A stretch of 64,000 nt of DNA from positions 8,975 through 72,974 of the forward strand of contig JARKQH010000093.1 of the NCBI GenBank assembly GCA_029974925.1, read 5' to 3'. Numbering within the stretch: the stretch's first letter is position 1; the number at the start of each line of letters is the position of its first letter. Positions 1 through 64,000 of this stretch are shown here, in pieces. Both the position numbers and the translations under genes were made by a program. The notes under the pieces were generated by a model that did not search any database, was not told where the DNA came from, and saw only the letters and a program-made list of their open reading frames with translations. Origin of the DNA: Verrucomicrobiota bacterium (GTDB taxonomy: Bacteria; Verrucomicrobiota; Verrucomicrobiia; Limisphaerales; UBA8199).

Positions 1-1
1 C

Positions 2-313
2 CCGCGCAGCCGGGCCGAAGTCGAGGCGCAATATGTTCTCTTGTCGGAGACCCTGGCCAACGGCGCCTGCCAACTGGTGTTTCAACCGCGAGCCGCCGGG
101 GCCCGCAAGGTGATCTCGCAAATCCGCCTGGAGTTCAACGCCTCGGACTTGCAGTTGCAGGCCACCGAACTCGCCTTCGCCGATGGATCGAAAATGCGCA
201 ATGACTTTTCCCGCCAGGCGATCAATCCGCCTCTGGATCAGACCCTGTTCGAGCCAGCCATCCCCGCGGACTTCAAGATCGTCACACCCATGAACCGCCC
301 CACCCCCCCATGA
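2..313 (+). CDS. LolA-like lipoprotein-carrier family protein, 5'-truncated by window edge (weak family call)
   Basis: Frame 2 is open from the window edge (PRSRAEVEAQYVLLSETLANGACQLVF...IVTPMNRPTPP*). The sequence and its position next to a FabZ-like dehydratase resemble LolA-like proteins of aryl-polyene-type lipid clusters. Its stop overlaps the next start (ATGA at 310-313). Confidence 0.45.
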   Translation, partial: PRSRAEVEAQYVLLSETLANGACQLVFQPRAAGARKVISQIRLEFNASDLQLQATELAFADGSKMRNDFSRQAINPPLDQTLFEPAIPADFKIVTPMNRPTPP

Positions 314-744
314 ATGACTTGGAAACTCCTTTGCGAAACCTCCCTCACGGCCCCGAGTTCCGCTTCCTGGACCGGCTCACTTCCCTCACGGCCGGAGCCT
401 GCGGCGCCGGGGAATACCGGCTGCGGGGCGACGAACCGTTTCTTCAAGGACATTTCCCCGGGCGGCCGCTGTTTCCAGGCGTATTGCTTATCGAAGCCTG
501 CGCGCAACTGGCCGGGGTGGTGGCGCAGTGCGATCCGGCCATTCCGCCCTTGCCGGACCTGCGGCTCACGGCCGTGCGCGCCGCCAAAATTCTCGGTTCG
601 GCCACTCCGGGCGAAGTGGTTCGCCTCGAGGCGAAAATCCTCGGGCGCCTGGGCAACCTGATTCAGGCGGAAACGCGGGCGTATGCAGGCGAACGACTGC
701 TGCTGGAGGGCCAGCTCACCCTGGGCGGGAACTCGCCCGGCTGA
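310..744 (+). CDS. FabA/FabZ-like 3-hydroxyacyl-ACP dehydratase (hotdog fold)
   Basis: 144 aa with the signature FLQGHFPGRPLFPGVLLIEACAQLAG, the His-containing HFPxxPxxPG motif of the FabZ/FabA family. Translationally coupled to the upstream ORF. Confidence 0.8.
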   Translation: MNDLETPLRNLPHGPEFRFLDRLTSLTAGACGAGEYRLRGDEPFLQGHFPGRPLFPGVLLIEACAQLAGVVAQCDPAIPPLPDLRLTAVRAAKILGSATPGEVVRLEAKILGRLGNLIQAETRAYAGERLLLEGQLTLGGNSPG

Positions 745-2014
745 ACTCGAGGAATCGCCGCCGCCATTCGGCCCGCGGCAGCTTGCCCCGCGCCGAAGCC
801 GCCAACGCCTCGACAAACCACCACTGGCGGGGAATCTGCCACGCCGGCAGCCGCGTGAGCAGAAACTGCCGCAACTCCTCCTGGGACACCTCCCCACGGG
901 GCGCCACGCAAGCCGCCACCACCTCTCCCCGCCCGGGCTCCGGGCTGGGCACGCCAAATACCAGGCATTCGCTGACCCGGGGGTGGGTCATCAGGACCCG
1001 CTCGATGCTCTCCGGCGACACCTTGCGTCCCGCCAAGTTCATCATGTCACCCGCCCGCCCCCGCAGATAGACCCGGCCCTCCCGGATTTCGCCCAGATCA
1101 CTGGTGCGAAAAACGCCCGGCTTGAGGCTCCCTGACTCGGCGGGCCAATACGTCTCGGCAACCGCCGCCCCGCGCACTTCCACGCACCCATCCTCCGCAA
1201 TTTCAACCTCCACCCCCTGCATGGGCGCCCCGACTTCCGCGGCATCCTCTCGCGGTTCCGCGCTGGAATCATAGGCGATTCCCCCCGTTTCGCTGCTGCC
1301 GTAAAAATTGTGAATCTTGAGCCGGCTCGTGGCGAACACCTCCTGTTCCAGAGGCAACGGCAGGGGGGCGCCGGCCGAAATAGCGAGCCGGACATTCGAG
1401 GGGATGGCTCCTGCCGCGTGCCACGTCCGCCACAGCGCCGGCACCGCTGGAAGCGTCAGCCCCTCATAACCGGCTGCCGCAGCACGGAGCGCCTCCGGTA
1501 AAGGCGCGCCGACCAGGATGAGCGGGATGCCGTGCAGCAACAGGGGCAAAACCAGATTCGAGAAACCATAGGAATGCGCCAACGAAATGGCCCCCAGATT
1601 TGGCCAGTCCGGCCGCAGCCCCATGGTCCGGACAATGTTCGCCGCGTCAGCCGCCAGTTGCCCGGGGCGGAAGGCAACCAGCCGGGGAACCCCCGTGGTG
1701 GCGGAGGTAAATTTCAAATGGCAGATGCCGTCGGGCAGCCCTGGCGCAACTGCGGGAGCTTCCTGGCCGGGCTCAAGGGGACACAGGATGCGCCCTTCCC
1801 GCCACGCCCGAATCACCGAAACGATGAACTCCGGTCCCCGCGCCTCGGGGAAAACCGTGGGGTCCGCCCCGCTCCCTTCCGCTTCGCCAAGGGCAGCCAG
1901 TTCGTTAAAAGTCCAGTGCCGGCCGCTCGGCGCGTCCACCAAGGCGGCCTGGGTCCCGAATTGATGCGCAACGCGCAGCCAGATTTCGTAGAGCATTGCC
2001 ACGGATGTGCCCAA
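716..2014 (-). CDS. AMP-dependent synthetase/ligase (adenylate-forming enzyme, short form)
   Basis: 432 aa with the motifs FTSATTGVPRLV, NFYGSSETGGIA and FRTSDLGEI...GRAGDMMNLAGRKVSP. The real start may be M7 (1996). The 3' end overlaps the convergent dehydratase ORF by 29 nt (716-744). Confidence 0.8.
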   Translation of the reverse strand: MGTSVAMLYEIWLRVAHQFGTQAALVDAPSGRHWTFNELAALGEAEGSGADPTVFPEARGPEFIVSVIRAWREGRILCPLEPGQEAPAVAPGLPDGICHLKFTSATTGVPRLVAFRPGQLAADAANIVRTMGLRPDWPNLGAISLAHSYGFSNLVLPLLLHGIPLILVGAPLPEALRAAAAGYEGLTLPAVPALWRTWHAAGAIPSNVRLAISAGAPLPLPLEQEVFATSRLKIHNFYGSSETGGIAYDSSAEPREDAAEVGAPMQGVEVEIAEDGCVEVRGAAVAETYWPAESGSLKPGVFRTSDLGEIREGRVYLRGRAGDMMNLAGRKVSPESIERVLMTHPRVSECLVFGVPSPEPGRGEVVAACVAPRGEVSQEELRQFLLTRLPAWQIPRQWWFVEALAASARGKLPRAEWRRRFLEFSRASSRPG

Positions 2015-2034
2015 CTCCTATCTTGGCCGCCTGA

Positions 2035-2880
2035 TTGAGGGCAAGCCGAATAAAGTCTGGCTTTCTGCCCCGCCTCGTCCGCGATGGGGGGCTGTGGAGC
2101 CTGCTGGCCGCGTTGGCGGTGTTTCTCTCCGGGTGTGCCGCGCCCCGTGCGACGGGCCCTGCCGTTACCGCACCCCGCCCCTTCCAGTTCGAGCGGGACA
2201 CCTTCGCCTTTGCCAACGAACTGGTATGGGAATACTTCTACGACCAGGAGGGTAATTGGACCACGCAAAAACAATCCCCCAAGCCAAGCTGGTCACACCG
2301 CTGCTTCCCCATGACCCTGGCGGCGCGCCAATTCTTCCATGGGGCCCGGTTCGAGGCGAGCCTGCCGCCGACCAACGGCCCCGCCTACCGCCGGCTGCTT
2401 CGTCAAGTGTTGAAAACCAATCCCCGGCATCCGCCGCCCGACGCCGCCCGCGTGGTGATTCCGGGTTACGCCAGCCTCCGCGAGTTCAGCGCGGCACATG
2501 CCCCCCTCCTTCAGGAGGCCTGCGGCGGCGCCTGGCGCTCCTATGTGCAGCGGGGCCATTGGCGGATGGTGTTTCCCTTCAGCCGCTCACACCAGGAACA
2601 AACCGCCCTGAGCCTGCTGAGCCGATTGTCGAACGAGGGACCGCGCATTGTGCATGTGCTGCGTTTTCCCAAACTCACCATCAACCATGCCTTGCTGATT
2701 TATGCCGCTCGGGAAACCCCGGAACGCATCGAGTTCCTCGCTTATGATCCCAACCAGCCCGACGCCCCCGCCCCATTAACCTACGACCGCGCCTGCCGAA
2801 GGTTCCACTTCCCCCCCAACCGCTATTTCCCGGGCGGACGCGTGGACGTTTATGAGGTCTATCATCGGTGGAATTATTGA
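2035..2880 (+). CDS. hypothetical lipoprotein
   Basis: 281 aa with a TTG start. The N-terminus LWSLLAALAVFLSGC is a signal peptide plus lipobox. No family recognised. The start is only 20 nt from the divergent ligase ORF start. Confidence 0.6.
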   Translation: MRASRIKSGFLPRLVRDGGLWSLLAALAVFLSGCAAPRATGPAVTAPRPFQFERDTFAFANELVWEYFYDQEGNWTTQKQSPKPSWSHRCFPMTLAARQFFHGARFEASLPPTNGPAYRRLLRQVLKTNPRHPPPDAARVVIPGYASLREFSAAHAPLLQEACGGAWRSYVQRGHWRMVFPFSRSHQEQTALSLLSRLSNEGPRIVHVLRFPKLTINHALLIYAARETPERIEFLAYDPNQPDAPAPLTYDRACRRFHFPPNRYFPGGRVDVYEVYHRWNY

Positions 2881-2888
2881 AGCGCCCT

Positions 2889-3275
2889 TCACAGCGGCTC
2901 GCGGCCCGCGTAACCCGCGTCGAGGTCATGCCAGAACCGAATGTCGTCTTCGTTCTTCTCCCAGCACAGGAAGACTTCGCGGCCGTTCAAGATTGCGGGA
3001 AAATCAATCAAGCCGCGGTCCAGGTCCTTGAGCTGGATTTCCCGCCGGTGAAATTCCAGCAGCACCTCGCGGAGTTCCACCAGCGTCCGGGCCCAGAGGT
3101 TGACCAGCCCGCCCCCGAGGTCAAGCCCCGGCTGCATCCGCTGCTCCAAGGCCGACTCGAGGCGGTTGAAACCATCCCGCAGCTCGATGAGCTGTTCCAG
3201 CCAGGCCCGCACCTGGGGCAGCAAGGCCCGCGCTTCCTCGAGCGTGTAATGCTTCTCGAAACGGCGGGGAGTCAC
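2889..3275 (-). CDS. DUF2203 family protein
   Basis: 128 aa with a helical N-half and the C-terminal motif REVFLCWEKNEDDIRFWHDLDAGYAGR, which I remember as typical of DUF2203. Its start overlaps the stop of the upstream TPR gene by 4 nt. Confidence 0.6.
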   Translation of the reverse strand: MTPRRFEKHYTLEEARALLPQVRAWLEQLIELRDGFNRLESALEQRMQPGLDLGGGLVNLWARTLVELREVLLEFHRREIQLKDLDRGLIDFPAILNGREVFLCWEKNEDDIRFWHDLDAGYAGREPL

Positions 3276-4984
3276 GGCGCCGTCTCGCTTCCTTCCTGAG
3301 CGGGGGAGTGGCTCTCGAGCTTCTTGCGAATCACCTCGCTGGGTTCGACCTCGAGCGCCTTGCGCCAGGCTTCACGCGCCTGGTCCATCCGCCCCAAGGC
3401 GGCCTGGATGTCTCCCAGATGATCGTAAACGGTGGCGTCCGGCTTTTCCAGATGCTCCACCGCCTTGAGAATCTGATCCAGCGCCGCGGCGGGCTCGTTG
3501 AGCTTGAACAAGACCCAGGCCAGGCTGTCCAGGTAGGCCGCGTTGTTGGGCTCGGTTTTGACCGCCTGCTCGAGCAATTCCCGGGCCCGGACGAGATTGG
3601 TGCCGCGCTCGGCCCACATGTAGCCCAGGTAGTTTTGGGCCTCGGCATAATCGGGTTTGAGGCTCAGGCATTTCTCGAAATATTTCTCCGCCATCTGATA
3701 GTCGCCCTTCCGTTCATGGGCGGCCCCCACCTGCAGGTAGAACACATGGTTGAGCCGCCTGGGGTCTGTCGCATTGGCGATCACTTCCGCGGCGGCGTAA
3801 TGCTGCAGGGCCTGTCCGTAGGCTTTCTGCTGCGCGCAGGCCAGACCGCTCAGCAGTTCGAGGAGGAAATTGGGGGCGAACCGCGCCCGGGCCTGGGCCA
3901 GCGTGGCCAGGGCGCCGGCGGCCTGGTCGGCGCCAAGCTGGGCGGAAGCCCATTCATAATAGGCCGGCTCGAAATCCGGTCGCAGCAGGACGGTTTTCCT
4001 GAAATAGTCAGCCGCTTTCTTCGCCTGACGGGCTTCCTGCGCCAGGGTGCCCAGCAGGAAGTAAGCCTGGGCGTTGGTGGGATCTTCCCGCACCAGCGCT
4101 TCCAGTTGCTCCAGTGCGCGCTCGTGGTCGCTCCCACGCAGGTAGATCTCCGCCAGCTTCGCGTGCACGTGCTCCCGCACCAGCGGCACATCCGGCAGCC
4201 GCTGCAAAACTTCAAGATAGAGCTGCGCCGCCCGTTCCGTCTCTCCCAGGAAGCTGTACCCGTCGGCCATCTTCAACTGCAGCGCCGGGGCCAGCCCGGG
4301 AAGCGCTTCCGCGCGCTTGAGCAAGCTCACCGCCAGGCCGGTGACGTTTGTCCGCCGGGTCGGAGCCTGAAGGGCGAAATTAAAGCACAGTTCCGTCAGC
4401 CCCACCAGGAACTCCGCGTCCACCTCCTTTTGCCGCGCCGCCTCCTCGAGCGTTTGAACCGCCGCGTCCAATTGTTTGGTTTGAAGCTGGACCAGAAACA
4501 GCACCTGGTAACCGCTCAACGTGGTGGGGGACTGGCGAATGGCGGCCTGACTGGCCCGCCGGGCCTCCTCCTGTTGACCGAGTTGCGAGTGCAACATGCC
4601 AAGTTGCGCGAGCAACTCGGCCGAAGCGTCGGGGTGGCTGGCGGCGCGCTGCAACAACTCGAGCGCTTTTTCCGGCTTTTTGTTTTGCAAAAAGCGCTGG
4701 CTGACTCCCAAAACCAGGTTCTCATTGGCCGGGTCAAGGGCCGCGGCTTTCCAGTATTCCTCCAGCGCGGCGTCCCAGTCGCCATTCATTTCGTGAATGA
4801 CGCCGGCTCCGTAGTGGGCCTGGGCCGCGACGGATGCGTCGGGCGTGAAAGACGATCTGCCCCCGCGCTTGAGTGCGGCAGGCGCATTGCCCCCGCGCTC
4901 CGTCCTTGAAGCCGATGCACACCCCCCCGCCATGGCCAGGGTCAAAGCCACACCACATCCCAAGGCCAATGCACGAATCCACAT
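3272..4984 (-). CDS. TPR-repeat lipoprotein
   Basis: 570 aa. Signal peptide plus lipobox (LTLAMAGGC) followed by many TPR-like repeats, for example AEAQNYLGYMWAERG and AAYLDSLAWVLFKLN. Confidence 0.8.
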   Translation of the reverse strand: MWIRALALGCGVALTLAMAGGCASASRTERGGNAPAALKRGGRSSFTPDASVAAQAHYGAGVIHEMNGDWDAALEEYWKAAALDPANENLVLGVSQRFLQNKKPEKALELLQRAASHPDASAELLAQLGMLHSQLGQQEEARRASQAAIRQSPTTLSGYQVLFLVQLQTKQLDAAVQTLEEAARQKEVDAEFLVGLTELCFNFALQAPTRRTNVTGLAVSLLKRAEALPGLAPALQLKMADGYSFLGETERAAQLYLEVLQRLPDVPLVREHVHAKLAEIYLRGSDHERALEQLEALVREDPTNAQAYFLLGTLAQEARQAKKAADYFRKTVLLRPDFEPAYYEWASAQLGADQAAGALATLAQARARFAPNFLLELLSGLACAQQKAYGQALQHYAAAEVIANATDPRRLNHVFYLQVGAAHERKGDYQMAEKYFEKCLSLKPDYAEAQNYLGYMWAERGTNLVRARELLEQAVKTEPNNAAYLDSLAWVLFKLNEPAAALDQILKAVEHLEKPDATVYDHLGDIQAALGRMDQAREAWRKALEVEPSEVIRKKLESHSPAQEGSETAP

Positions 4985-4986
4985 AT

Positions 4987-5024
4987 TAAAAAACCGTCAT
5001 CCGGCCGCTGCCGGCCGGATGACG
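4987..5024 (-). terminator. rho-independent terminator downstream of the bS22 gene
   Basis: Minus strand reads CGTCATCCGGCCG-GCAG-CGGCCGGATGACG (13-bp perfect stem, 5024->4995) followed by GTTTTTTAAT. It begins 34 nt after the bS22 stop and ends 3 nt before the TPR ATG. Confidence 0.7.
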
Positions 5025-5058
5025 CTCAAAAAGGCGGTAATCCCCCGCGAGCAGGGAA

Positions 5059-5160
5059 CTACTTCTGCCAGGTACGCTTCTTGTGGCGATGCGCGCGCAA
5101 TTTCTTGCGCCGCTTATGCTTGTTAATCTTAGCTTTGCGACGTTTCTTTAATGAACCCAT
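5059..5160 (-). CDS. 30S ribosomal protein bS22 (AURKAIP1/COX24-domain small basic protein)
   Basis: Absent from the ORF track because it is <60 aa. ATG at 5160 to TAG at 5059 encodes 33 aa: MGSLKKRRKAKINKHKRRKKLRAHRHKKRTWQK. It has the same length and MGS.(I/L)KKRRK...KHRK pattern as bS22 of mycobacteria and Bacteroidota, and is followed by a strong terminator. Confidence 0.75.
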   Translation of the reverse strand: MGSLKKRRKAKINKHKRRKKLRAHRHKKRTWQK

Positions 5161-5293
5161 ACTCGTTTGTTGATGCCAAAAACATCGTCAGGTGTTCCCG
5201 GCGATTTTACGCACCATTTGAGCCTGCCGCTGACTTTGGCCAAGCTTCAGCCTGAGGCAGGAAGCCTCTGGCGTCAAGTACCGCCTGCGTCAC

Positions 5294-6436
5294 TTACGCC
5301 GCCTTTGGCTCCGCGTCCGGGCTCTCCATCAGTTCGCGGAGTTTTCTAAACGCATCGTTTTGCAACTGCCGGATTCGCTCGCGAGTCAGGCCAAACTCCT
5401 CTCCCAACTCCTCCAGCGTTTTTTCCGGTCCCCCGTTGAGCCCAAACCGCAGCCGCAGGATCATTTCTTCCCGCTTGGGAAGACGGGGCAGCAGCCGCAT
5501 CATGAGTTCCCGGTCCGAGTTCTGTTCGAAGGCTTCGGACGGGTTGCTCGCCCGCTCGTCCGCCACCAGCTCGCCCAAGCTGCCGTCGGCATCCTCTCCA
5601 ACGGTGGCATCCAGAGAAGCGGGGCGCACGGACGCCTCCCGCAGCCGGCTGATCCGCCGCGGCTTCATGTTCAACTCATCCGCCAGTTCCTCGTCACTCG
5701 GCTCCCGGCCCAACACCTCTCTCAAGCGAACCTCTGCCCGCCCCAACCGGTAAAGTTTGCCTTCGACATGCACGGGCAGCCGAATCGTCCTGCCCTGGTT
5801 GGCCAACGCGCGGCGAATTTGCTGCTTGATCCACCACGAACCGTAGGTGGACAGTTTTCCGCCCTTGGCCGGGTTGAATCGTTCCACCGCCTTCATCAGC
5901 CCGATGGCGCCCTCGCTTATCAGGTCCAGCAAGGGCAGCCCCAAGTGTTCGTAATCACGGGCAATTTTCACCACCAGTCGCAGGTTTGCGCAGATCATTC
6001 GTTCCCGGGCTTCTTCGTCACCGGCGCGAATGCGCCGCGCCAGCGCCACCTCTTCCTGTGGTGTGAGCAGCGGCACGCGCGCAGCCTCTCTCAGAAAGGC
6101 CGCCAGTGTCGAACTGCTGGCGCCTTCACCTCGATCAGCCGGCTCGGCCAGCGGGGCAGACATGGCAAGCGTCAGCGCCTCCAGTGCGCTCAAGCTGCTC
6201 TCGGCGCCGGAATTCAGCTCAACCCTCCCCTGCCCTTTCTCGCCGGTGTTCGGGGTGCGGCTGTTCTTGCGTGCCGTCAAAGCGGCCGGCACCGAGTTCG
6301 ACCTTGCGTTCTTGCCGCACCGCTGCCGATTCCGGCCGCTTTCCTTGGCTGCCAGGCGCCTGGATGAACTGACCAGGTCAATCGGTTGTGCAGCCACGAA
6401 GACTGCCCGCGAAGCGAAGTAGTTGCGATTCATCAT
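5294..6436 (-). CDS. RNA polymerase sigma factor, sigma-70 family (RpoD/RpoS-like, non-ECF)
   Basis: 380 aa with ICANLRLVVKIARDY, DLISEGAIGLMKAVERFNPAKGGKLSTYGSWWIKQQIRRAL (region 2), TIRLPVH (region 3) and KTLEELGEEFGLTRERIRQLQNDAFRKLR (region 4.2 HTH). The N-terminal ~100 aa are low-complexity, so the start is uncertain. Confidence 0.85.
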   Translation of the reverse strand: MMNRNYFASRAVFVAAQPIDLVSSSRRLAAKESGRNRQRCGKNARSNSVPAALTARKNSRTPNTGEKGQGRVELNSGAESSLSALEALTLAMSAPLAEPADRGEGASSSTLAAFLREAARVPLLTPQEEVALARRIRAGDEEARERMICANLRLVVKIARDYEHLGLPLLDLISEGAIGLMKAVERFNPAKGGKLSTYGSWWIKQQIRRALANQGRTIRLPVHVEGKLYRLGRAEVRLREVLGREPSDEELADELNMKPRRISRLREASVRPASLDATVGEDADGSLGELVADERASNPSEAFEQNSDRELMMRLLPRLPKREEMILRLRFGLNGGPEKTLEELGEEFGLTRERIRQLQNDAFRKLRELMESPDAEPKAA

Positions 6437-6592
6437 GTCTATAATATGTCTAATCCTTTATCTGCTGTCAATGGATTGTCGAATATTTTTCTTATTCTGT
6501 ATGCTTTTGCCATTCTGTTGGATGTGCAATTCAGCGACCTTGACATGAAAGATTTTATCAGTTTGTGGTTTGCCTGATGTCTGAAACTTGTC
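6435..6592. promoter_or_regulatory. AT-rich divergent control region with three pairs of TGTC motifs at 11-bp spacing (candidate CarH/MerR-type operators)
   Basis: TGTC occurs at 6436/6447 (both within the exact 7-mer ATGTCTA), at 6466/6477 and at 6578/6589. ATTCTGT is also repeated at 6494 and 6512. The region is far more AT-rich than its flanks. Confidence 0.4.
6443..6471 (-). promoter_or_regulatory. candidate sigma-70-type promoter for the sigma-factor gene
   Basis: Minus strand reads TTGACA (6471->6466), a 17-nt spacer, then CATATT (6448->6443). The predicted TSS is about 7 nt downstream, at the A of the ATG (6436), which would make the mRNA leaderless. Hexamers were read by eye only. 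Confidence 0.3.
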
Positions 6593-6598
6593 TATGTT
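6570..6598 (+). promoter_or_regulatory. candidate promoter for the carH-like gene
   Basis: TTGCCT (6570-6575), a 17-nt spacer, then TATGTT (6593-6598). The spacer contains the TGTC pair at 6578/6589. The predicted TSS is ~6605, next to the alternative ATG at 6606. Weak hexamers. Confidence 0.25.
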
Positions 6599-7550
6599 TA
6601 AACAAATGGCTGAAATCAGACATTCAATCAAAGCAGTCTCACGCAAAACCGGTCTTAGCGCCCATGTCATTCGCGTTTGGGAAAGGCGATACAAAGCGGT
6701 TCAACCTTCTCGAACAGGCACCAACCGTCGCCTTTACTCGGAAGCCGATGTGGAAAGGCTGGGCTTGTTGAAGCAGGCGACGCAGGCGGGTCACAGTATT
6801 GGGACGATTGCGGACCTGCCGGTTGACCGTTTAATGAAGATTGCGGCGGAGGCCGCGGCGGCGTCGTCCAAGGCGCCGCCCGAAGGAGGCCTCGGGAAAG
6901 CCGAGCAGTTTGTCCGGGATTGCCTGACCGCAATAAAAGAAATGAACGGCCGCGCGTTGGATGAGCGCCTTGGGCAGGCCTTGATTCATTTCGGGCAGCA
7001 CGGCCTTTTGGAAAAGGTCATCGGCGTTCTGGCCCAACGGGTGGGCGACCTGTGGCGCGCCGGAGAAATTCTCGCGGCTCATGAACATTTCGCCAGCGCT
7101 GCAATCAGGGGCTTTCTGGGCCGCAACGCGCGTCCCTTCGCGCCCGGGAGCAATCTCCCGACCCTGGTGGTGGGAACTCCCTCGGGCCAACTGCACGAAT
7201 TGGGGGCGGTCATGGTTGCGGCCGGGGCAAACGATTTGGGGTGGCGGGTGGTGTATTTGGGGCCCAGTCTGCCGGCGGGCGAGTTGGCGGCAGCGGCGGC
7301 CCAAAACCAGGCCCGCGCGGTCGCGCTCAGCCTGGTGTACCCCGAGGACGACCCCCATCTTGCGGCCGAGCTCAGAGCCTTGCGTCAATACCTGCCCCCG
7401 GCAACAGCCATCCTCGCGGGAGGACGGGCCGCCCCGGCCTACGAGGCGGCGCTGAATGAAATCGGGGCTTTGCAGCCTCGCACCATGGGTGAATTCTACG
7501 CCTGCCTGGAGAATCTGCGAAAAGCCCGGTCCAAACGGTCCCCCGAATGA
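6588..7550 (+). CDS. carH: MerR-family, cobalamin-binding light-sensing regulator (CarH/LitR type)
   Basis: 320 aa. N-terminal MerR HTH (IKAVSRKTGLSAHVIRVWERRY...RTGTNRRLYSEADVERL). The W-x9-EH motif is exact (W156 RAGEILAAH E166 H167). The B12-binding Rossmann domain has the lower-ligand motif SGQLHELG (His203). An alternative start is at 6606 (MAEIRHS). Confidence 0.85.
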   Translation: MSMFKQMAEIRHSIKAVSRKTGLSAHVIRVWERRYKAVQPSRTGTNRRLYSEADVERLGLLKQATQAGHSIGTIADLPVDRLMKIAAEAAAASSKAPPEGGLGKAEQFVRDCLTAIKEMNGRALDERLGQALIHFGQHGLLEKVIGVLAQRVGDLWRAGEILAAHEHFASAAIRGFLGRNARPFAPGSNLPTLVVGTPSGQLHELGAVMVAAGANDLGWRVVYLGPSLPAGELAAAAAQNQARAVALSLVYPEDDPHLAAELRALRQYLPPATAILAGGRAAPAYEAALNEIGALQPRTMGEFYACLENLRKARSKRSPE

Positions 7551-7562
7551 AAGGGGACCGAT

Positions 7563-7772
7563 TCAAATCCGGGTGCGAATGCCACAGGCGCGCAAAAGGC
7601 ACCAGCCGCGCGCGGCCTCATACAAGATAAATCCTCCGGCCGACACCAGCCCGACACACCACCACTGCCCCTCCTGCGACACCAGCAGACCGGTAACAAT
7701 CAAAGCCGTGCCTCCCAGAGCCCGAACCAGCCGCCCGCGAGGATCAAGATTTCGTGAAAAGAATCTTTTCAT
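7563..7772 (-). CDS. DUF2892 (YgaP-like) small membrane protein
   Basis: The internal Met gives a 69-aa product, MKRFFSRNLDPRGRLVRALGGTALIVTGLL...GGFILYEAARGWCLLRACGIRT. It has two hydrophobic helices and the C-terminal GWC...C pattern typical of DUF2892. The longer ORF start (7856) would overlap the neighbouring gene. Confidence 0.65.
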   Translation of the reverse strand: MKRFFSRNLDPRGRLVRALGGTALIVTGLLVSQEGQWWCVGLVSAGGFILYEAARGWCLLRACGIRTRI

Positions 7773-7846
7773 GCCGACATGTAGCACAGCATTGCTGAAT
7801 CGCCAAAGCGGGCGCCGCTCATCAATCGTCAAGCACAGCAGCCTCC

Positions 7847-8317
7847 ATGCACACATTCAGCCTGCGGACTGACCTCTGGCTGCCAAGGCCCATCCAGGAA
7901 GTATTCCGGTTCTTCGCGGACGCCGGCAATCTGCAAACGATCACACCGCCCTGGCTGAGCTTCGAGATTCTGACTCCCCTGCCCATCCTGATGCGGCCCG
8001 GGGCGGTGATAGATTATCGGCTGCGCCTGCACGGATTTCCGATTCGGTGGCAGACGGAAATCACCTCCTGGGAACCCCCATTCCGGTTCGTGGACGAACA
8101 ACGGCGCGGCCCTTATCTTTTGTGGATTCACGAACATCGCTTTGAGCCTCTCGACGGCGGCACCCGTGTCGAGGATTACGTCAGGTATCGGCCGCCCGGC
8201 GGCTGGCTGGTCGAGCGATTGTTCGTCCGGCGGGATGTGACCCGGATTTTTGCGTTCCGCCGGCAAAAGCTTCAGGAACTGTTCGCGGACAGCTCGAGCG
8301 AGAAACCCACGGCCTAA
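7847..8317 (+). CDS. SRPBCC (cyclase/dehydrase-like) family protein
   Basis: 156 aa. MHTFSLRTDLWLPRPIQEVFRFFADAGNLQTITPPWL...IDYRLRLHGFPIRWQTEIT matches the SRPBCC ligand-binding fold family pattern. Confidence 0.7.
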   Translation: MHTFSLRTDLWLPRPIQEVFRFFADAGNLQTITPPWLSFEILTPLPILMRPGAVIDYRLRLHGFPIRWQTEITSWEPPFRFVDEQRRGPYLLWIHEHRFEPLDGGTRVEDYVRYRPPGGWLVERLFVRRDVTRIFAFRRQKLQELFADSSSEKPTA

Positions 8318-8357
8318 GCGAGACCGCGCCGGACGGGGCGAATGGTCCCCCCCGCCG

Positions 8358-9749
8358 CTAGCCGAGTTTGGGCACTACGGTCGTGTAGGTCAGCGGCGGC
8401 ACCACGCGCCCGTCCCCGGTGGTGACTTTGCGCGCCTTTTCGTCGTAGAACAACGCCAGACCGAGCCGCTCGGACATTTCGGCCAGGCACAAAACCACGT
8501 GGGAGCGGAAGGCCAGGTCCACGTTGGCGATGGGCGTCTGACCCGAGCGGATGCAGTCGAAGAAGTGCTTCTCCAGGACTTCAATCCGTTCGGTCGGGCG
8601 CGGATCCGAGAATGTGTCGGCATCAATCTCCTCGCTGAAGATGGACTCGGGTTTGAGCTCGACCTTGTTGCCCTGGGAGGCAAAGTAGAGAGTGGCCTGA
8701 CGGCCGCGCAGCATCTCGGGAAGCCCCACCTGGTTGACCGTCGAGCCGGCGACCACCAGCGTCAAGCCACTGGGAAACTCCGCCAGCAGATGGGTGGTGT
8801 CCGTAATCTCGCGGTCGGTGGACACCTTCCGCGTCCCGGTGCAGACGACCCGCCGGGGGAATTCCGGGTTGCCGCTGGCCAACATGAGCGGAATGAAGCG
8901 GTGGGGCAGCAAGTTGCCGATGATGCCGGAGTTGTAGGCATAGAACTTGTGCCAACTGAAAAAGTGGTTCGGGTTGAATGGAATCTTTGGCGCGCGGCCC
9001 AGCCAGCGGTACCAATCCAGGTTTTGTTCGTTGGCGGTCGGGTCCACCGGGTAGGTCCACTCGCTGTTTTTCGGATTGTTGCGGCAATAAGAGCCCTGGC
9101 CCCAGACCAGCGGCCCCAGCTTGCCCGCCTTGACCCATTCGGCCGCCTTGTGCCATTTGGGGTCCATCGAGCCCTGCGACCCGATCACGTAAACCTTCCC
9201 GGTCCGCTTGATCGTGTCATAAACTTCAAAGGCCTCCTCCAAATACCGCGTCATCGGTTTTTCGCAGAAGACATGCTTGCCCGCCTCGGCTGCGTCAATG
9301 CTGACTTGGGCATGCCAGTTGTCCACCGTGGAAATCACCACCGCGTCAATGTCCTTGCGCTCCAGCATCTTGCGGTGGTCGCGGTAGGCATCGGCGTCTT
9401 TCAAGCCCACGTAAGCCTGCGCCTCCTGCAGATTCTTCTGATACAAATCGCATACCGCCACCTGCGCAATGTTGTTGTCGGCGGCAAATTTTTTCTGCAG
9501 CCGGATATGGGTCATCCCCTGTTTTCCCGTGCCGACATAGGCCACGTTGATGCGGTCGTTGGCGCCAAGCACCCGGCCGGGGCTGGGGGCCTGGTTCTGG
9601 CCGTAAACGGGGGCGCGCAGCCAGGCGCCGGCCCCGACGGCGGCCGCCGCGGTGGCGGCCTGACGGAGAAAATCGCGCCGGGTGCTTGCCGGAGGACTTT
9701 TGTGGCTCGAATGATCTTTCATAGGTTGCGAAGTCATCGCTGCGTTCAA
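8358..9749 (-). CDS. Gfo/Idh/MocA-family oxidoreductase with Tat signal
   Basis: 463 aa. Twin-arginine signal STRRDFLRQAATAAAAVGAGA, Rossmann motif INVAYVGTGKQG, and CEKP in HVFCEKPM, typical of the family. Confidence 0.85.
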   Translation of the reverse strand: MNAAMTSQPMKDHSSHKSPPASTRRDFLRQAATAAAAVGAGAWLRAPVYGQNQAPSPGRVLGANDRINVAYVGTGKQGMTHIRLQKKFAADNNIAQVAVCDLYQKNLQEAQAYVGLKDADAYRDHRKMLERKDIDAVVISTVDNWHAQVSIDAAEAGKHVFCEKPMTRYLEEAFEVYDTIKRTGKVYVIGSQGSMDPKWHKAAEWVKAGKLGPLVWGQGSYCRNNPKNSEWTYPVDPTANEQNLDWYRWLGRAPKIPFNPNHFFSWHKFYAYNSGIIGNLLPHRFIPLMLASGNPEFPRRVVCTGTRKVSTDREITDTTHLLAEFPSGLTLVVAGSTVNQVGLPEMLRGRQATLYFASQGNKVELKPESIFSEEIDADTFSDPRPTERIEVLEKHFFDCIRSGQTPIANVDLAFRSHVVLCLAEMSERLGLALFYDEKARKVTTGDGRVVPPLTYTTVVPKLG

Positions 9750-9881
9750 TTAGACAATCGTTACAAGAAACCAGACGAACAATCAACGACCGGATTCAAA
9801 GGATCGGCGTGACGCCCTTGATTGGTCTTCGCTTTCCCCGGGCCCGGCCCGGGCGCGGCCTGAGCGCAGGTCACTGCCGAC

Positions 9882-11843
9882 TTAAGCGGCGGGATTGGGT
9901 TTCGCTGCGACTCCTTGCGCGGCCTCGGGTGAGAAGTGCAGTTTGCCTTTGCGGTAATCGTCCATCCGCCAGCGCAGGAAAGGTGTGCTGCGCGCGGTGG
10001 TGCCCTTGTTTCGCATCGGCCAGTAGCGCCGGAAATCCTCGTCCAGCCGCTCCAGCTCGCGGAGGCCCGCCCGCGCCAGTTTCCTCGCCGACGCGGCCTC
10101 ACCCACGGCCAAGGCCTGCTGCCACAGCATGATTCGGCATGATTCGAGCGCCATCCGCGACGCCAGTTCGAGTTCCCGGACCAGCATCGCTCCCGCCGGA
10201 CTCGAAGGACGCGCCCGGCTCAACACCGCGCGCTGTTTATTCAGTTCGTCCCGGGCAGCACAAATCCGGTCGGCGGGAATCCGGGCATAGAGCTTGAGCC
10301 CGTCACGGCACATCAACTCCCGCGTGCGCGGCAGCGGGGCCGCGATCACGGTTCCGAAGGGGGTGATGTTCGGCGAAAAGTACTGAAACTTGCGATGGGC
10401 AAAACCCATGGCCAGCGCGGCGCGCACGGCGTTTTGGGTCGGATCCTCAAACACGTCCCGGCTCAGGACGGGGACCAGCAGGGCCTCGTCGAACGAACGC
10501 AGGCACCAGCTTACCGACGCCCCCACCAGGTACGGCAGGTAACTCACCGCCAGCGGCTGCGGATGCCCGCCGTCCCCCCAATCGGTGTTCAAATAGCCCC
10601 CTGCCCCGTGCTTCAGCCCCGCTTCGGCTCCGCGGCGGAGGTTGACAAAACCGTTGTCGTGGCGCCCGATGAGCGTCATCCAGGTCGAGGTGCCGGGACA
10701 CACATAGAAGGGCATCCGCGATTGGGCGAACAGCCCGGCCTCCTTTTCAAACGGGTGATTGGCTTCGTAGCCCCAATTCAAAGCGATGATGTCTTTCGGC
10801 AACTGCGGCAACAGCTCCGGATGATTCATGATGATATCTCCCCAAAACATCATCTGGCGGTTGCGCGAGGTGACTTCCCGGTGAATCTCGAGAAGAAAAT
10901 CAACATAGACCTGCCCTTTGCCGCGCCGCTCGCACCAGGCCTTGCTCTGGCCGCGGCCCAGGTCCCAGGTCTCGTCGCATCCCACATTGAACCGGCCGCT
11001 GGTGAAGTGCGGCAGCAGCTCGTCGTAGAGCTCGCGGATGAAAGGCAGGGTGCCGGGGTGCCGCGGCGCCAGGGTGCTGGGATAACGCAGGAACGTGCCC
11101 CCCGTCCCCTCGTAGGGTTCGCTCACCTCCGCCAATTTCCTGAGCGGCGGATACTCCAGCCAGTAGCGCAGATGCCCGAACGAGTTTTGATTCGGCACCA
11201 GGTCAATACCCAGCTCGCGGCACCGCGCATCCAGGCGAAGAATCTCCTCGCCGGTCAGCGCGCCCCACTCGCGCCACACCGGCTCGTAATTCCGGTAGGC
11301 GAAGGTGTGTTCGGTGTAAAGCTGCAGCTCGTTGATTTTGAAACGCGCCAGGTGCTCCGCCAGTTCCATCAACGTCTCGAGCTTGGGCACGCGGCCCCGG
11401 GATATGTCCAGCATCACTCCCCGCCGGGGGAAATCCGGATGGTCGTCAATCCGCAGGCGGGGCAGCCTGCGTCCATATTGGCGCAGCAACTGGCGCAAAG
11501 TGGCCACCCCCGCCCGCAACCCGGCGGGGTCGCGGAACAACAACGTGACGCCCTGGCCCCCGACCTCGAGCCGGTAGCCCTCGGGCGGCGCGGGCGCTTG
11601 CCGGCTCTGAATCGCCCGAATCGCCAGTTGCGGATGCTGCTCCGGGCCGGTCACCAACTGCAAATCCACCCCCACGGCCCGCGCCTCCGCTGCCAGGCGG
11701 CTTGCCAGCGGAAGCATCAACGTGTCCCGCGGCAGCGACGCGGGTAAATGCAAAACCGCCTGCCGGGCCAGCTCGAAAACGCCAGGCATGGTTTTCAACT
11801 TGCGTGGGAACGGCAGAAGCTGCGGAGCGGCAGGACGTCTCAT
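9882..11843 (-). CDS. glycoside hydrolase family 20-like (beta-N-acetylhexosaminidase-like)
   Basis: 653 aa. DHPDFPRRGVMLDISRGRVPKLETLMELAEHLARFKINELQLYTEHTF matches the GH20 TIM-barrel start. NVGCDETWDLG matches the catalytic D-E pair. The start may be the internal MPGVFEL. Confidence 0.75.
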   Translation of the reverse strand: MRRPAAPQLLPFPRKLKTMPGVFELARQAVLHLPASLPRDTLMLPLASRLAAEARAVGVDLQLVTGPEQHPQLAIRAIQSRQAPAPPEGYRLEVGGQGVTLLFRDPAGLRAGVATLRQLLRQYGRRLPRLRIDDHPDFPRRGVMLDISRGRVPKLETLMELAEHLARFKINELQLYTEHTFAYRNYEPVWREWGALTGEEILRLDARCRELGIDLVPNQNSFGHLRYWLEYPPLRKLAEVSEPYEGTGGTFLRYPSTLAPRHPGTLPFIRELYDELLPHFTSGRFNVGCDETWDLGRGQSKAWCERRGKGQVYVDFLLEIHREVTSRNRQMMFWGDIIMNHPELLPQLPKDIIALNWGYEANHPFEKEAGLFAQSRMPFYVCPGTSTWMTLIGRHDNGFVNLRRGAEAGLKHGAGGYLNTDWGDGGHPQPLAVSYLPYLVGASVSWCLRSFDEALLVPVLSRDVFEDPTQNAVRAALAMGFAHRKFQYFSPNITPFGTVIAAPLPRTRELMCRDGLKLYARIPADRICAARDELNKQRAVLSRARPSSPAGAMLVRELELASRMALESCRIMLWQQALAVGEAASARKLARAGLRELERLDEDFRRYWPMRNKGTTARSTPFLRWRMDDYRKGKLHFSPEAAQGVAAKPNPAA

Positions 11844-12208
11844 AAGCGTAATCTATTTGCGGGGCCACGGTAAACTTGACACCCGCCCCGGCGCAATCCG
11901 AAATCCGGCCCCCCTGCCGCCTCAGCAGCCCTGCCCCGCCGCCTCCACCGGAAAACGATCTCACGCAAAGTTCGTCACGACGACCCGGAGCTCGAAACCT
12001 TCCATTCTCCATCCTCCCAACCGCCCGCCCACGCCAACACGGCGATGGAAACCCGGGCCCAAGGTGGCCCCCGGGGTTGTGGCGGGTCCGGGGCCCCGGA
12101 GAATCCCCCCGCCGCAGTGCGGCTGCCCTTCCCGAACACCCCCTCGGCTTGGTCTCCAGGCTTCCGTGCGGCTTTCGTACCGGCGCCCAAAAAGTCCAAG
12201 AATAAGTT

Positions 12209-12236
12209 TTGACTCGCTGAGGGGTTAGGCTATGCT
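12209..12236 (+). promoter_or_regulatory. candidate sigma-70 promoter for pgk
   Basis: TTGACT (12209-12214), a 16-nt spacer, then TATGCT (12231-12236), about 30 nt upstream of the pgk ATG at 12268. This argues against the ORF-track start at 12232. Confidence 0.4.
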
Positions 12237-12267
12237 GCTGCGCTCTAATTTTGGGACCGAATTGTAT

Positions 12268-13524
12268 ATGGCCAAGCTAACAGTCAAAGATTTGAATGTG
12301 CGCGGAAAGCGCGTGTTTGTGCGCGTGGACTACAACGTCCCGCTCGAAGAAAAAGACGGGCAGATGGTGATTACCGATGCCACGCGGATTGTGGAGACGT
12401 TGCCGACCCTGCGATTGCTGCTCGAACAGGGCGGCAAGCTCATTCTGGCGGCCCACCTGGGCCGTCCGAAGGGCAAGCGCGAACCTTCGATGTCGCTGCG
12501 GCCGGTCGCCGCCAAACTGGCCGACCTGCTCGGGCGCCCGGTCGCGTTTGTGGACGATTGCATTGGGGAGAAAGTGGAAAACACCGTCGGGCAGATGCAA
12601 CCGGGCGATGTGGTGCTGCTCGAGAACGTCCGTTTTTACAGCGAGGAGGAGGCCAATGACCCGGCCTTCGCGGCGAAGCTGGCGAAAGTCGCCGACGTCT
12701 ATGTGAACGACGCTTTCGGGTCCGCGCATCGCGCCCATGCCTCGACGGAGGGGGTGGCCCGGATCGTCGCCAGCCGCGGCGGCCAGTGCGCCGCCGGCCT
12801 GCTCATGGAACGCGAGTTGAAGTTCCTGGGCGAGGAGCTGGAATCCCCGGCCCGGCCCTTCGTCGTGATTCTCGGCGGGGCGAAGGTTTCGGACAAGATT
12901 CTGGTCATCGACCGCCTGCTCGAGAAAGCGAACACGATTTTGGTTGGCGGAGCGATGGCCTACACCTTCCGGCTCGCGCAAGGGTACCAGACCGGCAAAT
13001 CCCTCACCGAACCCGACAAGACCGACGTTGCCAAGGCGGCCCTGGCCAAGGCGCAGCAGCGCGGCGTCAAGTTTTTGCTGCCGGTGGACGACGTGGTGGC
13101 CGTGCCGGTGAAAACCGACAAGCTGGACAAGAAAGGCAAGCCGGTCATTGATTATCAGCAGGTGCGGGTCAACGCGGACCTGAATTGTCCGCCGGACGCC
13201 GCGGGCCTGGACATCGGTCCCGCGACGGTGAAAGCCTACGCGGCGGAAATCGCCACCGCCAAGACCATTCTGTGGAACGGCCCGATGGGCCTGTTCGAGG
13301 ACAAGCGCTTCGCCGAAGGGACCCAGGCCATCGCCCGCGCGGTGGCCGAAGTGACCCAAAAGCACGGCGCCAAGAGCATCATTGGTGGCGGAGACAGCGT
13401 CAAGGCGCTCAACAAGGCCGGGCTGGGCGCCCAAGTGACCTTTATGAGCACCGGCGGCGGGGCGAGCCTGGAATTCCTCGAGGGCAAGGTTCTTCCTGGC
13501 GTCGCAGCCCTGACCGACAAGTAA
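12268..13524 (+). CDS. pgk: phosphoglycerate kinase
   Basis: MAKLTVKDLNVRGKRVFVRVDYNVP..., AHLGRPKG, NDAFGSAHRAHAST and STGGGASLEFLEGK are canonical Pgk motifs along the full length. Confidence 0.95.
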   Translation: MAKLTVKDLNVRGKRVFVRVDYNVPLEEKDGQMVITDATRIVETLPTLRLLLEQGGKLILAAHLGRPKGKREPSMSLRPVAAKLADLLGRPVAFVDDCIGEKVENTVGQMQPGDVVLLENVRFYSEEEANDPAFAAKLAKVADVYVNDAFGSAHRAHASTEGVARIVASRGGQCAAGLLMERELKFLGEELESPARPFVVILGGAKVSDKILVIDRLLEKANTILVGGAMAYTFRLAQGYQTGKSLTEPDKTDVAKAALAKAQQRGVKFLLPVDDVVAVPVKTDKLDKKGKPVIDYQQVRVNADLNCPPDAAGLDIGPATVKAYAAEIATAKTILWNGPMGLFEDKRFAEGTQAIARAVAEVTQKHGAKSIIGGGDSVKALNKAGLGAQVTFMSTGGGASLEFLEGKVLPGVAALTDK

Positions 13525-13603
13525 TTGCTTTTTGACCGAGACTCCCGCAGCTCCGGGGCGGCCGGCCGGCCGCCCGGCGCGGAGAGCGGATGGAATTTGA
13601 AAA

Positions 13604-14368
13604 ATGAATAAAGAACGGAAACTGATTATTGCCGGAAACTGGAAAATGAACAAAACGGTCGCCGAGGCTCTGGACTTGGTGCGCGACCTGAAGCTTGAAC
13701 TGGCCAGTGTCAAGGAGGTGGACATTGTGGTTTGCCCGCCCTTCACGGCCCTCAGCGAGGTGTCGAAGGCCATCCTGGATTCGAACATTCGGCTCGGCGC
13801 CCAGAACATGAGCGAGCACAACGTCGGCGCCTACACGGGCGAAATCGCGGCCGTCATGCTGAAGGAATTCTCCGTCCGCTACGTCATTCTCGGCCACTCC
13901 GAGCGCCGCCAGTACCAAAAGGAATCCAACGAGCTCATCGCCAGGAAGGCCGCCGCCGCCCATGCGGCCTCGCTCAAGCCGATTGTCTGTGTGGGAGAAA
14001 CCCTTGCCGAGCGCGAGAGCGGCCAGACCGAGAAAGTGCTCGAGACGCAGGTCCGCGGCAGTCTGGCGGGCCTGACCAAGGACCAGATGGTGGAAACCAT
14101 CCTCGCCTACGAGCCCGTCTGGGCGATTGGCACCGGCAAAACGGCCACCAGCGCCCAGGCGCAGGAGGCCCACGCCTTCATCCGCCGCCTGCTGGCGGCC
14201 CTGTTTGACGACACGGTCGCCCGCCGTGTCCGGATTCAATATGGCGGCAGCGTCAAGCCGTCCAATGCGCGGGAATTGATGAGTCAGCCGGACGTGGACG
14301 GCGCCCTGGTGGGCGGCGCATCGCTTGAAGCGCGCAGTTTCGCGGACATCGTCAAAAACTCGATCTAA
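13604..14368 (+). CDS. tpiA: triosephosphate isomerase
   Basis: 254 aa with LIIAGNWKMN, ILGHSERR, AYEPVWAIGTGKTAT and YGGSVKPSN. Confidence 0.95.
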   Translation: MNKERKLIIAGNWKMNKTVAEALDLVRDLKLELASVKEVDIVVCPPFTALSEVSKAILDSNIRLGAQNMSEHNVGAYTGEIAAVMLKEFSVRYVILGHSERRQYQKESNELIARKAAAAHAASLKPIVCVGETLAERESGQTEKVLETQVRGSLAGLTKDQMVETILAYEPVWAIGTGKTATSAQAQEAHAFIRRLLAALFDDTVARRVRIQYGGSVKPSNARELMSQPDVDGALVGGASLEARSFADIVKNSI

Positions 14369-14375
14369 CAATCTT

Positions 14376-14855
14376 ATGGGTTTCATTATTGGTATATTGA
14401 CCTTTCTGCTGCTGTTGGACTGCGCGGCGCTCATCTTCCTGGTCCTCATCCAGCTTCCCAAGAAGGAAGCCGGCGCGGGCCTGGCCTTTGGCGGCGCGGC
14501 GACCGACGCGCTGTTTGGCGCCGGCTCGGGCACCGTGCTGACCAAGATCACGAAATATGCCGCCGGCACATTCTTCGTGATCGCCATTCTTTTGGCCTTG
14601 CTGCAAAGCCGCCGCACGACGAGCGATTTCGAGCGCCGTTTGCAGGAGGCGGGAAGTGGCCCGGCCGCCACCGCGCCGGCCTCGCCAGCGCCCTCCACCG
14701 TCCCCGCCCCCGGTCCCGCCGAGGCCCCGACGCCGACGCCGACCGTGGCGCCGACGAATCTTCCGGCCGCGCCCGCCGCGCCGGTTGCTCCCGCGACCAA
14801 CATCCCCGTGGCCCCGCCGCCCGCCAACAGCGGGCAGCCGGCCCAGCCCAAGTAA
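14376..14855 (+). CDS. secG: preprotein translocase subunit SecG with long Pro/Ala-rich C-terminal tail
   Basis: MGFIIGILTFLLLLDCAALIFLVLIQLPKKEAGAGLAFGG... is the SecG core, in the conserved position after tpiA. The last ~75 aa are a PA-rich low-complexity tail. Confidence 0.8.
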   Translation: MGFIIGILTFLLLLDCAALIFLVLIQLPKKEAGAGLAFGGAATDALFGAGSGTVLTKITKYAAGTFFVIAILLALLQSRRTTSDFERRLQEAGSGPAATAPASPAPSTVPAPGPAEAPTPTPTVAPTNLPAAPAAPVAPATNIPVAPPPANSGQPAQPK

Positions 14856-14878
14856 CCGCACAGGACGTTTCACAGGAG

Positions 14879-14918
14879 GCGCTCTCCGAAAAGCCGCGGA
14901 GAGCGCTTCCTCTGTTTT
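14879..14918 (+). terminator. rho-independent terminator after secG
   Basis: GCGCTCTCCG (14879-14888), loop aaaagccg, CGGAGAGCGC (14897-14906), followed by TTCCTCTGTTTT. Confidence 0.65.
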
Positions 14919-15058
14919 CAGGCCCCCTGGCGCGAGCGCGGCTGGCAGCGCCCGCGACGGCTTCGGGTGCCGGGCGTTCAACCGCCTGCTTGCCGGGGAA
15001 CAAAGTCCATAAAAAGACTTGAAGTGGAGGTTAAGTTTCTGCGATAAGCTGACCCGCA

Positions 15059-16228
15059 ATGCGCAACCAGAAAACCGCAGGGTTCAGCACCCGTGGGGTG
15101 CATGGCGGGCGAGGCTTCTCCGGGACGACCGGGGCGGTGATGCCCCCCGTGTATCTCACCTCGACCTTTGAATCCGGCAATCCCGACGGTTTCGACTACA
15201 CGCGGTCGGGCAACCCGAACTTTCGGCTGTTGCAGGAGAGTGTGGCGGCGCTGGAGGGGGCGCGGCATGCGACCTGTTTCGCCAGCGGAGTGTCGGCCAT
15301 CACGGCGGTCGTTTCGACGTTGCGGAGCGGGGACCTGGTGCTGGCGGAGGAGAACCTGTACGGATGCACCTACCGCCTTTTTGAGCGGGTTTTCGCCAAA
15401 TTTGGTCTCCGGACGCAGTACCTGGACCTGAGTCAGACAGCCAACTGGGAAGCGATTCCGCGCCTGCGTCCGGCCTTGATCTGGCTGGAAAGCCCGACCA
15501 ACCCGCTGCTCAAGATATTGGACATCGAGGGCATCAGCCGCGCGGGCGCGGCCGCCGGGGCGCCGGTGCTTGTGGACAACACTTTCGCGTCGCCCTATCT
15601 CCAGCGTCCGCTCGAGCTGGGGGCGACATTGTCCCTCTCGTCAACGACGAAGTATATCAATGGCCACAGTGACTGCCTTGGCGGCGTGGTGGCCACCAAT
15701 GACGCCGAGTGGCAGGAGAAGATGATTTTCGCCCAGAAAGCCCTCGGGCTGCAACCCTCGCCCTTTGACGCGTGGCTGACGACCCGGGGCCAGCGCACCC
15801 TGGCGTTGCGCATGGAGCGGCATTGCAGCAACGCCCTCGAGCTGGCCTGTTGGCTGGAAAAACAACCGGGCGTGCGGCTGGTGCGCCATCCATTCCTGCG
15901 CAGTCATCCTCAATACGAGCTGGCCAAACGCCAGATGAGGGGCGGCTCGGGGCTGATTGTCATTGAATTGGATTGCTCCGCCGAGGCCGCCCTGGTTTTT
16001 TGCCGCCGCCTGCGCCTGTTCACCCTGGCTGAGAGCCTCGGAGGGGTCGAGAGTCTCGTGTGCCATCCGGCCACCATGACCCATGCCTCCGTGCCAGCCG
16101 AGGTGCGGCGCAAAGTGGGCATTGGAGATGGACTGCTGCGCCTGTCGGTGGGCGTCGAAGACGTCGAAGACCTGCGCAGCGACCTGGAGGAGGCGCTCCA
16201 GGCTGTTTTGCAGCGTTCGGAGTCTTAA
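15059..16228 (+). CDS. Cys/Met-metabolism PLP-dependent enzyme (cystathionine gamma-synthase/beta-lyase family)
   Basis: 389 aa with YTRSGNPN, DNTFASPYLQRPLELGA, SSTTKYINGHSD (PLP lysine) and ESLGGVESL. Confidence 0.85.
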   Translation: MRNQKTAGFSTRGVHGGRGFSGTTGAVMPPVYLTSTFESGNPDGFDYTRSGNPNFRLLQESVAALEGARHATCFASGVSAITAVVSTLRSGDLVLAEENLYGCTYRLFERVFAKFGLRTQYLDLSQTANWEAIPRLRPALIWLESPTNPLLKILDIEGISRAGAAAGAPVLVDNTFASPYLQRPLELGATLSLSSTTKYINGHSDCLGGVVATNDAEWQEKMIFAQKALGLQPSPFDAWLTTRGQRTLALRMERHCSNALELACWLEKQPGVRLVRHPFLRSHPQYELAKRQMRGGSGLIVIELDCSAEAALVFCRRLRLFTLAESLGGVESLVCHPATMTHASVPAEVRRKVGIGDGLLRLSVGVEDVEDLRSDLEEALQAVLQRSES

Positions 16229-16231
16229 ACC

Positions 16232-17692
16232 ATGTCAAGCGACTCCCTGCTTTGCCACCCCGTCTGGCGCGCCGACCAGTTGGGGAAGCCCATTCCCGAC
16301 TCGCCGCATGCGGTTTCGATGGCCCTGCCCCGCTGGCAGGATGTTGTGGATTACGAGGAGAAGACCCCGGCCATTCAAGAGTTCGTCAAGACGGGCTATC
16401 CCCGGTTTGTCGTGCACCCGCTGGTGCGGGAGTTGGGCCGGCGCGTTGGGGGGGACCGAACCTGTCTGCCGTTTCCGTCCCCGTCCGCGGCGAGGCTCGC
16501 AGCCGCGTACGTGAATCGGGCCAGCCGGGCGCCCGCTGAGGCGGTTTCGCGCGAGGGGGTCTGGGGCGTGATCACCACGGCGGAGGGAAGCGTCGCGCTC
16601 AAGGATTTCTGGCAGCATACCGGGTTGATCGTGTCCTCACGCCAGGCCGAAGCTTGTCTGGCCGGCCGGCGGGCGAAGCCGGAGGACGACGAGCCGCGCC
16701 GCGTCCTGCGCCGGCATCTGGCCGGGTGGTATGATTGCGCCGAGGACGATGTGTTCCTCACGCCAACGGGAATGGCAGCGCAGTTCCGCGCCTTGCAGGC
16801 GGTAAGGCGGCGCTGCCCCGACCGGCCAACGGTCCAATTGGGGTTCCCTTATGTGGACACGCTCAAGTTGCAGCAAAAGCTGGGGGACGGGGGCATTCTC
16901 CTCTACAATCTGGAACGCATTGAGGCGGATTTGAAGTCGCTCCTGGAGCGAGAGCCTGTCGCAGCCTGCTTTGGGGAAATTCCCGGCAATCCCTTGCTCG
17001 GTTCGGCGGACCTCCGCCGCATCAGTCCCATCATTCGCAAAGCCCGCGTCCCGCTGGTGGCCGACGACGTCGTCGCCACTCCGGCCAACGTGGACCTCGC
17101 TCCTTACGCGGACCTGGTGGCCACCAGTTTGACCAAGTTCGTGGTGGGCACGGCGGAGGCCATGGGCGGCGCGGTCATTTGCAATCCGCGCTCCCCGTTG
17201 CATGGTGAACTCAAAGCGATCCTGCGGGAACAACACGAAGACCTTCTGTGGGGCGAGGACGCTGCCGTCATCGAGGTCCAGGCGCGCGGTTTTGTGGAGC
17301 GGATGCGGCGGCACAACGCCAGCGGGTTGCTGTTAGCCGAGCGGCTCCGGCGTCATCCGGCGATTGCGCGGGTGTGGTATCCCAAATGGGAGTTTAGCGA
17401 GGCGTATGAAGCCGTGCGGCGTCCCGACGGCGGCTGGGGCGCGCTGATCACCTTCCTGCCGGGCGATGCCCCGTCCCGCTCCCCGGCCATTTACAACCGT
17501 CTGGAGGTCTGCAAAGGGCCCAGCCTCGGAACCGCTTTCACCCTCGCCTGTCCGTTCACGTTGCTGGCCCACTACACCGAATTGGATTGGGCCGAGTCCT
17601 GCGGCGTGTCCCGTTACCTCATCCGTATTTCCGTCGGGCTCGAGGACCCCGAGGACCTGTGGCGCCGGATCGAGTCCGCGCTGGCAGTCTAA
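16232..17692 (+). CDS. PLP-dependent transferase, long Cys/Met-family form (Str2-like cystathionine gamma-synthase-like)
   Basis: 486 aa, starting 3 nt after the previous stop. [29 protein letters not shown] (PLP Lys) and [20 protein letters not shown], plus a ~170-aa N-terminal extension. Confidence 0.7.
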
Positions 17693-18486
17693 TTCCAGTA
17701 CTGGCGAACCCCCGCCTGCACCCGGTCGTAATCGGGCCGCTCTTCGGGCGGGACCGGCTTGGGCCAGCCGTTGAAATACTTTGGGTATTTCCAGCGCCAG
17801 CGTTCGGCATGACCGTCGGCAAAGGAGAGACAGGCACCCTGGTTGTGTCGGTTGGCGGGAACGTCCCACCAGTTGTTGGCCCCTGGGAACCGTTCTGCCG
17901 TGGGAATTCCGAAGTGCGCGTCCAGGATTTCGTCCTCATGCACATCCAGAAAGACAAACAACTGGTCGGTGCCGGGGCGGTTGATTTGGGTGAACTTCTG
18001 GAAGCTGGGCATGAGGCTGTTGTTGAACCAGTCAAAATCGGGCCAGCCGTTGACCGCTTGAGACATGTTGTAGCTGCGGGTGCGGAGCTGGGAAAGTTTT
18101 TTGCCCGAACCATCCTCCACTGTGGACCGGTCCGCCGGACAATGATAAATGGCAACCGAGCGGTTATAGGGGAACAGCAGCCCTTGTTCGATGTTGGTGG
18201 TCGAGGTGTCGGTGCGGGTCACCCCGAGGCACCAGGACGCGCCTCGCAGCAGTTCGGTCGGGGTCGTGCCAATGGCATAGACGGAGTTGTTGGGGGGAAG
18301 GCGGTCCTGGTAGTCGGAGGTGTAAAGCTGCCAGCAGGTTTGCAGTTGCTTCAGGTTGTTCAGGCAGGAGACCGTGGCCGCTTGCTGCTTGCTGCGGCTG
18401 AGGGCAGGCAGCAAAAGCGCCGCCAGAATGGCAATAATGGCGATGACGACCAGCAGCTCAATCAAGGTGAAGCCGCTCGTTTTCAT
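17689..18486 (-). CDS. prepilin-type N-terminal cleavage/methylation protein, DUF1559 (H-X9-DG) family
   Basis: [29 protein letters not shown] (class III signal) with C-terminal [13 protein letters not shown]. The start is taken at the internal Met (18486). The stop overlaps the convergent PLP gene stop. Confidence 0.85.
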
Positions 18487-18692
18487 CCGCGCCGCGCCTG
18501 TTTCCGCTCTTTCCACGTTCACACGTCAACCGGTGTTCTTTGATATTCTACACCAAGTCCGCGCTCGCGCCAGCCGTGCCAGCAAGGGGCGGTTGGGAGG
18601 CCGGGGCCAGCACCGTGCGGGGGGCGCCGCCGAATGCGGGCCGGAAGCCCCGGCTTGAGCAAACCGCCGCAGGCCCTACACTGGGGTGTGGA

Positions 18693-19223
18693 ATGAAAAC
18701 CGACCCGCAAATTTTCCAGGACATGGACGCGCCGACGCTGCGAAGTTACATAGACTTCTTCCTGCGCCATTACCGGGTGATGGATGCCTTTTGGTTCATC
18801 TACCTGAGCGAGCGCTTCGGGCAGGAAGCGGCCGAGCAAATCAATGAAAAAGTCTGGGGACGGGTGGGAGGGCTGGCGGCCCGGGACCTGGCCGCCCGCT
18901 TTGGCATTCGGGACCGGGGCCTCCGCGGCTTGGTCGAGGTGCTGCGATACTATCCCTGGAGCCTGCTTATTGGATATGAAATCGAGGAACGGGACGACGA
19001 GGTGATACTGTCGGTGCCCGTCTGCCCGGTGCAGGAGGCGCGGTTGAAGCGGGGCTTGGGCGAATATGCCTGCCGGGCCATGCACGAGGCGGAGTTCCGC
19101 AGCATTGCGACCGCGGTGGACGACCGCATCCAGGTTGAGTGCCGGTTCGCGCCGCCCGGACCGCACCCGCCCGAGATGTATTGCCAATGGCGTTTTACCT
19201 GCCCTTGCGCGGGTCAAACTTGA
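18693..19223 (+). CDS. DUF6125-like (ATC-hydrolase-like) protein
   Basis: 176 aa starting at MKTDPQIF. VCPVQEARLKRGLGEYACRAMHEAEF...VECRFAPPGPHPPEMYCQWRF resembles DUF6125 family members as I recall them. Confidence 0.5.
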   Translation: MKTDPQIFQDMDAPTLRSYIDFFLRHYRVMDAFWFIYLSERFGQEAAEQINEKVWGRVGGLAARDLAARFGIRDRGLRGLVEVLRYYPWSLLIGYEIEERDDEVILSVPVCPVQEARLKRGLGEYACRAMHEAEFRSIATAVDDRIQVECRFAPPGPHPPEMYCQWRFTCPCAGQT

Positions 19224-19271
19224 TATCGCCATTGCGCCCGGTCTGCTGAAAGGTTATGAAAGCCCGGGGCG

Positions 19272-20285
19272 ATGGCCGTCAGCCACTCCGCCGACCGCAC
19301 CAAGCAAATGCCTGTGATTGAAGTCAACGGCCTGACGAAGGTGTTCCGCACCTATCGCAAGCAACCCGGCTTTACCGGAGCCCTCAAGGGCCTGTTTCGG
19401 CGGCAGTATGAACAGCTCGAGGCCGTCAAACAGGTCAGCTTTAACATTGAGGCGGGCGAGCTGGTCGGTTTTCTGGGGCCCAACGGCGCCGGAAAGACGA
19501 CCACGCTCAAGATGCTGTCGGGGCTGTTGTATCCGACCAGCGGCATGGCCCGGGTGCTGGGCTATGTCCCGTGGGAGCGCCGGGATGGCTATCGGCGGCA
19601 GTTCGCCTTGCTGTTGGGCCAAAAGAACCAGTTATGGTGGGACCTCCCGGCCCGGGAATCGTTCGAACTCAACGCCGAGATTTACGGCATCTCGCGCGCC
19701 GACAGGGACCGGCGGGTCGGGGAGATGAGCGAGCTGCTTGGAGTTCGGGACAAGCTGAATGTCAGTGTGCGGGAGTTGTCACTGGGGGAACGCACCAAGA
19801 TGGAATTGATTGCGGCGCTGCTGCATGAGCCCAAGGTGTTGTTTCTCGACGAGCCCACCATCGGCCTGGATGTGGTCTCGCAAAAGACGGTTCGCGAATT
19901 CCTGCGGGAACACAATGCGCGGCGGCACACCACCATCCTCCTGACCAGCCACTACATGGCCGACATCGAAGCGTTGTGCAAGCGGGTGATCATCATTGAC
20001 CACGGCACCATCTTCTTCGATGGCCTGCTGAGCGAAGTGGTGGACCGTTTTGCGGACTCGAAATTGGTGCGCATCCAATGTGACGCGTCGGCCGAGTGCC
20101 CTGCCGAAAGCCTCGCGCGGTATGGCGAAGTGGTTGAGCGGACACCCGGCAGCATCCAGCTTCGCGTAAAGCGGGAGCGGGTGATCGCCGTGTGCAAGGC
20201 CCTGCTGGACGAGTTACCCGTCACTGATATTGACATCCAGGAGGTGCCCATCGAGGAAGTCATCCGGCGCATTTTTGCCCGGTAG
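19272..20285 (+). CDS. ABC transporter ATP-binding protein (no cognate permease adjacent)
   Basis: Walker A GPNGAGKTTT, signature LSLGERTKM and Walker B LFLDEPTIGLD, plus a ~100-aa C-terminal accessory domain. The start is possibly MPVIEV (19311). Confidence 0.85.
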   Translation: MAVSHSADRTKQMPVIEVNGLTKVFRTYRKQPGFTGALKGLFRRQYEQLEAVKQVSFNIEAGELVGFLGPNGAGKTTTLKMLSGLLYPTSGMARVLGYVPWERRDGYRRQFALLLGQKNQLWWDLPARESFELNAEIYGISRADRDRRVGEMSELLGVRDKLNVSVRELSLGERTKMELIAALLHEPKVLFLDEPTIGLDVVSQKTVREFLREHNARRHTTILLTSHYMADIEALCKRVIIIDHGTIFFDGLLSEVVDRFADSKLVRIQCDASAECPAESLARYGEVVERTPGSIQLRVKRERVIAVCKALLDELPVTDIDIQEVPIEEVIRRIFAR

Positions 20286-20464
20286 CGCGGGACAAGACGC
20301 CTGCGCGGGCAGGAACGCGGCCGTCGCCGGACGCAGGATGGAGGCGTTGAGCGGGGATCGCCGGCTTGGTGGTGCGGCAACGCGGCCGCTGCCGTCCGGG
20401 TGCGGGGCGGGACCGCCCGCAAGCGGGGGGACTGCCGGCCTTCTGTTTTTTTGGCGCGAATCCG

Positions 20465-21772
20465 CTACTCGTGGCGCAGGGCCTCGATCGGGTCCAGTTT
20501 TGCCGCTGCCTTGGCCGGATACAGGCCGAAAATGATGCCGACAGCTCCGGAGATGCTGAACGCCAGGAGGACCGACCATGGGGTCACAATGGTCTTCATG
20601 GTGGTGAGGGAGGAGACCAGAATGGGCACCAAAATGCCCACCATCACTCCAATCAAGCCGCCGCCGACCGAAAGCACCACGGTCTCGACGAGGAACTGGA
20701 GGGTGATGTCACTCCGTTTCGCGCCCAAGGCCCGCCGGATGCCGATTTCCCGCGTTCGTTCGGTGACGGTGGCGAGCATGATGTTCATGATGCCGATGCC
20801 GCCGACGAGGAGAGAGATGGCGGCGATGGAGCCCAGCACGATGCTGAAAATTCGCTTGGTTTGTTCCGCCTGCCGCAACAGTTGAAGGGGAACAATGATT
20901 TCGTAGTCGTTCTGGTCGTGGAACCGGCCCAGGAGGGTTTTGATTTGCGGGTCCGCGGTTTCCACCGCCGCGGTATCGCGCATCTGGACAGTAATTTGGT
21001 GCAATTGCACCTCCTCGGCCTCGAAGCTGCCGGCGCTCCGGCGGATGAGGATTTCGCCGAACCGGGTGCGCGAGGTGCTGAGGGGAATGTAAACGTTGTT
21101 GTCCAGCGGCTGGCCCTCCATCTTGCCGGCCTGGGTTCGTTGCTCGGGCTGGCTCCGCTCCTGGATAATGCCAATGACGCGGTAATAGAAGGTATCTATC
21201 CGCACGCTATGCTCGAGGGGGTCCTGAATCGGAAACAGGCGGCGGGCCAGGCCGGTGGTGATGACGCAGACATTTTCCTGATGCTGCTCGTCCATCGGCG
21301 CCAGAAACCGCCCGCGCACCACCTCCGCCCCTCCCACCTCGGGATAAAATGGCAGGGTGCCGATCACCTGGCAGGGGACTTCGTTTTGGGCGAAGCGGAC
21401 ATTTTCGCGAATGATGCGCATGGGCAGCAACCGGACCACGCCGGGGATGGTGGTCATCAGCCGGCCGCTGTCGGCGTAGGTCAACCCGTATTTGAGCTGC
21501 ATGCCGCGCGGGCCGCCCATGCCCTGCTGTCGCGCCTGTTCCGGCGGTTTCAGGCTGCGAATGAGAATGTTGTTGCTGCCCAACTTCTTGATGGCCTCCT
21601 GCGCCTCGTACGACGCTCCTTCGCCGATGGCCAGCATCGCGATCACCGAGCACACGCCGAAGATGATCCCCAGCATGGTGAGGGACGAGCGCAGTTTGTG
21701 GAGCAGGAGGCTCTTGATGCCCAGCCGAACCGTGATGACGAACTGGTAGGGAACAATGAGCCGTTTCAGCAT
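20465..21772 (-). CDS. ABC transporter permease, MacB/FtsX family
   Basis: 435 aa. An N-terminal TM segment, a large periplasmic domain, then the C-terminal FtsX 3-TM block ([17 protein letters not shown]...). Confidence 0.85.
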
Positions 21773-22557
21773 GAGGCCCCCCGTCCGTTGCCCCCCGACC
21801 GGGCCGCCGGTGGCAACTGGTCTATGTCCTGGTCCACCAGCCCGTCTTTCATCCGCACCACACGGTGGGCCCGCGCGGCGACTTTGTCGTCATGCGTGAC
21901 CAGGATGATGGTCTTGCCAGCCTCGTTCAGCCGTGAGATGAGGTCCAAGACCTCGGCACCGGTGCGCGAGTCCAGGTTGCCGGTGGGTTCGTCGGCTAGA
22001 ATCATCAACGGGTCATTGACCAGGGAGCGGGCCACGGCGACGCGTTGTTGTTGTCCGCCGGAAAGCTGGGTTGGCCGGTGGTGCAGGCGGTCGCCCAGTC
22101 CGACCAGTCGAGCCAGCTCGACACACCGGTCATACGTCGCTTTCAGGTCCACCCCTCGATAGAAGAGCGGGACCTGGATGTTTTCGATCACCGTCAATTG
22201 TGCGATGAGGTTGTAGGACTGAAAAATGAAGCCGATGCGCCGGCCGCGGGCTTCGGACAACTCATCGTCGCTCATTCGCGAGACATCCTCTCCTCCAAGC
22301 CAATAGCGGCCGGCGGTCGGACGGTCCAAACAGCCGAGGATGTTGAGCATGGTGGATTTGCCCGAGCCCGACGGGCCCATGATCGCGACAAACGAACCCT
22401 CCTCGATGGACAGGTCCACGCCCGCCAAGGCTCGCACGATGTTCTCGCCCCCGAGGAAGTAGGTCTTTTCGATCCGTTCCAGACGGATGATGCTGTTGTC
22501 GCCGGGCGGGGGCGGCGGCACCGGGGCAGGCTGGCCGGCTTGCGCTTGCATGGGCAT
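21766..22557 (-). CDS. ABC transporter ATP-binding protein, MacB/LolD type
   Basis: [38 protein letters not shown]. Overlaps the permease gene by 7 nt. Confidence 0.9.
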
Positions 22558-22563
22558 GAACTG

Positions 22564-24615
22564 TCAACGCGGCGGCGCCTCGGGTGAACGACGGCCACCC
22601 TCCTCCGGGGCCCCGGCCCGGCCACCGCCGGCCTCGCCCTCCGGACCGGACCGCTCCCCTCCGCCCCGGGGACCGCGTCCACCAAACCTCGCCCGCAAAG
22701 CCGCGCGCTCCTCTTCATCCAGTTCCCCGTCGCCATTCTTGTCGAACTGGCGCAGCATTTCCTCGCGGCTGAGTCGTCCGGGACCGGCGTTGGTGCCGCT
22801 TGGGCCGAAGCCCCCCTGGGCAAAACGCGCCGCCATGGCGGTTCGCATCGCCTCACGCTCCGTTTCATCCAGTTGCCCGTCGCTGTTCCGGTCGAATTGT
22901 TTCAGCATTTCCTCCGGGTTGAAGCCGCCCCGACGTCCGGGCCCCGCAGCGCCGTTGGGCCCGCCAGCGGCCACCGTTTCCGCTCCCTCACCGTTCGGAG
23001 GGCGGTCCGGCCCGCGGACGGACAGGTCAGCGCGCGGGGGCGGGACGTTGGTGGACAGGGTCGCTTTCTCGGCATCGGCCAAGACGCCCCGTTCGAGGTC
23101 TTTTTCCTGGGTATCGAACGGCGGCGAGAGCAGGACGCGCTCGCCTTCGTTCAGGCCACGGGTAATCTCGATGAACTTTGTGTTGTAGAGTCCGATCTCG
23201 ACCGGCTTGGGTTCGAAGCGGCCGCCTTTGGCAACATAAACCGCCTGCGTGCCGCGATAGCTGGTCACCGCCTGAATCGGCACCGACAGGGTGTTGGCGA
23301 TGTTGGTGACAATAATCTCGGCGCGAGCGGACACGCCCGGCTTCACGTTCGGAATGGTGTCGGTCAGGAAAATCTCGGTGTTATAGACTTTGAGGTTCGG
23401 GTTGCCCCAACGGCTTTGGGTGTCCGGCAGCGGGGCCACGCGCTCCACCACCCCCCGGTAGCGCTGGTCCGGCGCGGAATCCAGCATGACATAGGCCGGA
23501 AGGCCGGGCCGGATCATGTTCACGTGCGATTCATGGATTTTCACCGTGACTTTCATGCGGGACAGGTCCGGCAGTTTGATGAGCTCCTGCCGGTTTCGAA
23601 CCACCGCCCCGCCTTCGATGAGGGATTCGCTACTGAAGCGGTTCTCGCTGACCTGATACACCACCAAACCGTCCTGGGGCGCCACAATGCGGGTGGCCTC
23701 GAGGTTCTTGCGGTCGCGTTTGAGCTTCTCCTCGTTCAACGCCAGCGTGTTGAGCTGGGTGGCCAGATCGGCCTCGTACTGGGCCATTTTCCGGCGGTTC
23801 TGGTTCACCACGCGCTCCAGCTCCTCCTCGGCCTGGCGGACATCGGCCTCGTATTTCTCGCGGCTCTTGACCGAGTCGAAATTCTGCAGCAGCCAGAGGG
23901 TGTTGGTGGCCACGGTGAGGGCATTGAGGCTGTTGAGAACTGCCAGCCAGTCGCTGGCGGCCTTCTGCTTGGTTTCATACCCTTTGGCGGCGAGGTTGGT
24001 CGAGTTGCGGTAGGTATCGAGGTTGACGGCCAGTTGGGCCTCGGCCTGGACCACCCGGTTGCTGGCTTCGATGAGGTCCACCAGGCGCTGGCCCTGCTCG
24101 TATTTTTCACGGTCAATTTTGGCGAACTTGACCTTGAGGACGGCGGCGAGGTAATCGCTGTTGGTGGCGCTCTTTTGGATTTCGAGCTGGGCTTGCGCCT
24201 GTTCGACGGCGAACTTGGCCTTTTCGTAGGCGATCTGCTGCTGGTTGACCTGGTCCTGCGCCTGGGCGGAATCCAGCTCGACCAGCAGGTCGCCCTTCTT
24301 GACGTAGGTGCCTTCGGGCACGATCCAGATGATGCGGGCGGTTCCCTCGACCTCGTTGCGAATGCTGATCTCGCTGACCGCCGCCAACGTTCCCCCTTCG
24401 ACCACGGTCACGGTGAAATCGCCGCGCTTGACCTCATAGAATTCGGTGGCACTGGTCTTCCGACTGGCGGGCCGCAGCAGAAGGAACAAGCCCAGCGCCA
24501 TCCCCGCCACCACCAACAGGGACAGGAGGGGACGGCGTTTAAGCCAGCCGAGCAGGCCGTTGCCGGCGCCGGCCGGAGGGGGAGAGGTAGTCATGGGAGT
24601 GGAACTGGGTTTCAT
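22564..24615 (-). CDS. HlyD/MacA-family periplasmic adaptor with C-terminal double EF-hand extension
   Basis: 683 aa: N-terminal TM, lipoyl-like and long coiled-coil regions, a beta-barrel, then a Gly/Pro-rich ~170-aa tail. The tail contains DRNSDGQLDETE (22858-22893) and DKNGDGELDEEE (22708-22743). Confidence 0.85.
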   Translation of the reverse strand: MKPSSTPMTTSPPPAGAGNGLLGWLKRRPLLSLLVVAGMALGLFLLLRPASRKTSATEFYEVKRGDFTVTVVEGGTLAAVSEISIRNEVEGTARIIWIVPEGTYVKKGDLLVELDSAQAQDQVNQQQIAYEKAKFAVEQAQAQLEIQKSATNSDYLAAVLKVKFAKIDREKYEQGQRLVDLIEASNRVVQAEAQLAVNLDTYRNSTNLAAKGYETKQKAASDWLAVLNSLNALTVATNTLWLLQNFDSVKSREKYEADVRQAEEELERVVNQNRRKMAQYEADLATQLNTLALNEEKLKRDRKNLEATRIVAPQDGLVVYQVSENRFSSESLIEGGAVVRNRQELIKLPDLSRMKVTVKIHESHVNMIRPGLPAYVMLDSAPDQRYRGVVERVAPLPDTQSRWGNPNLKVYNTEIFLTDTIPNVKPGVSARAEIIVTNIANTLSVPIQAVTSYRGTQAVYVAKGGRFEPKPVEIGLYNTKFIEITRGLNEGERVLLSPPFDTQEKDLERGVLADAEKATLSTNVPPPRADLSVRGPDRPPNGEGAETVAAGGPNGAAGPGRRGGFNPEEMLKQFDRNSDGQLDETEREAMRTAMAARFAQGGFGPSGTNAGPGRLSREEMLRQFDKNGDGELDEEERAALRARFGGRGPRGGGERSGPEGEAGGGRAGAPEEGGRRSPEAPPR

Positions 24616-26384
24616 GATGCAGGCTCCAGAAATTGTTGCGGGGGCAGGACCCGGTCGTCGGGCATGCGCAAGGGGGGCGCGCCGCGTTGTTCGGGCTTGA
24701 GCAGCGTTTCCAGCGGGTCCAGCAGCCAGAACTTTTCCGGCCGGATGTCAATCACCCCAAGGTCCACCAGCAACCCCAGCCGGTCGGCCAGGTAGGAGGC
24801 GTAAATGTTCGCCAACTGGTTTTGGGCGTTGATGAGGTTGTCCTGCGACTCGCGAACATCGCGGATTGTCGCCCGGCCGGCCTCCAGCAGCATGAGGTTG
24901 TTCTCGACGCGCCGTTCGGCCACGCGCAGCGACTCGACCCCGTTAAGGTAATTGAGGCGGGCCTGTTCAATGGCCCGCAGGCCGGCGTCAATGCGCTCCT
25001 TGTACTGGTCCAGCGTGAGCGCGAGCGACCGGAGCTGGGCTTCGAAATTGATCAAGGCGTTCCGGTAATCGTTCCGTTTCAGCAGCCGGTCCAGCGGCAA
25101 ATCCAGCCGGATGCCGGCGTTGTACCGGATTTTTTGGGGCTCAAAGTGCGCGTAATCGTCCGGGGGCTCGGACTCGACGGAGCCGCTGGCGAAAAAGTTG
25201 ACATCGGCGCGAAGCTGATCCGCGGCGATCCGCACCTTGCGCTTGCTGTCCTCGAACTGGTCAATGGCATTGAGCACCTCCATCTGGCGCTCCAGGCAGA
25301 TTTGAAAAGCCGCGTCGCGGTCAACCTCGACGGGAATCAGGCCGGCCTGGATGAGTTCCTTCAGGTCCTTGTCCTCCAGGTACACCTGCTCGGCAATCGG
25401 CAGGCCCAGCCGCAGCTTGAAATTGTCCAGGGCCGTCAGGAACGAAGCCAGCGAGTTGATGTAGTCCCGCCGCGCCCCGAGCTCCGCCGTCCGCGCGTCG
25501 TCCACGTTGCTTTCGCGCTCCCGGTCCACGGCCCGGGCCTGGAGATAGCGGGTGGTCTCCACCCGGTTGGTATAGTTCCGGTAGTTGTTCCGGACGATGT
25601 CCTTCTGCGTCACCAGGCGGAAATAGGCGCTGACGGTGTCCACGGCAAACTGCTGCTGGTAGAGGCTGAAGGAGCGAACCTCATACACCACGTTGCGTTC
25701 CGCCTGGGTCAGGTTCTCGACCGCCGGGTTGTTGATTCCGAAACCCCGCAACAGGGGCTGCGACAGGTTCACCGACAGGAAACTGATGGCCGTGTTGCGG
25801 GCCGACCGCGACCCGCCGGACCCGGCGGTGAACTGCGTGAAATAACGAACGAGGTCATTGCCGAGCGCGGCGGTTAGTTTGCCGCCGCTCTTGAGCAACT
25901 GGCTCACGCTGACCTGGCTGCTGACCGAGCCGACGTCGGAGCCCTCGCCCGAGCCGCTGATGGCCGCCTCGCTGGTCGCGGTGAAGGCGGGGCCAAACTC
26001 GTAGCGGCGCCCCGTCAGTGTGAGGGCGCGGAGGTAAAGCTGTTCTTTGCGCGTCTGATATTCCCGGCTGTTCTTGAAAGCCAGGTCCAGGGCCTCTGCC
26101 AGATTGATGACCCGCAGGTTCGTGGCGTTCCGGTCGGCAATGATTTCCGCCGGCAAAATCGTGGCGGGGTCCCGATGGGAATACACCGTATCAATCGTAA
26201 ACGCGTTGGTGCGCCCGAAAATCTGGCGCTCCACTTGTTGGAGAATTCCGTAAACTTCCTTGTCCGCCGACTTGCGATAATGTTTCGCGCTGCAGCCACA
26301 CAACACCACCAGCCCGCCCATCAGCCATAAAAGACAATGGGCGGCCGCCTTGCCACTGCGATGTCCGAACCGACCAGATTCCAT
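24612..26384 (-). CDS. TolC-family outer membrane efflux protein (lipoprotein-type N-terminus)
   Basis: 590 aa. Signal plus VVLCGC lipobox-like site and two repeated OEP halves rich in coiled-coil segments. Overlaps the adaptor gene by 4 nt. Confidence 0.8.
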   Translation of the reverse strand: MESGRFGHRSGKAAAHCLLWLMGGLVVLCGCSAKHYRKSADKEVYGILQQVERQIFGRTNAFTIDTVYSHRDPATILPAEIIADRNATNLRVINLAEALDLAFKNSREYQTRKEQLYLRALTLTGRRYEFGPAFTATSEAAISGSGEGSDVGSVSSQVSVSQLLKSGGKLTAALGNDLVRYFTQFTAGSGGSRSARNTAISFLSVNLSQPLLRGFGINNPAVENLTQAERNVVYEVRSFSLYQQQFAVDTVSAYFRLVTQKDIVRNNYRNYTNRVETTRYLQARAVDRERESNVDDARTAELGARRDYINSLASFLTALDNFKLRLGLPIAEQVYLEDKDLKELIQAGLIPVEVDRDAAFQICLERQMEVLNAIDQFEDSKRKVRIAADQLRADVNFFASGSVESEPPDDYAHFEPQKIRYNAGIRLDLPLDRLLKRNDYRNALINFEAQLRSLALTLDQYKERIDAGLRAIEQARLNYLNGVESLRVAERRVENNLMLLEAGRATIRDVRESQDNLINAQNQLANIYASYLADRLGLLVDLGVIDIRPEKFWLLDPLETLLKPEQRGAPPLRMPDDRVLPPQQFLEPAS

Positions 26385-26841
26385 GCGTCATTCAACAAAC
26401 AAACCGTTTGATGTCGAACCCGACTCTTAACCTACCAAGCCCGGGGCGCGAATGCACTTCTTTTCGCGACCGAACGCCGCGATGCTCTTTCTGACGCACC
26501 ACACCAGCGCAAAATTCGGTTGAATTGCACCTCCATGCGCCCGACGGCTCTGATTGAGGGGCCGGTGGGCGGCGCACACCAACACGATATGCCCCACCCC
26601 GCGGGCTCTGCCATCGGCCGCCGCGACGGGCGGCCACCCTCACCCGCTGCCCCGGCGCCTCGGCAGCGCCGCTTTGCCATCGTCCGCTTCGGGCAGGTCC
26701 TGCGACTCGCGGCGCGAAGACCGGTTGCTCGCGTCAATTTTTTTACTGGCGGATGCTCGCGCAAGCCGGGCGCCCTTCTGGGGCCGGCGGGAGAGTGGGA
26801 GCGGCATTTACTTTCCGCGCCCCGGCTGTTACAAAAAGGCT

Positions 26842-27654
26842 GTGTTGAATGACTCTGCCATTTGGAAATCCCTGCGGGATAATCGCCGGCTGAGCCTGAT
26901 CGCCGGCCCCTGCGTGATCGAGAACGAGGGGCTGTGCCTCGAGGTCGCCAGGAGCCTTAAGGGGCTTTGCAGCCGGCTGGGCATCTTTTTCGTGTTCAAA
27001 GCCAGCTACGACAAAGCCAACCGGACCTCGGCGGAGTCGTTTCGGGGACCGGGAATCGAGGAAGGTCTGCGACTGCTTGCGGGCGTGCGGAAACGGGTCG
27101 GCGTGCCGATTTTAACGGACGTGCATACGGAGTGGGAGGCCAAAGCCGCGGGCGAAGTGGTGGATGTGGTTCAAATCCCGGCGTTTCTCTGCCGGCAGAC
27201 GGACCTCATTACCGCCGCGGTCCGCACGGGGAAGATTGTGAACCTGAAAAAAGGCCAGTTCCTTTCCCCGGGGGAAATGGGGCAGGTGGTGGCCAAGGCG
27301 CAAAGCGCGGGCGGGAAAAAACTTCTGCTGACCGAGCGCGGCACAACCTTTGGGTACAATAATTTGGTGTCGGACATGCGGGCCATCCCGATCATGAAGA
27401 GACTCGGGTTCCCGGTCATATTTGACGCGACCCATTCGGTACAACTTCCCGGCGGGGGTGGGAACAAGTCGGGCGGCCAGCGGGAATTTGCGCCCGTGCT
27501 GGCCCGCTGTGCGGTCGCGGCGGGGGCCAATGGCCTGTTCATCGAGACCCATCCCGAGCCAGACCGGGCCCTGAGCGACGGTCCCAATATGATTCCGCTG
27601 GCGGAAATGCCGGCGGTCATGAAAAGTCTGGTCAAGATTTTCGAAGCCCTTTGA
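26842..27654 (+). CDS. kdsA: 3-deoxy-8-phosphooctulonate synthase
   Basis: Collinear with E. coli KdsA: FVFKASYDKANRTS, ILTDVHT, VVQIPAFLCRQTDL, VIFDATHS, GLFIETHPEPD. A GTG at 26842 gives the expected ~270 aa. The ORF-track start at 26554 is an upstream extension. Confidence 0.9.
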   Translation: MLNDSAIWKSLRDNRRLSLIAGPCVIENEGLCLEVARSLKGLCSRLGIFFVFKASYDKANRTSAESFRGPGIEEGLRLLAGVRKRVGVPILTDVHTEWEAKAAGEVVDVVQIPAFLCRQTDLITAAVRTGKIVNLKKGQFLSPGEMGQVVAKAQSAGGKKLLLTERGTTFGYNNLVSDMRAIPIMKRLGFPVIFDATHSVQLPGGGGNKSGGQREFAPVLARCAVAAGANGLFIETHPEPDRALSDGPNMIPLAEMPAVMKSLVKIFEAL

Positions 27655-29534
27655 GTCCGCGCTTTCAATTCTCGCGCAAGCTGTGGCTGTCGGCGGCGTT
27701 GCTGCTGGCCGCCCTGGCCGCGGCTCCGCCGGCCGCGTCTGGCCAGCAGACGGTCATGGGCCGGGTCAAGAATTTCAGCGTGTCGCCCGATTATTACGAC
27801 CCGCCCCAACAGGCCCAGGCGAAATCCCTGCTGCAAGGCGCCGAAGCCGTGCCCATGGCGGGCGGGCAACAGGTCCAGATCACCCAGGCGCGCCTCCGCA
27901 CATTCCGCGAGGACGGCGCGGAGGAAATGCTGGTCGTGGCGCCCGAGTGTTTGTACGAGTCCCGCTCCCGGTCGGTCCGGTCGGCCGGCCCACTCGAGGT
28001 TCAAACCGCTGACGGCAAGTTCTCCCTTCAGGGCGAGGGTTTCAGTTGGCAGCAAACCAATTCGACCCTGGTGATTTCGAACCAGGTGCGGACGCGCGTG
28101 CATCCATCGCTATTGCAGCGCGGGGAGCCGAGTGAAGCCGCCGCTGCGACCGCGGAGGAGCCCCCGTTGGAAATCACCTCGGAGCGGTTCGAATATGCCC
28201 GCGAGGAGGGGTTGGGAATTTATCGCGGACAGGTGCGCGTGAGCGGGACGAACCTGGCGATGAGCGGGGGCGTCCTGACGATTCAGATGCCGGTGGGCGG
28301 CCGGCGGGTGCAGAGCATCACCGCCGAGCAGCAAATCGCCGTCGAGTACAGCGGCGTGCAGGCCTCGGGCGAACACGCGGTTTATGCGGCCGACACCGGG
28401 ATGGTTCGGGTGTGGGGGCGGCCCGCCTGGAAGACTGGCCAGCGCGAGGGCCGCGCGGAGGAACTGGTCATTGACCCCACCAACCGTGTTTTTTTGGCCT
28501 CAGGCAACGGTCGGATGCGGCTCCCTGGGGAAAGCTTGGCGGGGTCGGGCTTGCTGGCATCAGGCCGGCAAGGCAGCAAAACGCCAACCAACCTCTTTGT
28601 CGAGATTGCGTGCGAACAATACGAGCTGCGCACCAATTGGGCGGCCTTTCGCCGGGCGGTGCGCGTCACGGAGGTCGAGTCCGGCGTTCCCCGAGGCACC
28701 CTGACGTGTGCCCAAATGACCGTCCGGTTTGCCGGGACAAACGAAGTCGAGGAGCTGCTGGCGGACGGCGGGGTTGAGATCACGCAGGAAGACCGGCGAT
28801 TCACCGCGGAACGCGCAGTGTACCACGGCACCAACGGAATCGTCGAGTTGACCGGCAATCCCCTCTGGCAGGCCGGCGCGCGGCAGGGGCAAGGCGAGGT
28901 CATCCTCGTTCGCGCGCGGGAGGAGGACATGATCGTCCGCGGCAGGGCTTCGATGCGGCTGCCCGCGTCCGAGTTCGGCGCGCTTGTTACCGCACCCGCT
29001 GCGCTGCCAACTCCGGCTTCGATTGCGCCGCCCGCCACTCCGGCCGCCGGAGCCGCGCCCGAATTTGCCGACGTTTTCTGCGAAGAATACCGGGTCAGCG
29101 CAAGAGGCGCCGTGTTCAGCGGCGGGGTTTATATCAGCCATCCCCAAATGAACTGGTCGTGCGAAATGCTGACCGTTGAACTGCCCGCGACGGGAGGAAC
29201 CATTGAACGGATTGTGGCGCAGGACTCGGTGTCGTTTGACCTGGCGGACCGGCAGGGACAGGTAGTGCACGGCACTGGCGACCGGGCGGTCTATCTTTAT
29301 CGCGTGGTTGAGGGCGTCACCAATGATTTGGTTGAACTGACGGGCAACTCCGTGCTGCAAACCACCAACGGGATTTTCCGAAATGACCCCATCATTTTGG
29401 ACCGCGCCAACAGCCGGCTGATTGCGCCGGGACAGTATCACATTCAGGGCTGGGGCAAGGTGGATGAGAACCAACTGCTGGCGCCGGCGGCGGGGCCTGG
29501 CGCTCCACGGACGAACCCGGCTCGAAGAAAGTAA
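27651..29534 (+). CDS. secreted protein with an LptC-like module plus three LptA/OstA-like modules
   Basis: 627 aa. TTG start overlapping the kdsA stop, signal peptide LWLSAALLLAALAAAPPAASG. Three internal ~140-aa repeats each carry an A..AVY...G.V.L.G.P pattern and two of them end in ..MRLP. It sits between kdsA and lptB. Confidence 0.65.
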   Translation: MSPRFQFSRKLWLSAALLLAALAAAPPAASGQQTVMGRVKNFSVSPDYYDPPQQAQAKSLLQGAEAVPMAGGQQVQITQARLRTFREDGAEEMLVVAPECLYESRSRSVRSAGPLEVQTADGKFSLQGEGFSWQQTNSTLVISNQVRTRVHPSLLQRGEPSEAAAATAEEPPLEITSERFEYAREEGLGIYRGQVRVSGTNLAMSGGVLTIQMPVGGRRVQSITAEQQIAVEYSGVQASGEHAVYAADTGMVRVWGRPAWKTGQREGRAEELVIDPTNRVFLASGNGRMRLPGESLAGSGLLASGRQGSKTPTNLFVEIACEQYELRTNWAAFRRAVRVTEVESGVPRGTLTCAQMTVRFAGTNEVEELLADGGVEITQEDRRFTAERAVYHGTNGIVELTGNPLWQAGARQGQGEVILVRAREEDMIVRGRASMRLPASEFGALVTAPAALPTPASIAPPATPAAGAAPEFADVFCEEYRVSARGAVFSGGVYISHPQMNWSCEMLTVELPATGGTIERIVAQDSVSFDLADRQGQVVHGTGDRAVYLYRVVEGVTNDLVELTGNSVLQTTNGIFRNDPIILDRANSRLIAPGQYHIQGWGKVDENQLLAPAAGPGAPRTNPARRK

Positions 29535-29539
29535 AGCCT

Positions 29540-30292
29540 ATGGAACAAGCCGGGAACATTGCCGAGGGCGCCACGCTGCTGGCCACGGACAAACTGGTCA
29601 AGGAGTATCGCCAGCGGCGCGTGGTCAATGGCGTGTCCATCTCGGTTGGGCCGGGCGAGATTGTGGGTTTGCTGGGGCCGAACGGCGCCGGCAAGACCAC
29701 GACGTTTAACATGGTGGTGGGGGTGATCAAGCCGGACGGGGGGACGGTCCGGTTCGAAGGGCGGGAAATCACCGGCCTGCCGATGCACCGGCGCGCGCGC
29801 CTGGGCATGGGCTATCTGACGCAGGAACCGTCCATCTTCCGCAAACTCACCGTCGAGCAGAACATCCTCGCCATACTGGAAACCTGCCGCATCAGCCGCC
29901 AGGAAAGGGCTGTCCGGCTCAAATATCTGCTGGATGAATTGGACATGGCGCGGCTGGCGCGCAGCAAAGCCTACACCCTGAGCGGGGGGGAGAAACGCCG
30001 TCTGGAAATCACCCGCGCCCTGGTAACGAGTCCCAAGCTGCTGTTGCTGGACGAACCCTTCAGCGGCATTGACCCCATCGCGGTTTACGAAGTGCAAAAG
30101 ATCGTGCGCCGGCTTAAGGACCGCGGCCTGGGCATTTTGATCACCGACCACAACGTGCGGGAAACGCTCAAGTTGGTGGATCGCGCGTATTTGATCCACA
30201 AGGGCGAAGTCGTGATTGAGGGCGTGGCCGAACAATTGGTGAGCGACCCCAAAGCCCGCGAGATCTATCTTGGGCCGGAATTCAACCTGTAA
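29540..30292 (+). CDS. lptB: LPS export ABC transporter ATP-binding protein
   Basis: 250 aa with GPNGAGKTTTF, GMGYLTQEPSIFRKLTV, LSGGEKRRLEITRAL and LLLDEPFSGIDP, a typical LptB. Confidence 0.9.
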   Translation: MEQAGNIAEGATLLATDKLVKEYRQRRVVNGVSISVGPGEIVGLLGPNGAGKTTTFNMVVGVIKPDGGTVRFEGREITGLPMHRRARLGMGYLTQEPSIFRKLTVEQNILAILETCRISRQERAVRLKYLLDELDMARLARSKAYTLSGGEKRRLEITRALVTSPKLLLLDEPFSGIDPIAVYEVQKIVRRLKDRGLGILITDHNVRETLKLVDRAYLIHKGEVVIEGVAEQLVSDPKAREIYLGPEFNL

Positions 30293-30350
30293 CGGCAGCC
30301 ATGACCGATTCCCCCTTCCGCAGCCAGTCTGAACCCATCCTGTTTGTCCT

Positions 30351-31298
30351 ATGCATCGCGACCATGTCACGGTAGAACGATTTTACACCGATCACGCGTC
30401 GGCGCTGGGCCTGAACCTCGTGGCGGGCGCCAGCGGGCTCAAGCGCATCATCCGCGAGCCGACGGTCAACCGCCCCGGGCTGGTGCTCACCGGCTTCACG
30501 CGTTATTTCGCCTACAAACGCGTGCAGGTCATTGGCAACGCGGAAGCCTTTTACCTGAAATCGCTCCCGGAGGAGGAGCGTTCACGGCGCTATGAAACCT
30601 TTTTCAGCTATCGCCTGCCCTGCCTGGTGTTTTCCCGCAATCTGCACCCGGACAAATTGCTGCTGCAGGCGGCGGAAAAGGTCAATGTGCCCATCTTCCG
30701 CACCCCGCTGGTGACCATGAAGTTTATCAACCTGGCCACGCTGGCCCTCGAGATGATGTTTGCTCCGCGGGGGACGGAGATGGGCAGCATGGTGGACATC
30801 CTGGGCGTGGGGGTGATTATCCGTGGGGAGAGCGGCATTGGCAAAAGCGAAAGTGTGCTGGCGCTGATCGAGCGAGGGTACAGCCTGGTGGCCGATGACA
30901 TCACCAAGGTTACGCTGGTGGACGGGCGGGAGGTGATCGGCACCAGCGCCGAGGTCACGCGCAACCACATGGAGGTCCGGGGCATCGGCATCATCAATGT
31001 GGCGGCGATGTTCGGCGTCAAAAGCATCCGCCAGGACAAGCGGGTGGACCTGGTGGTGTCGCTCAAGTCGTGGAACGAGGTGCAGGATGTGGACCGCCTG
31101 GGGATGGAGGAGGAGTATGTGAAAATCCTCGGCATTGACATCCCGCACATCACCATCCCGGTCCGGCCCGGGCGTGATCTGGCCCGCTTGATCGAGGTGG
31201 CCGCGTTCCAGACCAAGCTGAAATCCTCGGGCTACAACCCCGCCAAGGAACTCAACGACCGGCTGATTGCGCGGATGGCCTCGACCGGCAAGTTGTAG
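30351..31298 (+). CDS. hprK: HPr kinase/phosphorylase
   Basis: 315 aa with Walker A GESGIGKSESVLALIERG, LVADD, and EVRGIGIINV. Confidence 0.9.
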   Translation: MHRDHVTVERFYTDHASALGLNLVAGASGLKRIIREPTVNRPGLVLTGFTRYFAYKRVQVIGNAEAFYLKSLPEEERSRRYETFFSYRLPCLVFSRNLHPDKLLLQAAEKVNVPIFRTPLVTMKFINLATLALEMMFAPRGTEMGSMVDILGVGVIIRGESGIGKSESVLALIERGYSLVADDITKVTLVDGREVIGTSAEVTRNHMEVRGIGIINVAAMFGVKSIRQDKRVDLVVSLKSWNEVQDVDRLGMEEEYVKILGIDIPHITIPVRPGRDLARLIEVAAFQTKLKSSGYNPAKELNDRLIARMASTGKL

Positions 31299-31350
31299 AA
31301 AACAGTGGCACTGCGGCACGCTTTTGGCTACCTATGGAGGCGTTGGGCGA

Positions 31351-31650
31351 ATGAGCGCAAAGAAGACAGGCGAAAACACGACGGCCAAGAGCAAAGACAT
31401 GCTGGTCAGCAACAAGCTGGGCATTCATGCCCGGCCCGCCGCCATGTTTGTTAAAACGGCCAATCGCTTTGCCTGTGACATCTTTGTGGAAAAGGACGGC
31501 GAGAAAGTCAACGGCAAGAGCATCATGGGGCTGATGATGCTGGCCGCGGGGCCGGGGAGCAAACTGACGGTCTATGCCGAGGGCCACGACGCGTCGCAGG
31601 CTCTGGAGGAACTCGAGGTTTTGCTCAAGCGCAAGTTCGACGAGGAGTAA
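31351..31650 (+). CDS. ptsH: HPr-family phosphocarrier protein
   Basis: 99 aa. LGIHARPAA (His15 site) and NGKSIMGLMML (Ser46 site). The start is taken at MSAKK. Confidence 0.85.
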   Translation: MSAKKTGENTTAKSKDMLVSNKLGIHARPAAMFVKTANRFACDIFVEKDGEKVNGKSIMGLMMLAAGPGSKLTVYAEGHDASQALEELEVLLKRKFDEE

Positions 31651-31658
31651 ACCGCCTT

Positions 31659-31946
31659 ATGGCTGGAGTGGACATTGATGTCAAGTACGTCGCGCACCTG
31701 GCCCGGCTGGCGCTGTCGCCGGAAGAGGAACAGAAGATCGGGGCGCAACTGGCCAGCGTGCTCGAGTATATTGAGAAACTCAAAGAGGTTGACGTCTCCG
31801 GGGTGGAGCCGACCGCCCATGCCTTTCCGCTGGTGAATGTTACCCGACCGGATGAAGTTCGTCACGGATTGACCAACGAGGAGGCGCTCCGCAACGCCCC
31901 GGCCCAAAGCAACGGCCTGTTTCTCGTCCCGAAAATCGTGGAGTAG
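31659..31946 (+). CDS. gatC: Asp-tRNA(Asn)/Glu-tRNA(Gln) amidotransferase subunit C
   Basis: 95 aa with VAHLARLALSPEEEQKIGAQLASVLEYIEKLKEVDVSGVEPT. Confidence 0.85.
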   Translation: MAGVDIDVKYVAHLARLALSPEEEQKIGAQLASVLEYIEKLKEVDVSGVEPTAHAFPLVNVTRPDEVRHGLTNEEALRNAPAQSNGLFLVPKIVE

Positions 31947-31999
31947 GCGTCACCCGCGGACGCCCGAGCGATTCTTCGGTTCCCCGTGGCCGGCCCGAT

Positions 32000-32722
32000 T
32001 CAGCGCCAAAGCCAGGCCAGCAGCGGTGCCAGCGCCAGACTGGGCAGGTAATCCGCCAAGGCGATGCGCTTGAGCTCGAGCATCACCAAGGCCACTGAAA
32101 AAATCAGCAAGCCCCCCGTGGCGTTCAGGGAGTTGACCAAGCCGTGCGCCTCCAGGAAAGGGAGGAGCAATTGATTACTGACCAGCGTAATGGTGCCCTG
32201 AAACGCCAGCACGGGGATTGCCGCCACCATCACTCCCGGGCCGAAGAGCCGCACGAACCCCATCGTGGCCAAGCCCTCCATGAGCCCTTTGACCGCCAGC
32301 GGGAAAAAGTAGCCGGACAAGCCGTCGTAAAGCGCGCCCAGAATCCCCAACGGCGCGGCGCAATAAAGGGCGGTGGCAGCTCGAAACCCATGGGAGGCCA
32401 GGTCCGGCGAGTCGGGGCGGGCGTTTTCCACCTGGGCGCGGGCGTAATGCCCGAGCTGATTCGAGAATTCCTGCAATTGCAGGAATTTGCCCAGCAACCG
32501 GCCCAGGATCATGGCCAGGACGGTGATCGCCAACTGTTTGGCGGCTTCGCGAAACGATCCCCCCAACCCGCGCCACGTCAACTGCAGCCCATAGAAGACC
32601 GTGAACGCCGCGAGGGTCACCCGGAAGAAAGATTCGGTGTTGGCCAGCAGGGGGCGGGGCCGGCTCAATCCGACAAAGCCGCCCAGCAGAATCCCCGCCA
32701 CGTTCAGAACGGTGCCGATCAT
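32000..32722 (-). CDS. DUF554 family membrane protein
   Basis: 240 aa, polytopic. MIGTVLNVAGILLGGFVGL... matches YdfK/YqgA-like DUF554 proteins. Confidence 0.75.
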   Translation of the reverse strand: MIGTVLNVAGILLGGFVGLSRPRPLLANTESFFRVTLAAFTVFYGLQLTWRGLGGSFREAAKQLAITVLAMILGRLLGKFLQLQEFSNQLGHYARAQVENARPDSPDLASHGFRAATALYCAAPLGILGALYDGLSGYFFPLAVKGLMEGLATMGFVRLFGPGVMVAAIPVLAFQGTITLVSNQLLLPFLEAHGLVNSLNATGGLLIFSVALVMLELKRIALADYLPSLALAPLLAWLWR

Positions 32723-32921
32723 TGCAACGCATCATAGGGGGAGGAGCCGCCCGGGGGCAAAGCGCAAATCGGATGCCGCGCGCAGCGCGCCTGACAACGG
32801 CATCGGGGGCTCACACTCCGTCTTTGGCGCCAGAATGAGCGCAGGGCAGGAACGCAAGGACGGCATTCTTGCGCCGCGCTGGAAAGCGCAGAAACCCGCA
32901 CCTGGCCGCGGGGAGCACCCG

Positions 32922-34778
32922 TTATTCGACGGTAACGCTCTTGGCCAGGTTGCGAGGTTTGTCCACGTCGCAACCGCGGGCGACGGCGATGTGGTAGGCC
33001 AGGAGCTGCAAGGGAACCACCGTCAGCAAGGGGGTAAGACAATCGAGGGTCTCGGGCACGAAAAGGAGGTCGTCCGCTTTGGCGGCGAGGTCGGTGTTGC
33101 CTTCGGTGGTGATGGCGATGACCGGGCCGCGCCGGGCCTTGACCTCCTCGATGTTGCTGCGGGTTTTGTCGTAGATGCGGTCGAGCGGCGCCACAAATAC
33201 GCAAGGGGTCTCGGGGTCCACCAGGGCGATCGGGCCGTGTTTCATTTCGGCGGCGGGATAGCCTTCGGCGTGGATGTAGGAAATTTCCTTGAGTTTCAGC
33301 GCGCCCTCGAGGGCGACCGGGAAACTGTATTGGCGTCCGAGGAACAGGAAATCGGCGGCATCCTTGTATTTCAGGGCGATTTGACGAATGCGGTCGTTTT
33401 GGCCGAGCACCCACTCGAGCTGCCCCGGGATGGCCTCGAGGGCGCGGATCAAGCGCGCGCCGTCCTGGGGTGAGAGCATGCGGATGCGGCCCATAAAGAG
33501 GGCGAAGAGGACCAGGACGGTGACCTGGGAGGTGAAGGCCTTGGTCGAGGCCACGCCAATCTCGGGGCCGGCGTGGAGATAAATGCCGCCGTCGGCCTCG
33601 CGGGCGATGGTGCTGCCGACGACATTGCAGAGACCGAGGACTTTGTGTCCCCGCCGTTTGGTTTCGCGCAGGCCGGCGAGGGTGTCGAGGGTTTCGCCGG
33701 ACTGGGTGATGACCAACAGGAGGGTATGTTTGTCGAAGGGGGCGTTGCGGTAGCGGAATTCGCTGGCGTATTCGACCTCGGTGGGCAGGTGGGCCAGCTC
33801 TTCGAGGAGATACTCGCCCACCAGCCCGGCGTGCCAGCTTGTGCCGCAGGCAGTGATGACCACCCGGTCCACCGCCCGCAATTCGGCGGTGGTCATGTTC
33901 AGGCCCCCGAAACGAGCCATGGCGCCGTCGTAGTCCAGCCGGCCGCGGAGCGCGTTGCGGACGGTTTGGGGCTGCTCGAAGATTTCCTTGAGCATGAAAT
34001 GGGCGAAGGCGCCTTTCTCGGCCGACTCGGGCGAGAAATCAAGCTGACTGACCTGAACGGCGGTGGGGCCGCGCCCGAGGGTGTGGACTTCGAACCGTTC
34101 AGCGCTCAGCGTGACCACTTCATAATCGTTGAGGTAAACCACCTGGCGCGTATAAGCCGCCAGGGCGGCGGCGTCGCTGGCCAGCAGGTGCTCCCCTTCC
34201 CCGATGCCGACGATCAAAGGCGAGCCGCGGCGGGCGCCCACGATCAAGCCGGGGTGCTCGGAGCAAACGACGGCGATGCCGTAGGTGCCGGTGACCTCAG
34301 GCAGGGCGTTAACCACCGCCTGCGTGAGCGGATGCAAGCCGACGTCACCGCGGCCAAGCCGGGCGTAATGCTCGCCGATCAGATGGGCGAGGACCTCGGT
34401 GTCGGTGGCTGAAGTGAAGGTGTGGCCGGCGGCGACGAGGCGCTGTTTGAGGGTTTCAAAATTTTCGATGACCCCGTTGTGGACCACGGCAATGCGACCG
34501 GTTTGATCCAGATGCGGATGCGAGTTTTCATCCGAGGGCGGGCCGTGGGTGGCCCAGCGGGTATGGCCGATGCCGAGGCTGCCGGCCAGCGGCTGCCGAT
34601 GCAGCAGAGGGGCCAACCCCTGGTCAATCTTGCCCTGTTTCTTGTGTAAACGCAGTGTCCCGTTTTCCAGCACCGCGAGGCCCGCGCTGTCGTAGCCGCG
34701 GTACTCGAGCCGCCGCAACCCCTCCAGCAGCAACGGCGCCGCCTGGCGCCTGCCCACATATCCAACGATTCCGCACAT
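32922..34778 (-). CDS. glmS: glutamine--fructose-6-phosphate aminotransferase
   Basis: 618 aa. MCGIVGYVG N-terminal nucleophile, two SIS domains, and the C-terminal KSVTVE. Confidence 0.95.
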   Translation of the reverse strand: MCGIVGYVGRRQAAPLLLEGLRRLEYRGYDSAGLAVLENGTLRLHKKQGKIDQGLAPLLHRQPLAGSLGIGHTRWATHGPPSDENSHPHLDQTGRIAVVHNGVIENFETLKQRLVAAGHTFTSATDTEVLAHLIGEHYARLGRGDVGLHPLTQAVVNALPEVTGTYGIAVVCSEHPGLIVGARRGSPLIVGIGEGEHLLASDAAALAAYTRQVVYLNDYEVVTLSAERFEVHTLGRGPTAVQVSQLDFSPESAEKGAFAHFMLKEIFEQPQTVRNALRGRLDYDGAMARFGGLNMTTAELRAVDRVVITACGTSWHAGLVGEYLLEELAHLPTEVEYASEFRYRNAPFDKHTLLLVITQSGETLDTLAGLRETKRRGHKVLGLCNVVGSTIAREADGGIYLHAGPEIGVASTKAFTSQVTVLVLFALFMGRIRMLSPQDGARLIRALEAIPGQLEWVLGQNDRIRQIALKYKDAADFLFLGRQYSFPVALEGALKLKEISYIHAEGYPAAEMKHGPIALVDPETPCVFVAPLDRIYDKTRSNIEEVKARRGPVIAITTEGNTDLAAKADDLLFVPETLDCLTPLLTVVPLQLLAYHIAVARGCDVDKPRNLAKSVTVE

Positions 34779-34802
34779 AAGCCTGGGTCTTATGGTAACA
34801 CA

Positions 34803-35372
34803 CTATGCCGGGCGGCGCTTCCGCTGGTCGGCAAGAATGAACTCGGCCGCCGCGGGCAGGTCATTGACGACCACCGCCCGGTCCAGGCCGGGGGGACGCT
34901 CGCGCTCGGTCTGGGCCCCGTAACCGGTGCGTACCAGCAGGCAGCGGCGCACCCCGGCATTCCAGCCGCACTCCAGATCAATCAGCTTGTCGCCGACCAT
35001 GTAACTGCTGGCAAGATCAATGCCGAGTTCGTCGCGAGCGTCAAATAAGTACTGCGGCGACGGCTTGCGGCCCCGGCTGGGCTGACCCGGCGCCTCCGGC
35101 GCAACGTAAATGCGCTCCAGTCTCACCCCCTCCTCCGCCAGGTCCTGTCCCAGCCGGGCATGAACGCGCTCGACATCGGCCAGGGTGAAATAGCCCCGCC
35201 CCACTCCCGACTGGTTGGAGACCAAAACCAGCTTGAAGCCGGCGTCGGCCAGGCGGCGCAGGGCCGCGCCGGCTCCGGGCAGCAGGACGACGTCCTCGGG
35301 GCGGTACAGGAAATGCCGCTCCTCGATGAGCGTGCCATCCCGGTCGAGAAACACTGCTGGGGTCGGGTTCAT
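34803..35372 (-). CDS. gmhB: D-glycero-beta-D-manno-heptose 1,7-bisphosphate 7-phosphatase (HAD-IIIA)
   Basis: 189 aa with FLDRDGTL, VSNQSGVGRGYF and MVGDKLIDLECG. Confidence 0.8.
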   Translation of the reverse strand: MNPTPAVFLDRDGTLIEERHFLYRPEDVVLLPGAGAALRRLADAGFKLVLVSNQSGVGRGYFTLADVERVHARLGQDLAEEGVRLERIYVAPEAPGQPSRGRKPSPQYLFDARDELGIDLASSYMVGDKLIDLECGWNAGVRRCLLVRTGYGAQTERERPPGLDRAVVVNDLPAAAEFILADQRKRRPA

Positions 35373-36088
35373 GATTCAGGCGGCGGAGGATGAAAGAACA
35401 GGCGCACGTAACAATAGGCGATGGCTTCGCCCAGCACGACCCGCACGCCGGAGCTGGTGGTCCACCAGCGGCGCGGGTCGTAGCCAAGGGCCGGGGCGGC
35501 TGTGACTGTGACGGTGACCTCCGGTCCCAAAGCTTTTTGGAACAGCAGCCGCGAGCGGCGGGCATGGGCGCCTTCGGTGACGAGGTGGATGCTCGCCGGC
35601 GGACCGCCATGTTCGCGAAACCAGCGGCGCAGGCTGATGGCGGACACATAGGTGCGGTCCAAGACCACGCCCGGGGCGGGCACGGCCTGCACCGTCTCGG
35701 GTTTCAGCCCCAGTTTGAGCAGGATGGAGGCGCCTCGTTCGGCCGAGGTTTTGTATTCGGCCAGGGGCGCGCCCCAATCGAGCGGGCCGCCCGTGACATA
35801 GACCTTGTCGTACGGGTGCTGCTGGAATTCGCGGGCGGCCAGGGCGATGGTCTGGTCGTTGCCCCAGCCCTCAACCACCAGCGCTCCACCGGGCCGGCCA
35901 TCGCTGGCGGCGAGGAACGGATGAATCGTCAGCATCAAGCCGGCGAACAGCGAGAGGGCCAAGGCCGCCAGCAGGAGCCACCCGCGCCAGGTGGGCACGA
36001 GCAGCTCGCGGCGGCGTACCAAACCCCAGCAGCGAGTTGGCGACGGCGAGGCGTCCACGCGGCGAATCTGAGGGGAAACCCGCCGCAT
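35369..36088 (-). CDS. DUF218 (YdcF/ElyC/SanA-like) domain protein
   Basis: 239 aa. N-terminal TM segment, then ALVVEGWGND...VYVTGGP...HLVTEGAHARRS, typical of DUF218. Overlaps gmhB by 4 nt. Confidence 0.65.
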   Translation of the reverse strand: MRRVSPQIRRVDASPSPTRCWGLVRRRELLVPTWRGWLLLAALALSLFAGLMLTIHPFLAASDGRPGGALVVEGWGNDQTIALAAREFQQHPYDKVYVTGGPLDWGAPLAEYKTSAERGASILLKLGLKPETVQAVPAPGVVLDRTYVSAISLRRWFREHGGPPASIHLVTEGAHARRSRLLFQKALGPEVTVTVTAAPALGYDPRRWWTTSSGVRVVLGEAIAYCYVRLFFHPPPPES

Positions 36089-36244
36089 TTCAATGCCGGA
36101 TTGGAAGGACTTGAGCGCAACCCGTCGAAATGAACTTGCAAAACCGGCAAGCTCCCCGGCACCTTTTGGTTCGCGACGGCAGGCGGGTGCAAACCTTCAA
36201 GTGGCAGCGGCAGGGGTACCCGCCGGAGACCGGTTGTCATTTTT

Positions 36245-37606
36245 ATGCGCACACTCATCAAGCATCTTTTGGCCTCGACCGAACCGCGCGAGGCGGTGAC
36301 GGCAAAAGGCTGGGTTCGCACCCGGCGCGATTCAAAAGGCTTTTCGTTTTTGGAAATCAATGACGGTTCGTGCCTGGCGAATCTGCAGGTGGTGGTGGAT
36401 GCGGGAACGCCGGGGGCGGACCAGCTCGCGCACCTGAACACTGGCGCGTCGGTGGCGGTTGAGGGCCCGCTGGTTGCGTCGCCGGCCGCGGGGCAAAAGT
36501 GGGAGCTGCGGGCGCGGCGCGTCGAGCTGGTGGGCGCGACTGACAGCAGCTACCCGCTGCAGAAGAAGGGGCACACGGCGGAATTCCTGCGGACCATCGC
36601 CCACCTGCGTCCACGCTCGAATCTTTATGGCGCGGTGTTCCGGGTGAGAAGCCGTCTGGCTTACGCGGTGCATCAGTTTTTTCAAGAGCGGGACTTCGTT
36701 TACGTGCACACGCCCATCATCACCGCCAGCGACTGCGAGGGGGCGGGGGAAATGTTCCGCGTGACGACGTTGAAGGGCAACATTGACGAGAAGCCGGAGG
36801 CGGATTTTTTCGGCAAACGCACTTATCTGACGGTCAGCGGGCAGTTGGAGGGGGAAACGTTCGCCTGCGCCCTGTCGAACATCTACACGTTTGGGCCGAC
36901 CTTCCGCGCGGAGAACTCGAACACGGCGCGGCATGCGGCGGAGTTCTGGATGATCGAGCCGGAGATGGCGTTTTGCGATTTGCAGGGCGACATGGACCTG
37001 GGGGAGGAGTTTATCAAGGCGATGGCCCGGCACGCCTTGGAACACTGCGCCGAGGATTTGGCGTTGTTTGGAAAGTTTGTGGACAAGGCGCTGCACGAAC
37101 GGTTGCGCTTCGTGGTCGAACGGCCTTTTGTCCGCGTTCCCTACACCGAGGCCATCGAGATTTTGCGCCAATCCGGGCGGAAGTTTGAATACCCGGTGGA
37201 TTACGGTTTGAACCTGCAATCCGAGCACGAGCGGTTCCTGACGGAGGAGCACTTCAAGGCGCCGGTCACCGTTTACAACTATCCGCGGGAGATCAAGCCG
37301 TTCTACATGCGTTTGAATGACGATGGGAAAACGGTCACCGCGATGGACGTGCTGGTGCCGGGTATTGGGGAGGTCATTGGCGGGGCGCAACGCGAGGAGC
37401 GGCTGGAGCAGTTGCTGGACAACATGAAGTTTCACAAACTGGCGCCGGAGGATTACTGGTGGTATGTGGATTTGCGCCGTTACGGGACCGTGCCGCATGC
37501 CGGCTTCGGCCTCGGGTTTGAGCGGCTGCTGATGTTCCTGACGGGGGTTTCCAACATCCGGGACGTAATCCCATTCGCGCGCACCCCCGGCAACGCCGAA
37601 TTTTAA
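36245..37606 (+). CDS. asnS: asparagine--tRNA ligase
   Basis: 453 aa. [42 protein letters not shown] and GFGLGFERL are class IIb motifs. Confidence 0.95.
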
Positions 37607-38784
37607 GGGCGATTTCGTCTCCAGATCACGCCCAGGGCGGCGAGTCCGCCCAGCAGTAACAACGTCACGGCCACCGCGCCGCTGCTGGCGTGCTGGGGCA
37701 GGAAGTGAAGGGAAGCCGCGCCGACCGCCGGTCCGGCGAAATTGCCGAGGCCGATGGCGGCCTCATGAATGCCTCCATGTTCGCCCTTGGTTTCGCTGGC
37801 GTCCATCGAATAGAAGAGCGAGGAGTAATAAATCAGGCCAATCGCGAGCCCGAAAACCAGTTGCGCGGCCACCAGCACCGCCAGGCTGGGCACCACCAGG
37901 ATCAGGGCAAAGCTGGATACCAGGCCCAAATACGCGCTGAAAAGCCACCTGAACCGGTAATGCCAGCCGGCCCACACCCAGAACAGCCAGAACGCCCCGA
38001 GCCGGGCAAAACACCAAACGGAACCGCTAAACCCCGCCAGCATGGTGGATAAACCCAGCCGGCCGGCGATACCAGGCATGAGCGCGACCAGGGTGTTAAT
38101 CGCCACGTAGGCGCAGGGATTGGCCAGCCATGACATGCGCAAAAAGCGGTTCACCTCCGCGGGGGGGTGGGGATGTTGCTCCGGCTCCGCGGGCGCCTGC
38201 GGGGCGAGCCGGCCGGCCGGCGCCGAACGCCTGGCCTTGGTTTCCAGCCACAAGGTGAGTGCCAGTTGACAGGCTGCAATCGCGGCAGGCACATAAAAGA
38301 GGCTCTTCAGTCCCCCCTTCTCGAGGCCCGCGCCGCCGATGAAATAAGCCACTGCCCCGGTGGCCGCCCACACCACGTTGTAAACGCCAACCATGTGTTG
38401 CACACCGGCGCGCCGCTCTCCGCCACTGACCAGCGCCTCGAGCGTGGGCCAGGTGAAACACATGCCAACCACCGCCACGAGCATGACGACGACTTGTCCG
38501 CCCGCCGACTCCACCTGGCTGCCTGTGAGCCACGCCCCCAGCATGATCACAAACCCAAGCCGCAAGGCGGTGAAGTAACCCGCCCGCTCGGCAAAGCGCC
38601 CCGCCTGCCACGAAAACAGGGCATAAACCAGCCCATTCAATGCCGCCAGCACCAGGTTGGCTTTGTTGCCGAACCCGAACACTTGCTGCATGTAAAAATA
38701 GAAATAGTAAAAATAATAGACCGTCCCGAAGGAGTTTAATCCTTCGAGCACGAAATAGCCGATTTTGAGCGGACGCGTAAACAT
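37603..38784 (-). CDS. MFS transporter
   Basis: 393 aa starting at the internal Met [20 protein letters not shown], with ~12 hydrophobic segments. The 174-codon upstream extension of the ORF overlaps tcdA and is discarded. Confidence 0.75.
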
Positions 38785-38881
38785 CGTCTCGGATCTCGCA
38801 AAGCAGCCGCAGAAGGTGGGGGTTGTCAGCCGCCTTGGCAATCGCTGAATCGGAGCCGAGGGGGGCGGGCAGAGAGCGGCT

Positions 38882-39736
38882 TTACGTCGGGCCGCGCCCC
38901 ACCGGCGGCGAGGGAGTGGTGGGGGGCGCCGTCGAGCCTTCCTCCGTAAGCCGCCGCACCACCCTCGAGGCCGCCACCAAGCCGAATGCACCGGTGACGA
39001 AGCTGGCCGTGCCAAAACCGCTGCGGCAGTCGAGCCGCAGGTCGGGGGACGGGGGCGGTTCTTTGCAAACCGTCCCCTCGGCGGTGGGGAAAACCGGCGC
39101 CTCACGCGAAAAAACGCACTCGACGCCGAACGGCTCGTTGCCCCGTGGGAAGCCGTATTCTCTGCGCAGGCCACGCCGCACCTCCTGCAACAGGGCGTCG
39201 TGGCTGGAGAACGCGAGGTCGGCGGCCTGGATGGCCGTTGGGTCCCGCCGGCCGCCCGCGCCCCCGGCGGTGACAACGGGAATGCGCCGCTCGCGGCATC
39301 GGGCAATCAGCAGACACTTCAGCGCAGGCCGGTCAATCGCGTCCACCACATGGTCAAATGCGGCGCTGAGAATCTCGTCGGCGTTGGATTTGAGAAAAAA
39401 GGAGTGGACGGGGTGAACCGCACATTCGGGATTGATCAGTTTGACCCGGCGCGCCATCACTTCGACCTTGGGACGGCCCAGTTCGCCGTCCAGGGCATGA
39501 AGCTGGCGGTTCACGTTGCTGATACAGACGTCGTCCAGGTCCACCAAAGTGAGTGCGCCAATGCCCGATCGCGCCAGCGCCTCGACCGTCCAGGAGCCCA
39601 CGCCGCCCAAGCCAATCACACAAACGTGAGACTGACGCAACCGCTCCAAGCCGGCGGTGCCCAGCAACCGTCCCACGCCGCTGAAACGCCGCTTGTACGA
39701 CAAGCTCATTTGAGACCACTGGGCGCCCGCGTCCAT
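38882..39736 (-). CDS. tcdA: tRNA threonylcarbamoyladenosine dehydratase (ThiF/MoeB-like)
   Basis: Collinear with E. coli TcdA: VCVIGLGGVGSWTVEALARSGIGALTLVDLDDVCISNVNRQ, TAGGAGG, GVECVFS. The start is possibly M10 (39709). Confidence 0.85.
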   Translation of the reverse strand: MDAGAQWSQMSLSYKRRFSGVGRLLGTAGLERLRQSHVCVIGLGGVGSWTVEALARSGIGALTLVDLDDVCISNVNRQLHALDGELGRPKVEVMARRVKLINPECAVHPVHSFFLKSNADEILSAAFDHVVDAIDRPALKCLLIARCRERRIPVVTAGGAGGRRDPTAIQAADLAFSSHDALLQEVRRGLRREYGFPRGNEPFGVECVFSREAPVFPTAEGTVCKEPPPSPDLRLDCRSGFGTASFVTGAFGLVAASRVVRRLTEEGSTAPPTTPSPPVGRGPT

Positions 39737-39755
39737 GGCGAGGTTGGGCTCAAGC

Positions 39756-41051
39756 CTAACGGCCGCCGCTCAGGTCAAAACACGCGCCTTCGACCGTGCT
39801 TCGCACAAACAGCCTGCCCCCGCTCAGCGCGGGGGTACTCCAGCATTTGCCTTGCACGGCCTTGAAGCGGGCGATTTCCAGGAAAGCATCGGGATGGGCT
39901 TTGACCAGAACCACCTGGCCGTCATCACTCAAGGCAACGATATGGTCGCCCGCCAGAATGACATTCCCCGCCCCAAAACCCGGCTGCTCCCACTTGACCG
40001 CACCCGTCTTCAAGTCCACGCACTTGAGCGGGCCGCTGCCAAAACGTTTGAAGCTGATCATGCCGTAAAGATGGCCGTCTCGCGCCACCGGCGTGCTCCA
40101 GAGGCTCGCCACCTGGTTGTTCCCTTTGATTCGCCACAGCTCTCGGGCCTCAAACCCCTCTCCCTTCCGGAGCACCTGGCAGGCCGCGCCGCCGACCTCG
40201 TAACCTGCGGTGCAGAAGACCACGTCCCCGGACACCACGGGAGAACAGGCGGTCGAAGTGCGGTAAGGATGGGGAAAACGCCACAAGGGCGTGCCCCTGC
40301 CCGCTTCGACCGCAACCAAGCCGCTCTGCATCAGAAAAATGACCTGGCGTATGCCGTGCAGGGTTGCGACCACGGGAGTGGCGTGGGTCATCTTTTCGTC
40401 TCCGGTCTTCCAAGCCACGGCTCCACTTGCCTGATTGAACGCCAGCAGCGATTGGCCGGGGCCGCCGCCCGCGACAAACACCAACTCGCCATCCACCACG
40501 GGCGACATGGCGCTCTTCCAGCCAATGTTGCGGCCCGCGTATTCATGCAGAATATCGTGTTTCCAGACCGGCTTGCCGGTCGCCGCATCCAGACAGTGCA
40601 GTACCATGTCCGAGGAATACACATAGACTTTGCCGCCACTCACCGCCGGCGTCGAACGCGGTCCGTCTCCGCCCCGGTTGCCAGGCGCCCCGCTGTCGCC
40701 GCCGCCCGGGTATTTGGCCAGGCCAACCGGCGCCGTCCAGAGTTCCTTGCCCGTAGCCGCGTCAAGTGCCAGGCAGATTTCAGCCGGGCTGCCTTCGTTG
40801 GTGCGAGCGACGAGGGTGAACACCCTGCCCTCCGCCACGCTGAACGAGCCAAACCCCGCCGGCGTCGGCACACGCCAAATCAGCCGAGGTCCGCCGGACG
40901 GCCATCCCCCCGCCACGGCCTCCGCCGCGGTCGCATCCCCGCGCGAACCGCGATAACCTGCCCAATCGTCCGCCATGGTTAATTGCGCCGCGGCAATCCC
41001 CATCACGGCGCCAAGGGCGTATCCCAGTCTTGAACTTCGTAGAATCGTCAT
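39756..41051 (-). CDS. PQQ-like beta-propeller repeat protein (BamB-like), secreted
   Basis: 431 aa. Signal peptide, then repeated G..V(Y/F)....G.L.ALDA.TGK..W blades. Confidence 0.75.
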   Translation of the reverse strand: MTILRSSRLGYALGAVMGIAAAQLTMADDWAGYRGSRGDATAAEAVAGGWPSGGPRLIWRVPTPAGFGSFSVAEGRVFTLVARTNEGSPAEICLALDAATGKELWTAPVGLAKYPGGGDSGAPGNRGGDGPRSTPAVSGGKVYVYSSDMVLHCLDAATGKPVWKHDILHEYAGRNIGWKSAMSPVVDGELVFVAGGGPGQSLLAFNQASGAVAWKTGDEKMTHATPVVATLHGIRQVIFLMQSGLVAVEAGRGTPLWRFPHPYRTSTACSPVVSGDVVFCTAGYEVGGAACQVLRKGEGFEARELWRIKGNNQVASLWSTPVARDGHLYGMISFKRFGSGPLKCVDLKTGAVKWEQPGFGAGNVILAGDHIVALSDDGQVVLVKAHPDAFLEIARFKAVQGKCWSTPALSGGRLFVRSTVEGACFDLSGGR

Positions 41052-41194
41052 CTTTAGTCGGTCTGAGGGTATAGAGGTTGCCGCACAGTTTCAACCGGCC
41101 CGATGCGTTTGTCGCGTCTGGACCCGCCAGTCCTGAGCCCCCTCGGGGGGGTTTTCACTTTCGTGCCTCGCAGCAACCTGTTATAAAGCGGCGC

Positions 41195-42010
41195 ATGGCA
41201 GCGAAGTTAACCTTGGGTTTCCTGGGCGCCGGGAAGATGGCAACGGCGCTGGCGCGCGGCTTCGTTCGGGCAAAATTGGTATCGCCGCGGGACCTACTGG
41301 CGAGCGATCCCTCCGAGTCAGCGGCCAAGGCTTTCGGAGCCGAGACCGGGGCCCGGACCACCCGGTCAAACCTCGAGGTGGCGGCGTTTGCGCGAGTCCT
41401 GGTGCTGGCGGTCAAGCCCGATCAAGCAGCCAGTGTCCTGACGGAGATCCGGCCGCGGTTCAACCGGCAGCAGTTGCTGATTTCGATTGCGGCAGGCGTG
41501 CCGACGGCGAAGCTGGAAGCGGCCCTTGGCGATGGGGCACGGGTCATTCGCGTCATGCCCAACACCCCGGCGCTGATTGGCGCCTCGGCCACCGGCTACG
41601 CGCTCGGCAAGCACGCCCACCCCAAGGATGGTCAAGTGGCAGCCCGCCTGTTTTCCGCGGTGGGAATCGCGTTTGAATTGAAGGAGTCCATGCTGGACGC
41701 CGTGACCGGTTTGAGCGGCAGCGGTCCCGCGTTCGTTTACCAATTCATTGAAGCCTTGAGCGACGGAGGAGTTGCGGCGGGCCTGCCTCGGGGGGTGGCG
41801 ACCGCGCTGGCGGCACAGACGGTCCTGGGCGCCGCACGGATGGTCCTGGAAACGCAGCAACATCCGGGCGCGCTCAAGGATATGGTGACCAGCCCTGGCG
41901 GCACCACCATCGAAGGGGTGCATGAGCTGGAGAAGGGCAACTTCCGCGGCACGGTCATCAGCGCCGTCCGGGCGGCCGCGGCCAAATCCCGGCAATTGGG
42001 CCAGAGCTGA
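41195..42010 (+). CDS. proC: pyrroline-5-carboxylate reductase
   Basis: LGFLGAGKMATALARG, VMPNTPALIG and SPGGTTIEGVHELE. The start is taken at MAAKLTLGF. Confidence 0.9.
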   Translation: MAAKLTLGFLGAGKMATALARGFVRAKLVSPRDLLASDPSESAAKAFGAETGARTTRSNLEVAAFARVLVLAVKPDQAASVLTEIRPRFNRQQLLISIAAGVPTAKLEAALGDGARVIRVMPNTPALIGASATGYALGKHAHPKDGQVAARLFSAVGIAFELKESMLDAVTGLSGSGPAFVYQFIEALSDGGVAAGLPRGVATALAAQTVLGAARMVLETQQHPGALKDMVTSPGGTTIEGVHELEKGNFRGTVISAVRAAAAKSRQLGQS

Positions 42011-42028
42011 CCGGCCAGCCTCCGCTCC

Positions 42029-43288
42029 ATGAACTTCCCCCCACCGACAGAGAAACAGGCGCGGATCATTTGGCTGGCGGTGACCGGGCTGGCGATTGCG
42101 ACGCTGGTTGGGTTGGTGGGATTGTTGATCCTGGGCCTCAAATGGGTAGTGAATGTGCTGGCCCCGGTGCTGTGGCCGCTGGCGGTGGCCGGCGTTCTGG
42201 CCTATCTGTTGGATCCAGTGGTGGATTATCTCGAACGCCGGAAGGTCCGGCGGCAAAACGCGATTCTGCTGGTGTTCGCTTTGGCCCTGGTCCTGATTGC
42301 CGCCCTCTTTGGCAGCGTTGTGCCGCAGATTGTGAATGAAACCCGCTCCCTGGCCAACCGTATTCCAGCCTACGTGGAGCGGACACATGCCCGGATCGAA
42401 GCGTGGATCAATAATCCCCCGACCCTTGTCCGGGAGTGGCTTAAACGCCAGGGCCATCTGGAAACGCCTCCCAGCGGGGTGTCCGATACCAACATTTCGA
42501 CGCTCACCCCCGACACCAATGCGCCAGCCCTGGAGCCCGGGACGAAACCGCATAGACCAAAGTTGTTGGGGGAATCGCTGGATCCAAAAACCCTTCAAAC
42601 CGCCACGGCGTGGGTGACCTCCGCGGCGGCCAAAGTCGGCTCCTGGCTTGTCGGACAACTGGGCCGGGTCGCCTCTTGGTTTGGGGTGCTGGCCGGGTTG
42701 GCGCTGATTCCGGTTTACGCGTTTTATCTGCTTTTGGAGAAACGCGGTATTGAGTCAAAGTGGACGGATTACCTCCCGGTCACCCAGTCCACCTTCAAGG
42801 ACGAGCTGGTTTTTGTCCTGCGGTCCATCAATGACTACCTGATCGCGTTTTTCCGCGGGCAGGTGCTGGTGGCGATTTGCGACGGCGTCCTTTACACCAT
42901 CGGGTTCCTCATCATCGGCTTGCCCTATGCCGTGCTGCTGGGGGTCATCGCGACCTTCCTGACGCTCATCCCTTATCTCGGGGCAATCATTACCTGCCTT
43001 GCGGCGCTGGTCCTTGCCTTGGTGCAATACGGCGACTGGCTGCATCCGCTGCTGGTGTTGGCGGTGTTCGCGGTGGTGCAAACGTTGGAGGGCTTGGTCA
43101 TCTCGCCCAAGATCATGGGCGACCGGGTCGGGTTGCATCCCCTCACCATCATCATTGCCGTCATTGCCGGCACAACTCTGCTGGGCGGCATCCTCGGCGG
43201 CATCCTGGCCATCCCCCTCACGGCGGTGCTGCGCGTCGTGCTTGCCCGCTACATTTGGAAACGCGCCCTGGACGCCGCCGCTGCCTGA
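42029..43288 (+). CDS. AI-2E family transporter (PerM/UPF0118)
   Basis: 419 aa, ~8 TM segments. The C-terminal block IPYLGAII...SPKIMGDRVGLHPL is typical of the family. Confidence 0.85.
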   Translation: MNFPPPTEKQARIIWLAVTGLAIATLVGLVGLLILGLKWVVNVLAPVLWPLAVAGVLAYLLDPVVDYLERRKVRRQNAILLVFALALVLIAALFGSVVPQIVNETRSLANRIPAYVERTHARIEAWINNPPTLVREWLKRQGHLETPPSGVSDTNISTLTPDTNAPALEPGTKPHRPKLLGESLDPKTLQTATAWVTSAAAKVGSWLVGQLGRVASWFGVLAGLALIPVYAFYLLLEKRGIESKWTDYLPVTQSTFKDELVFVLRSINDYLIAFFRGQVLVAICDGVLYTIGFLIIGLPYAVLLGVIATFLTLIPYLGAIITCLAALVLALVQYGDWLHPLLVLAVFAVVQTLEGLVISPKIMGDRVGLHPLTIIIAVIAGTTLLGGILGGILAIPLTAVLRVVLARYIWKRALDAAAA

Positions 43289-43738
43289 GCCCGGCTCAGC
43301 CTGGCGCAGGACGCCCTGCCCCGACGCTGGGCCGACGGCGCGGGGTAAATGGCCGGGGGGGGGAGGTGATTAGACCCAGCCAGTCAGCCGGCGGGCAAGA
43401 AACCATCCTGTCGCCAAGGAGGGCAGTGCCCAATCGTATCCACCATCGGTTGATTCCGGATTGAGAGCCTCAGCCTCCCCTGCCCCCTTGCACCGCGCCG
43501 TCGCGGGACGGGCCGCAACCTGTCGCGAGTGAGTCCCTCCTGGTAAAGCCCCTTGGTCAATTCAAAAGCTCCCATCCACGCCAGGTAAGCGTTTGGTCTT
43601 CAACGATGCGGAAGCCACCCTTCCAGCCTTCTCCAGATTCGCCCGCTCCGCGGTTTGACGGTCTGGCGCACCCTAGGGTATTTTTGCTGCGTGAACTGGC
43701 AGGCTTCAGGCGGAACCGCAGCCCCAACGCCCCCGGTT

Positions 43739-44104
43739 ATGGAAGCGGCGCTGGAGGAGAGCCCTGAAACCGCTGCGGGGGAGGCGGGGGCTGACTGGCT
43801 TTGCGCGTGGTGCCTGAATGGCGTGGCAAACGAGGAAGACCGCTTTGCCTTCAACGGCCAGGACACGCACCGTTTTTCCAACCCCGACGGCCTTCGTTTT
43901 GAGATTCTACTGTTTTCAAGGACTCAGGGCTGCCGGGAGGCGGGAGTGCCCACTTTGGAATACACGTGGTTTCCGGGGCATGCGTGGTCGTATTGCCAAT
44001 GCGGGCGGTGCGGTCAGCATCTGGGCTGGTTCTACCAAGGGCCCCACCAGTTCGCCGGGTTGATCACGCACCGAATTGTCCGGGGGGTCTGCGTAAGGAA
44101 TTAG
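43739..44104 (+). CDS. cereblon-like CULT (thalidomide-binding-like) domain protein
   Basis: 121 aa from the ATG at 43739. CxxC (C22,C25) plus CxxC (C88,C91). WFPGHAWSYCQCGRCGQHLGWFY aligns residue-for-residue with human CRBN [23 protein letters not shown] (tri-Trp pocket) and with the Magnetospirillum single-domain cereblon isoform. Confidence 0.8.
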   Translation: MEAALEESPETAAGEAGADWLCAWCLNGVANEEDRFAFNGQDTHRFSNPDGLRFEILLFSRTQGCREAGVPTLEYTWFPGHAWSYCQCGRCGQHLGWFYQGPHQFAGLITHRIVRGVCVRN

Positions 44105-44265
44105 GCCGACAGCCAAACTCCATGGTTCCGATGCCCTGGGTTGGCGGCGGCGCAGAGGAGGCCGCGTCGCCCAACTTTCGCGCCGCCCGACTTTGGAATT
44201 GACAACAAGGTGTGAACGGCAAAAATGCAAGCATGACCAGTTTACACAACCCCAGACGATTCACT

Positions 44266-47200
44266 ATGAAAAGAGCCATCTCCATGTTTTGCGGAAGTTT
44301 GCTGGTATCAGCGCTTCCGAGTTTCGCCGCCAACATTGCGTGGGTGAGTTTTCACCCGGCGGATGACACGCCATCGGCCAACGCGTTGGCAGCCGGTTTT
44401 ACCAACGCGCCGGACGCAGGCTACACCCGATTGCTGGCCGCCAACGGGCACACTGTCACCCGGTTTGTGACCATCGAAGGGCTCCAGAATTCGCCGGACC
44501 TGATCGCTGCGCTGAACACCAACGATCTGGTGATCATCAGCCGGTCCGTGCCGAGCGGTCATTACGATTCCGCGGCGGAGACCGCCGCTTGGAACGGCCT
44601 GACCAAGCCGCTGATGTCCCTCAACGGGTATGTGGACCGCGCAAACCGGCTGGGCTTCCACACGGGGGACACCATTCCGGATGTGAACAGCAACCCGATG
44701 CGGCTGCGGGTGAATGCAGTGGCTCATCCCATGTTTGCCGGGATCGCGCTCACGCCAACAAACACGATGGTTAATCCGTATTGTTCCATCGTGGTTTTCA
44801 CCAATGCCAGCACTGGCGCCACCAACGTTCAACGGGGCATCTCGGTGGTCACCAGCCCAATCATTGCAGGCGGGTCGGTGCTCGCCACGGTGGGCACGCC
44901 GGGTGATGCCGCATTCGGGGGCATGGTGATTGGCGAGTTTCCGCCCGGGATCACCTCGCAGCGCGGTGATGTGCTGGCCGCCCGCCGATTGGTCTTCCTG
45001 ACCGGCAGCCGCGAGTTGAGTATCACCAGTGAGGGGGCGGGCATCTTCGACCTTTCGGCCGACGGGGCCCAAATGTTCCTCAACGCCGTTACGTATCTGA
45101 CAACTCCGCAACTGCCGAAGTGCACGGTGCCACTGCTGGGAGCGACCAACCTCGTCGAGGGGGACACCTGGACTTTCACGGCCGGGCCCATCGGGGATCC
45201 GCCGCTCTCCTATCAGTGGTACAAGGACGGCCAGCCGGTGGCCGACGGCACCACCGAGGCGCTGACGCTGCTCAACCTAACCAGCAGCGACGCCGGGGAT
45301 TATTACCTGGTGGTGACCAACCTGCTGGGCAGCGCGACGAGCACGACGGGCCGGTTGGAATTCGCGTCGTTTGCGACCGCCAACCTTACCAACCGCATCA
45401 TTTCCTACTGGCCCCTGGACGGCATTCTCGGCAGCAAAACCCCCGACTTGGTCAGCGGGTATGACATGACGCTGGTGAACATGAGCAGCGCAAACCTGGT
45501 GCCCGGCCGGTGGGGGCAGGCCTTCAGCTTCACCAACGGCACCAGCACCATGCTCCAGCGCGTCAACAACCCGGCCGACGACCTGCCCATTTACAAGTAC
45601 CCCAATTTCACGGTCTCGCTGTGGGTCAATGGCCCGGTGCAAACCGATCACCGCGTCTTCTCCGAAGGCTCCACCACCAACAACAATACGCTGTTCAACA
45701 TCGGCACCCATAGCGGCGGCACGGATGGCAGCGTGGATATCTACATCCGCACGGACGGCGGCACCGTCATTCCCGGCGACCACCGGCATACGACCGCGAT
45801 TGCCTTTGACGATACCTGGCATCACATCGCCTATGTGCAGCGGGATGTGGGGAACGGGTCCATGATCGCCGCGGTTTATGTGGACGGGGTGCGCGACGCC
45901 GTAACCATCACCCCGGTCCGGCCGCTGACGCCGCAGACGACCAGCATCGGCGGCATCCTGCGCGGGAGCCCGTCGGCCTGGTTCACGGGGTTCATTGACG
46001 AGGTGGCGGTGTGGGACCGCGCGTTGTCACCCGAGGAAATCGCGCTGCTGCAGGTCACGCAAATCACCAATCCGCCCTCGCGGCTGCAGCCGCTGGCCAT
46101 CAACTCGTTCAAAGCGGATTTGCCGGCGGTCGTCACGGGGGATTCCACCGTATTGCGGTGGGATGTGAGCAAGGACGCCACGCAGGTGACGATTGACAAG
46201 CTGGGGGACGTCACGGCCATCACGCAAGTGGGCATCGGCACAAATGTGGTTACCCCGACCGGCGACACCACGTATGTGCTGACGGTCCGTCGCGGCGTGG
46301 ATACGCTGTCGGCCACGACCAGTGTCGCGGTCGTCAGCGGGGTGGCGGCCGGCTGGACCCTCCTGGACAACTTCGACCGCTACGCGCCCGGCCAGCTCGC
46401 CGCCAACGGTTACTGGACCGAACCGACGGGCTTCTCGGCCGAAGTGATCAATGTTGGCGCCAACCGTGCCCTGCGGACCGTGGCTGGCAATAGTGTGGCG
46501 TTCCTCAACCTGCGGACGCTGACCATCCCCGAGTTCCAGGGCCGAACGCTGTTCTACCGCATGATGGTTGGGAGCGCCGCCGCCCTCAACGCCACCAATA
46601 TCGTCGGGCTGACGGACAAGAGCCAGCGCTCTTACGGCGATAATTTCTCGAACATCGGGCCGGTGCTGTACCACACAGCCTTCACGAACGTTGCGTGGGG
46701 AGTCGAGACCAACGCCTGGTACATTGGCGCGCGCAATTACCCGGGCAGTTCGATTGACTACCCCTTCACTCCCCTCGAGTACGATGTTGTTTACAATATC
46801 TGGATTGATATCACCAACGCCCCCATGGGCGACCCGTACTACCTGAATGACACCTTCAGCGTCTATATTCAGAAAGAAGGGGAAACGGAGCGCACGCTGC
46901 TGTTCGAGAATTATGGCAGCGACCGCGATCTGTTTGTCGTGGATCCCGTGCTCGGACCGATGTTGCCCAACTTGGATAAACTGATCGTTCTGGGCAACAG
47001 CGCCACTTACAGCGCAGTGTTCGACGACTTTTATCTGAGCAAGAGCGGCTACAACGCCACCGTGCCCAGGCCGTATGGCTCCACCGCCCAGCCCGGATCC
47101 CTCGAGATCCGCTGGAATGGGTCCCAGCTCGAGATCCGCTGGTCCGCCGGGATCCTTCAGGAGGCCGACGCGATCACGGGCTCGTGGTCGGATGTGACCG

Positions 47201-47268
47201 GGGCCAACCCGCCTTCCTACCTGGTGACTCCGTCGGGCAGCGCCAAATTCTACCGCGCCCGCCAGTAG
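44266..47268 (+). CDS. large secreted multidomain protein (Ig-like + LamG/concanavalin-like domains, C-terminal FYR tail)
   Basis: Signal peptide MKRAISMFCGSLLVSALPSFA. An unassigned alpha/beta N-domain, then an Ig-like domain (PLSYQWYKDGQPV...DAGDYYLVVTN). The LamG domain reads FTVSLWVN...WHHIAYV...FIDEVAVWDRALSPEEI. A second Ig-like domain, a second lectin-like domain, and the tail ...WSDVTG...AKFYRARQ follow. The ORF-track start is 44212. Confidence 0.8.
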   Translation: MKRAISMFCGSLLVSALPSFAANIAWVSFHPADDTPSANALAAGFTNAPDAGYTRLLAANGHTVTRFVTIEGLQNSPDLIAALNTNDLVIISRSVPSGHYDSAAETAAWNGLTKPLMSLNGYVDRANRLGFHTGDTIPDVNSNPMRLRVNAVAHPMFAGIALTPTNTMVNPYCSIVVFTNASTGATNVQRGISVVTSPIIAGGSVLATVGTPGDAAFGGMVIGEFPPGITSQRGDVLAARRLVFLTGSRELSITSEGAGIFDLSADGAQMFLNAVTYLTTPQLPKCTVPLLGATNLVEGDTWTFTAGPIGDPPLSYQWYKDGQPVADGTTEALTLLNLTSSDAGDYYLVVTNLLGSATSTTGRLEFASFATANLTNRIISYWPLDGILGSKTPDLVSGYDMTLVNMSSANLVPGRWGQAFSFTNGTSTMLQRVNNPADDLPIYKYPNFTVSLWVNGPVQTDHRVFSEGSTTNNNTLFNIGTHSGGTDGSVDIYIRTDGGTVIPGDHRHTTAIAFDDTWHHIAYVQRDVGNGSMIAAVYVDGVRDAVTITPVRPLTPQTTSIGGILRGSPSAWFTGFIDEVAVWDRALSPEEIALLQVTQITNPPSRLQPLAINSFKADLPAVVTGDSTVLRWDVSKDATQVTIDKLGDVTAITQVGIGTNVVTPTGDTTYVLTVRRGVDTLSATTSVAVVSGVAAGWTLLDNFDRYAPGQLAANGYWTEPTGFSAEVINVGANRALRTVAGNSVAFLNLRTLTIPEFQGRTLFYRMMVGSAAALNATNIVGLTDKSQRSYGDNFSNIGPVLYHTAFTNVAWGVETNAWYIGARNYPGSSIDYPFTPLEYDVVYNIWIDITNAPMGDPYYLNDTFSVYIQKEGETERTLLFENYGSDRDLFVVDPVLGPMLPNLDKLIVLGNSATYSAVFDDFYLSKSGYNATVPRPYGSTAQPGSLEIRWNGSQLEIRWSAGILQEADAITGSWSDVTGANPPSYLVTPSGSAKFYRARQ

Positions 47269-47288
47269 GCAAGAGTATTCCGGTTGAA

Positions 47289-47330
47289 GCCGGAGCCGGC
47301 GGCACTCGCCGGCTCCGGCAGTTTTGCTTT
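47289..47330 (+). terminator. rho-independent terminator
   Basis: GCCGGAGCCGGCG (47289-47301), loop GCACT, CGCCGGCTCCGGC (47307-47319), followed by AGTTTTGCTTT. The 13-bp stem is perfect and starts 21 nt after the stop. Confidence 0.8.
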
Positions 47331-47726
47331 CAGGGGCCACCCTCCGCTCTGCCGGCTGCCTGGAACCAAATCAACACCTGCCGCGTTGTCCACAAGCAAA
47401 TCGTTGCCGGTTGATAGTCCTTCATTTTTACCGCCCCTAGCGCAGAATGAAGCTTCGGCCAGGAACCGCCCAAGCCAAGGGAAGCGGCCGGGGCAGTTGT
47501 GGGTCCTGAACCTGGTCACAGGGGCCCCGCGGCTGCGCAGGGGGTCCGCCGCCAAGCCGATACGCAAGCACCGCCATCTCGCAACTCAAGCCACAGGAGC
47601 CCGCACGGCGTTCCATCCATGCGTCGTGTCATGCCTGCCCGCGGCGAAAGCCTTTTGCTTCCAAAGGAACAGCGGCCCAAACGGGCAGCCAACGAAACAA
47701 CGTGGCAGCCAATCGTTCCTGTCAAT

Positions 47727-50321
47727 TCAGGGCTGCACCAGCCGGTAAAAGCGGGTCGCGCCCGGGATGACGTCATCGAAGCAAGGCGGGCTGGGCGGAG
47801 GTGAGAACGAGGTCCAAGGACCGGCGAGGTTCGGCGCCCACTGGAGCTGGCCGGTGCCGGTCCAGTCCAGCCTGACCTGGTTGCCCGTCAGGACGATGGG
47901 CAGGAACCGGGGCGGCGGCAGGACCGGGTCCAGTCGCAGCACGCCCAGATAGGTGAAGTGGTAGGCGTTGTTGTTGTTGGCGGTGGGGCCGATGGTGATG
48001 ATGATTTCGCGGGCGGCATTGGGAATGATACCGGTAACCGTCACGCTGTTGGTCACGTTGTTAGCCGCGTCCAAGGCGCCGAACCCCGAATTCGCACCAA
48101 CGACGGTGTAGCCGGTTTCGCGGTTGTCGCTGGCGCCGGTGCGCGAGGCATAAAAAGTGAGGTTGTATTTGGCATCGGGATTCAGGCCCGTGAGCTTGAA
48201 GGCGGGAAAGACGTTGGCCAGCCCCGACCACAGCTCGGTATTGCCATAGAGGGAGTCGCGGGTGGCATCCTGCGGGAGCCAGGGACAACTGGTCGTGCCG
48301 TTCTCATTCGCGCCGTTGAACCGGCTGAGCATAACCAAGCCGACCGAGGTGGGAAGATTCCCGGCGGTGACCAGGTTGGTGAGCACTCCCGAGGAGGACG
48401 ACCCCACAGCGGTGGTGACATTGTTCCAGGAATTGAGCGGGTCGTCGGGAGGGGGGCCAAAGGAAGTGGTGCTGGTTCCACCAAAGTCGAAGAACAAGGA
48501 GCGGGCAAAGGGGTTCTGGCCGGCGGGCAGGACGTGGAGGACCGCGCCGGTGCTGGTGGCGCCATAGGCCAGGTTGCTGACGGTCACGGCGAACACCGTC
48601 CCGTCCATGTTCGCCGTCGTGGAGGGAACTGTATAGGAGAAAGAGTTTGCGCCCGGGATGGGCACCCCATTACTGAGCCACTGGACAAAAAAGGGCGGCG
48701 TGCCCTGAACCGCCGCGCTGAAGGTGGCCGGCTGTCGCTCATAGACCGTCTGGTCCTCCGGGTGGCGGGTGAACACGATGGGCTCCTGTTGCGGCACCGC
48801 GTCCACGCGCATCGCCCCGAGGTAAGTGAAGTGGTTGGGACTGTTGTTGTTGGTCGTCGGTGCGAGACTAATCGTAATTTCGCCCAACGCATCCGGGATG
48901 ATGGCGGGCACCATGACCGTGGCATCCTGGTTGTTGGAAGCATCGAGCACCGCCCAGCCGCTATTCTGCCCAACGACAGTATAACCGGTTTCGCGGTTGT
49001 CCGTGACACCGAGGCGCGAGGCATAAAAGGTGAAAGTGTAGGTGCGGGCGGGGTTCAAGCGGGTGAGTTTGAAGCTTGGAAAGAGGTTGCTTTGGCCGCC
49101 GAAGGGTTCGGTGTTGCCAAACAACGAGTCCCGGGTGGCGTTGGGGGGAAAGACCGTCGAGGCCAAGGTGCCGTTTTGGTTCGCGCCGTTGAACCGGCTG
49201 ATCATGGCCAGCCCGATGTCGGCGGAAGCGCCCCAGGTAGTCACGAGGTTGGACAGTTGCCCCGAGCCGGAGGTGCCGATGATTTCCGTGATGTTGTTCC
49301 AGTGATTTTCGGGATCGGCCGGGGCGGCGCCATTGGTCGTGATGGCGGCGGCGGCGCCGAAATCGAAGAGAAAAGTCTGCACACCGGTCTGGCTGGAATT
49401 CGAGACGGTGGACCAGGCCATGTCTTCCAGGAAAGTGGGGGAGACGGTGAGTCCCAGATTCAACCCGGAAACCAGGGAATTGGTGGAAAGGCCGTGCGGA
49501 CTTTGGCCATAGATTACGCTGTAGAAAACGCAGGCCGCCAGGTAGTAACCGTTGTTGTTGCCATGATAATTGTCCGTGTCGAACAGCGGCACAAAGAGGG
49601 GGTCCGAGACTTCACGCAAACCTCCGGCATTTTCCCAAGCCGTCCCCACCGGTCCGACCACGACAGGGGGGTTGGTGGGATGAGCGGCATTGAGGAAGTC
49701 TGCCAGTCCCTGGTAGTTGGTGCGCAGTTCGGTCTGGAACTCCGCCGTGCTGGCAAAACTCGTCGGGGAGGAGACGCCGGTGATCAGGGGATGGGCCGCC
49801 GCGCGCGACCAGGTCTCGAAGAGAATGACGCGGGTGTTGGGGTTATTGGTCATCACCTGGCGATAAAGCAGGGAGCCGTAGGTGTAGTGGTCGGAGACAC
49901 TGCCGCTGGCCAGATGGGTCGGCTCGGTGCTGTAATTCTGCAGCACCACGTGAGTCCATTGGTCGGAGGTGATCGCGGCCTGAGTTGTCGGGTCCTGGCT
50001 GTGAAACTGGAAATCCTGCCCGCCCACGGCGCGCATCACAGTGACCGGGTCCGGCTGCCCGCCCGCCTGCGCCAAGCGATCGAAGATGCCGGGAACACCG
50101 CCCCCGCCACTGCCGATGGTAAAACTGTTGCCAATGAACAGCACGCGATACTGGCCCTGGGCGTCCGGCAAGGCCGCCAGGATCACGCCCAGAACCAAGG
50201 CCGGCATCAGGCGAAAGCCGCCCGGCCGCAAGGCGGCGACGACATTGGATGAGGAAAAACATCGGCTCATAAGCAAATCCAGACCGTGGTTCGGAGATGA
50301 ATGACTTTCGGGGCGCCGCAC
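47727..50321 (-). CDS. secreted SGNH/GDSL-like esterase fused to two copies of an unclassified ~190-aa module, an Ig-like domain and a C-terminal FYR tail
   Basis: 864 aa. Signal peptide ...LVLGVILAALPDAQG, with M18 (50270) the likely start. YRVLFIGNSFT is SGNH block I-like. The modules are aa 316-508 and 608-800. The Ig-like domain has FVQWLSNGVPIPG and the tail ends in RFYRLVQP. The composition is plausible, unlike the antisense ORF. Confidence 0.8.
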   Translation of the reverse strand: MRRPESHSSPNHGLDLLMSRCFSSSNVVAALRPGGFRLMPALVLGVILAALPDAQGQYRVLFIGNSFTIGSGGGGVPGIFDRLAQAGGQPDPVTVMRAVGGQDFQFHSQDPTTQAAITSDQWTHVVLQNYSTEPTHLASGSVSDHYTYGSLLYRQVMTNNPNTRVILFETWSRAAAHPLITGVSSPTSFASTAEFQTELRTNYQGLADFLNAAHPTNPPVVVGPVGTAWENAGGLREVSDPLFVPLFDTDNYHGNNNGYYLAACVFYSVIYGQSPHGLSTNSLVSGLNLGLTVSPTFLEDMAWSTVSNSSQTGVQTFLFDFGAAAAITTNGAAPADPENHWNNITEIIGTSGSGQLSNLVTTWGASADIGLAMISRFNGANQNGTLASTVFPPNATRDSLFGNTEPFGGQSNLFPSFKLTRLNPARTYTFTFYASRLGVTDNRETGYTVVGQNSGWAVLDASNNQDATVMVPAIIPDALGEITISLAPTTNNNSPNHFTYLGAMRVDAVPQQEPIVFTRHPEDQTVYERQPATFSAAVQGTPPFFVQWLSNGVPIPGANSFSYTVPSTTANMDGTVFAVTVSNLAYGATSTGAVLHVLPAGQNPFARSLFFDFGGTSTTSFGPPPDDPLNSWNNVTTAVGSSSSGVLTNLVTAGNLPTSVGLVMLSRFNGANENGTTSCPWLPQDATRDSLYGNTELWSGLANVFPAFKLTGLNPDAKYNLTFYASRTGASDNRETGYTVVGANSGFGALDAANNVTNSVTVTGIIPNAAREIIITIGPTANNNNAYHFTYLGVLRLDPVLPPPRFLPIVLTGNQVRLDWTGTGQLQWAPNLAGPWTSFSPPPSPPCFDDVIPGATRFYRLVQP
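47922..48500 (-). repeat. module copy A (864-aa protein, aa 608-800)
   Basis: SLFFDFGGTSTT...NSWNN...SRFNGANENGT...ATRDSLYGNTE...FPAFKLTGLNP...LTFYASRTGASDNRETGYTV...HFTYLGVLRLDPV. DNA-level similarity to copy C is visible, e.g. 48244-48266 versus 50901-50923. Confidence 0.7.
48798..49376 (-). repeat. module copy B (864-aa protein, aa 316-508)
   Basis: TFLFDFGAAAA...NHWNN...SRFNGANQNGT...ATRDSLFGNTE...FPSFKLTRLNP...FTFYASRLGVTDNRETGYTV...HFTYLGAMRVDAV. Confidence 0.7.
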
Positions 50322-50333
50322 CGGCTTAAACCA

Positions 50334-50370
50334 CGCTCACGCCGGTCCGTTTGCCGGACCGGCGTGAGCG
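50334..50370 (-). terminator. 16-bp perfect hairpin between the two paralogs (possible weak terminator/attenuator)
   Basis: CGCTCACGCCGGTCCG (50334-50349), 5-nt loop, CGGACCGGCGTGAGCG (50355-50370). On the minus strand it is followed only by TGGTTTAAG, a short T-tract. Confidence 0.45.
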
Positions 50371-50386
50371 GCAAGGCAGGCCGACG

Positions 50387-52501
50387 CTATTGCTGCAAAC
50401 GATAGTATCGGCTTTCGCCCGGCACCAGGGACTCGGTGTAAGGCGAAGCCGGGGACGGCTCAACCGGCTGCCAGGGGCCCAGCACGGAGGAAGCGCGCAA
50501 GAGCCGCCCCGTGCCGGTCCATTGCAGCTTGATCTGGCCGTTCTCGATCACCGGCGGCAGGAACACCGGCGGCGGAACATAGGGGGCCACCCGCATCACG
50601 CCCAGGTAGGTGAAGTGGTTGGCGTTGTTGTTGTTGGCTGTGGGGGCGAGGCTGATGGTGATTTCGCCCGCCGCGTTGGGAGCAATGCTGTTGGCGGTGG
50701 CCGTGTTGTTGATGTTGTTGGCGGCGTTGAGAGCCACAAAGCCGGTGTTAGCCCCCTCGAGAGTGTAACCCGTCTCCCGGTTGTCGCTGACCCCCGTGCG
50801 GGAGGCATAGAAGGTGAAGCTGTATTGGCGGGAGGGATTCAGCCCGGTGAGTTTGAAGCTGGGAAAGACGTTGCTCAAACTTTGGAACACCTCGGTGTTG
50901 CCATAGAGGGAATCGCGGGTTGCCTTGGCGGGGAACACCGTGGACAGCAGGGTACCGTTTTCGTTGGCGCCCCCGAACCGCTTGAGCATGACCAGCGAAT
51001 AGGGGGTCTGCGCGTTGTGAACGGTTATCAGATTGGCCAAAACGCCGGCGTCCGAGCTGCCGACGGCGGTGGTGACGTTGTTCCAATAATTGACGGGATC
51101 ATCCGGGGCGGGACCGAAGCCGGTGGTGTTGCTGCCGCCGAAGTCAAACAGCATCTCCTGCTCCTCGAGGGGCGTGACCGTGCCCGCCAGCATGGTATTG
51201 GGGGCGATGGGATTGCCCACCAGGTCCTGCACGCCGTTGACCACCACGGTGAAAGCGCCCGAGATGGGCGCGTCGAGAGTCAACGTGACCACCTGCGCCG
51301 AGGCGTCCGGCGCCGCGGCGACGACGTTCACCGCCCCCCCGTTCACTTGATAATTGAGGTGGTTGTAAACGGTGGCATCCATCGGCTCGTTGAAGCGGAG
51401 CACCACCGTGACTCCGTCATAGCTGTTAACAGCCAGCAGCACCGGCGGGTTGGTGTCGGAGCTAACGGTGAGCACGGCGTTGCTGCTCATCACGCCGTAG
51501 GCGAGGTTGCTCACGGAAACCTGAAACTGCCAGCCGTCCATGTACAGCTCCACCGACGGAATCGTGTAACTGAATCGGGTTTCGCCGGGAATGGGGGTTC
51601 CGTTCTGATACCATTGGACCGAGTAAGGAGGCGCGCCGGTAACGGCGGCAGTGAAGGTGACGGGTTTGAACTGAACCACACGCTGACTGACCGGCTCGAG
51701 GGTGAAGCCCAACGGGGTTTGGGGCGGGATGGCGTCCACTTTCAGCACGCCGAGGTAGGTGAAGTGGTATTGATTGTTGTTATTGGCGGTGGGGGCCATG
51801 CTGATGGTGATCTCCCCCGACTCGTTGGGCATAATGCCGCTTACGGTGACAGTTTGATCCTCATTGTTGGAGGCATTCAGGGCGGCGAATCCCGCGTTGC
51901 CCCCCGTAACCGTATAGCCCGTCTCCCGGTTGTCGCTGGCACCCATTCGCGAGGCGAAGAAGGTGAAGCTGTAGGTCGTGGCGGCATCCAGCCCCACCAA
52001 CTTGAAGCTCGGGAAGATATTCTCCAGCCCGGACCAGAGCTCGGTGTTGCCATACAACGAGTCCCGCGTCGCATCCACAGGGTAAAGGGTCGAGTTCTGA
52101 GTGCCGTTTTCATTCACGCCGTTAAAGCGGCTGAGCATTAGGATGCTGATGCTGCTGGTTGTGTTCAGCGTCGAGACCAGGTTCGACAGCGCGCCGGTCG
52201 GTGAACTGCCAATGGCGTTGTCCAGGTTATTCCAGTAGTTATTCGGGTCATCGTTGGGCGCCGGTCCAAACACGGTCGTGCTGGAGCCTCCAAAATCAAT
52301 CAGGTAGGTCTGCGCCCGGGCGGAAAGGCCGCCCGCGGCGGTCAAGACGGCGGCGAGGCACAGCAGTCCCAGCCGGACAAGCCAACGCCTTTGCGGGACG
52401 CGCGAGATTTCCGGGGGCGTGAAAAGGGCGGTCGAAGCTTTGACCTTCATGGGAGTTGCATCTGAGGTTTTCATACTGTGGTGGTTGGTTGCAGGTGACA
52501 C
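50387..52501 (-). CDS. secreted paralog: two copies of the ~190-aa module, Ig-like and Big-like domains, C-terminal FYR tail
   Basis: 704 aa. Signal peptide RRWLVRLGLLCLAAVLTAAGGLSARA, with the start possibly M10 (52474) or M18 (52450). The modules are aa 65-258 and 450-640. The Ig-like domain has YSVQWYQNGTPIPG and the tail ends in RYYRLQQ. Confidence 0.8.
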   Translation of the reverse strand: MSPATNHHSMKTSDATPMKVKASTALFTPPEISRVPQRRWLVRLGLLCLAAVLTAAGGLSARAQTYLIDFGGSSTTVFGPAPNDDPNNYWNNLDNAIGSSPTGALSNLVSTLNTTSSISILMLSRFNGVNENGTQNSTLYPVDATRDSLYGNTELWSGLENIFPSFKLVGLDAATTYSFTFFASRMGASDNRETGYTVTGGNAGFAALNASNNEDQTVTVSGIMPNESGEITISMAPTANNNNQYHFTYLGVLKVDAIPPQTPLGFTLEPVSQRVVQFKPVTFTAAVTGAPPYSVQWYQNGTPIPGETRFSYTIPSVELYMDGWQFQVSVSNLAYGVMSSNAVLTVSSDTNPPVLLAVNSYDGVTVVLRFNEPMDATVYNHLNYQVNGGAVNVVAAAPDASAQVVTLTLDAPISGAFTVVVNGVQDLVGNPIAPNTMLAGTVTPLEEQEMLFDFGGSNTTGFGPAPDDPVNYWNNVTTAVGSSDAGVLANLITVHNAQTPYSLVMLKRFGGANENGTLLSTVFPAKATRDSLYGNTEVFQSLSNVFPSFKLTGLNPSRQYSFTFYASRTGVSDNRETGYTLEGANTGFVALNAANNINNTATANSIAPNAAGEITISLAPTANNNNANHFTYLGVMRVAPYVPPPVFLPPVIENGQIKLQWTGTGRLLRASSVLGPWQPVEPSPASPYTESLVPGESRYYRLQQ
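50582..51154 (-). repeat. module copy C (704-aa protein, aa 450-640)
   Basis: MLFDFGGSNTT...NYWNN...KRFGGANENGT...ATRDSLYGNTE...FPSFKLTGLNP...FTFYASRTGVSDNRETGYTL...HFTYLGVMRVAP. Confidence 0.7.
51728..52309 (-). repeat. module copy D (704-aa protein, aa 65-258)
   Basis: TYLIDFGGSSTT...NYWNN...SRFNGVNENGT...ATRDSLYGNTE...FPSFKLVGLDA...FTFFASRMGASDNRETGYTV...HFTYLGVLKVDAI. Confidence 0.7.
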
Positions 52502-52527
52502 GTTGCTGGGTTTGGATTTGTTTGGGT

Positions 52528-53184
52528 TTACTGCATCGCCTGGATGAACTCGTCCGCCTTGGCGATGGACGCGTTCATGTCGGCGATAAGATTGGCGATT
52601 TCGAGCTGGATGTGGGTGGCCTCGCCCCGGAGGGAAGCGATCGCCTGGGCGTTGAGGTTGTGCTTGAGGTAGAGCACCTGGTCGCGCAGTTTGGTTAAGA
52701 CCGGTTCCATGCTGCCCTCCGCTCGTTTGAGGGCGGCGACCATTTGATCATAACGCGCGCGGGTATCGCGAAGCTGGCGACGGCTGCTCTCCGCCAGGGA
52801 GGCGGTGGACATCTGATTGATCTCCTGCTCCCACTCCTTGAAAAGGTCCGCGCCAACACTCTCAACGTCCGCGATGCGTTTGCGGACGGCGGACGCGCGG
52901 TCGGCGGATTTTTTGTAGTCGGATTCGAGGTCGCGGTAGGCCTTCTCCAGTTTTCCTCCGTCAAAGCTGTAGATTTCCTTGAGGCGGGTCAAAGCGTCCT
53001 TGAACTGCTCGCTGGCGGCCTGTTGATCGTCGCGGGCGGCCGCCACCCGCTTCTTCAGGAGGTCGCGCTTATAAACCCCGAGTTTTTCGTAAGCGGCGTA
53101 GTAGGTGGATTTGCAGCCGGAGAAAATGCCCGACAGGCAAATCATGCCGACCGCCAAGAGCCACGCGCCCATGTATTTGTTCAC
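52528..53184 (-). CDS. DUF2959 family lipoprotein
   Basis: Only the 3' ~657 nt of the 1115-aa ORF look real. (V)NKYMGAWLLAVGMICLSGIFSGC is a signal peptide plus lipobox, followed by a helical protein (YAAYEKLGVYKRDLLKKRV...) typical of DUF2959. The start is GTG 53184 or ATG 53172. Confidence 0.7.
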   Translation of the reverse strand: MNKYMGAWLLAVGMICLSGIFSGCKSTYYAAYEKLGVYKRDLLKKRVAAARDDQQAASEQFKDALTRLKEIYSFDGGKLEKAYRDLESDYKKSADRASAVRKRIADVESVGADLFKEWEQEINQMSTASLAESSRRQLRDTRARYDQMVAALKRAEGSMEPVLTKLRDQVLYLKHNLNAQAIASLRGEATHIQLEIANLIADMNASIAKADEFIQAMQ

Positions 53185-53370
53185 GCCAAAAAGAATACGA
53201 CTATCCCTCTGTGCCGCAAGCTCCACTTGCCGCCGCGTGGGGAAAAGCCCTCCGCCGCGCCGCCCCCGCCGGCCGGTCCAACTCGCTGAGGCTGTCACTC
53301 CCCACTTGCCCTTCGCAACGGGCCGATGCTTAATCGTCGCCGTGGCGGGCAAGGTCAGCCGCCGGGTGTG

Positions 53371-54546
53371 ATGTCCAAAATTCCCAAAGTCATTTTGTTG
53401 ATTGAGTCCTCGCGGGAGGCCGGGCGCGCGCTGCTGCGGGGCATTGCCAATTACGCCCATCACCACGGTCCCTGGTCCTTTTATTGGGAACCCGCCGGGC
53501 TGGAACGAGCGTGGCCGTTGCTGCGGGAAATGGAGGCCGACGGGATCATCCTGCGGGATGTCGGCAATCTCGACGAGGTGCTGGGCCTGCACATCCCGGC
53601 GGTGGTGGTGGGGCATCAGCATCAGGAAGTCGGCGGCTTGGTCAACGTGGTGACCGACTCGCGCGCCCTGGGGCGCATGGCGGCCGAACACCTCCTGAGT
53701 TGCGGCTTTCGGCATTTTGCCTTCTGCGGTTACTCCAGCAGCGCGCAGGAGCAGACCACCTGGTCCGGCGAGCGGCATCAGGCGTTTTCGCAGCGGGTGG
53801 CGGAGGCCGGTTTCGAGCCGGCCCCCGATTACGTTCTGTCGCCGACGGGATCGGACTGGCCCGCGCAACGGCGACGCCTGGCGGCCTGGCTCAAGTCCCT
53901 GCCGACGCCGGTGGGGTTGTTGAGCTGCAACGATGATTGCGGGGCCCAGGTGATGGAAGCCTGTAAAGATGCGGGGCTGACGGTCCCGGACAGCGTCGGC
54001 GTTATCGGGGCCGACAACGACGAACTGGTCTGCGGGCTTTCGGACCCGCCGATGTCGAGCGTGGCAATCAATTTTGAGCGGGCGGGTTATGAGGCGGCGC
54101 ACGCGTTGGAGCGGCTCATGCGAAAGCGCCAGCCCGTGCCGGCCAAGATCATCGCCCTGCCGACCCACATCGTCACCCGGCGCTCGACTGATGTCATCGC
54201 GGTAAGCGATCCGGTGGTGGCGCGGGCGTTGCGATTCATTCGCGACCATCCCGGCCACCCGATTCGCGTCGAGGAGGTCGCCAAGCTCGCGAGCCTGTCG
54301 CGCCGCACCCTCGAGCGCCGTTTCCGCCGCGTCATGGGCTGCTCGGTCCTTCATCAGATTCGCCGCGTGCGCAGCGACGAAATTGCCCGGCTGCTGCTGG
54401 AAACCCAACTGCCTGTGGGCCAGATCGCCGCCCGCCTCGGTTTCGCCGACGTGCAGCATTTTGCCCGATATTTCCGCGCCACACGACGCACCACCCCCCT
54501 GGCGTTTCGCCGGGCTTTGGGGAAACATCCGGCCGCTTCGGGATGA
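53371..54546 (+). CDS. XylR-like transcriptional regulator (LacI-type sugar-binding domain + AraC HTH)
   Basis: MSKIPKVILLIESSREAGRALLRGIANYA... is the periplasmic-binding-protein-like fold. The C-terminal SRRTLERRFRRVMGCSVLHQIRRVR...GFADVQHFARYFR is an AraC-type double HTH. Confidence 0.85.
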   Translation: MSKIPKVILLIESSREAGRALLRGIANYAHHHGPWSFYWEPAGLERAWPLLREMEADGIILRDVGNLDEVLGLHIPAVVVGHQHQEVGGLVNVVTDSRALGRMAAEHLLSCGFRHFAFCGYSSSAQEQTTWSGERHQAFSQRVAEAGFEPAPDYVLSPTGSDWPAQRRRLAAWLKSLPTPVGLLSCNDDCGAQVMEACKDAGLTVPDSVGVIGADNDELVCGLSDPPMSSVAINFERAGYEAAHALERLMRKRQPVPAKIIALPTHIVTRRSTDVIAVSDPVVARALRFIRDHPGHPIRVEEVAKLASLSRRTLERRFRRVMGCSVLHQIRRVRSDEIARLLLETQLPVGQIAARLGFADVQHFARYFRATRRTTPLAFRRALGKHPAASG

Positions 54547-54723
54547 CGAAGGTTCCGCGGGGCCCGCCTGGGCTTCGAGGCGCCGCCGCACCCGGGACGT
54601 GGAGGCCGGAAAGCGCTTGTGACAGGGAGGGGCAAAATGGCCGTGCCACCTTTGGGGGGAAAACCCGCGCCGCGAGACAATGTCAGCATTGCGAGAGCCG
54701 GTCCGCTCACGTAAACGTATGGC

Positions 54724-56286
54724 GTGAAACACGCGCATTCCGCGGCCGCAACGACCCCGGCACTCCTGCCGGGGTTGCGTTATTATCTCTATTTGACCGC
54801 CTTCACGACGGGCGCGGTCATCATGGTGGTGGAAATTCTCGGCGCCAAGATGCTCTCGCCCTTCGTTGGCACCTCGCATTTCGTGTGGACGGCGCAGATT
54901 GCGGTGACGCTTGTGGCGCTGGCTTGCGGCTATTACGCCGGCGGCTGGCTTGCGGACCGCGCGCGGCGGCTTGACGGCATTTATTGGGCCATTGCCGCCG
55001 CCGGGACCTATTTGGGAATCAGCATCAAACTGGTCGAACCGGTGGCCTTCTGGTGCCTCGAGTTCAATCTGGCGGTGGGCACACTCCTGGCCTCGATGGT
55101 GCTGTTCTTCGTGCCGCTGGCCCTGTTGGCAATGACCGGCCCCTTTCTGATCCGTTTCGTCACCGCGTCCCTCAGCGCCGTGGGAGGCAGCGTGGGCCGG
55201 CTGACCGCCATTGGCACGCTGGGGAGCTTCGCCGGCACGATGCTCATCGGCTACGTGATGATCCCCTTGCTGGCCAACCCGCCGGCCATGTTCGCCACCG
55301 CGCTGGCATTGTTGGTGGTCAGCGCCGCTTACTTCCTGTTCACCCCCCGGCGCGGAGCCATGAGCCTGCCCTTGCTGGCGGGAGTCACGGTGGGCATCCT
55401 CACGCTGCCCGAGCTGCTGGGCCCGCCCCGCCACACTCGCATGGTGGAACGCTTCCGCGGCAATTCGCATTTCGGCCAGCTTTTGGTCCTGGACCGACCT
55501 GACGGTTCCTGCCGCTACTACTTGAATGACAACCTCATTCAAAACACCTATGCGCCGGAAACCCGGCAGAGCGTTTCGACCTTCACCTACATGCTCTCGG
55601 GTCTGGCGCGCGCCTACACGACCAATCTTCACGATGTGCTCTGCATCGGCCTGGGGGTGGGCATTGTGCCTTCCGAATTCGCGCGCGAGGGAGCGCGCGT
55701 GGACGTCGTGGAAATCAACCCGGCCGTGGTCCCCGTCGCGCGCCGTTTTTTTGACTTCGACCCCGGGCGGGTGAGCCTGTATTTGGGCGATGGCCGCCAC
55801 TATCTGAACCGCTGCAGCCGCCAGTACGACACGGTGATTCTCGATGCGTTCCTGGGCGATTCTTCGCCGTCGCACCTGATGACCCGGGAGGCGTTCGCCG
55901 CGATTCGACGGGTCCTGCGTCCCGGCGGCACGCTGGTCATCAACAGCTTCGCGGACGCCACCCCCGGACAGGACTTCTTCGCCGCTTCACTTGGAAAGAC
56001 CCTGCGCGCAGTTTTCCCCGGCGTGCGCCTGCACAGCAACTCGGACGGCGCCATCTTCTTCGTCGCGACCGACCGGCCGCATCCCGAATTTGTCCGCCCC
56101 CCCGATTTTTCCCAAGTCCATCCTGATGTGCGGCTGCCGACCGAGCGGGCATTTAACAACCGGCTGGAAGTGCCCTCCGAACACGGACTGGTGCTCACGG
56201 ACGACTACAATCCGGTCGAATTCTACGACGCGCATCATCGGGAGAACATCCGCCGTGAGCTGGCACGGGCGGCCCGTTTTCTGTGA
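54724..56286 (+). CDS. fused membrane domain/spermidine synthase-like protein
   Basis: 520 aa with a GTG start. ~7 TM segments, then an aminopropyltransferase/methyltransferase fold: VLCIGLGVGIVPSEF...VDVVEINP...YDTVILDAF. Confidence 0.8.
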   Translation: MKHAHSAAATTPALLPGLRYYLYLTAFTTGAVIMVVEILGAKMLSPFVGTSHFVWTAQIAVTLVALACGYYAGGWLADRARRLDGIYWAIAAAGTYLGISIKLVEPVAFWCLEFNLAVGTLLASMVLFFVPLALLAMTGPFLIRFVTASLSAVGGSVGRLTAIGTLGSFAGTMLIGYVMIPLLANPPAMFATALALLVVSAAYFLFTPRRGAMSLPLLAGVTVGILTLPELLGPPRHTRMVERFRGNSHFGQLLVLDRPDGSCRYYLNDNLIQNTYAPETRQSVSTFTYMLSGLARAYTTNLHDVLCIGLGVGIVPSEFAREGARVDVVEINPAVVPVARRFFDFDPGRVSLYLGDGRHYLNRCSRQYDTVILDAFLGDSSPSHLMTREAFAAIRRVLRPGGTLVINSFADATPGQDFFAASLGKTLRAVFPGVRLHSNSDGAIFFVATDRPHPEFVRPPDFSQVHPDVRLPTERAFNNRLEVPSEHGLVLTDDYNPVEFYDAHHRENIRRELARAARFL

Positions 56287-56376
56287 CGCGCGCGAAAAGC
56301 GAGCGAGCCGGGAGAAGGCTCCCGGCTCACCCGACAAGCTTCGCCCCGCGGTTCAGGCGAGGGGGCCGAGTCCCGG

Positions 56377-57441
<1,065 letters not shown>

Positions 57442-57809
57442 ATCGTTCCAGTTATCAATGTTCAACGTTCAGTGTTCACTCTCGCGCCAGGCGCCAGCCC
57501 CCGGTCTGCCACCGGCCAGGCCTTGCGCGCCTGACCCGGCCGCAATTTGGGCGGGCGCATATTACTAAAGCCGGGGGCGGCAATGCCACTGACAATTATG
57601 AGAGGGTCCAGGTATTGATAAACCTTTTGCAGACCATAAGACCAGCCCAACCCCGCGTCATTGAACTCCGCGCACGCCCCGGCCAAAGCTGCCGTCGGGC
57701 TCCAGAGACGTTGCGCCCTGTGAGGGGGTTGAGCATTGCCAGCTCAACTCCGTGGCGGGTTGCCCCCTGCCCTGTTGTTCATTGCAACGGCCGATGCAGC
57801 GTCGAGCCC

Positions 57810-58232
57810 CTAAACCTCGGTTGTTTCTTGGAGCCACGGCTCGAACCTCGACTTCAGTTCCGGCGGCAGCCGCATCAGCTTGTCAGTCAATGAAGTGCAG
57901 ACATGCTGGGTTTCGCCTTCAAGTATCAAAACTCCGTTCTGGTTTAGAATACGGCTTCCAAAGTGAAGTCGAACCCCCTCGACGCGGGTCACCCATAAGC
58001 GAATCGCGAGAAGGTCATCGTAGCGTGCCGGATGCTTGTAGCGGAGACGGCATTCGATAACCGGGAAGATGAAGCCACGCGCCTGCCAGTCCTGCAACGG
58101 AACGCCACTGTGTCGGAACAATTCGCCTCGCGCCCCTTCGAGCAAGTCGAGGTAGCGACTGTAGTAAACATGATTGCCCACAGTGCAGTCCCGGTAAGTG
58201 ACCCGGTAACTATATTCGAATTCGGATGGCAT
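57810..58232 (-). CDS. acyl-CoA thioesterase, YbgC/4HBT hotdog family
   Basis: MPSEFEYSYRVTYRDCTVGNHVYYSRYLDLLEGARGELFR...FIFPVIECRLRYKHPARYDDLLAIRLWV. The start is taken at an internal Met; the ORF extends to 58355. Confidence 0.75.
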   Translation of the reverse strand: MPSEFEYSYRVTYRDCTVGNHVYYSRYLDLLEGARGELFRHSGVPLQDWQARGFIFPVIECRLRYKHPARYDDLLAIRLWVTRVEGVRLHFGSRILNQNGVLILEGETQHVCTSLTDKLMRLPPELKSRFEPWLQETTEV

Positions 58233-58629
58233 AAGGTAGAGGCTAAGCAATTGGGCGGCAGTTGGAAAGAACTGCTGGTTCCGCTCATCCACCTGCGCCA
58301 TCGTGCGAGAGTTTCGAGCCGCTTTGGCAGGTTGGGCTTGACGGTGCCGGAACACCCCAGGCCCGATCCATTGAATTAATTAGATTGACTGTGGGGATAA
58401 GGACTCAAGCGACCCAAGGGTCGGGTCCTGGGCCGTTTAAGAGATTGCCGGTTCGGGCGCGAAAGAACCCTTTTGTGTGGAAAAGGCACCAGGGCAGATG
58501 GCGTGCGCCGGCTTTGTTTTAGATTGGCAGCCAAGCGCTTTGGCTGTTTAATGGCACGCAAGTTGTGCTGTTCCCGCAATTTGACAGGTTCCGGGGTCGC
58601 GCATTAAAGAATTAGTCTCGATTGAAGTC

Positions 58630-61344
58630 GTGAAAACAGAGAAGCCAACAACCGGGAAAGCAGCCGGTGCAATGTCCGGCGGGGCCTCGGGCGAAGCTCC
58701 CCCGGCGCCCGATTTGCTTTCGTCGCTTGGAGCGGTGGTCGGTCATGCCCTGGGCACCCAGCCGGCGGGAGCCGCTTCGCGGTTTCTGGAGCAACTCAGC
58801 GGACACCTTCGCGAGCAGGGCCTCGAGCCGCCGCGGGTGGTCAGCACGCCCTACGTGAACACCATCCCGCCGGACCAACAGGCGCCCTTCCCCGGCGATT
58901 TGGAAATGGAGCGGCGCATCAAGAGCTATGTGCGATGGAACGCCATGGCGATGGTCGTGAACGCCAACCGCAAGCACAACGGCTTGGGGGGCCACATCTC
59001 GACCTATGCCTCCGCCGCCACTCTCTACGAGGTGGCGTTTAATCATTTCTTCCGCGGCCGCACCGACACGTTCGTCGGCGACATGGTTTACTTCCAAGGC
59101 CATGCCACGCCCGGCATCTATGCGCGCGCTTATCTGGAAGGACGGCTGAATGAACAGCAGCTTCACAATTTCCGACAGGAGTTCGGCGAAGGAGGCGGGC
59201 TTTCGTCTTATCCTCATCCGTACCTGATGCCTGATTTCTGGCAGTTTCCCACGGTTTCCATGGGACTGGGGCCCCTCTGTTCGATCTACCAAGCTCGCTT
59301 CAACCGCTATCTGCGGTCACGGGGTTTAATGGCGGGCGAGGAACCGAGGGTCTGGGCGTTCCTGGGCGATGGGGAAACCGACGAACCGGAGAGTTTGGGC
59401 TCGATCACGCTGGCGGCGCGGGAGAACCTCGACAACCTGATCTGGGTCATTAACTGCAACCTCCAGCGTCTCGACGGACCCGTCCGCGGCAATGGCAAGA
59501 TTATTCAAGAACTGGAAGCTGCTTTCAAAGGCGCGGGCTGGAATGTCATCAAGGTCATCTGGGGCTCGGATTGGGACCCGCTGCTGGCTGCGGACAAATC
59601 CGGCTTGTTGATCAAACGGATGGAGGAGGCGGTGGACGGGGATTACCAGAAGTACTCGGTCGAGCCGGGGAGCTACACCCGAAAACACTTTTTCGGGAAA
59701 TATCCGGAGCTGCTGGCACTGGTGAACCATCTAACCGACGCCCAAATTCACAAGTTGCTGCGCGGCGGCCATGATTCCCGCAAGGTGTATGCGGCTTATC
59801 ACGCGGCGGTCAACCATCGCGGACAGCCGACAGTGATTCTTGCCAAGACCGTCAAAGGCTACGGTTTGGGCGAGGCGGGCGAAGGCCGGAACATCACTCA
59901 CCAGCAGAAGAAGCTCAACGAGAAGGAACTTCGCGAGTTCCGCGCCCGATTCCGGGTGCCGATCAGCGACGAGGAGATAGCTGAGACGCCGTTCTTTCGG
60001 CCGGCGCCGGGCAGTCCCGAAGCGAACTACCTGCAGGAACGGCGCCGTCAACTGGGCGGCTCCCTGCCGGCCCGTATCGTCACGGCGAAACCGCTGGAGG
60101 TGCCCTCGCTGGATGCCTTTGGCGAGTTGCTCAAGGGGTCGGGCCGGATGGAAATGTCCACGACCATGGGCTTTGTGCGGCTGCTGAGCCTGCTGATTCG
60201 AAACAAGGCCATCGGGCGCCAAATCGTGCCCATCATCCCGGATGAAGCCCGCACCTTTGGGTTGGACGCCCTGTTTCGCGAGGTGGGCATCTATTCGCCC
60301 AAGGGCCAGCTCTACGACCCGGTGGACAGCAAGTCGCTCCTCTATTACCACGAGGCGAAAGATGGGCAGATTCTCGAGGAAGGCATCACGGAGGCCGGTT
60401 CGATGGCTTCCTTTATTGCCGCCGGAACGGCGTATGCCAATCTGGGCCGGTACCTGGTGCCTTTCTACATTTACTATTCGATGTTCGGGTTCCAGCGCAT
60501 TGGGGATCTGGTTTGGCTGGCGGGGGACATCAAGGCCCGCGGGTTCCTGCTGGGCGCCACCTCGGGCCGCACCACCCTCAACGGCGAAGGGCTGCAACAC
60601 CAGGACGGCCACAGTCTGCTGCTCACCAGCGCGGTGCCGACACTGGCGACCTATGATCCCGCATACACTTATGAAGTGGCGGTGATCATCGCCGACGGCC
60701 TGCGCCGGATGTATGTCGAGAACGAGGACATTTTCTATTACCTGACCCTGTACAACGAGAATTACGCCATGCCGGCGCTCCCGGAAGGAGCCGAGCCCGG
60801 CATTCTCAAAGGTCTGTACAAACTGAAGCCGGGCCCGGAGGGAATGAAACTCAAGGCGCAGATTTTCGGCAGCGGCCCCATTCTGCGGGAGGCCTTGCGA
60901 GCTCAGGACCTTTTGGCGGAACGGTATGGCGTTTCGGCGGATGTCTGGAGCGCCACCAGTTACAAACTGCTCCGGAACGACGCGCTCAAGGCCCGTCGCT
61001 GGAACATGCTGCATCCCGCGGAAGCCCCCAAGCGTTCCTACCTCGAACGGACGTTGGCGAACGAGAAAGGCGTTTTTGTCGCCGTCTCGGACAACATGAA
61101 GCTCGTGCCCGACCAGATTGCGCCCTGGGTTCCGGGGGGCCTGACCACGCTCGGCACCGACGGTTTTGGCCGGAGCGAAACGCGCCCGAAGCTGCGGCGG
61201 TTTTTCGAAGTGGACGCCGAGCTGACGGTGATTGCCACCCTGTCCGCGCTGGCGGAAAAAGGTTTGCTGGATCGCGAGACGGTCGCGCGCGCAATCAAGG
61301 AGCTTGGCGTGGACCCTGAAAAGTCGCATCCCGAGCTGATCTAA
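58630..61344 (+). CDS. aceE: pyruvate dehydrogenase E1 component, homodimeric type
   Basis: 904 aa with a GTG start. YVNTIPPDQQAPFPGDLEMERRIKSYVRWNAMAMV aligns with E. coli AceE [31 protein letters not shown], and GDGETDEPES is the TPP motif. An alternative start is at 58672. Confidence 0.95.
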   Translation: MKTEKPTTGKAAGAMSGGASGEAPPAPDLLSSLGAVVGHALGTQPAGAASRFLEQLSGHLREQGLEPPRVVSTPYVNTIPPDQQAPFPGDLEMERRIKSYVRWNAMAMVVNANRKHNGLGGHISTYASAATLYEVAFNHFFRGRTDTFVGDMVYFQGHATPGIYARAYLEGRLNEQQLHNFRQEFGEGGGLSSYPHPYLMPDFWQFPTVSMGLGPLCSIYQARFNRYLRSRGLMAGEEPRVWAFLGDGETDEPESLGSITLAARENLDNLIWVINCNLQRLDGPVRGNGKIIQELEAAFKGAGWNVIKVIWGSDWDPLLAADKSGLLIKRMEEAVDGDYQKYSVEPGSYTRKHFFGKYPELLALVNHLTDAQIHKLLRGGHDSRKVYAAYHAAVNHRGQPTVILAKTVKGYGLGEAGEGRNITHQQKKLNEKELREFRARFRVPISDEEIAETPFFRPAPGSPEANYLQERRRQLGGSLPARIVTAKPLEVPSLDAFGELLKGSGRMEMSTTMGFVRLLSLLIRNKAIGRQIVPIIPDEARTFGLDALFREVGIYSPKGQLYDPVDSKSLLYYHEAKDGQILEEGITEAGSMASFIAAGTAYANLGRYLVPFYIYYSMFGFQRIGDLVWLAGDIKARGFLLGATSGRTTLNGEGLQHQDGHSLLLTSAVPTLATYDPAYTYEVAVIIADGLRRMYVENEDIFYYLTLYNENYAMPALPEGAEPGILKGLYKLKPGPEGMKLKAQIFGSGPILREALRAQDLLAERYGVSADVWSATSYKLLRNDALKARRWNMLHPAEAPKRSYLERTLANEKGVFVAVSDNMKLVPDQIAPWVPGGLTTLGTDGFGRSETRPKLRRFFEVDAELTVIATLSALAEKGLLDRETVARAIKELGVDPEKSHPELI

Positions 61345-61381
61345 ACCCTGACCCCCAACCATTCACCAAGCACACTCGACC

Positions 61382-62719
61382 ATGGATTTTAGATTGCCTC
61401 CACTGGGTGAAGGCGCCGATTCCGGCACCATTGTCACCCTGTTTGTCAAAGAAGGCGATGCGATCGCCAAAGACCAGCCCGTTCTCGAGCTCGAGAATGA
61501 GAAGGCGGTTGCCACCATCCCCTCAACCGTCTCGGGCACCGTGGGAAAAGTCTATGTCAAGGCCGGGGACAAGATCGCTGTGGGGCAGCGTATTTTTGCC
61601 GTGGCGGAAGCGGCCGCCGCCCCGGCCGCCAAACCCGAGCCGGAAGCGTGGCGAAAGGGAGAGCGCATTATTCAGACCCCATCGCCGGAACAGGTTCCCG
61701 TCCCCCGCGAGCCGGGGCCAGCCCCTTCCCCCGCTCTCGAGGAAGAGGAGGAGGCCGCTACGCCCCCTGCGGGAATGCCACCGGCCGCGGCGCCTTCGAT
61801 TCGAAGGCTCGCGCGCGATTTGGGGATTGACCTGACGCGGGTGCGCGGGTCGGGCCGTGGCGGGCGCATCGTTTTGGAGGACGTGCGGAGCTATATCCAG
61901 CGCCTGCAGCGGCTGGCTGCCCAACCCAAGACCCCGCTTGCCACCGCCAGCGCCGCGGCGCCCACCCCCAAACCCGCTCCCGAGTCCATTGATTTCTCGA
62001 AGTGGGGGCCGGTCGCCAAGTCTCCTCTGTCGCCCCTGCGCCAGGTCATTGCCCGGCGCATGAGCGAGAACTGGAACAGCATCCCCCATGTCACCCAGTT
62101 CGACTCGGCCGATATCACCGCGCTCAACGCCTTGCGCAAGCAATACGCTCCGGCGTACGAGAAAAAAGGCGCGCGGTTGACGCTCACGTCCTTTGCGCTC
62201 AAGGCGGTGGTCGAGACGCTGAAGAAGCATCCGCTGTTTAACTCGAGTCTCGACGAGGCCACGCAGGAACTCGTCACCAAACACTATTATCACATTGGCA
62301 TCGCCGTGGACACCGAAGCGGGCTTGATTGTTCCCGTCATCCGCGACGTGGATAAGAAGAATCTCCTGGAGCTGTCGAGGGAGCTCGAGGAACTGGCGCG
62401 CAAGGCGCGTGAGCGCAAAGTCTCCGCCGAGGAACTCAAGGGCGGCACGTTTACCATCTCGAACCAGGGTGGGATTGGCGGCGCGCATTTCACGCCGATT
62501 GTGAACAAACCGGAGGTGGCGATTCTGGGCCTGGGCCGCGGCGCCTTGCAGGCCGTGGTGCGCGGGAATGCCATCGAGCCGCGCCTGCTGATGCCCATCG
62601 GCCTGTCCTACGATCACCGCGTGATTGATGGCGGCTCGGCCGCGCGGTTCACGGTGGACCTGGTTCAGGCCTTCGAAAACTTCAAGGAACAAGACGTCAC
62701 AGCTCCTCTCTCCCAATGA
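61382..62719 (+). CDS. aceF: dihydrolipoyllysine-residue acetyltransferase (PDH E2)
   Basis: Lipoyl domain (LELENEKAVATIPS), PA-rich linker, E3-binding domain (PSIRRLARDLGIDLTRVRGSGRGGRI) and catalytic domain (SYDHRVIDG). Confidence 0.9.
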   Translation: MDFRLPPLGEGADSGTIVTLFVKEGDAIAKDQPVLELENEKAVATIPSTVSGTVGKVYVKAGDKIAVGQRIFAVAEAAAAPAAKPEPEAWRKGERIIQTPSPEQVPVPREPGPAPSPALEEEEEAATPPAGMPPAAAPSIRRLARDLGIDLTRVRGSGRGGRIVLEDVRSYIQRLQRLAAQPKTPLATASAAAPTPKPAPESIDFSKWGPVAKSPLSPLRQVIARRMSENWNSIPHVTQFDSADITALNALRKQYAPAYEKKGARLTLTSFALKAVVETLKKHPLFNSSLDEATQELVTKHYYHIGIAVDTEAGLIVPVIRDVDKKNLLELSRELEELARKARERKVSAEELKGGTFTISNQGGIGGAHFTPIVNKPEVAILGLGRGALQAVVRGNAIEPRLLMPIGLSYDHRVIDGGSAARFTVDLVQAFENFKEQDVTAPLSQ

Positions 62720-64000
62720 ATTCTCTCAAAACCGAAATTGTTGTCGTGGGCGCGGGGCCGGGCGGCTATGCGGCCGCCTTTTACGCCGCCGACCTTGGCA
62801 AGAAAGTGATCCTCGTCGAGCGGGAACCGCGGCTGGGCGGGGTCTGCCTGAACCGCGGCTGCATTCCGTCCAAGGCCCTGCTGCATGCCGCCCACACCGT
62901 CAGTGCCGCCCGCGAATCCGAGCAACGCGGCATTACCTTCGGGCCGCCAAAGATTGATGTGGGCAAACTGCGCGCGTGGAAGGAATCCATCCTGGACCGC
63001 CTCGGCGGCGGCGTGGCTCATCTGGCCAAACTGCGGGGAGTGCAGGTCATTCATGGGCGTGGCTATTTCGAAGATTCACGCACTCTCCGGGTTGAAACCT
63101 CCGAAGGCCAACAGTTCATCAATTACGAGCATGCCATTGTGGCGGTCGGGTCGGTAGCCGCCATGCCCAAGGCTTTCGACCTTGGCAACCCCCGGATCAT
63201 GACCTCCACCGAGGCGCTGGAAATTGAAGAAATCCCGGAGAAGCTGCTGGTCATTGGTGGCGGCTACATTGGGATGGAGTTGGGCACCGTCTATGCCACG
63301 TTCGGCAGCCAGGTCGTGCTGGTGGAAGCGCTGGACACGATTCTGGCGGGAGCGGACCCGGACCTGGCGCGGCCGGTCATCGCCCACGCGAAGAAGCTGT
63401 TCAAGGAAATCCGCCTCAAGACCCGGGTGGGCAAAATGGCGACGAGCGGCAAGCAGATCAAAGTCGAGTTTGAGCTGGACGGCCAGAAGCGGGAGGAACT
63501 TTACGATCGGGTGCTGGTGGCGGTTGGCCGCTCGCCCAATGCGGACGACCTGGGGCTGGAAAACACCAAGGTTTCGTTCGACGACAAGGGGTTCATTCAC
63601 GTCAATGAAAAACAACAAACTACCGACCCCGCCATCTATGCCATCGGCGACATCGCCGGCGGCGCCCTCCTGGCCCATAAGGCCTCCAAAGAGGCCCGCA
63701 TCGCCGTCGAGGTCATCGTCGGCGAGGACAGCACTTTTACCGACATTGTCATGCCGGCCGTGGTCTTCACCGATCCGGAGCTTGCCTGGTGCGGTCTGAC
63801 CGAATCGGAGGCTCGTGCCAAGGGCCTTCCCATCCAGGTTTCCAAATTCCCCTGGACCGCGTCCGGCCGGGCGTTGTCCTTCGACCGCCCGGAAGGGCTG
63901 ACCAAATTGATCATTGACCCGGAGACGGAGCGTGTGCTTGGCGTGGGCATCGTGGGCACCGGCGCCGGCGAGCTGATTTCCGAGGGCGTGCTGGCGATCG
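62716..64000 (+). CDS. lpdA: dihydrolipoyl dehydrogenase (E3), 3'-truncated by window edge
   Basis: Absent from the ORF track because it has no stop in the window. The ATG at 62716 overlaps the aceF stop (ATGA). MNSLKTEIVVVGAGPGGYAAAF...GGVCLNRGCIPSKALL is the FAD GxGxxG motif plus the redox-active disulfide. Confidence 0.9.
   Translation, partial: MNSLKTEIVVVGAGPGGYAAAFYAADLGKKVILVEREPRLGGVCLNRGCIPSKALLHAAHTVSAARESEQRGITFGPPKIDVGKLRAWKESILDRLGGGVAHLAKLRGVQVIHGRGYFEDSRTLRVETSEGQQFINYEHAIVAVGSVAAMPKAFDLGNPRIMTSTEALEIEEIPEKLLVIGGGYIGMELGTVYATFGSQVVLVEALDTILAGADPDLARPVIAHAKKLFKEIRLKTRVGKMATSGKQIKVEFELDGQKREELYDRVLVAVGRSPNADDLGLENTKVSFDDKGFIHVNEKQQTTDPAIYAIGDIAGGALLAHKASKEARIAVEVIVGEDSTFTDIVMPAVVFTDPELAWCGLTESEARAKGLPIQVSKFPWTASGRALSFDRPEGLTKLIIDPETERVLGVGIVGTGAGELISEGVLAI

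Follow-up and report, generated by a model that had tools for sequence, protein, structure and literature searches.

A CarH/LitR-type regulator gene divergent from a group-2-like sigma factor gene: a probable B12-dependent light switch in Verrucomicrobiota

Introduction

CarH/LitR photoreceptors control carotenoid operons directly or via ECF sigma factors. Thermus thermophilus CarH (LitR; 5C8A/5C8D/5C8E) and Bacillus megaterium CarH/LitR share a three-part architecture with a Wx9EH motif, a lower axial histidine and an SxV...GG motif; they use 11-bp direct-repeat operators over housekeeping-type promoters, regulate their own genes and have carotenoid targets. In the Streptomyces LitR-LitS pair, an AdoCbl-type LitR/CarH regulator lies beside a light-induced sigma gene in a two-tier cascade, and LitS is an ECF (group 4) factor required for crt transcription. 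In Myxococcus xanthus, a carotenoid operon is under B12-based repression by CarH/CarA, and an alternative sigma factor, CarQ, takes part in the light response; CarQ is an ECF sigma that singlet oxygen frees from its anti-sigma, and CarH does not target it. Group 2 sigma factors, such as E. coli RpoS and cyanobacterial SigB-E, have regions 1.2-4 but neither region 1.1 nor the insert, and are expressed conditionally beside the primary sigma. We know of no prior description of a B12 photoreceptor that gates transcription of a group 2 sigma factor.

Here we analyse a 64-kb stretch of Verrucomicrobiota DNA (the window) in which a CarH/LitR-type gene is divergent from a sigma-70 gene. The locus has the architecture and motifs of the Thermus and B. 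megaterium systems; its 11-bp direct-repeat operator and its autoregulation are predicted, and carotenoid targets occur in orthologous loci. In contrast to those systems, the regulator is only ~30% identical, has Q for E in ExHxxG, lacks an H132 equivalent and carries a ~30-aa C-terminal helix; the control region is bidirectional, and the sole divergent target in the window is a sigma factor. The likeness to LitR-LitS is drawn from sequence. LitS is an ECF factor, and the sigma here is a group-2-like one that has region 1.2, region 3 and a full region 4; in relatives of this locus the crt genes are co-transcribed with the sigma gene and apparently do not depend on it. What we propose resembles Myxococcus in its B12-based repression and in a light response that involves an alternative sigma, but CarS-like and CarR-like genes are absent here and the sigma is unlike CarQ. 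With group 2 factors the sigma shares its region content, the -35 residues TRERIRQ and, as far as can be inferred, conditional expression; it differs in its distinct region 2.4 and 3.0 residues, in a score under the RpoS equivalog cut-off, and in transcription that is apparently gated by a B12 photoreceptor.

Results

The genes considered, with their window coordinates, are as follows.

5059..5160, minus strand: bS22-like basic peptide gene, 33 aa, downstream of the sigma gene (weak PDB match)
5294..6436, minus strand: group-2-like (RpoS/SigA-like) alternative sigma-70 factor (Pfam, NCBIfam, PDB matches, alignment, NJ tree)
6588..7550, plus strand: regulator of CarH/LitR class I type (MerR winged helix-turn-helix, four-helix bundle with Wx9EH, Rossmann B12 domain)
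7563..7856, minus strand: YgaP-like small membrane protein, DUF2892 type (Pfam; adjoins carH in most of 80 loci)
7847..8317, plus strand: SRPBCC (polyketide-cyclase-like) protein, a conserved carH companion (Pfam, synteny)

Both ORFs lie where the original prediction placed them. The regulator ORF gives the predicted 320 aa when read from TTG, and Pfam detected in it the predicted MerR domain (MerR_1, PF13411, residues 13-76, E=1e-17) together with B12-binding_2 (9e-8) and B12-binding (3e-12). Because homologues begin at MAEIRH, the true start is probably ATG 6606, giving 314 aa, rather than TTG 6588. The MerR domain aligned with the DNA-binding domain of Thermus CarH (TtCarH), which also supplied the best PDB sequence matches of the whole protein.

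CarH homologues are defined in the literature by Wx9EH plus a B12 motif (PMC8156234). W156 (codon 7053, TGG) is followed by E166-H167 (H167 codon 7086, CAT), the stretch reading WRAGEILAAHEH, so that W156-x9-E166-H167 satisfies the first part of this definition exactly. The B12-binding motif of CarH homologues, ExHx2G-x41-SxV/T-x22-27-GG, appears in the regulator as QLH203ELG-x41-S248LV-x27-G278G279 (H203 codon 7194, CAC), which fits in spacing and residues except for Q201, where a canonical E/D is expected; every family member compared has Q at this position. W156, E166, H167 and H203 aligned with W131, E141, H142 and H177 of Thermus CarH (5c8d, E=1e-23) and were invariant across 26 family members. 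Results also showed the full SignatureFinder signature of light-responsive cobalamin domains (GxxW, EH, GxxH, GxxxP; PMC11796333), here as G153DLW, E166H, G200QLH and G187SNLP. An AlphaFold model of the regulator (pLDDT 85.6) had TtCarH chains as all of its top 29 Foldseek matches in the PDB (including 5c8d/8c31), and its B12 domain fitted TtCarH with an rmsd of ~2.9 A and a TM score of ~0.8. Further elements of the original prediction were upheld: the exact W-x9-EH motif, a lower axial histidine at H203 with Thermus-like spacing, and membership of the CarH/LitR family, which agrees with both the published motif definitions and the predicted fold.

The regulator scored 105.3 bits against the NCBIfam CarH equivalog model NF052513 (TransRegCarH; cut-off 400), and R157 stands where TtCarH has H132, the histidine that forms its bis-His light state. 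By sequence the regulator is a member of a distant CarH subfamily, ~30% identical to TtCarH, rather than one of the curated equivalogs; it lies in a Verrucomicrobiota-specific clade. The low equivalog score, the missing bis-His histidine and the Q in the B12 motif would fit a B12-binding MerR protein that is no photoreceptor, either a repressor that, like CarA, works without B12 or a protein that senses how much cobalamin is available, at a locus unrelated to light. We regard this as very unlikely, because Wx9EH is invariant in the family whereas CarA lacks it, the light-responsive signature is complete, and orthologous loci have carotenoid genes under the same repeats (below). Binding of B12 by the regulator is taken as predicted from these motifs, and its response to light and its repressor activity as probable by analogy with the family mechanism. 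Fold matches to 8j2x and 8jbt had raised the idea of a photocobilin; that architecture, with an extra bilin-binding domain, was rejected because only ~30 residues follow the Rossmann domain.

The sigma ORF encodes 380 aa, including a basic N-terminal extension of ~100 aa. The original prediction described a non-ECF factor with full regions 2-4, and Pfam bore this out by finding region 1.2 (PF00140, E=2e-12), region 2, region 3 (PF04539, E=3e-21) and region 4; ECF identity (group 4, e.g., LitS and CarQ, with regions 2 and 4 only) was rejected on the presence of regions 1.2 and 3. The PDB search returned SigA and RpoS structures at E~1e-70. The protein nevertheless fell below the cut-offs of all RpoD and RpoS equivalog models in NCBIfam, and its 291 bits against the RpoS model TIGR02394 (cut-off 379) indicate that it is not RpoS itself.

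Its possession of regions 1.2-4, its strong similarity to SigA/RpoD and the lack of a second sigma gene in the window would be expected of the organism's primary (housekeeping) sigma factor, yet we consider that identity almost certainly wrong. Both region 1.1 and the non-conserved insert are absent, no RpoD equivalog model reached its cut-off, and the RpoD box is altered (WIKQQIRRA vs WIRQAITRS), while the -35 recognition residues are kept (TRERIRQ). In addition, one relative (L011) has the carH-sigma pairing plus a separate canonical RpoD of ~600 aa in which both region 1.1 and the non-conserved insert are present, an observation that belongs to that relative and not to the window genome. 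Another (L080), which has no carH-linked sigma, encodes an RpoD of the same canonical form, and in alignment with these two RpoD proteins the carH-linked sigmas differed in regions 2.4, 3.0 and 4.2. Because L011 carries both, this sigma type is not housekeeping, and the earlier concern that it might be the sole housekeeping factor was not borne out. Domain content, SigA/RpoS similarity and coexistence with RpoD in L011 all point to a group 2 (primary-like) sigma.

The spacer between the two genes (6437-6587) is 151 bp long with 36% GC, compared with 63% for the window, in line with the AT-rich region of ~150 bp first reported. The elements located in and around it are listed below.

6436..6452, plus strand: operator-like pair TGTCTA-N5-TGTCTA, across the sigma promoter's -10 and +1 (exact pattern match)
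6443..6471, minus strand: sigma promoter, TTGACA (6471-6466), 17 nt, CATATT (6448-6443) (promoter scan, 10/12 matches)
6466..6482, plus strand: operator-like pair TGTCAA-N5-TGTCGA, across the sigma promoter's -35 (2 mismatches)
6570..6598, plus strand: probable regulator promoter, TTGCCT (6570-6575), 17 nt, TATGTT (6593-6598) (inferred from sequence; missed by the consensus scan)
6578..6594, plus strand: proximal operator-like pair TGTCTG-N5-TGTCTA, across the regulator promoter's spacer and -10 (1 mismatch)

Since the sigma ATG (6436) sits 7 nt past the -10, the sigma mRNA is probably leaderless; the layout TTGACA-17-CAnAnT-6nt-ATG recurs in 13 of the 14 loci where sigma is the first gene. 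On the other side, ATG 6606 of the regulator lies 8 nt past its candidate -10, and a TTGCnn -35-like element upstream of the regulator is conserved in relatives. A plus-strand TTGACA at 6540 was rejected as the regulator -35, there being no usable -10 at 16-18 nt. The position of the proximal pair over the regulator's own promoter suggests autoregulation.

The pattern TGTCTA-N5-TGTCTA (up to 2 mismatches) had three matches in 64 kb, all within 6436-6594, against a chance expectation of 0.52; the pattern search of the window gave no further copies. The repeats are direct and phased at 11 bp within each pair. Published CarH operators consist of tandem 11-bp direct repeats, nAnnTnnACAn, that overlap a housekeeping-type promoter, and the family consensus here, tTGTCTAatTT, is the reverse complement of that sequence at all five specified positions. 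Across 75 related Verrucomicrobiota loci, the 260 nt upstream of carH held 9.7 repeat matches per kb vs 0.026 per kb elsewhere (~370-fold), all of them on the carH strand. The distal site was kept in 66 of the 75 loci and the proximal site, at most 50 nt from the ATG, in 58, while the consensus TGTCAA..tTTTGTCTAA was present in 67/76.

That the regulator binds these repeats is read from sequence, and two features would suit promoter elements or the sites of another factor, with the regulator acting elsewhere: the distal repeats are spaced 11-19-11 rather than as contiguous 11-bp repeats, unlike the Thermus and B. megaterium operators, and one repeat, TGTCAA, falls on the -35 hexamer itself, which reads TTGACA on the opposite strand. 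We give this explanation a slim chance, slightly below that of a regulator blind to light. The repeats accompany carH whichever divergent gene is present (sigma, crtI-family, fasciclin or SDR), and at either promoter they are found on the carH strand; their 11-bp phasing and match to the CarH repeat consensus, together with a DNA-binding domain close to that of TtCarH, favor their role as predicted operators of the regulator.

Gene content of related loci was taken from targeted tblastn and database gene calls. Genes of the crtI family adjoin carH in 46 of 80 related loci (TIGR02734, 518-539 bits, cut-off 238), and the carotenoid operon divergent to carH comprises two crtI-family genes, aldH and a glycosyltransferase. 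A sigma gene is part of the carH-divergent operon in 21 of the 80, usually as first gene, and in most of these the crtI-family and aldH genes come next, 26-53 nt beyond sigma. NJ trees of carH and sigma, drawn without support values, were congruent: the carH-linked sigmas formed their own clade, and the window and two relatives (L001 and L029) were sister to the sigma-crt clade. This congruence and the recurrence in 21/80 loci suggest that the carH-sigma pairing is not accidental. Because sigma is co-transcribed with the carotenoid genes in most relatives, the ancestral wiring appears to have been a carotenoid operon plus sigma, and not a sigma in place of a carotenoid operon; for the same reason, sigma would not be needed for those genes. 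We rejected the view that carH linkage is universal in this sigma family: in a metagenome scan with the sigma alignment, which kept the best 80 relatives from among the first 600 pattern matches, none of the 80, at 55-63% identity, lay beside carH, and in the tree the linked sigmas are a sub-clade. The family thus extends beyond the light locus.

These comparisons also bear on whether the locus is an evolutionary remnant, in which the pigment genes were lost or moved and sigma is a passenger without a dedicated light regulon, perhaps redundant with other group-2-like sigmas. Such a history is compatible with the crtI-family genes that follow sigma in one operon, under a housekeeping-type promoter, in 15 of the 21 sigma-containing loci and are missing after sigma in the window, L001 and L029, so that the window lineage kept sigma alone of the divergent operon; it is also compatible with the large family of similar sigmas away from carH. 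We nevertheless judge it unlikely. The sigma ORF is unbroken and retains every residue that is invariant in its clade; the promoter and the three repeat pairs are likewise intact, and they are conserved in L001, a relative at 82% identity; and the distinct clade of linked sigmas, congruent with carH, argues for maintained function.

Elsewhere in the window, we found no carotenoid, photolyase, B12 or second-sigma genes in the 64 kb, and the remaining context consists of housekeeping genes; the carotenoid or photolyase genes that the original prediction had proposed to seek are thus not within the window. It had also noted that the direction of transcription continues from sigma into the bS22-like, TPR and DUF2203 genes. 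Two terminator-like hairpins (5062-5037 and 5024-4995) come after the bS22-like ORF and ahead of the TPR gene; the transcript is probably broken there, which makes a shared mRNA with TPR and DUF2203 doubtful. The 33-aa ORF matched only bS22 chains in the PDB, weakly (E=0.064), and had no match in Pfam or NCBIfam. On the other flank, the YgaP-like gene is probably 7563-7772 (69 aa), as in the 69-aa gene call of one relative (L081).

Discussion

We think it fairly probable that this locus is a CarH/LitR (class I, AdoCbl) light switch whose direct output here is an alternative sigma factor. In the dark, the AdoCbl-loaded regulator would form a tetramer, as in the family mechanism, and its MerR-type domains would occupy the 11-bp-phased TGTCTA direct repeats. 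Pair 6578-6594 would then lie over the regulator's own -10 element, and pairs 6436-6452 and 6466-6482 would cover the -10/+1 and the -35 of the divergent TTGACA-17-CATATT promoter. Because the repeat pairs overlie the promoter hexamers, RNA polymerase with the housekeeping sigma would be kept off both promoters. Light would photolyse the Co-C bond and dissociate the tetramer, and both promoters would become active, the divergent and probably leaderless transcript encoding the group-2-like sigma. The operator-like repeats suggest conditional expression of sigma, which would then recruit a share of the RNA polymerase for unlinked promoters, those of photoprotection or carotenoid genes being the likeliest.

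The original prediction considered a light-derepressed non-ECF sigma in a PVC bacterium to be a different wiring from that of known modules, and the collection of papers that we searched contained nothing on a non-ECF sigma controlled by CarH/LitR, nor on CarH in Verrucomicrobia. A broader proposal can be made, to which we lend tentative and less than even credence: in a Verrucomicrobiota clade (Limisphaerales/Pedosphaera-like), the B12 photoreceptor might directly gate a group 2 sigma that is master of a genome-wide light/photo-oxidative-stress regulon, with the relocated pigment genes of the window lineage dependent on sigma, in a cascade distinct from both LitR-LitS (ECF) and CarQ.

The locus offers a compact bidirectional operator, with three TGTCTA pairs in ~160 bp and two probably leaderless promoters. 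The divergent CarH subfamily, with QxHxxG and no bis-His histidine, may be useful for probing the residues behind AdoCbl photochemistry and as a source of optogenetic parts. From our comparisons, many Verrucomicrobiota genomes that are known only as MAGs are predicted to encode C30-type carotenoid synthesis that light induces. If true, a conserved case of a primary-like sigma as direct CarH target would be a new output layer in B12 photobiology, and it would link the sensing of light with promoter choice across the genome in a phylum that is little studied and for the most part uncultured.

Results

The regulator and the divergent sigma-70 factor were both found where the original prediction had placed them. 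The features of the pair and its surroundings are listed here; "carH" denotes the regulator gene in this contig and in relatives (loci L001-L084).

Features of the carH-sigma region
6588..7550, plus strand: regulator ORF, 320 aa from TTG
5294..6436, minus strand: sigma ORF, 380 aa
6436-6452, carH strand: repeat pair, TGTCTA-N5-TGTCTA pattern, <=2 mismatches
6466-6482, carH strand: repeat pair, same pattern and threshold
6578-6594, carH strand: repeat pair, same pattern and threshold
6471-6466 (-35 TTGACA), 17 nt, 6448-6443 (-10 CATATT), minus strand: sigma promoter, from a promoter scan
6570-6598, plus strand: putative regulator promoter TTGCCT-17-TATGTT, 8 nt before ATG 6606, overlapped by the proximal pair
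5059-5160, minus strand: very basic 33-aa ORF, PDB matches to bS22
5062-5037 and 5024-4995: strong terminator-like hairpins after the 33-aa ORF, just before the TPR start at 4984
7563-7856, minus strand: YgaP-like small membrane protein, carH neighbour
7847-8317, plus strand: SRPBCC protein, carH neighbour

Pfam assigned MerR_1, B12-binding_2 and B12-binding domains to the regulator, and its top phmmer match in the PDB was full-length Thermus thermophilus CarH (TtCarH; 3whp/5c8d, E~1e-23). The predicted motif coordinates were exact (W156 = TGG 7053; H167 = CAT 7086; H203 = CAC 7194), and the proposed likeness to Thermus CarH was borne out by the alignment of W/E/H and the lower axial His in the PDB match. 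W156, E166, H167 and H203 were invariant across the regulator and 25 aligned relatives; because the relatives begin MAEIRH, ATG 6606 is the likelier start than TTG 6588.

CarH homologues are defined by Wx9EH and ExHx2G-x41-SxV/T-x22-27-GG (PMC8156234). The regulator carries WRAGEILAAHEH and QLHELG-x41-SLV-x27-GG, departing only at Q201 (for E), a change fixed throughout its subfamily in the family alignment. A minor alternative is that the protein is a B12 regulator and not a photoreceptor; the signature of light-responsive cobalamin domains, GxxW/EH/GxxH/GxxxP (PMC11796333), was complete in it. Modelled with AlphaFold from the family alignment (pLDDT 85.6), the protein had only TtCarH chains as top Foldseek matches, and its cobalamin domain superposed on TtCarH at ~2.9 A. 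Against the curated NCBIfam CarH equivalog the regulator scored 105 bits, far under the cut-off of 400. Since identity to TtCarH is ~30%, we place the regulator on a distant branch of the CarH family; by sequence, it belongs with class I in the LitR nomenclature, the AdoB12-based regulators (PMC9758184).

Family-wide, Q (codon 7188-7190) replaces the E/D of the cobalamin motif E/DxHxxG. In the regulator, R157 (7056-7058) sits at the position of TtCarH H132, the histidine forming the bis-His light state. Q201 and the absence of this histidine may alter the photochemistry.

The spacer, predicted as ~150 bp and AT-rich, spans 6437-6587 (151 bp, 36% GC versus 63% for the window). Comparison of the regions upstream of carH in all loci revealed two conserved blocks. 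The proximal block, tTGTCTAatTTtTGTCTA, lies directly 5' of the carH ATG and 3' of a TTGCnn -35-like element; the distal block, ~115-190 nt upstream, reads TGTnnA-N5-TGTCTA-N13-TGTCAA-N5-TGTCTAA. With <=2 mismatches, TGTCTA-N5-TGTCTA occurred three times in 64 kb, always in the carH-sigma control region (0.52 expected by chance in the whole window). Across 75 loci it was always on the carH strand, at 9.7/kb in the 260 nt 5' of carH versus 0.026/kb elsewhere, with the proximal site in 58/75 and the distal site in 66/75. That another factor binds these repeats is a minor possibility: in reverse complement, the 11-bp unit tTGTCTAatTT agrees with nAnnTnnACAn, the direct repeat of TtCarH (PMC8156234), at 5/5 specified positions, one of them a T left unforced by the search pattern. 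Unlike the contiguous repeats of CarH operators, the candidate distal site is spaced 11-19-11.

Read on the minus strand, the TGTCAA repeat is the -35 TTGACA of the sigma promoter, and two TAGACA repeats overlie its -10 and start site. CarH is known for promoter-occlusion geometry (PMC8156234), and the placement of repeats over promoters here is, as judged from sequence, of that type. The layout TTGACA-17-CAnAnT-6 nt-ATG recurred in 13/14 sigma-first loci, which makes a leaderless sigma transcript probable. The sigma (6436) and regulator (6606) ATGs lie 7-8 nt past the -10 without a Shine-Dalgarno sequence, and both divergent genes appear leaderless.

Behind sigma, the predicted order of bS22-like, TPR and DUF2203 genes was present, but two hairpin terminators precede TPR and probably interrupt the proposed continuation. 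Three bS22 ribosomal proteins were the only PDB matches of the 33-aa ORF at E<=10 (best E=0.064), and Pfam and NCBIfam gave it no match. Carotenoid, photolyase, cobalamin and second sigma genes were sought throughout the 64-kb window; none was found. The remainder is housekeeping (pgk, tpiA, secG, PDH complex, asnS, glmS, hprK, efflux pumps). The last 190 residues of a 1115-aa ORF (52528-55875, minus strand) match DUF2959, the 900-residue N-terminal part being unmatched in Pfam. Just past DUF2203, the syntenic relative closest to the window, L081, carries RHS/YD-repeat toxin genes and an Imm32-type immunity gene (1265-5597); AMP-binding enzyme and FabA-like genes occupy the RHS-toxin position in the window.

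No neighbours of carH are more conserved than the YgaP-like and SRPBCC proteins. Most loci have a carH-ygaP-SRPBCC operon; ygaP is flipped in the sigma-first clade, window included. The ygaP-SRPBCC spacer (window 7773-7846) contains a conserved motif, TAGCAC-N14-17-GCAAA, which is also present in the equivalent spacers of L001, L003-L006, L011, L014, L019, L023, L025 and L083. Its minus-strand reading, TTGnnn-16-TGCTAAnnn-6 nt-ATG, is another leaderless-looking promoter. Because TGTCTA repeats are absent from this spacer, its promoter is, speculatively, a candidate target of a light-induced sigma.

The sigma factor was predicted to be non-ECF, and Pfam Sigma70 regions 1.2, 2, 3 and 4 were indeed present. 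Its best NCBIfam models were RpoS and RpoD/SigA, all under equivalog cut-offs, and PDB SigA and RpoS matched at E~1e-70. Aligned against canonical RpoD, it has neither region 1.1 nor the non-conserved insert, and it starts with a basic, weakly conserved stretch of ~100 residues. A housekeeping sigma is a minor alternative for the divergent gene. L011, with a carH-sigma-crt arrangement, also encodes a canonical ~600-aa RpoD (6500-8437, plus strand) ~4 kb from carH, as does L080 (4502-6340, plus strand, ~4 kb), which has no carH-linked sigma. Compared with these RpoDs, carH-linked sigmas have WIKQQIRRA versus WIRQAITRS in region 2.4, HVADKIY versus HMIETINK in region 3.0, and RQLQN versus RQIEAKA in region 4.2, with TRERIRQ kept.

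Scanning metagenomes with the alignment of these sigmas gave relatives of 55-63% identity (best 80 of the first 600 pattern matches), none adjoining carH. In an NJ tree, 18/23 carH-linked sigmas, the window's included, formed their own clade apart from these 80. The carH tree was congruent with the sigma tree, the sigma-crt clade having the window, L001 and L029 as its sister group; both are distance trees without support values. The domains, RpoD comparison and trees therefore point to an alternative sigma of group-2-like type that was inherited together with carH, and the sigma-only state of the window looks derived.

Regulator relatives came from a pattern scan, one genome per species (>585 found); the best 80 were compared. 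Nearly all of these are MAGs from Verrucomicrobiota (Limisphaerales, Pedosphaera and similar), with obvious mislabelling in some binning titles. The gene opposite carH varied: a secreted fasciclin-domain (FAS1) protein came first in ~22 loci (upstream of carH in L009, L016, L022, L039-L042, L044-L047, L051, L057-L060, L073, L075, L077), a crtI-family desaturase in ~18, sigma in 16/81 sequences (80 loci plus the window itself) and an SDR in 4. The conserved operon behind it comprised crtI-family, aldH, sometimes PQQ beta-propeller, second crtI-family, 319-aa protein and family-2 glycosyltransferase genes; the crtI-family assignments passed NCBIfam (518-539 bits, cut-off 238). Neither the fasciclin protein of this putatively light-controlled operon nor the PQQ-type beta-propeller is usual in carotenoid clusters. 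In gene content the operon resembles C30 glycosyl-carotenoic-acid pathways, to which we tentatively assign it; the verrucomicrobium Rubritalea has pigments of that type (PMC3967232).

Genes of the crtI family lay <=5 kb from carH in 46/80 loci, and sigma lay within the divergent operon in 21/80 (~70 evaluable), followed by crt genes in 15 of the 21. Where crtN came next in sigma-first loci, the two genes were 26-53 nt apart, which implies a shared transcript. Behind sigma, crt genes are absent from the window, L001/L081/L082 and L029, all of which retain carH and sigma. The main rival explanation is that sigma was left behind when a pigment operon was lost and has no special regulon. What speaks against it is that gene, promoter and repeats are each intact, with conservation in L001, whose regulator is 82% identical and whose synteny is complete.

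Discussion

The best-supported reading is an adenosylcobalamin (AdoCbl)-CarH light switch feeding sigma; the parts of it that the analysis shows are the motifs, fold, repeats on promoters, conserved synteny, and separate RpoD in one relative with the pairing. At the operator level it would work as CarH does in Thermus and Bacillus, and the relay to a sigma factor is like that of Streptomyces LitR-LitS; the sigma here is primary-like, whereas LitS is an ECF factor (PMC11519972; PMC9758184). In an incomplete set of literature we found no paper that describes CarH in Verrucomicrobia, or a non-ECF sigma controlled by CarH/LitR; this is no proof of novelty.

Cobalamin binding, photolysis, repression and a sigma regulon are what we infer for this switch. 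In the dark, an AdoCbl-CarH tetramer would repress the regulator and sigma promoters; in the light, both genes would be derepressed, and sigma would carry the light response on to unlinked genes.

Follow-up and report, generated by a model that had tools for sequence, protein, structure and literature searches.

The periplasmic adaptor of a tripartite exporter resembling MacAB-TolC carries, in a member of the Verrucomicrobiota, a C-terminal tail with two canonical EF-hand units, and comparison of homologous sequences showed purifying selection on these motifs throughout the order Limisphaerales, with a copy number that goes from 0 to 4. An EF-hand tail on a pump adaptor appears to be undescribed; no paper describing one was found when the literature was searched for EF-hand together with periplasmic adaptor, HlyD or membrane fusion protein, in agreement with the original prediction, which did not regard a calcium-binding tail as a standard adaptor feature. 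The adaptor gene lies in the window, i.e., the whole 64-kb (64,000 nucleotides) stretch of DNA that was analysed, within an operon of adjacent and overlapping genes that would encode, in this order, a TolC-like lipoprotein, the adaptor, an ABC ATPase and a MacB-type permease. Pfam and NCBIfam profiles support these assignments, and with them the tolC-hlyD-ATPase-permease context that had been proposed initially:

24612..26384, reverse strand: outer-membrane factor of the TolC/OEP family, 590 aa (Pfam OEP, 52 bits)
22564..24615, reverse strand: MacA-type periplasmic adaptor (membrane fusion protein) with the EF-hand tail, 683 aa (TIGR01730, Pfam, AF2, Foldseek)
21766..22557, reverse strand: ABC ATPase subunit, a separate polypeptide, 263 aa (Pfam ABC_tran, 109 bits)
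20465..21772, reverse strand: MacB-type permease with a MacB periplasmic core domain and an FtsX transmembrane domain, 435 aa (Pfam MacB_PCD, 122 bits; FtsX, 71 bits)

The gene of the outer-membrane factor heads the operon, overlaps the adaptor start by 4 nt and is found upstream of the adaptor in 39/39 related loci; its product is probably a lipoprotein, as judged from the signal LVVLCGC. The ATPase gene starts 6 nt past the adaptor stop and its product resembles the N-terminal half of MacB. Unlike MacB of the E. coli type, ATPase and permease are encoded by separate genes; the scores obtained with the MacB equivalog NF007826 were 248 bits (the ATPase) and 205 bits, below its cutoff of 966. 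Across the related loci, identity is 74–96% for the ATPase and 66–97% for the permease (73–97% counting intact genes alone), and the same operon is present in 39 species-representative genomes of Verrucomicrobiota and in the cultured Fontisphaera persica. A link of the operon with the neighbouring genes kdsA, LptA-like and lptB was discarded, since none of them adjoins it in 39 other loci.

The adaptor scores 117 bits with TIGR01730 (RND_mfp, cutoff 94.9) and also matches Pfam HlyD_D23/HlyD_3. The top structural match of its AF2 model (pLDDT 78) is MacA in the MacAB-TolC complex (Foldseek against the PDB, 9qgy_G/5nik_D, E 1e-22), and it shares with E. coli MacA (PDB 5nik, 9qgy, 3fpp) an N-terminal transmembrane anchor and the four-domain fold; likewise, its operon partners are, as in MacAB-TolC, a MacB-type ABC transporter and a TolC-family channel. 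Nevertheless, strictly speaking it is no ortholog of MacA, because it reaches only 87 bits with the MacA equivalog NF008606, whose cutoff is 342. E. coli MacA (371 positions in the NF008606 model) ends at the membrane-proximal domain, whereas the protein described here continues for 186 additional C-terminal residues that include the two EF-hands. Its regions are the following:

24475..24531, reverse strand: N-terminal transmembrane anchor, aa 29–47 (AF2 helix 29–47; hydrophobic stretch PLLSLLVVAGMALGLFLLL, with KRR just before it)
23125..24453, reverse strand: adaptor core, aa 55–497, with barrel-sandwich, alpha-hairpin, beta-barrel and membrane-proximal domains (AF2 secondary structure and pLDDT)
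23044..23124, reverse strand: conserved post-core motif PPFDTQEKDLERGVLADAEKATLSTNV, aa 498–524 (homolog alignment)
22918..23043, reverse strand: linker 1, aa 525–566, rich in Gly/Pro/Ala, of variable length and predicted to be disordered (pLDDT <50)
22819..22917, reverse strand: EF-hand unit 1, PEEMLKQFDRNSDGQLDETEREAMRTAMAARFA, aa 567–599 (translation, AF2)
22858–22893, reverse strand: EF1 loop, DRNSDGQLDETE, aa 575–586 (translation)
22768..22818, reverse strand: linker 2, aa 600–616, Gly-rich and disordered (AF2, homolog alignment)
22681..22767, reverse strand: EF-hand unit 2, REEMLRQFDKNGDGELDEEERAALRARFG, aa 617–645 (translation, Pfam, AF2)
22708–22743, reverse strand: EF2 loop, DKNGDGELDEEE, aa 625–636 (translation)
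22564..22680, reverse strand: disordered C-terminal end rich in Arg/Gly/Glu, aa 646–683, and the stop codon (pLDDT <50)

Given the N-terminal transmembrane helix, the rest of the adaptor would lie in the periplasm, and from this topology and the MacA-like fold the location of the EF-hand tail must be periplasmic. The core is 69–83% identical to that of 66 homologs, and in the model its alpha-hairpin is unusually long (helices 117–210 and 216–307, of ~92 residues each). The end of the core had been placed near residue 500, and the AF2 model puts it at aa 495–500; after ~aa 497 follows a disordered, Gly/Pro-rich tail that contains the two EF-hand units. Six residues of the post-core motif (D506, L507, L512, E516, T522 and N523) show conservation of 90% or more, and the AF2 confidence is low in this motif.

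The translation reproduces the sequences and the consensus on which two canonical EF-hand loops had been proposed for this tail. Both loops match D-x-[DN]-x-D-G-x-[ILV]-D-x-x-E, with 12 residues, ligands at positions 1, 3, 5 and 12 (a bidentate Glu at 12), Gly at position 6 and a hydrophobic residue at position 8, and they are the only such loops in the six frames of the window, where ~6e-5 would be expected from residue composition. In the Pfam scan suggested by the original prediction, the second loop exceeds the cutoffs of EF-hand_5 (25.9) and EF-hand_1 (25.4), with 29.2 and 27.9 bits, respectively; the pair model EF-hand_7, which covers aa 569–636, stays at 24.6 and does not reach its cutoff, which is 30. 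In the AF2 model the loops are flanked by helices 567–574 and 584–599 (EF1) and 617–624 and 634–644 (EF2), with pLDDT values of ~88–91, and a model of the tail alone gives the same helices. In the latter each helix-loop-helix is confident, no packed pair is formed and the pTM is 0.36; Foldseek retrieves with it EF-hand proteins only, as weak matches (best E 0.46, TM <=0.38), among the first of which are Che a 3 (a pollen allergen with two EF-hands), 1ht9 ('domain swapping EF-hands') and 1cta (a homodimeric single-site EF-hand peptide). The sequence matches of the tail in the PDB are calmodulin, CaBP1 and calbindin D9k. The lack of pair packing in an ion-free, monomeric model built on a shallow alignment would be weak negative evidence.

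The two units derive from an old duplication. At the DNA level there is a repeat of 79 nt (22694–22772 versus 22844–22922) with 77% identity and a spacing of 150 nt, and Tandem Repeats Finder reported no repeat between 22400 and 23300. The tandem duplication of ~150 bp that had been noticed is real and has that spacing, but it is weaker than described and ancient rather than recent. The units had also been called near-identical, which overstated the case: the 33-aa units are 55% identical and the 23-aa stretches quoted at the time ~70%. Between proteins, units at the same position are 68% and 64% identical, i.e., they are closer than the two units of one protein; a recent tandem duplication is thereby ruled out, and because the units group by position and not by protein, the duplication is old and positionally orthologous.

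A tail absent or unconserved in orthologs would have spoken against the original prediction; instead, one to four EF loops were found in 220 of the 240 homologs listed. Among the 120 closest, five have no loop, 25 have one, 77 have two, 12 have three and one has four; in a more divergent subclade (120 listed) the numbers are 15 with none, 100 with one and five with two. Loops are present in every complete orthologous locus examined; three loci considered as tail-less (L014, L015 and L021) were rejected as such, since their assemblies are frameshifted or N-masked and the EF loops are found in the next frame. Among 36 tails, neither loop shows any variation at D1, D5, G6 and E12, and 219 loops have N or D at position 3 and L or I at position 8. 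The EF units are conservation islands with 63–64% identity, against 26–31% for the linkers between them; the variable part of linker 1 (aa 531–564) shows 26% identity and 20% gaps, and the C-terminal end (aa 646–683) is 27% identical to its homologs. The loop-to-loop spacing, of 50 aa here, ranges from 28 to 56 aa in homologs. In ~12% of the divergent subclade the loop is absent or decayed (e.g., DTNSDVQIS), and since some lineages have lost it the loop is dispensable and not needed for the pump to work.

Small free secreted proteins of PVC bacteria, which consist only of 2–12 EF units with Gly/Pro/Arg linkers, are the closest relatives of the tail. A signal-peptide-like N-terminus was recognized in 119/150 of them, the named ones belong to Verrucomicrobiales, Gimesia and Planctomycetaceae, and they share with the tail the unit consensus EEMLKxFDKNGDGxLDxxERxAMR. 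In a search of a representative library with the tail, full-length adaptors were not among the matches listed, being outscored by the multi-repeat secreted proteins. A literature search for EF-hand with Planctomycetes or Verrucomicrobia found no description of this secreted family. A canonical loop of 12 residues and an envelope destination are also features of EfhP from P. aeruginosa, a periplasmic protein with two EF-hands (PMC9132961), of CaBP from Caulobacter, which has three EF-hands and a Sec signal peptide (PMC13171946), and of calsymin from Rhizobium. All these proteins, those of PVC bacteria included, are small and free-standing, whereas the units described here are covalently fused to a pump adaptor by a disordered tether.

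EF-hands fold as pairs and MacA works as a hexamer (5nik). With somewhat less than an even chance in our estimation, we favour an explanation in which a tripartite ABC exporter similar to MacAB-TolC gained, on its adaptor, a periplasmic C-terminal module formed by a tether of ~70 disordered residues, two EF-hand units and a disordered Arg/Gly-rich end; this module would have come from the small secreted multi-EF-hand proteins that abound in PVC bacteria. The loops would bind Ca2+ at envelope concentrations and, as EF-hands fold as pairs, the tails of neighbouring protomers in the hexamer would pair together, although in two-unit tails pairing could also occur inside one chain. In this way the tails would make up a Ca2+-dependent collar close to the inner membrane; the collar may stabilise or tune pump assembly in response to external or periplasmic Ca2+, as a modulator and not as an on/off requirement. 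Pairing between protomers is favoured in view of the periplasmic location of the tail, at which Ca2+ tracks the outside, of the orthologs with only one EF-hand, which are many, and of the model, which left the units unpacked. It is also supported by the prevalence of single-unit tails in the divergent subclade, by the spacing of 28–56 residues with disordered linkers, and by AF2 being confident on single units only and the Foldseek matches 1ht9, 1cta and Che a 3. Binding of Ca2+ by periplasmic EF-hand proteins in the micromolar range, with a Kd of 13.7 uM in EfhP, is a further argument for it, and periplasmic free Ca2+ follows the medium (PMC9132961); for the latter reason the predicted sites may always be filled and serve only a structural purpose, which counts against the favoured view, as does the missing or decayed loop in ~12% of the divergent subclade, and a structural or environment-sensing role is preferred over a second-messenger-like gating. 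The Ca2+-gated assembly or activity of the pump suggested originally is purely hypothetical. In a broader reading, which we consider unlikely, the EF tails of the six protomers would pair from one subunit to another, or else with the free secreted poly-EF-hand proteins, and thus make a collar or a cargo-recruitment site that depends on Ca2+.

The same dependence of periplasmic Ca2+ on the medium (PMC9132961) would also suit an appendage that is loaded with Ca2+ constitutively and has no role in regulatory pairing, an explanation that is possible, albeit less likely than the favoured one. According to it, the tail would act close to the pump as a local Ca2+ buffer on a tether or as a spacer (entropic bristle), and would be a further case of a PVC envelope protein to which the secreted EF-hand repeat module is attached; its effect would be modest, with no action on gating. 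It is consistent with the free secreted proteins of 2–12 units being the nearest relatives, with a copy number and linker length that vary freely, and with the loss or decay of the loop in some lineages. However, a spacer alone would not hold every Ca2+ ligand invariant, nor would it maintain by position, across an order-level clade, flanking residues specific for EF1 or EF2; moreover, hundreds of genomes have kept the fusion at this single position of a single operon.

The enterotoxin STII is an example of the Sec-exported periplasmic proteins that pumps of the MacAB type expel, which agrees with a quite unlikely explanation, a Ca2+-dependent docking module, dockerin- or calmodulin-like, that would bind a partner. 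Candidates for the partner are the motif at aa 498–524, the periplasmic domain of MacB, the outer-membrane factor and the free secreted poly-EF-hand proteins, as cargo or cofactors. Type I dockerin and calmodulin-like pairs also have duplicated Ca2+-binding loop-helix units, which in their case mediate Ca2+-dependent protein contacts; nonetheless, here both E and F helices are present, in contrast with dockerin, and the tail model gives no confident packed pair. Classical EF-hand pairs have an inter-loop spacing of ~36–40 aa, versus 50 aa here. A docking role is suggested by the conservation of the 27-aa motif between core and tether, by the reach that a tether of ~70 residues provides, by one homolog (P0080) that also has a Dockerin_1 Pfam match, and by EfhP, whose hydrophobic exposure increases with Ca2+ (PMC9132961). 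Against it, no poly-EF-hand gene lies closer than 6 kb to the operon in any of 39 loci, and the full-length AF2 model leaves the tail undocked on the core.

It is very improbable that the tail handles a metal substrate, capturing periplasmic Ca2+ or lanthanides (cf. lanmodulin) and feeding them to the pump for extrusion. CusB and ZneB, whose structures are among the fold matches, are metal-efflux adaptors that bind their own substrate, as is predicted here for an ion; however, their transported Cu/Ag or Zn is bound by Met/His sites within the adaptor or its N-terminal region, with no EF-hand, and they belong to the RND class, while this pump is MacB-type and not a heavy-metal RND. Lanmodulin loops have an extra carboxylate at position 9 and typically Pro at position 2; here position 9 is Asp in 181/219 loops (83%), but position 2 is Lys in 197/219 (90%) and Pro in 0/219, so that lanmodulin-like lanthanide-binding EF-hands were set aside. 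Furthermore, extruding Ca2+ from a porin-equilibrated periplasm would be futile, and the tail is lost in some lineages. Finally, the Gly/Pro-rich surroundings and the silence of Tandem Repeats Finder could point to a functionless artefact, due to chance, low complexity or an ORF extension called by mistake. This is effectively refuted by the ortholog survey, with its loop counts, complete loci and clade-wide invariant ligands; the matches to curated Pfam models and the composition expectation against two loops observed also speak against it.

Bacterial export and drug resistance depend centrally on tripartite pumps, in which control of assembly and of energy coupling is ascribed to the adaptor. 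If the tail is merely a constitutive Ca2+-loaded appendage, it would be a modest domain-fusion curiosity. If the tails do form a Ca2+-dependent collar or cargo-recruitment site by either kind of pairing, the assembly or the substrate capture of a MacB-type tripartite pump would be coupled directly to envelope Ca2+, a kind of regulation that to our knowledge is not known for any tripartite exporter. The idea is testable because the cultured F. persica has the operon, with a single-unit tail. A clade-conserved Ca2+-binding adaptor module would be the first sign of an ABC-type tripartite pump that reads a periplasmic ion directly, and would place the secreted EF-hand repeat proteins of PVC bacteria, a large family on which hardly any work exists, in a concrete cellular setting.

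The adaptor, 683 residues long, is encoded by a minus-strand open reading frame (22564-24615). It scores 117 bits with the adaptor family model TIGR01730 (cutoff 94.9) and also matches the Pfam models HlyD_D23 and HlyD_3. An AlphaFold2 model obtained with an alignment of 67 homologs (mean pLDDT 78) revealed an N-terminal transmembrane helix (residues 29-47), a very long alpha-hairpin whose helices span residues 117-210 and 216-307, and the usual beta domains, which end near residue 495. Its top PDB matches in Foldseek are MacA chains of MacAB-TolC (9qgy_G and 5nik_D, E ~1e-22). The adaptor gene is flanked by the following genes.

Neighbours of the adaptor gene in the pump operon
24612-26384: OEP/TolC-family protein, upstream, overlapping the adaptor start
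21766-22557: ABC ATPase, downstream
20465-21772: permease with MacB_PCD and FtsX domains, downstream

From the family models, the fold matches and these neighbours, it follows that the system is a tripartite ABC exporter of the MacAB-TolC-like kind in which MacB is split; equivalog status with E. coli MacA or MacB was ruled out by the NCBIfam cutoffs. Given the N-terminal anchor, the whole adaptor beyond residue 47, tail included, lies in the periplasm. The hairpin helices (23695-24267, minus strand, residues 117-307) have approx. 92 residues each, far more than those of E. coli MacA (371-position model), and the outer-membrane partner is likewise long (590 residues); taken together, this hints that in these Verrucomicrobia the pump is taller or the periplasm wider.

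Divergent from the operon, a plus-strand cluster (26554-31298) encodes a KdsA-like protein (DAHP_synth_1), a 627-residue LptA/LptD_N-domain protein, an ABC ATPase that we read as LptB-like, and an HPr kinase; this neighbourhood is not kept beside the pump in the other genomes compared. On the other side lie a protein with a prepilin-type N-terminal methylation motif (17689-18522, minus strand) and a weak DUF1559 match under the Pfam cutoff, an architecture that we take to be typical of PVC bacteria, an adjoining DUF6125 protein (18540-19223, plus strand) and a further ABC ATPase (19272-20285, plus strand).

The C-terminal part of the adaptor contains GRRGGFNPEEMLKQFDRNSDGQLDETEREAMRTAMAARFAQGGFGPSGTNAGPGRLSREEMLRQFDKNGDGELDEEERAALRARFGGRG, exactly as quoted in the original prediction. 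Both 12-residue loops (residues 575-586 and 625-636) conform to the canonical EF-hand pattern. In the Pfam scan, EF-hand_5 reached 29.2 bits (curated cutoff 25.9) and EF-hand_1 reached 27.9 bits (curated cutoff 25.4); the score of the pair model EF-hand_7, spanning residues 569-636, stayed below its own cutoff (24.6 versus 30 bits). A six-frame scan of the entire 64-kb window found only these two loops, with ~6e-5 expected from residue composition. The tail has a net charge of about -6.

Segments of the adaptor tail, assigned from alignment conservation and the AlphaFold2 model
498-524 (23044-23124, minus strand): post-core motif, conserved, PPFDTQEKDLERGVLADAEKATLSTNV
525-566: linker 1, Gly/Pro/Ala-rich, pLDDT <50
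567-599: EF1, helix-loop-helix, pLDDT ~88-91
600-616: linker 2, Gly-rich, disordered
617-645: EF2, helix-loop-helix, pLDDT ~88-91
646-683: C-terminal end, Arg/Gly/Glu-rich, disordered

In the post-core motif, which may be a binding peptide, D506, L507, L512, E516, T522 and N523 are at least 90% conserved. Its pattern, PPFDTQEKDLEGAVL..EKA....TN, follows the membrane-proximal domain and is modelled with low confidence.

The two units had been described as near-identical products of a ~150-bp tandem DNA duplication. They are indeed similar, but the 33-residue units are only 55% identical; at the DNA level one direct repeat of 79 nt was found (22694-22772 versus 22844-22922, 77% identical) with a spacing of 150 nt; Tandem Repeats Finder reported none. 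Among 78 two-unit proteins, mean identity was 68% between EF1 units and 64% between EF2 units of different proteins, versus 55% between EF1 and EF2 of the same protein, and each position has its own end signature (...EREAMRxAMAARF in EF1, ...ERAAMRxSFGG in EF2). Therefore, the duplication is old, units at the same position are orthologous, and gains and losses of units followed later. The extra unit of three-unit tails is internal and EF1-type, and single-unit tails are EF2-type.

Among 5.8 billion proteins searched, 1889 homologs fell below 1e-10, and the best 120 of these (54-99% identical) come nearly all from Verrucomicrobiota metagenome-assembled genomes; counted with a regular expression, 77 of them carry two EF loops, 25 one, 12 three, one four and five none. 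When the core of the most divergent ortholog (46% identical) served as a new query, a subclade was uncovered in which, among 120 matches listed, 100 carry one loop, five carry two and 15 lack a loop. Synteny of the four-gene operon was seen in 39 species-representative genomes, with identities of 74-96% for the ATPase and 66-97% for the permease (73-97% for intact genes). Identity to the query is 69-83% in the core, 63-64% in the EF units and 26-31% in the linkers, so that the units appear as islands of conservation, and D1, D5, G6 and E12 are invariant in both loops of 36 two-unit tails. From the closest homologs, the 39 loci and the subclade it follows that the tail is not absent or unconserved in orthologs, the outcome named in the original prediction as evidence against it; the EF-hand tail is a real, conserved feature of an order-level clade.

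Some of the 15 loop-less subclade proteins carry decayed loops, e.g., QRFDTNSDVQISDSE, which lacks Gly6, and others are short-tailed (548-556 residues). Decayed loops were seen within the C-terminal 60 residues of the orthologs P0334, P0366, P0339, P0307 and P0332, and P0319, P0351, P0355 and P0398 have short tails ending in VADVK. These occasional losses show that the module is dispensable. Three loci, L014, L015 and L021, were rejected as tail-less, as their EF loops sit in the next reading frame (~7578-7698, ~7733-7883 and ~7779-7911, respectively, with an N-run in L015); the breaks are probably draft-assembly frameshifts in the Gly-rich, high-GC linker, not split genes. A G-G-S-R-T-N-R motif recurs in many orthologs right after the last EF-hand (alignment A2, columns 101-121), as does a T-N dipeptide between the two units, within the linker; the SRTNR motif is absent from the window protein.

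One member of the divergent subclade is in culture, Fontisphaera persica (order Limisphaerales), whose complete genome has a matching operon (CP116615.1, 4441554-4459554) with a single-unit tail. Downstream of it (12875-17818 of this locus, L043) lie genes for a WXG100 protein and a 1294-residue FtsK/SpoIIIE ATPase, a type VII secretion-like pairing that is, to our knowledge, unusual in a Verrucomicrobium.

A full HMMER scan of the 89-residue tail against 1.84 billion representatives gave 3143 matches below 1e-3 (584 below 1e-10). Most of the best 150 are 150-500 residues long and consist of 2-12 units of the tail consensus with Gly/Pro/Arg linkers in between. A signal-peptide-like N-terminus was seen in 119 of the 150, six are fragments of adaptors, and the few named ones belong to Verrucomicrobiales, Gimesia and Planctomycetaceae. 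Hence, in the adaptor tail a secreted EF-hand repeat module typical of PVC bacteria is fused to a pump adaptor. These proteins (P0121-P0270), with a secreted three-unit example of 187 residues in a Kiritimatiellae metagenome-assembled genome (L039, 5582-6145, plus strand), represent a large family (584 clusters below 1e-10) of small secreted proteins that consist of EF-hand units alone and have hardly any annotation.

EF-hands nearly always fold in pairs, and the working form of MacA is a hexamer. In a tail-only AlphaFold2 model each helix-loop-helix was predicted without a packed pair (pTM 0.36), and its Foldseek matches were weak EF-hand ones alone, including a 'domain swapping EF-hands' entry and a homodimeric peptide. 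The common single-unit tails, the loop-to-loop spacing of 28-56 residues and the unpacked model therefore favour pairing between protomers. Tentatively, the tails of neighbouring protomers would pair when Ca2+-bound and make up a collar close to the inner membrane, which would stabilise or tune pump assembly by envelope Ca2+. The original reading, a Ca2+-gated pump, is plausible but unproven, and is tempered by those lineages that have lost the loop.

The Ca2+ ligand residues are canonical and conserved, the tether is flexible and the copy number variable. Periplasmic EF-hand proteins bind Ca2+ with micromolar affinity (13.7 uM for EfhP), and periplasmic Ca2+ mirrors or surpasses the external level (PMC9132961). 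A constitutively Ca2+-loaded appendage or local buffer is a somewhat weaker candidate than inter-protomer pairing. It seems unlikely that the tail is a Ca2+-dependent docking module, for which the 498-524 motif or the free poly-EF-hand proteins are candidate partners; in the loci examined, the 6 kb on either side of the pump operon contain no gene for the latter. Handling of metal substrates, lanthanides included, is very improbable: lanmodulin loops typically have Pro at position 2, whereas none of the loops here does. An artefact is hardly conceivable for so conserved a tail.

The adaptor has the MacA fold and works in MacA fashion, but differs from MacA in its extra tail, doubled hairpin length and split MacB partner. 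EfhP and CaBP contain similar periplasmic EF units (PMC9132961, PMC13171946); here, in contrast, these are joined to a pump component. CusB and ZneB are also metal-binding adaptors; however, they belong to RND pumps and bind their substrate by other chemistry. Full-text searches of the literature found no description of an EF-hand fused to a periplasmic adaptor, HlyD or membrane fusion protein, and databases name the homologs just 'HlyD family secretion protein' or 'efflux RND transporter periplasmic adaptor subunit'; judging from this search and this clade, the fusion appears undescribed. With the cultured F. persica on hand the idea can be tested, and comparative tests can draw on the orthologs with decayed or missing loops as natural loss-of-function variants.
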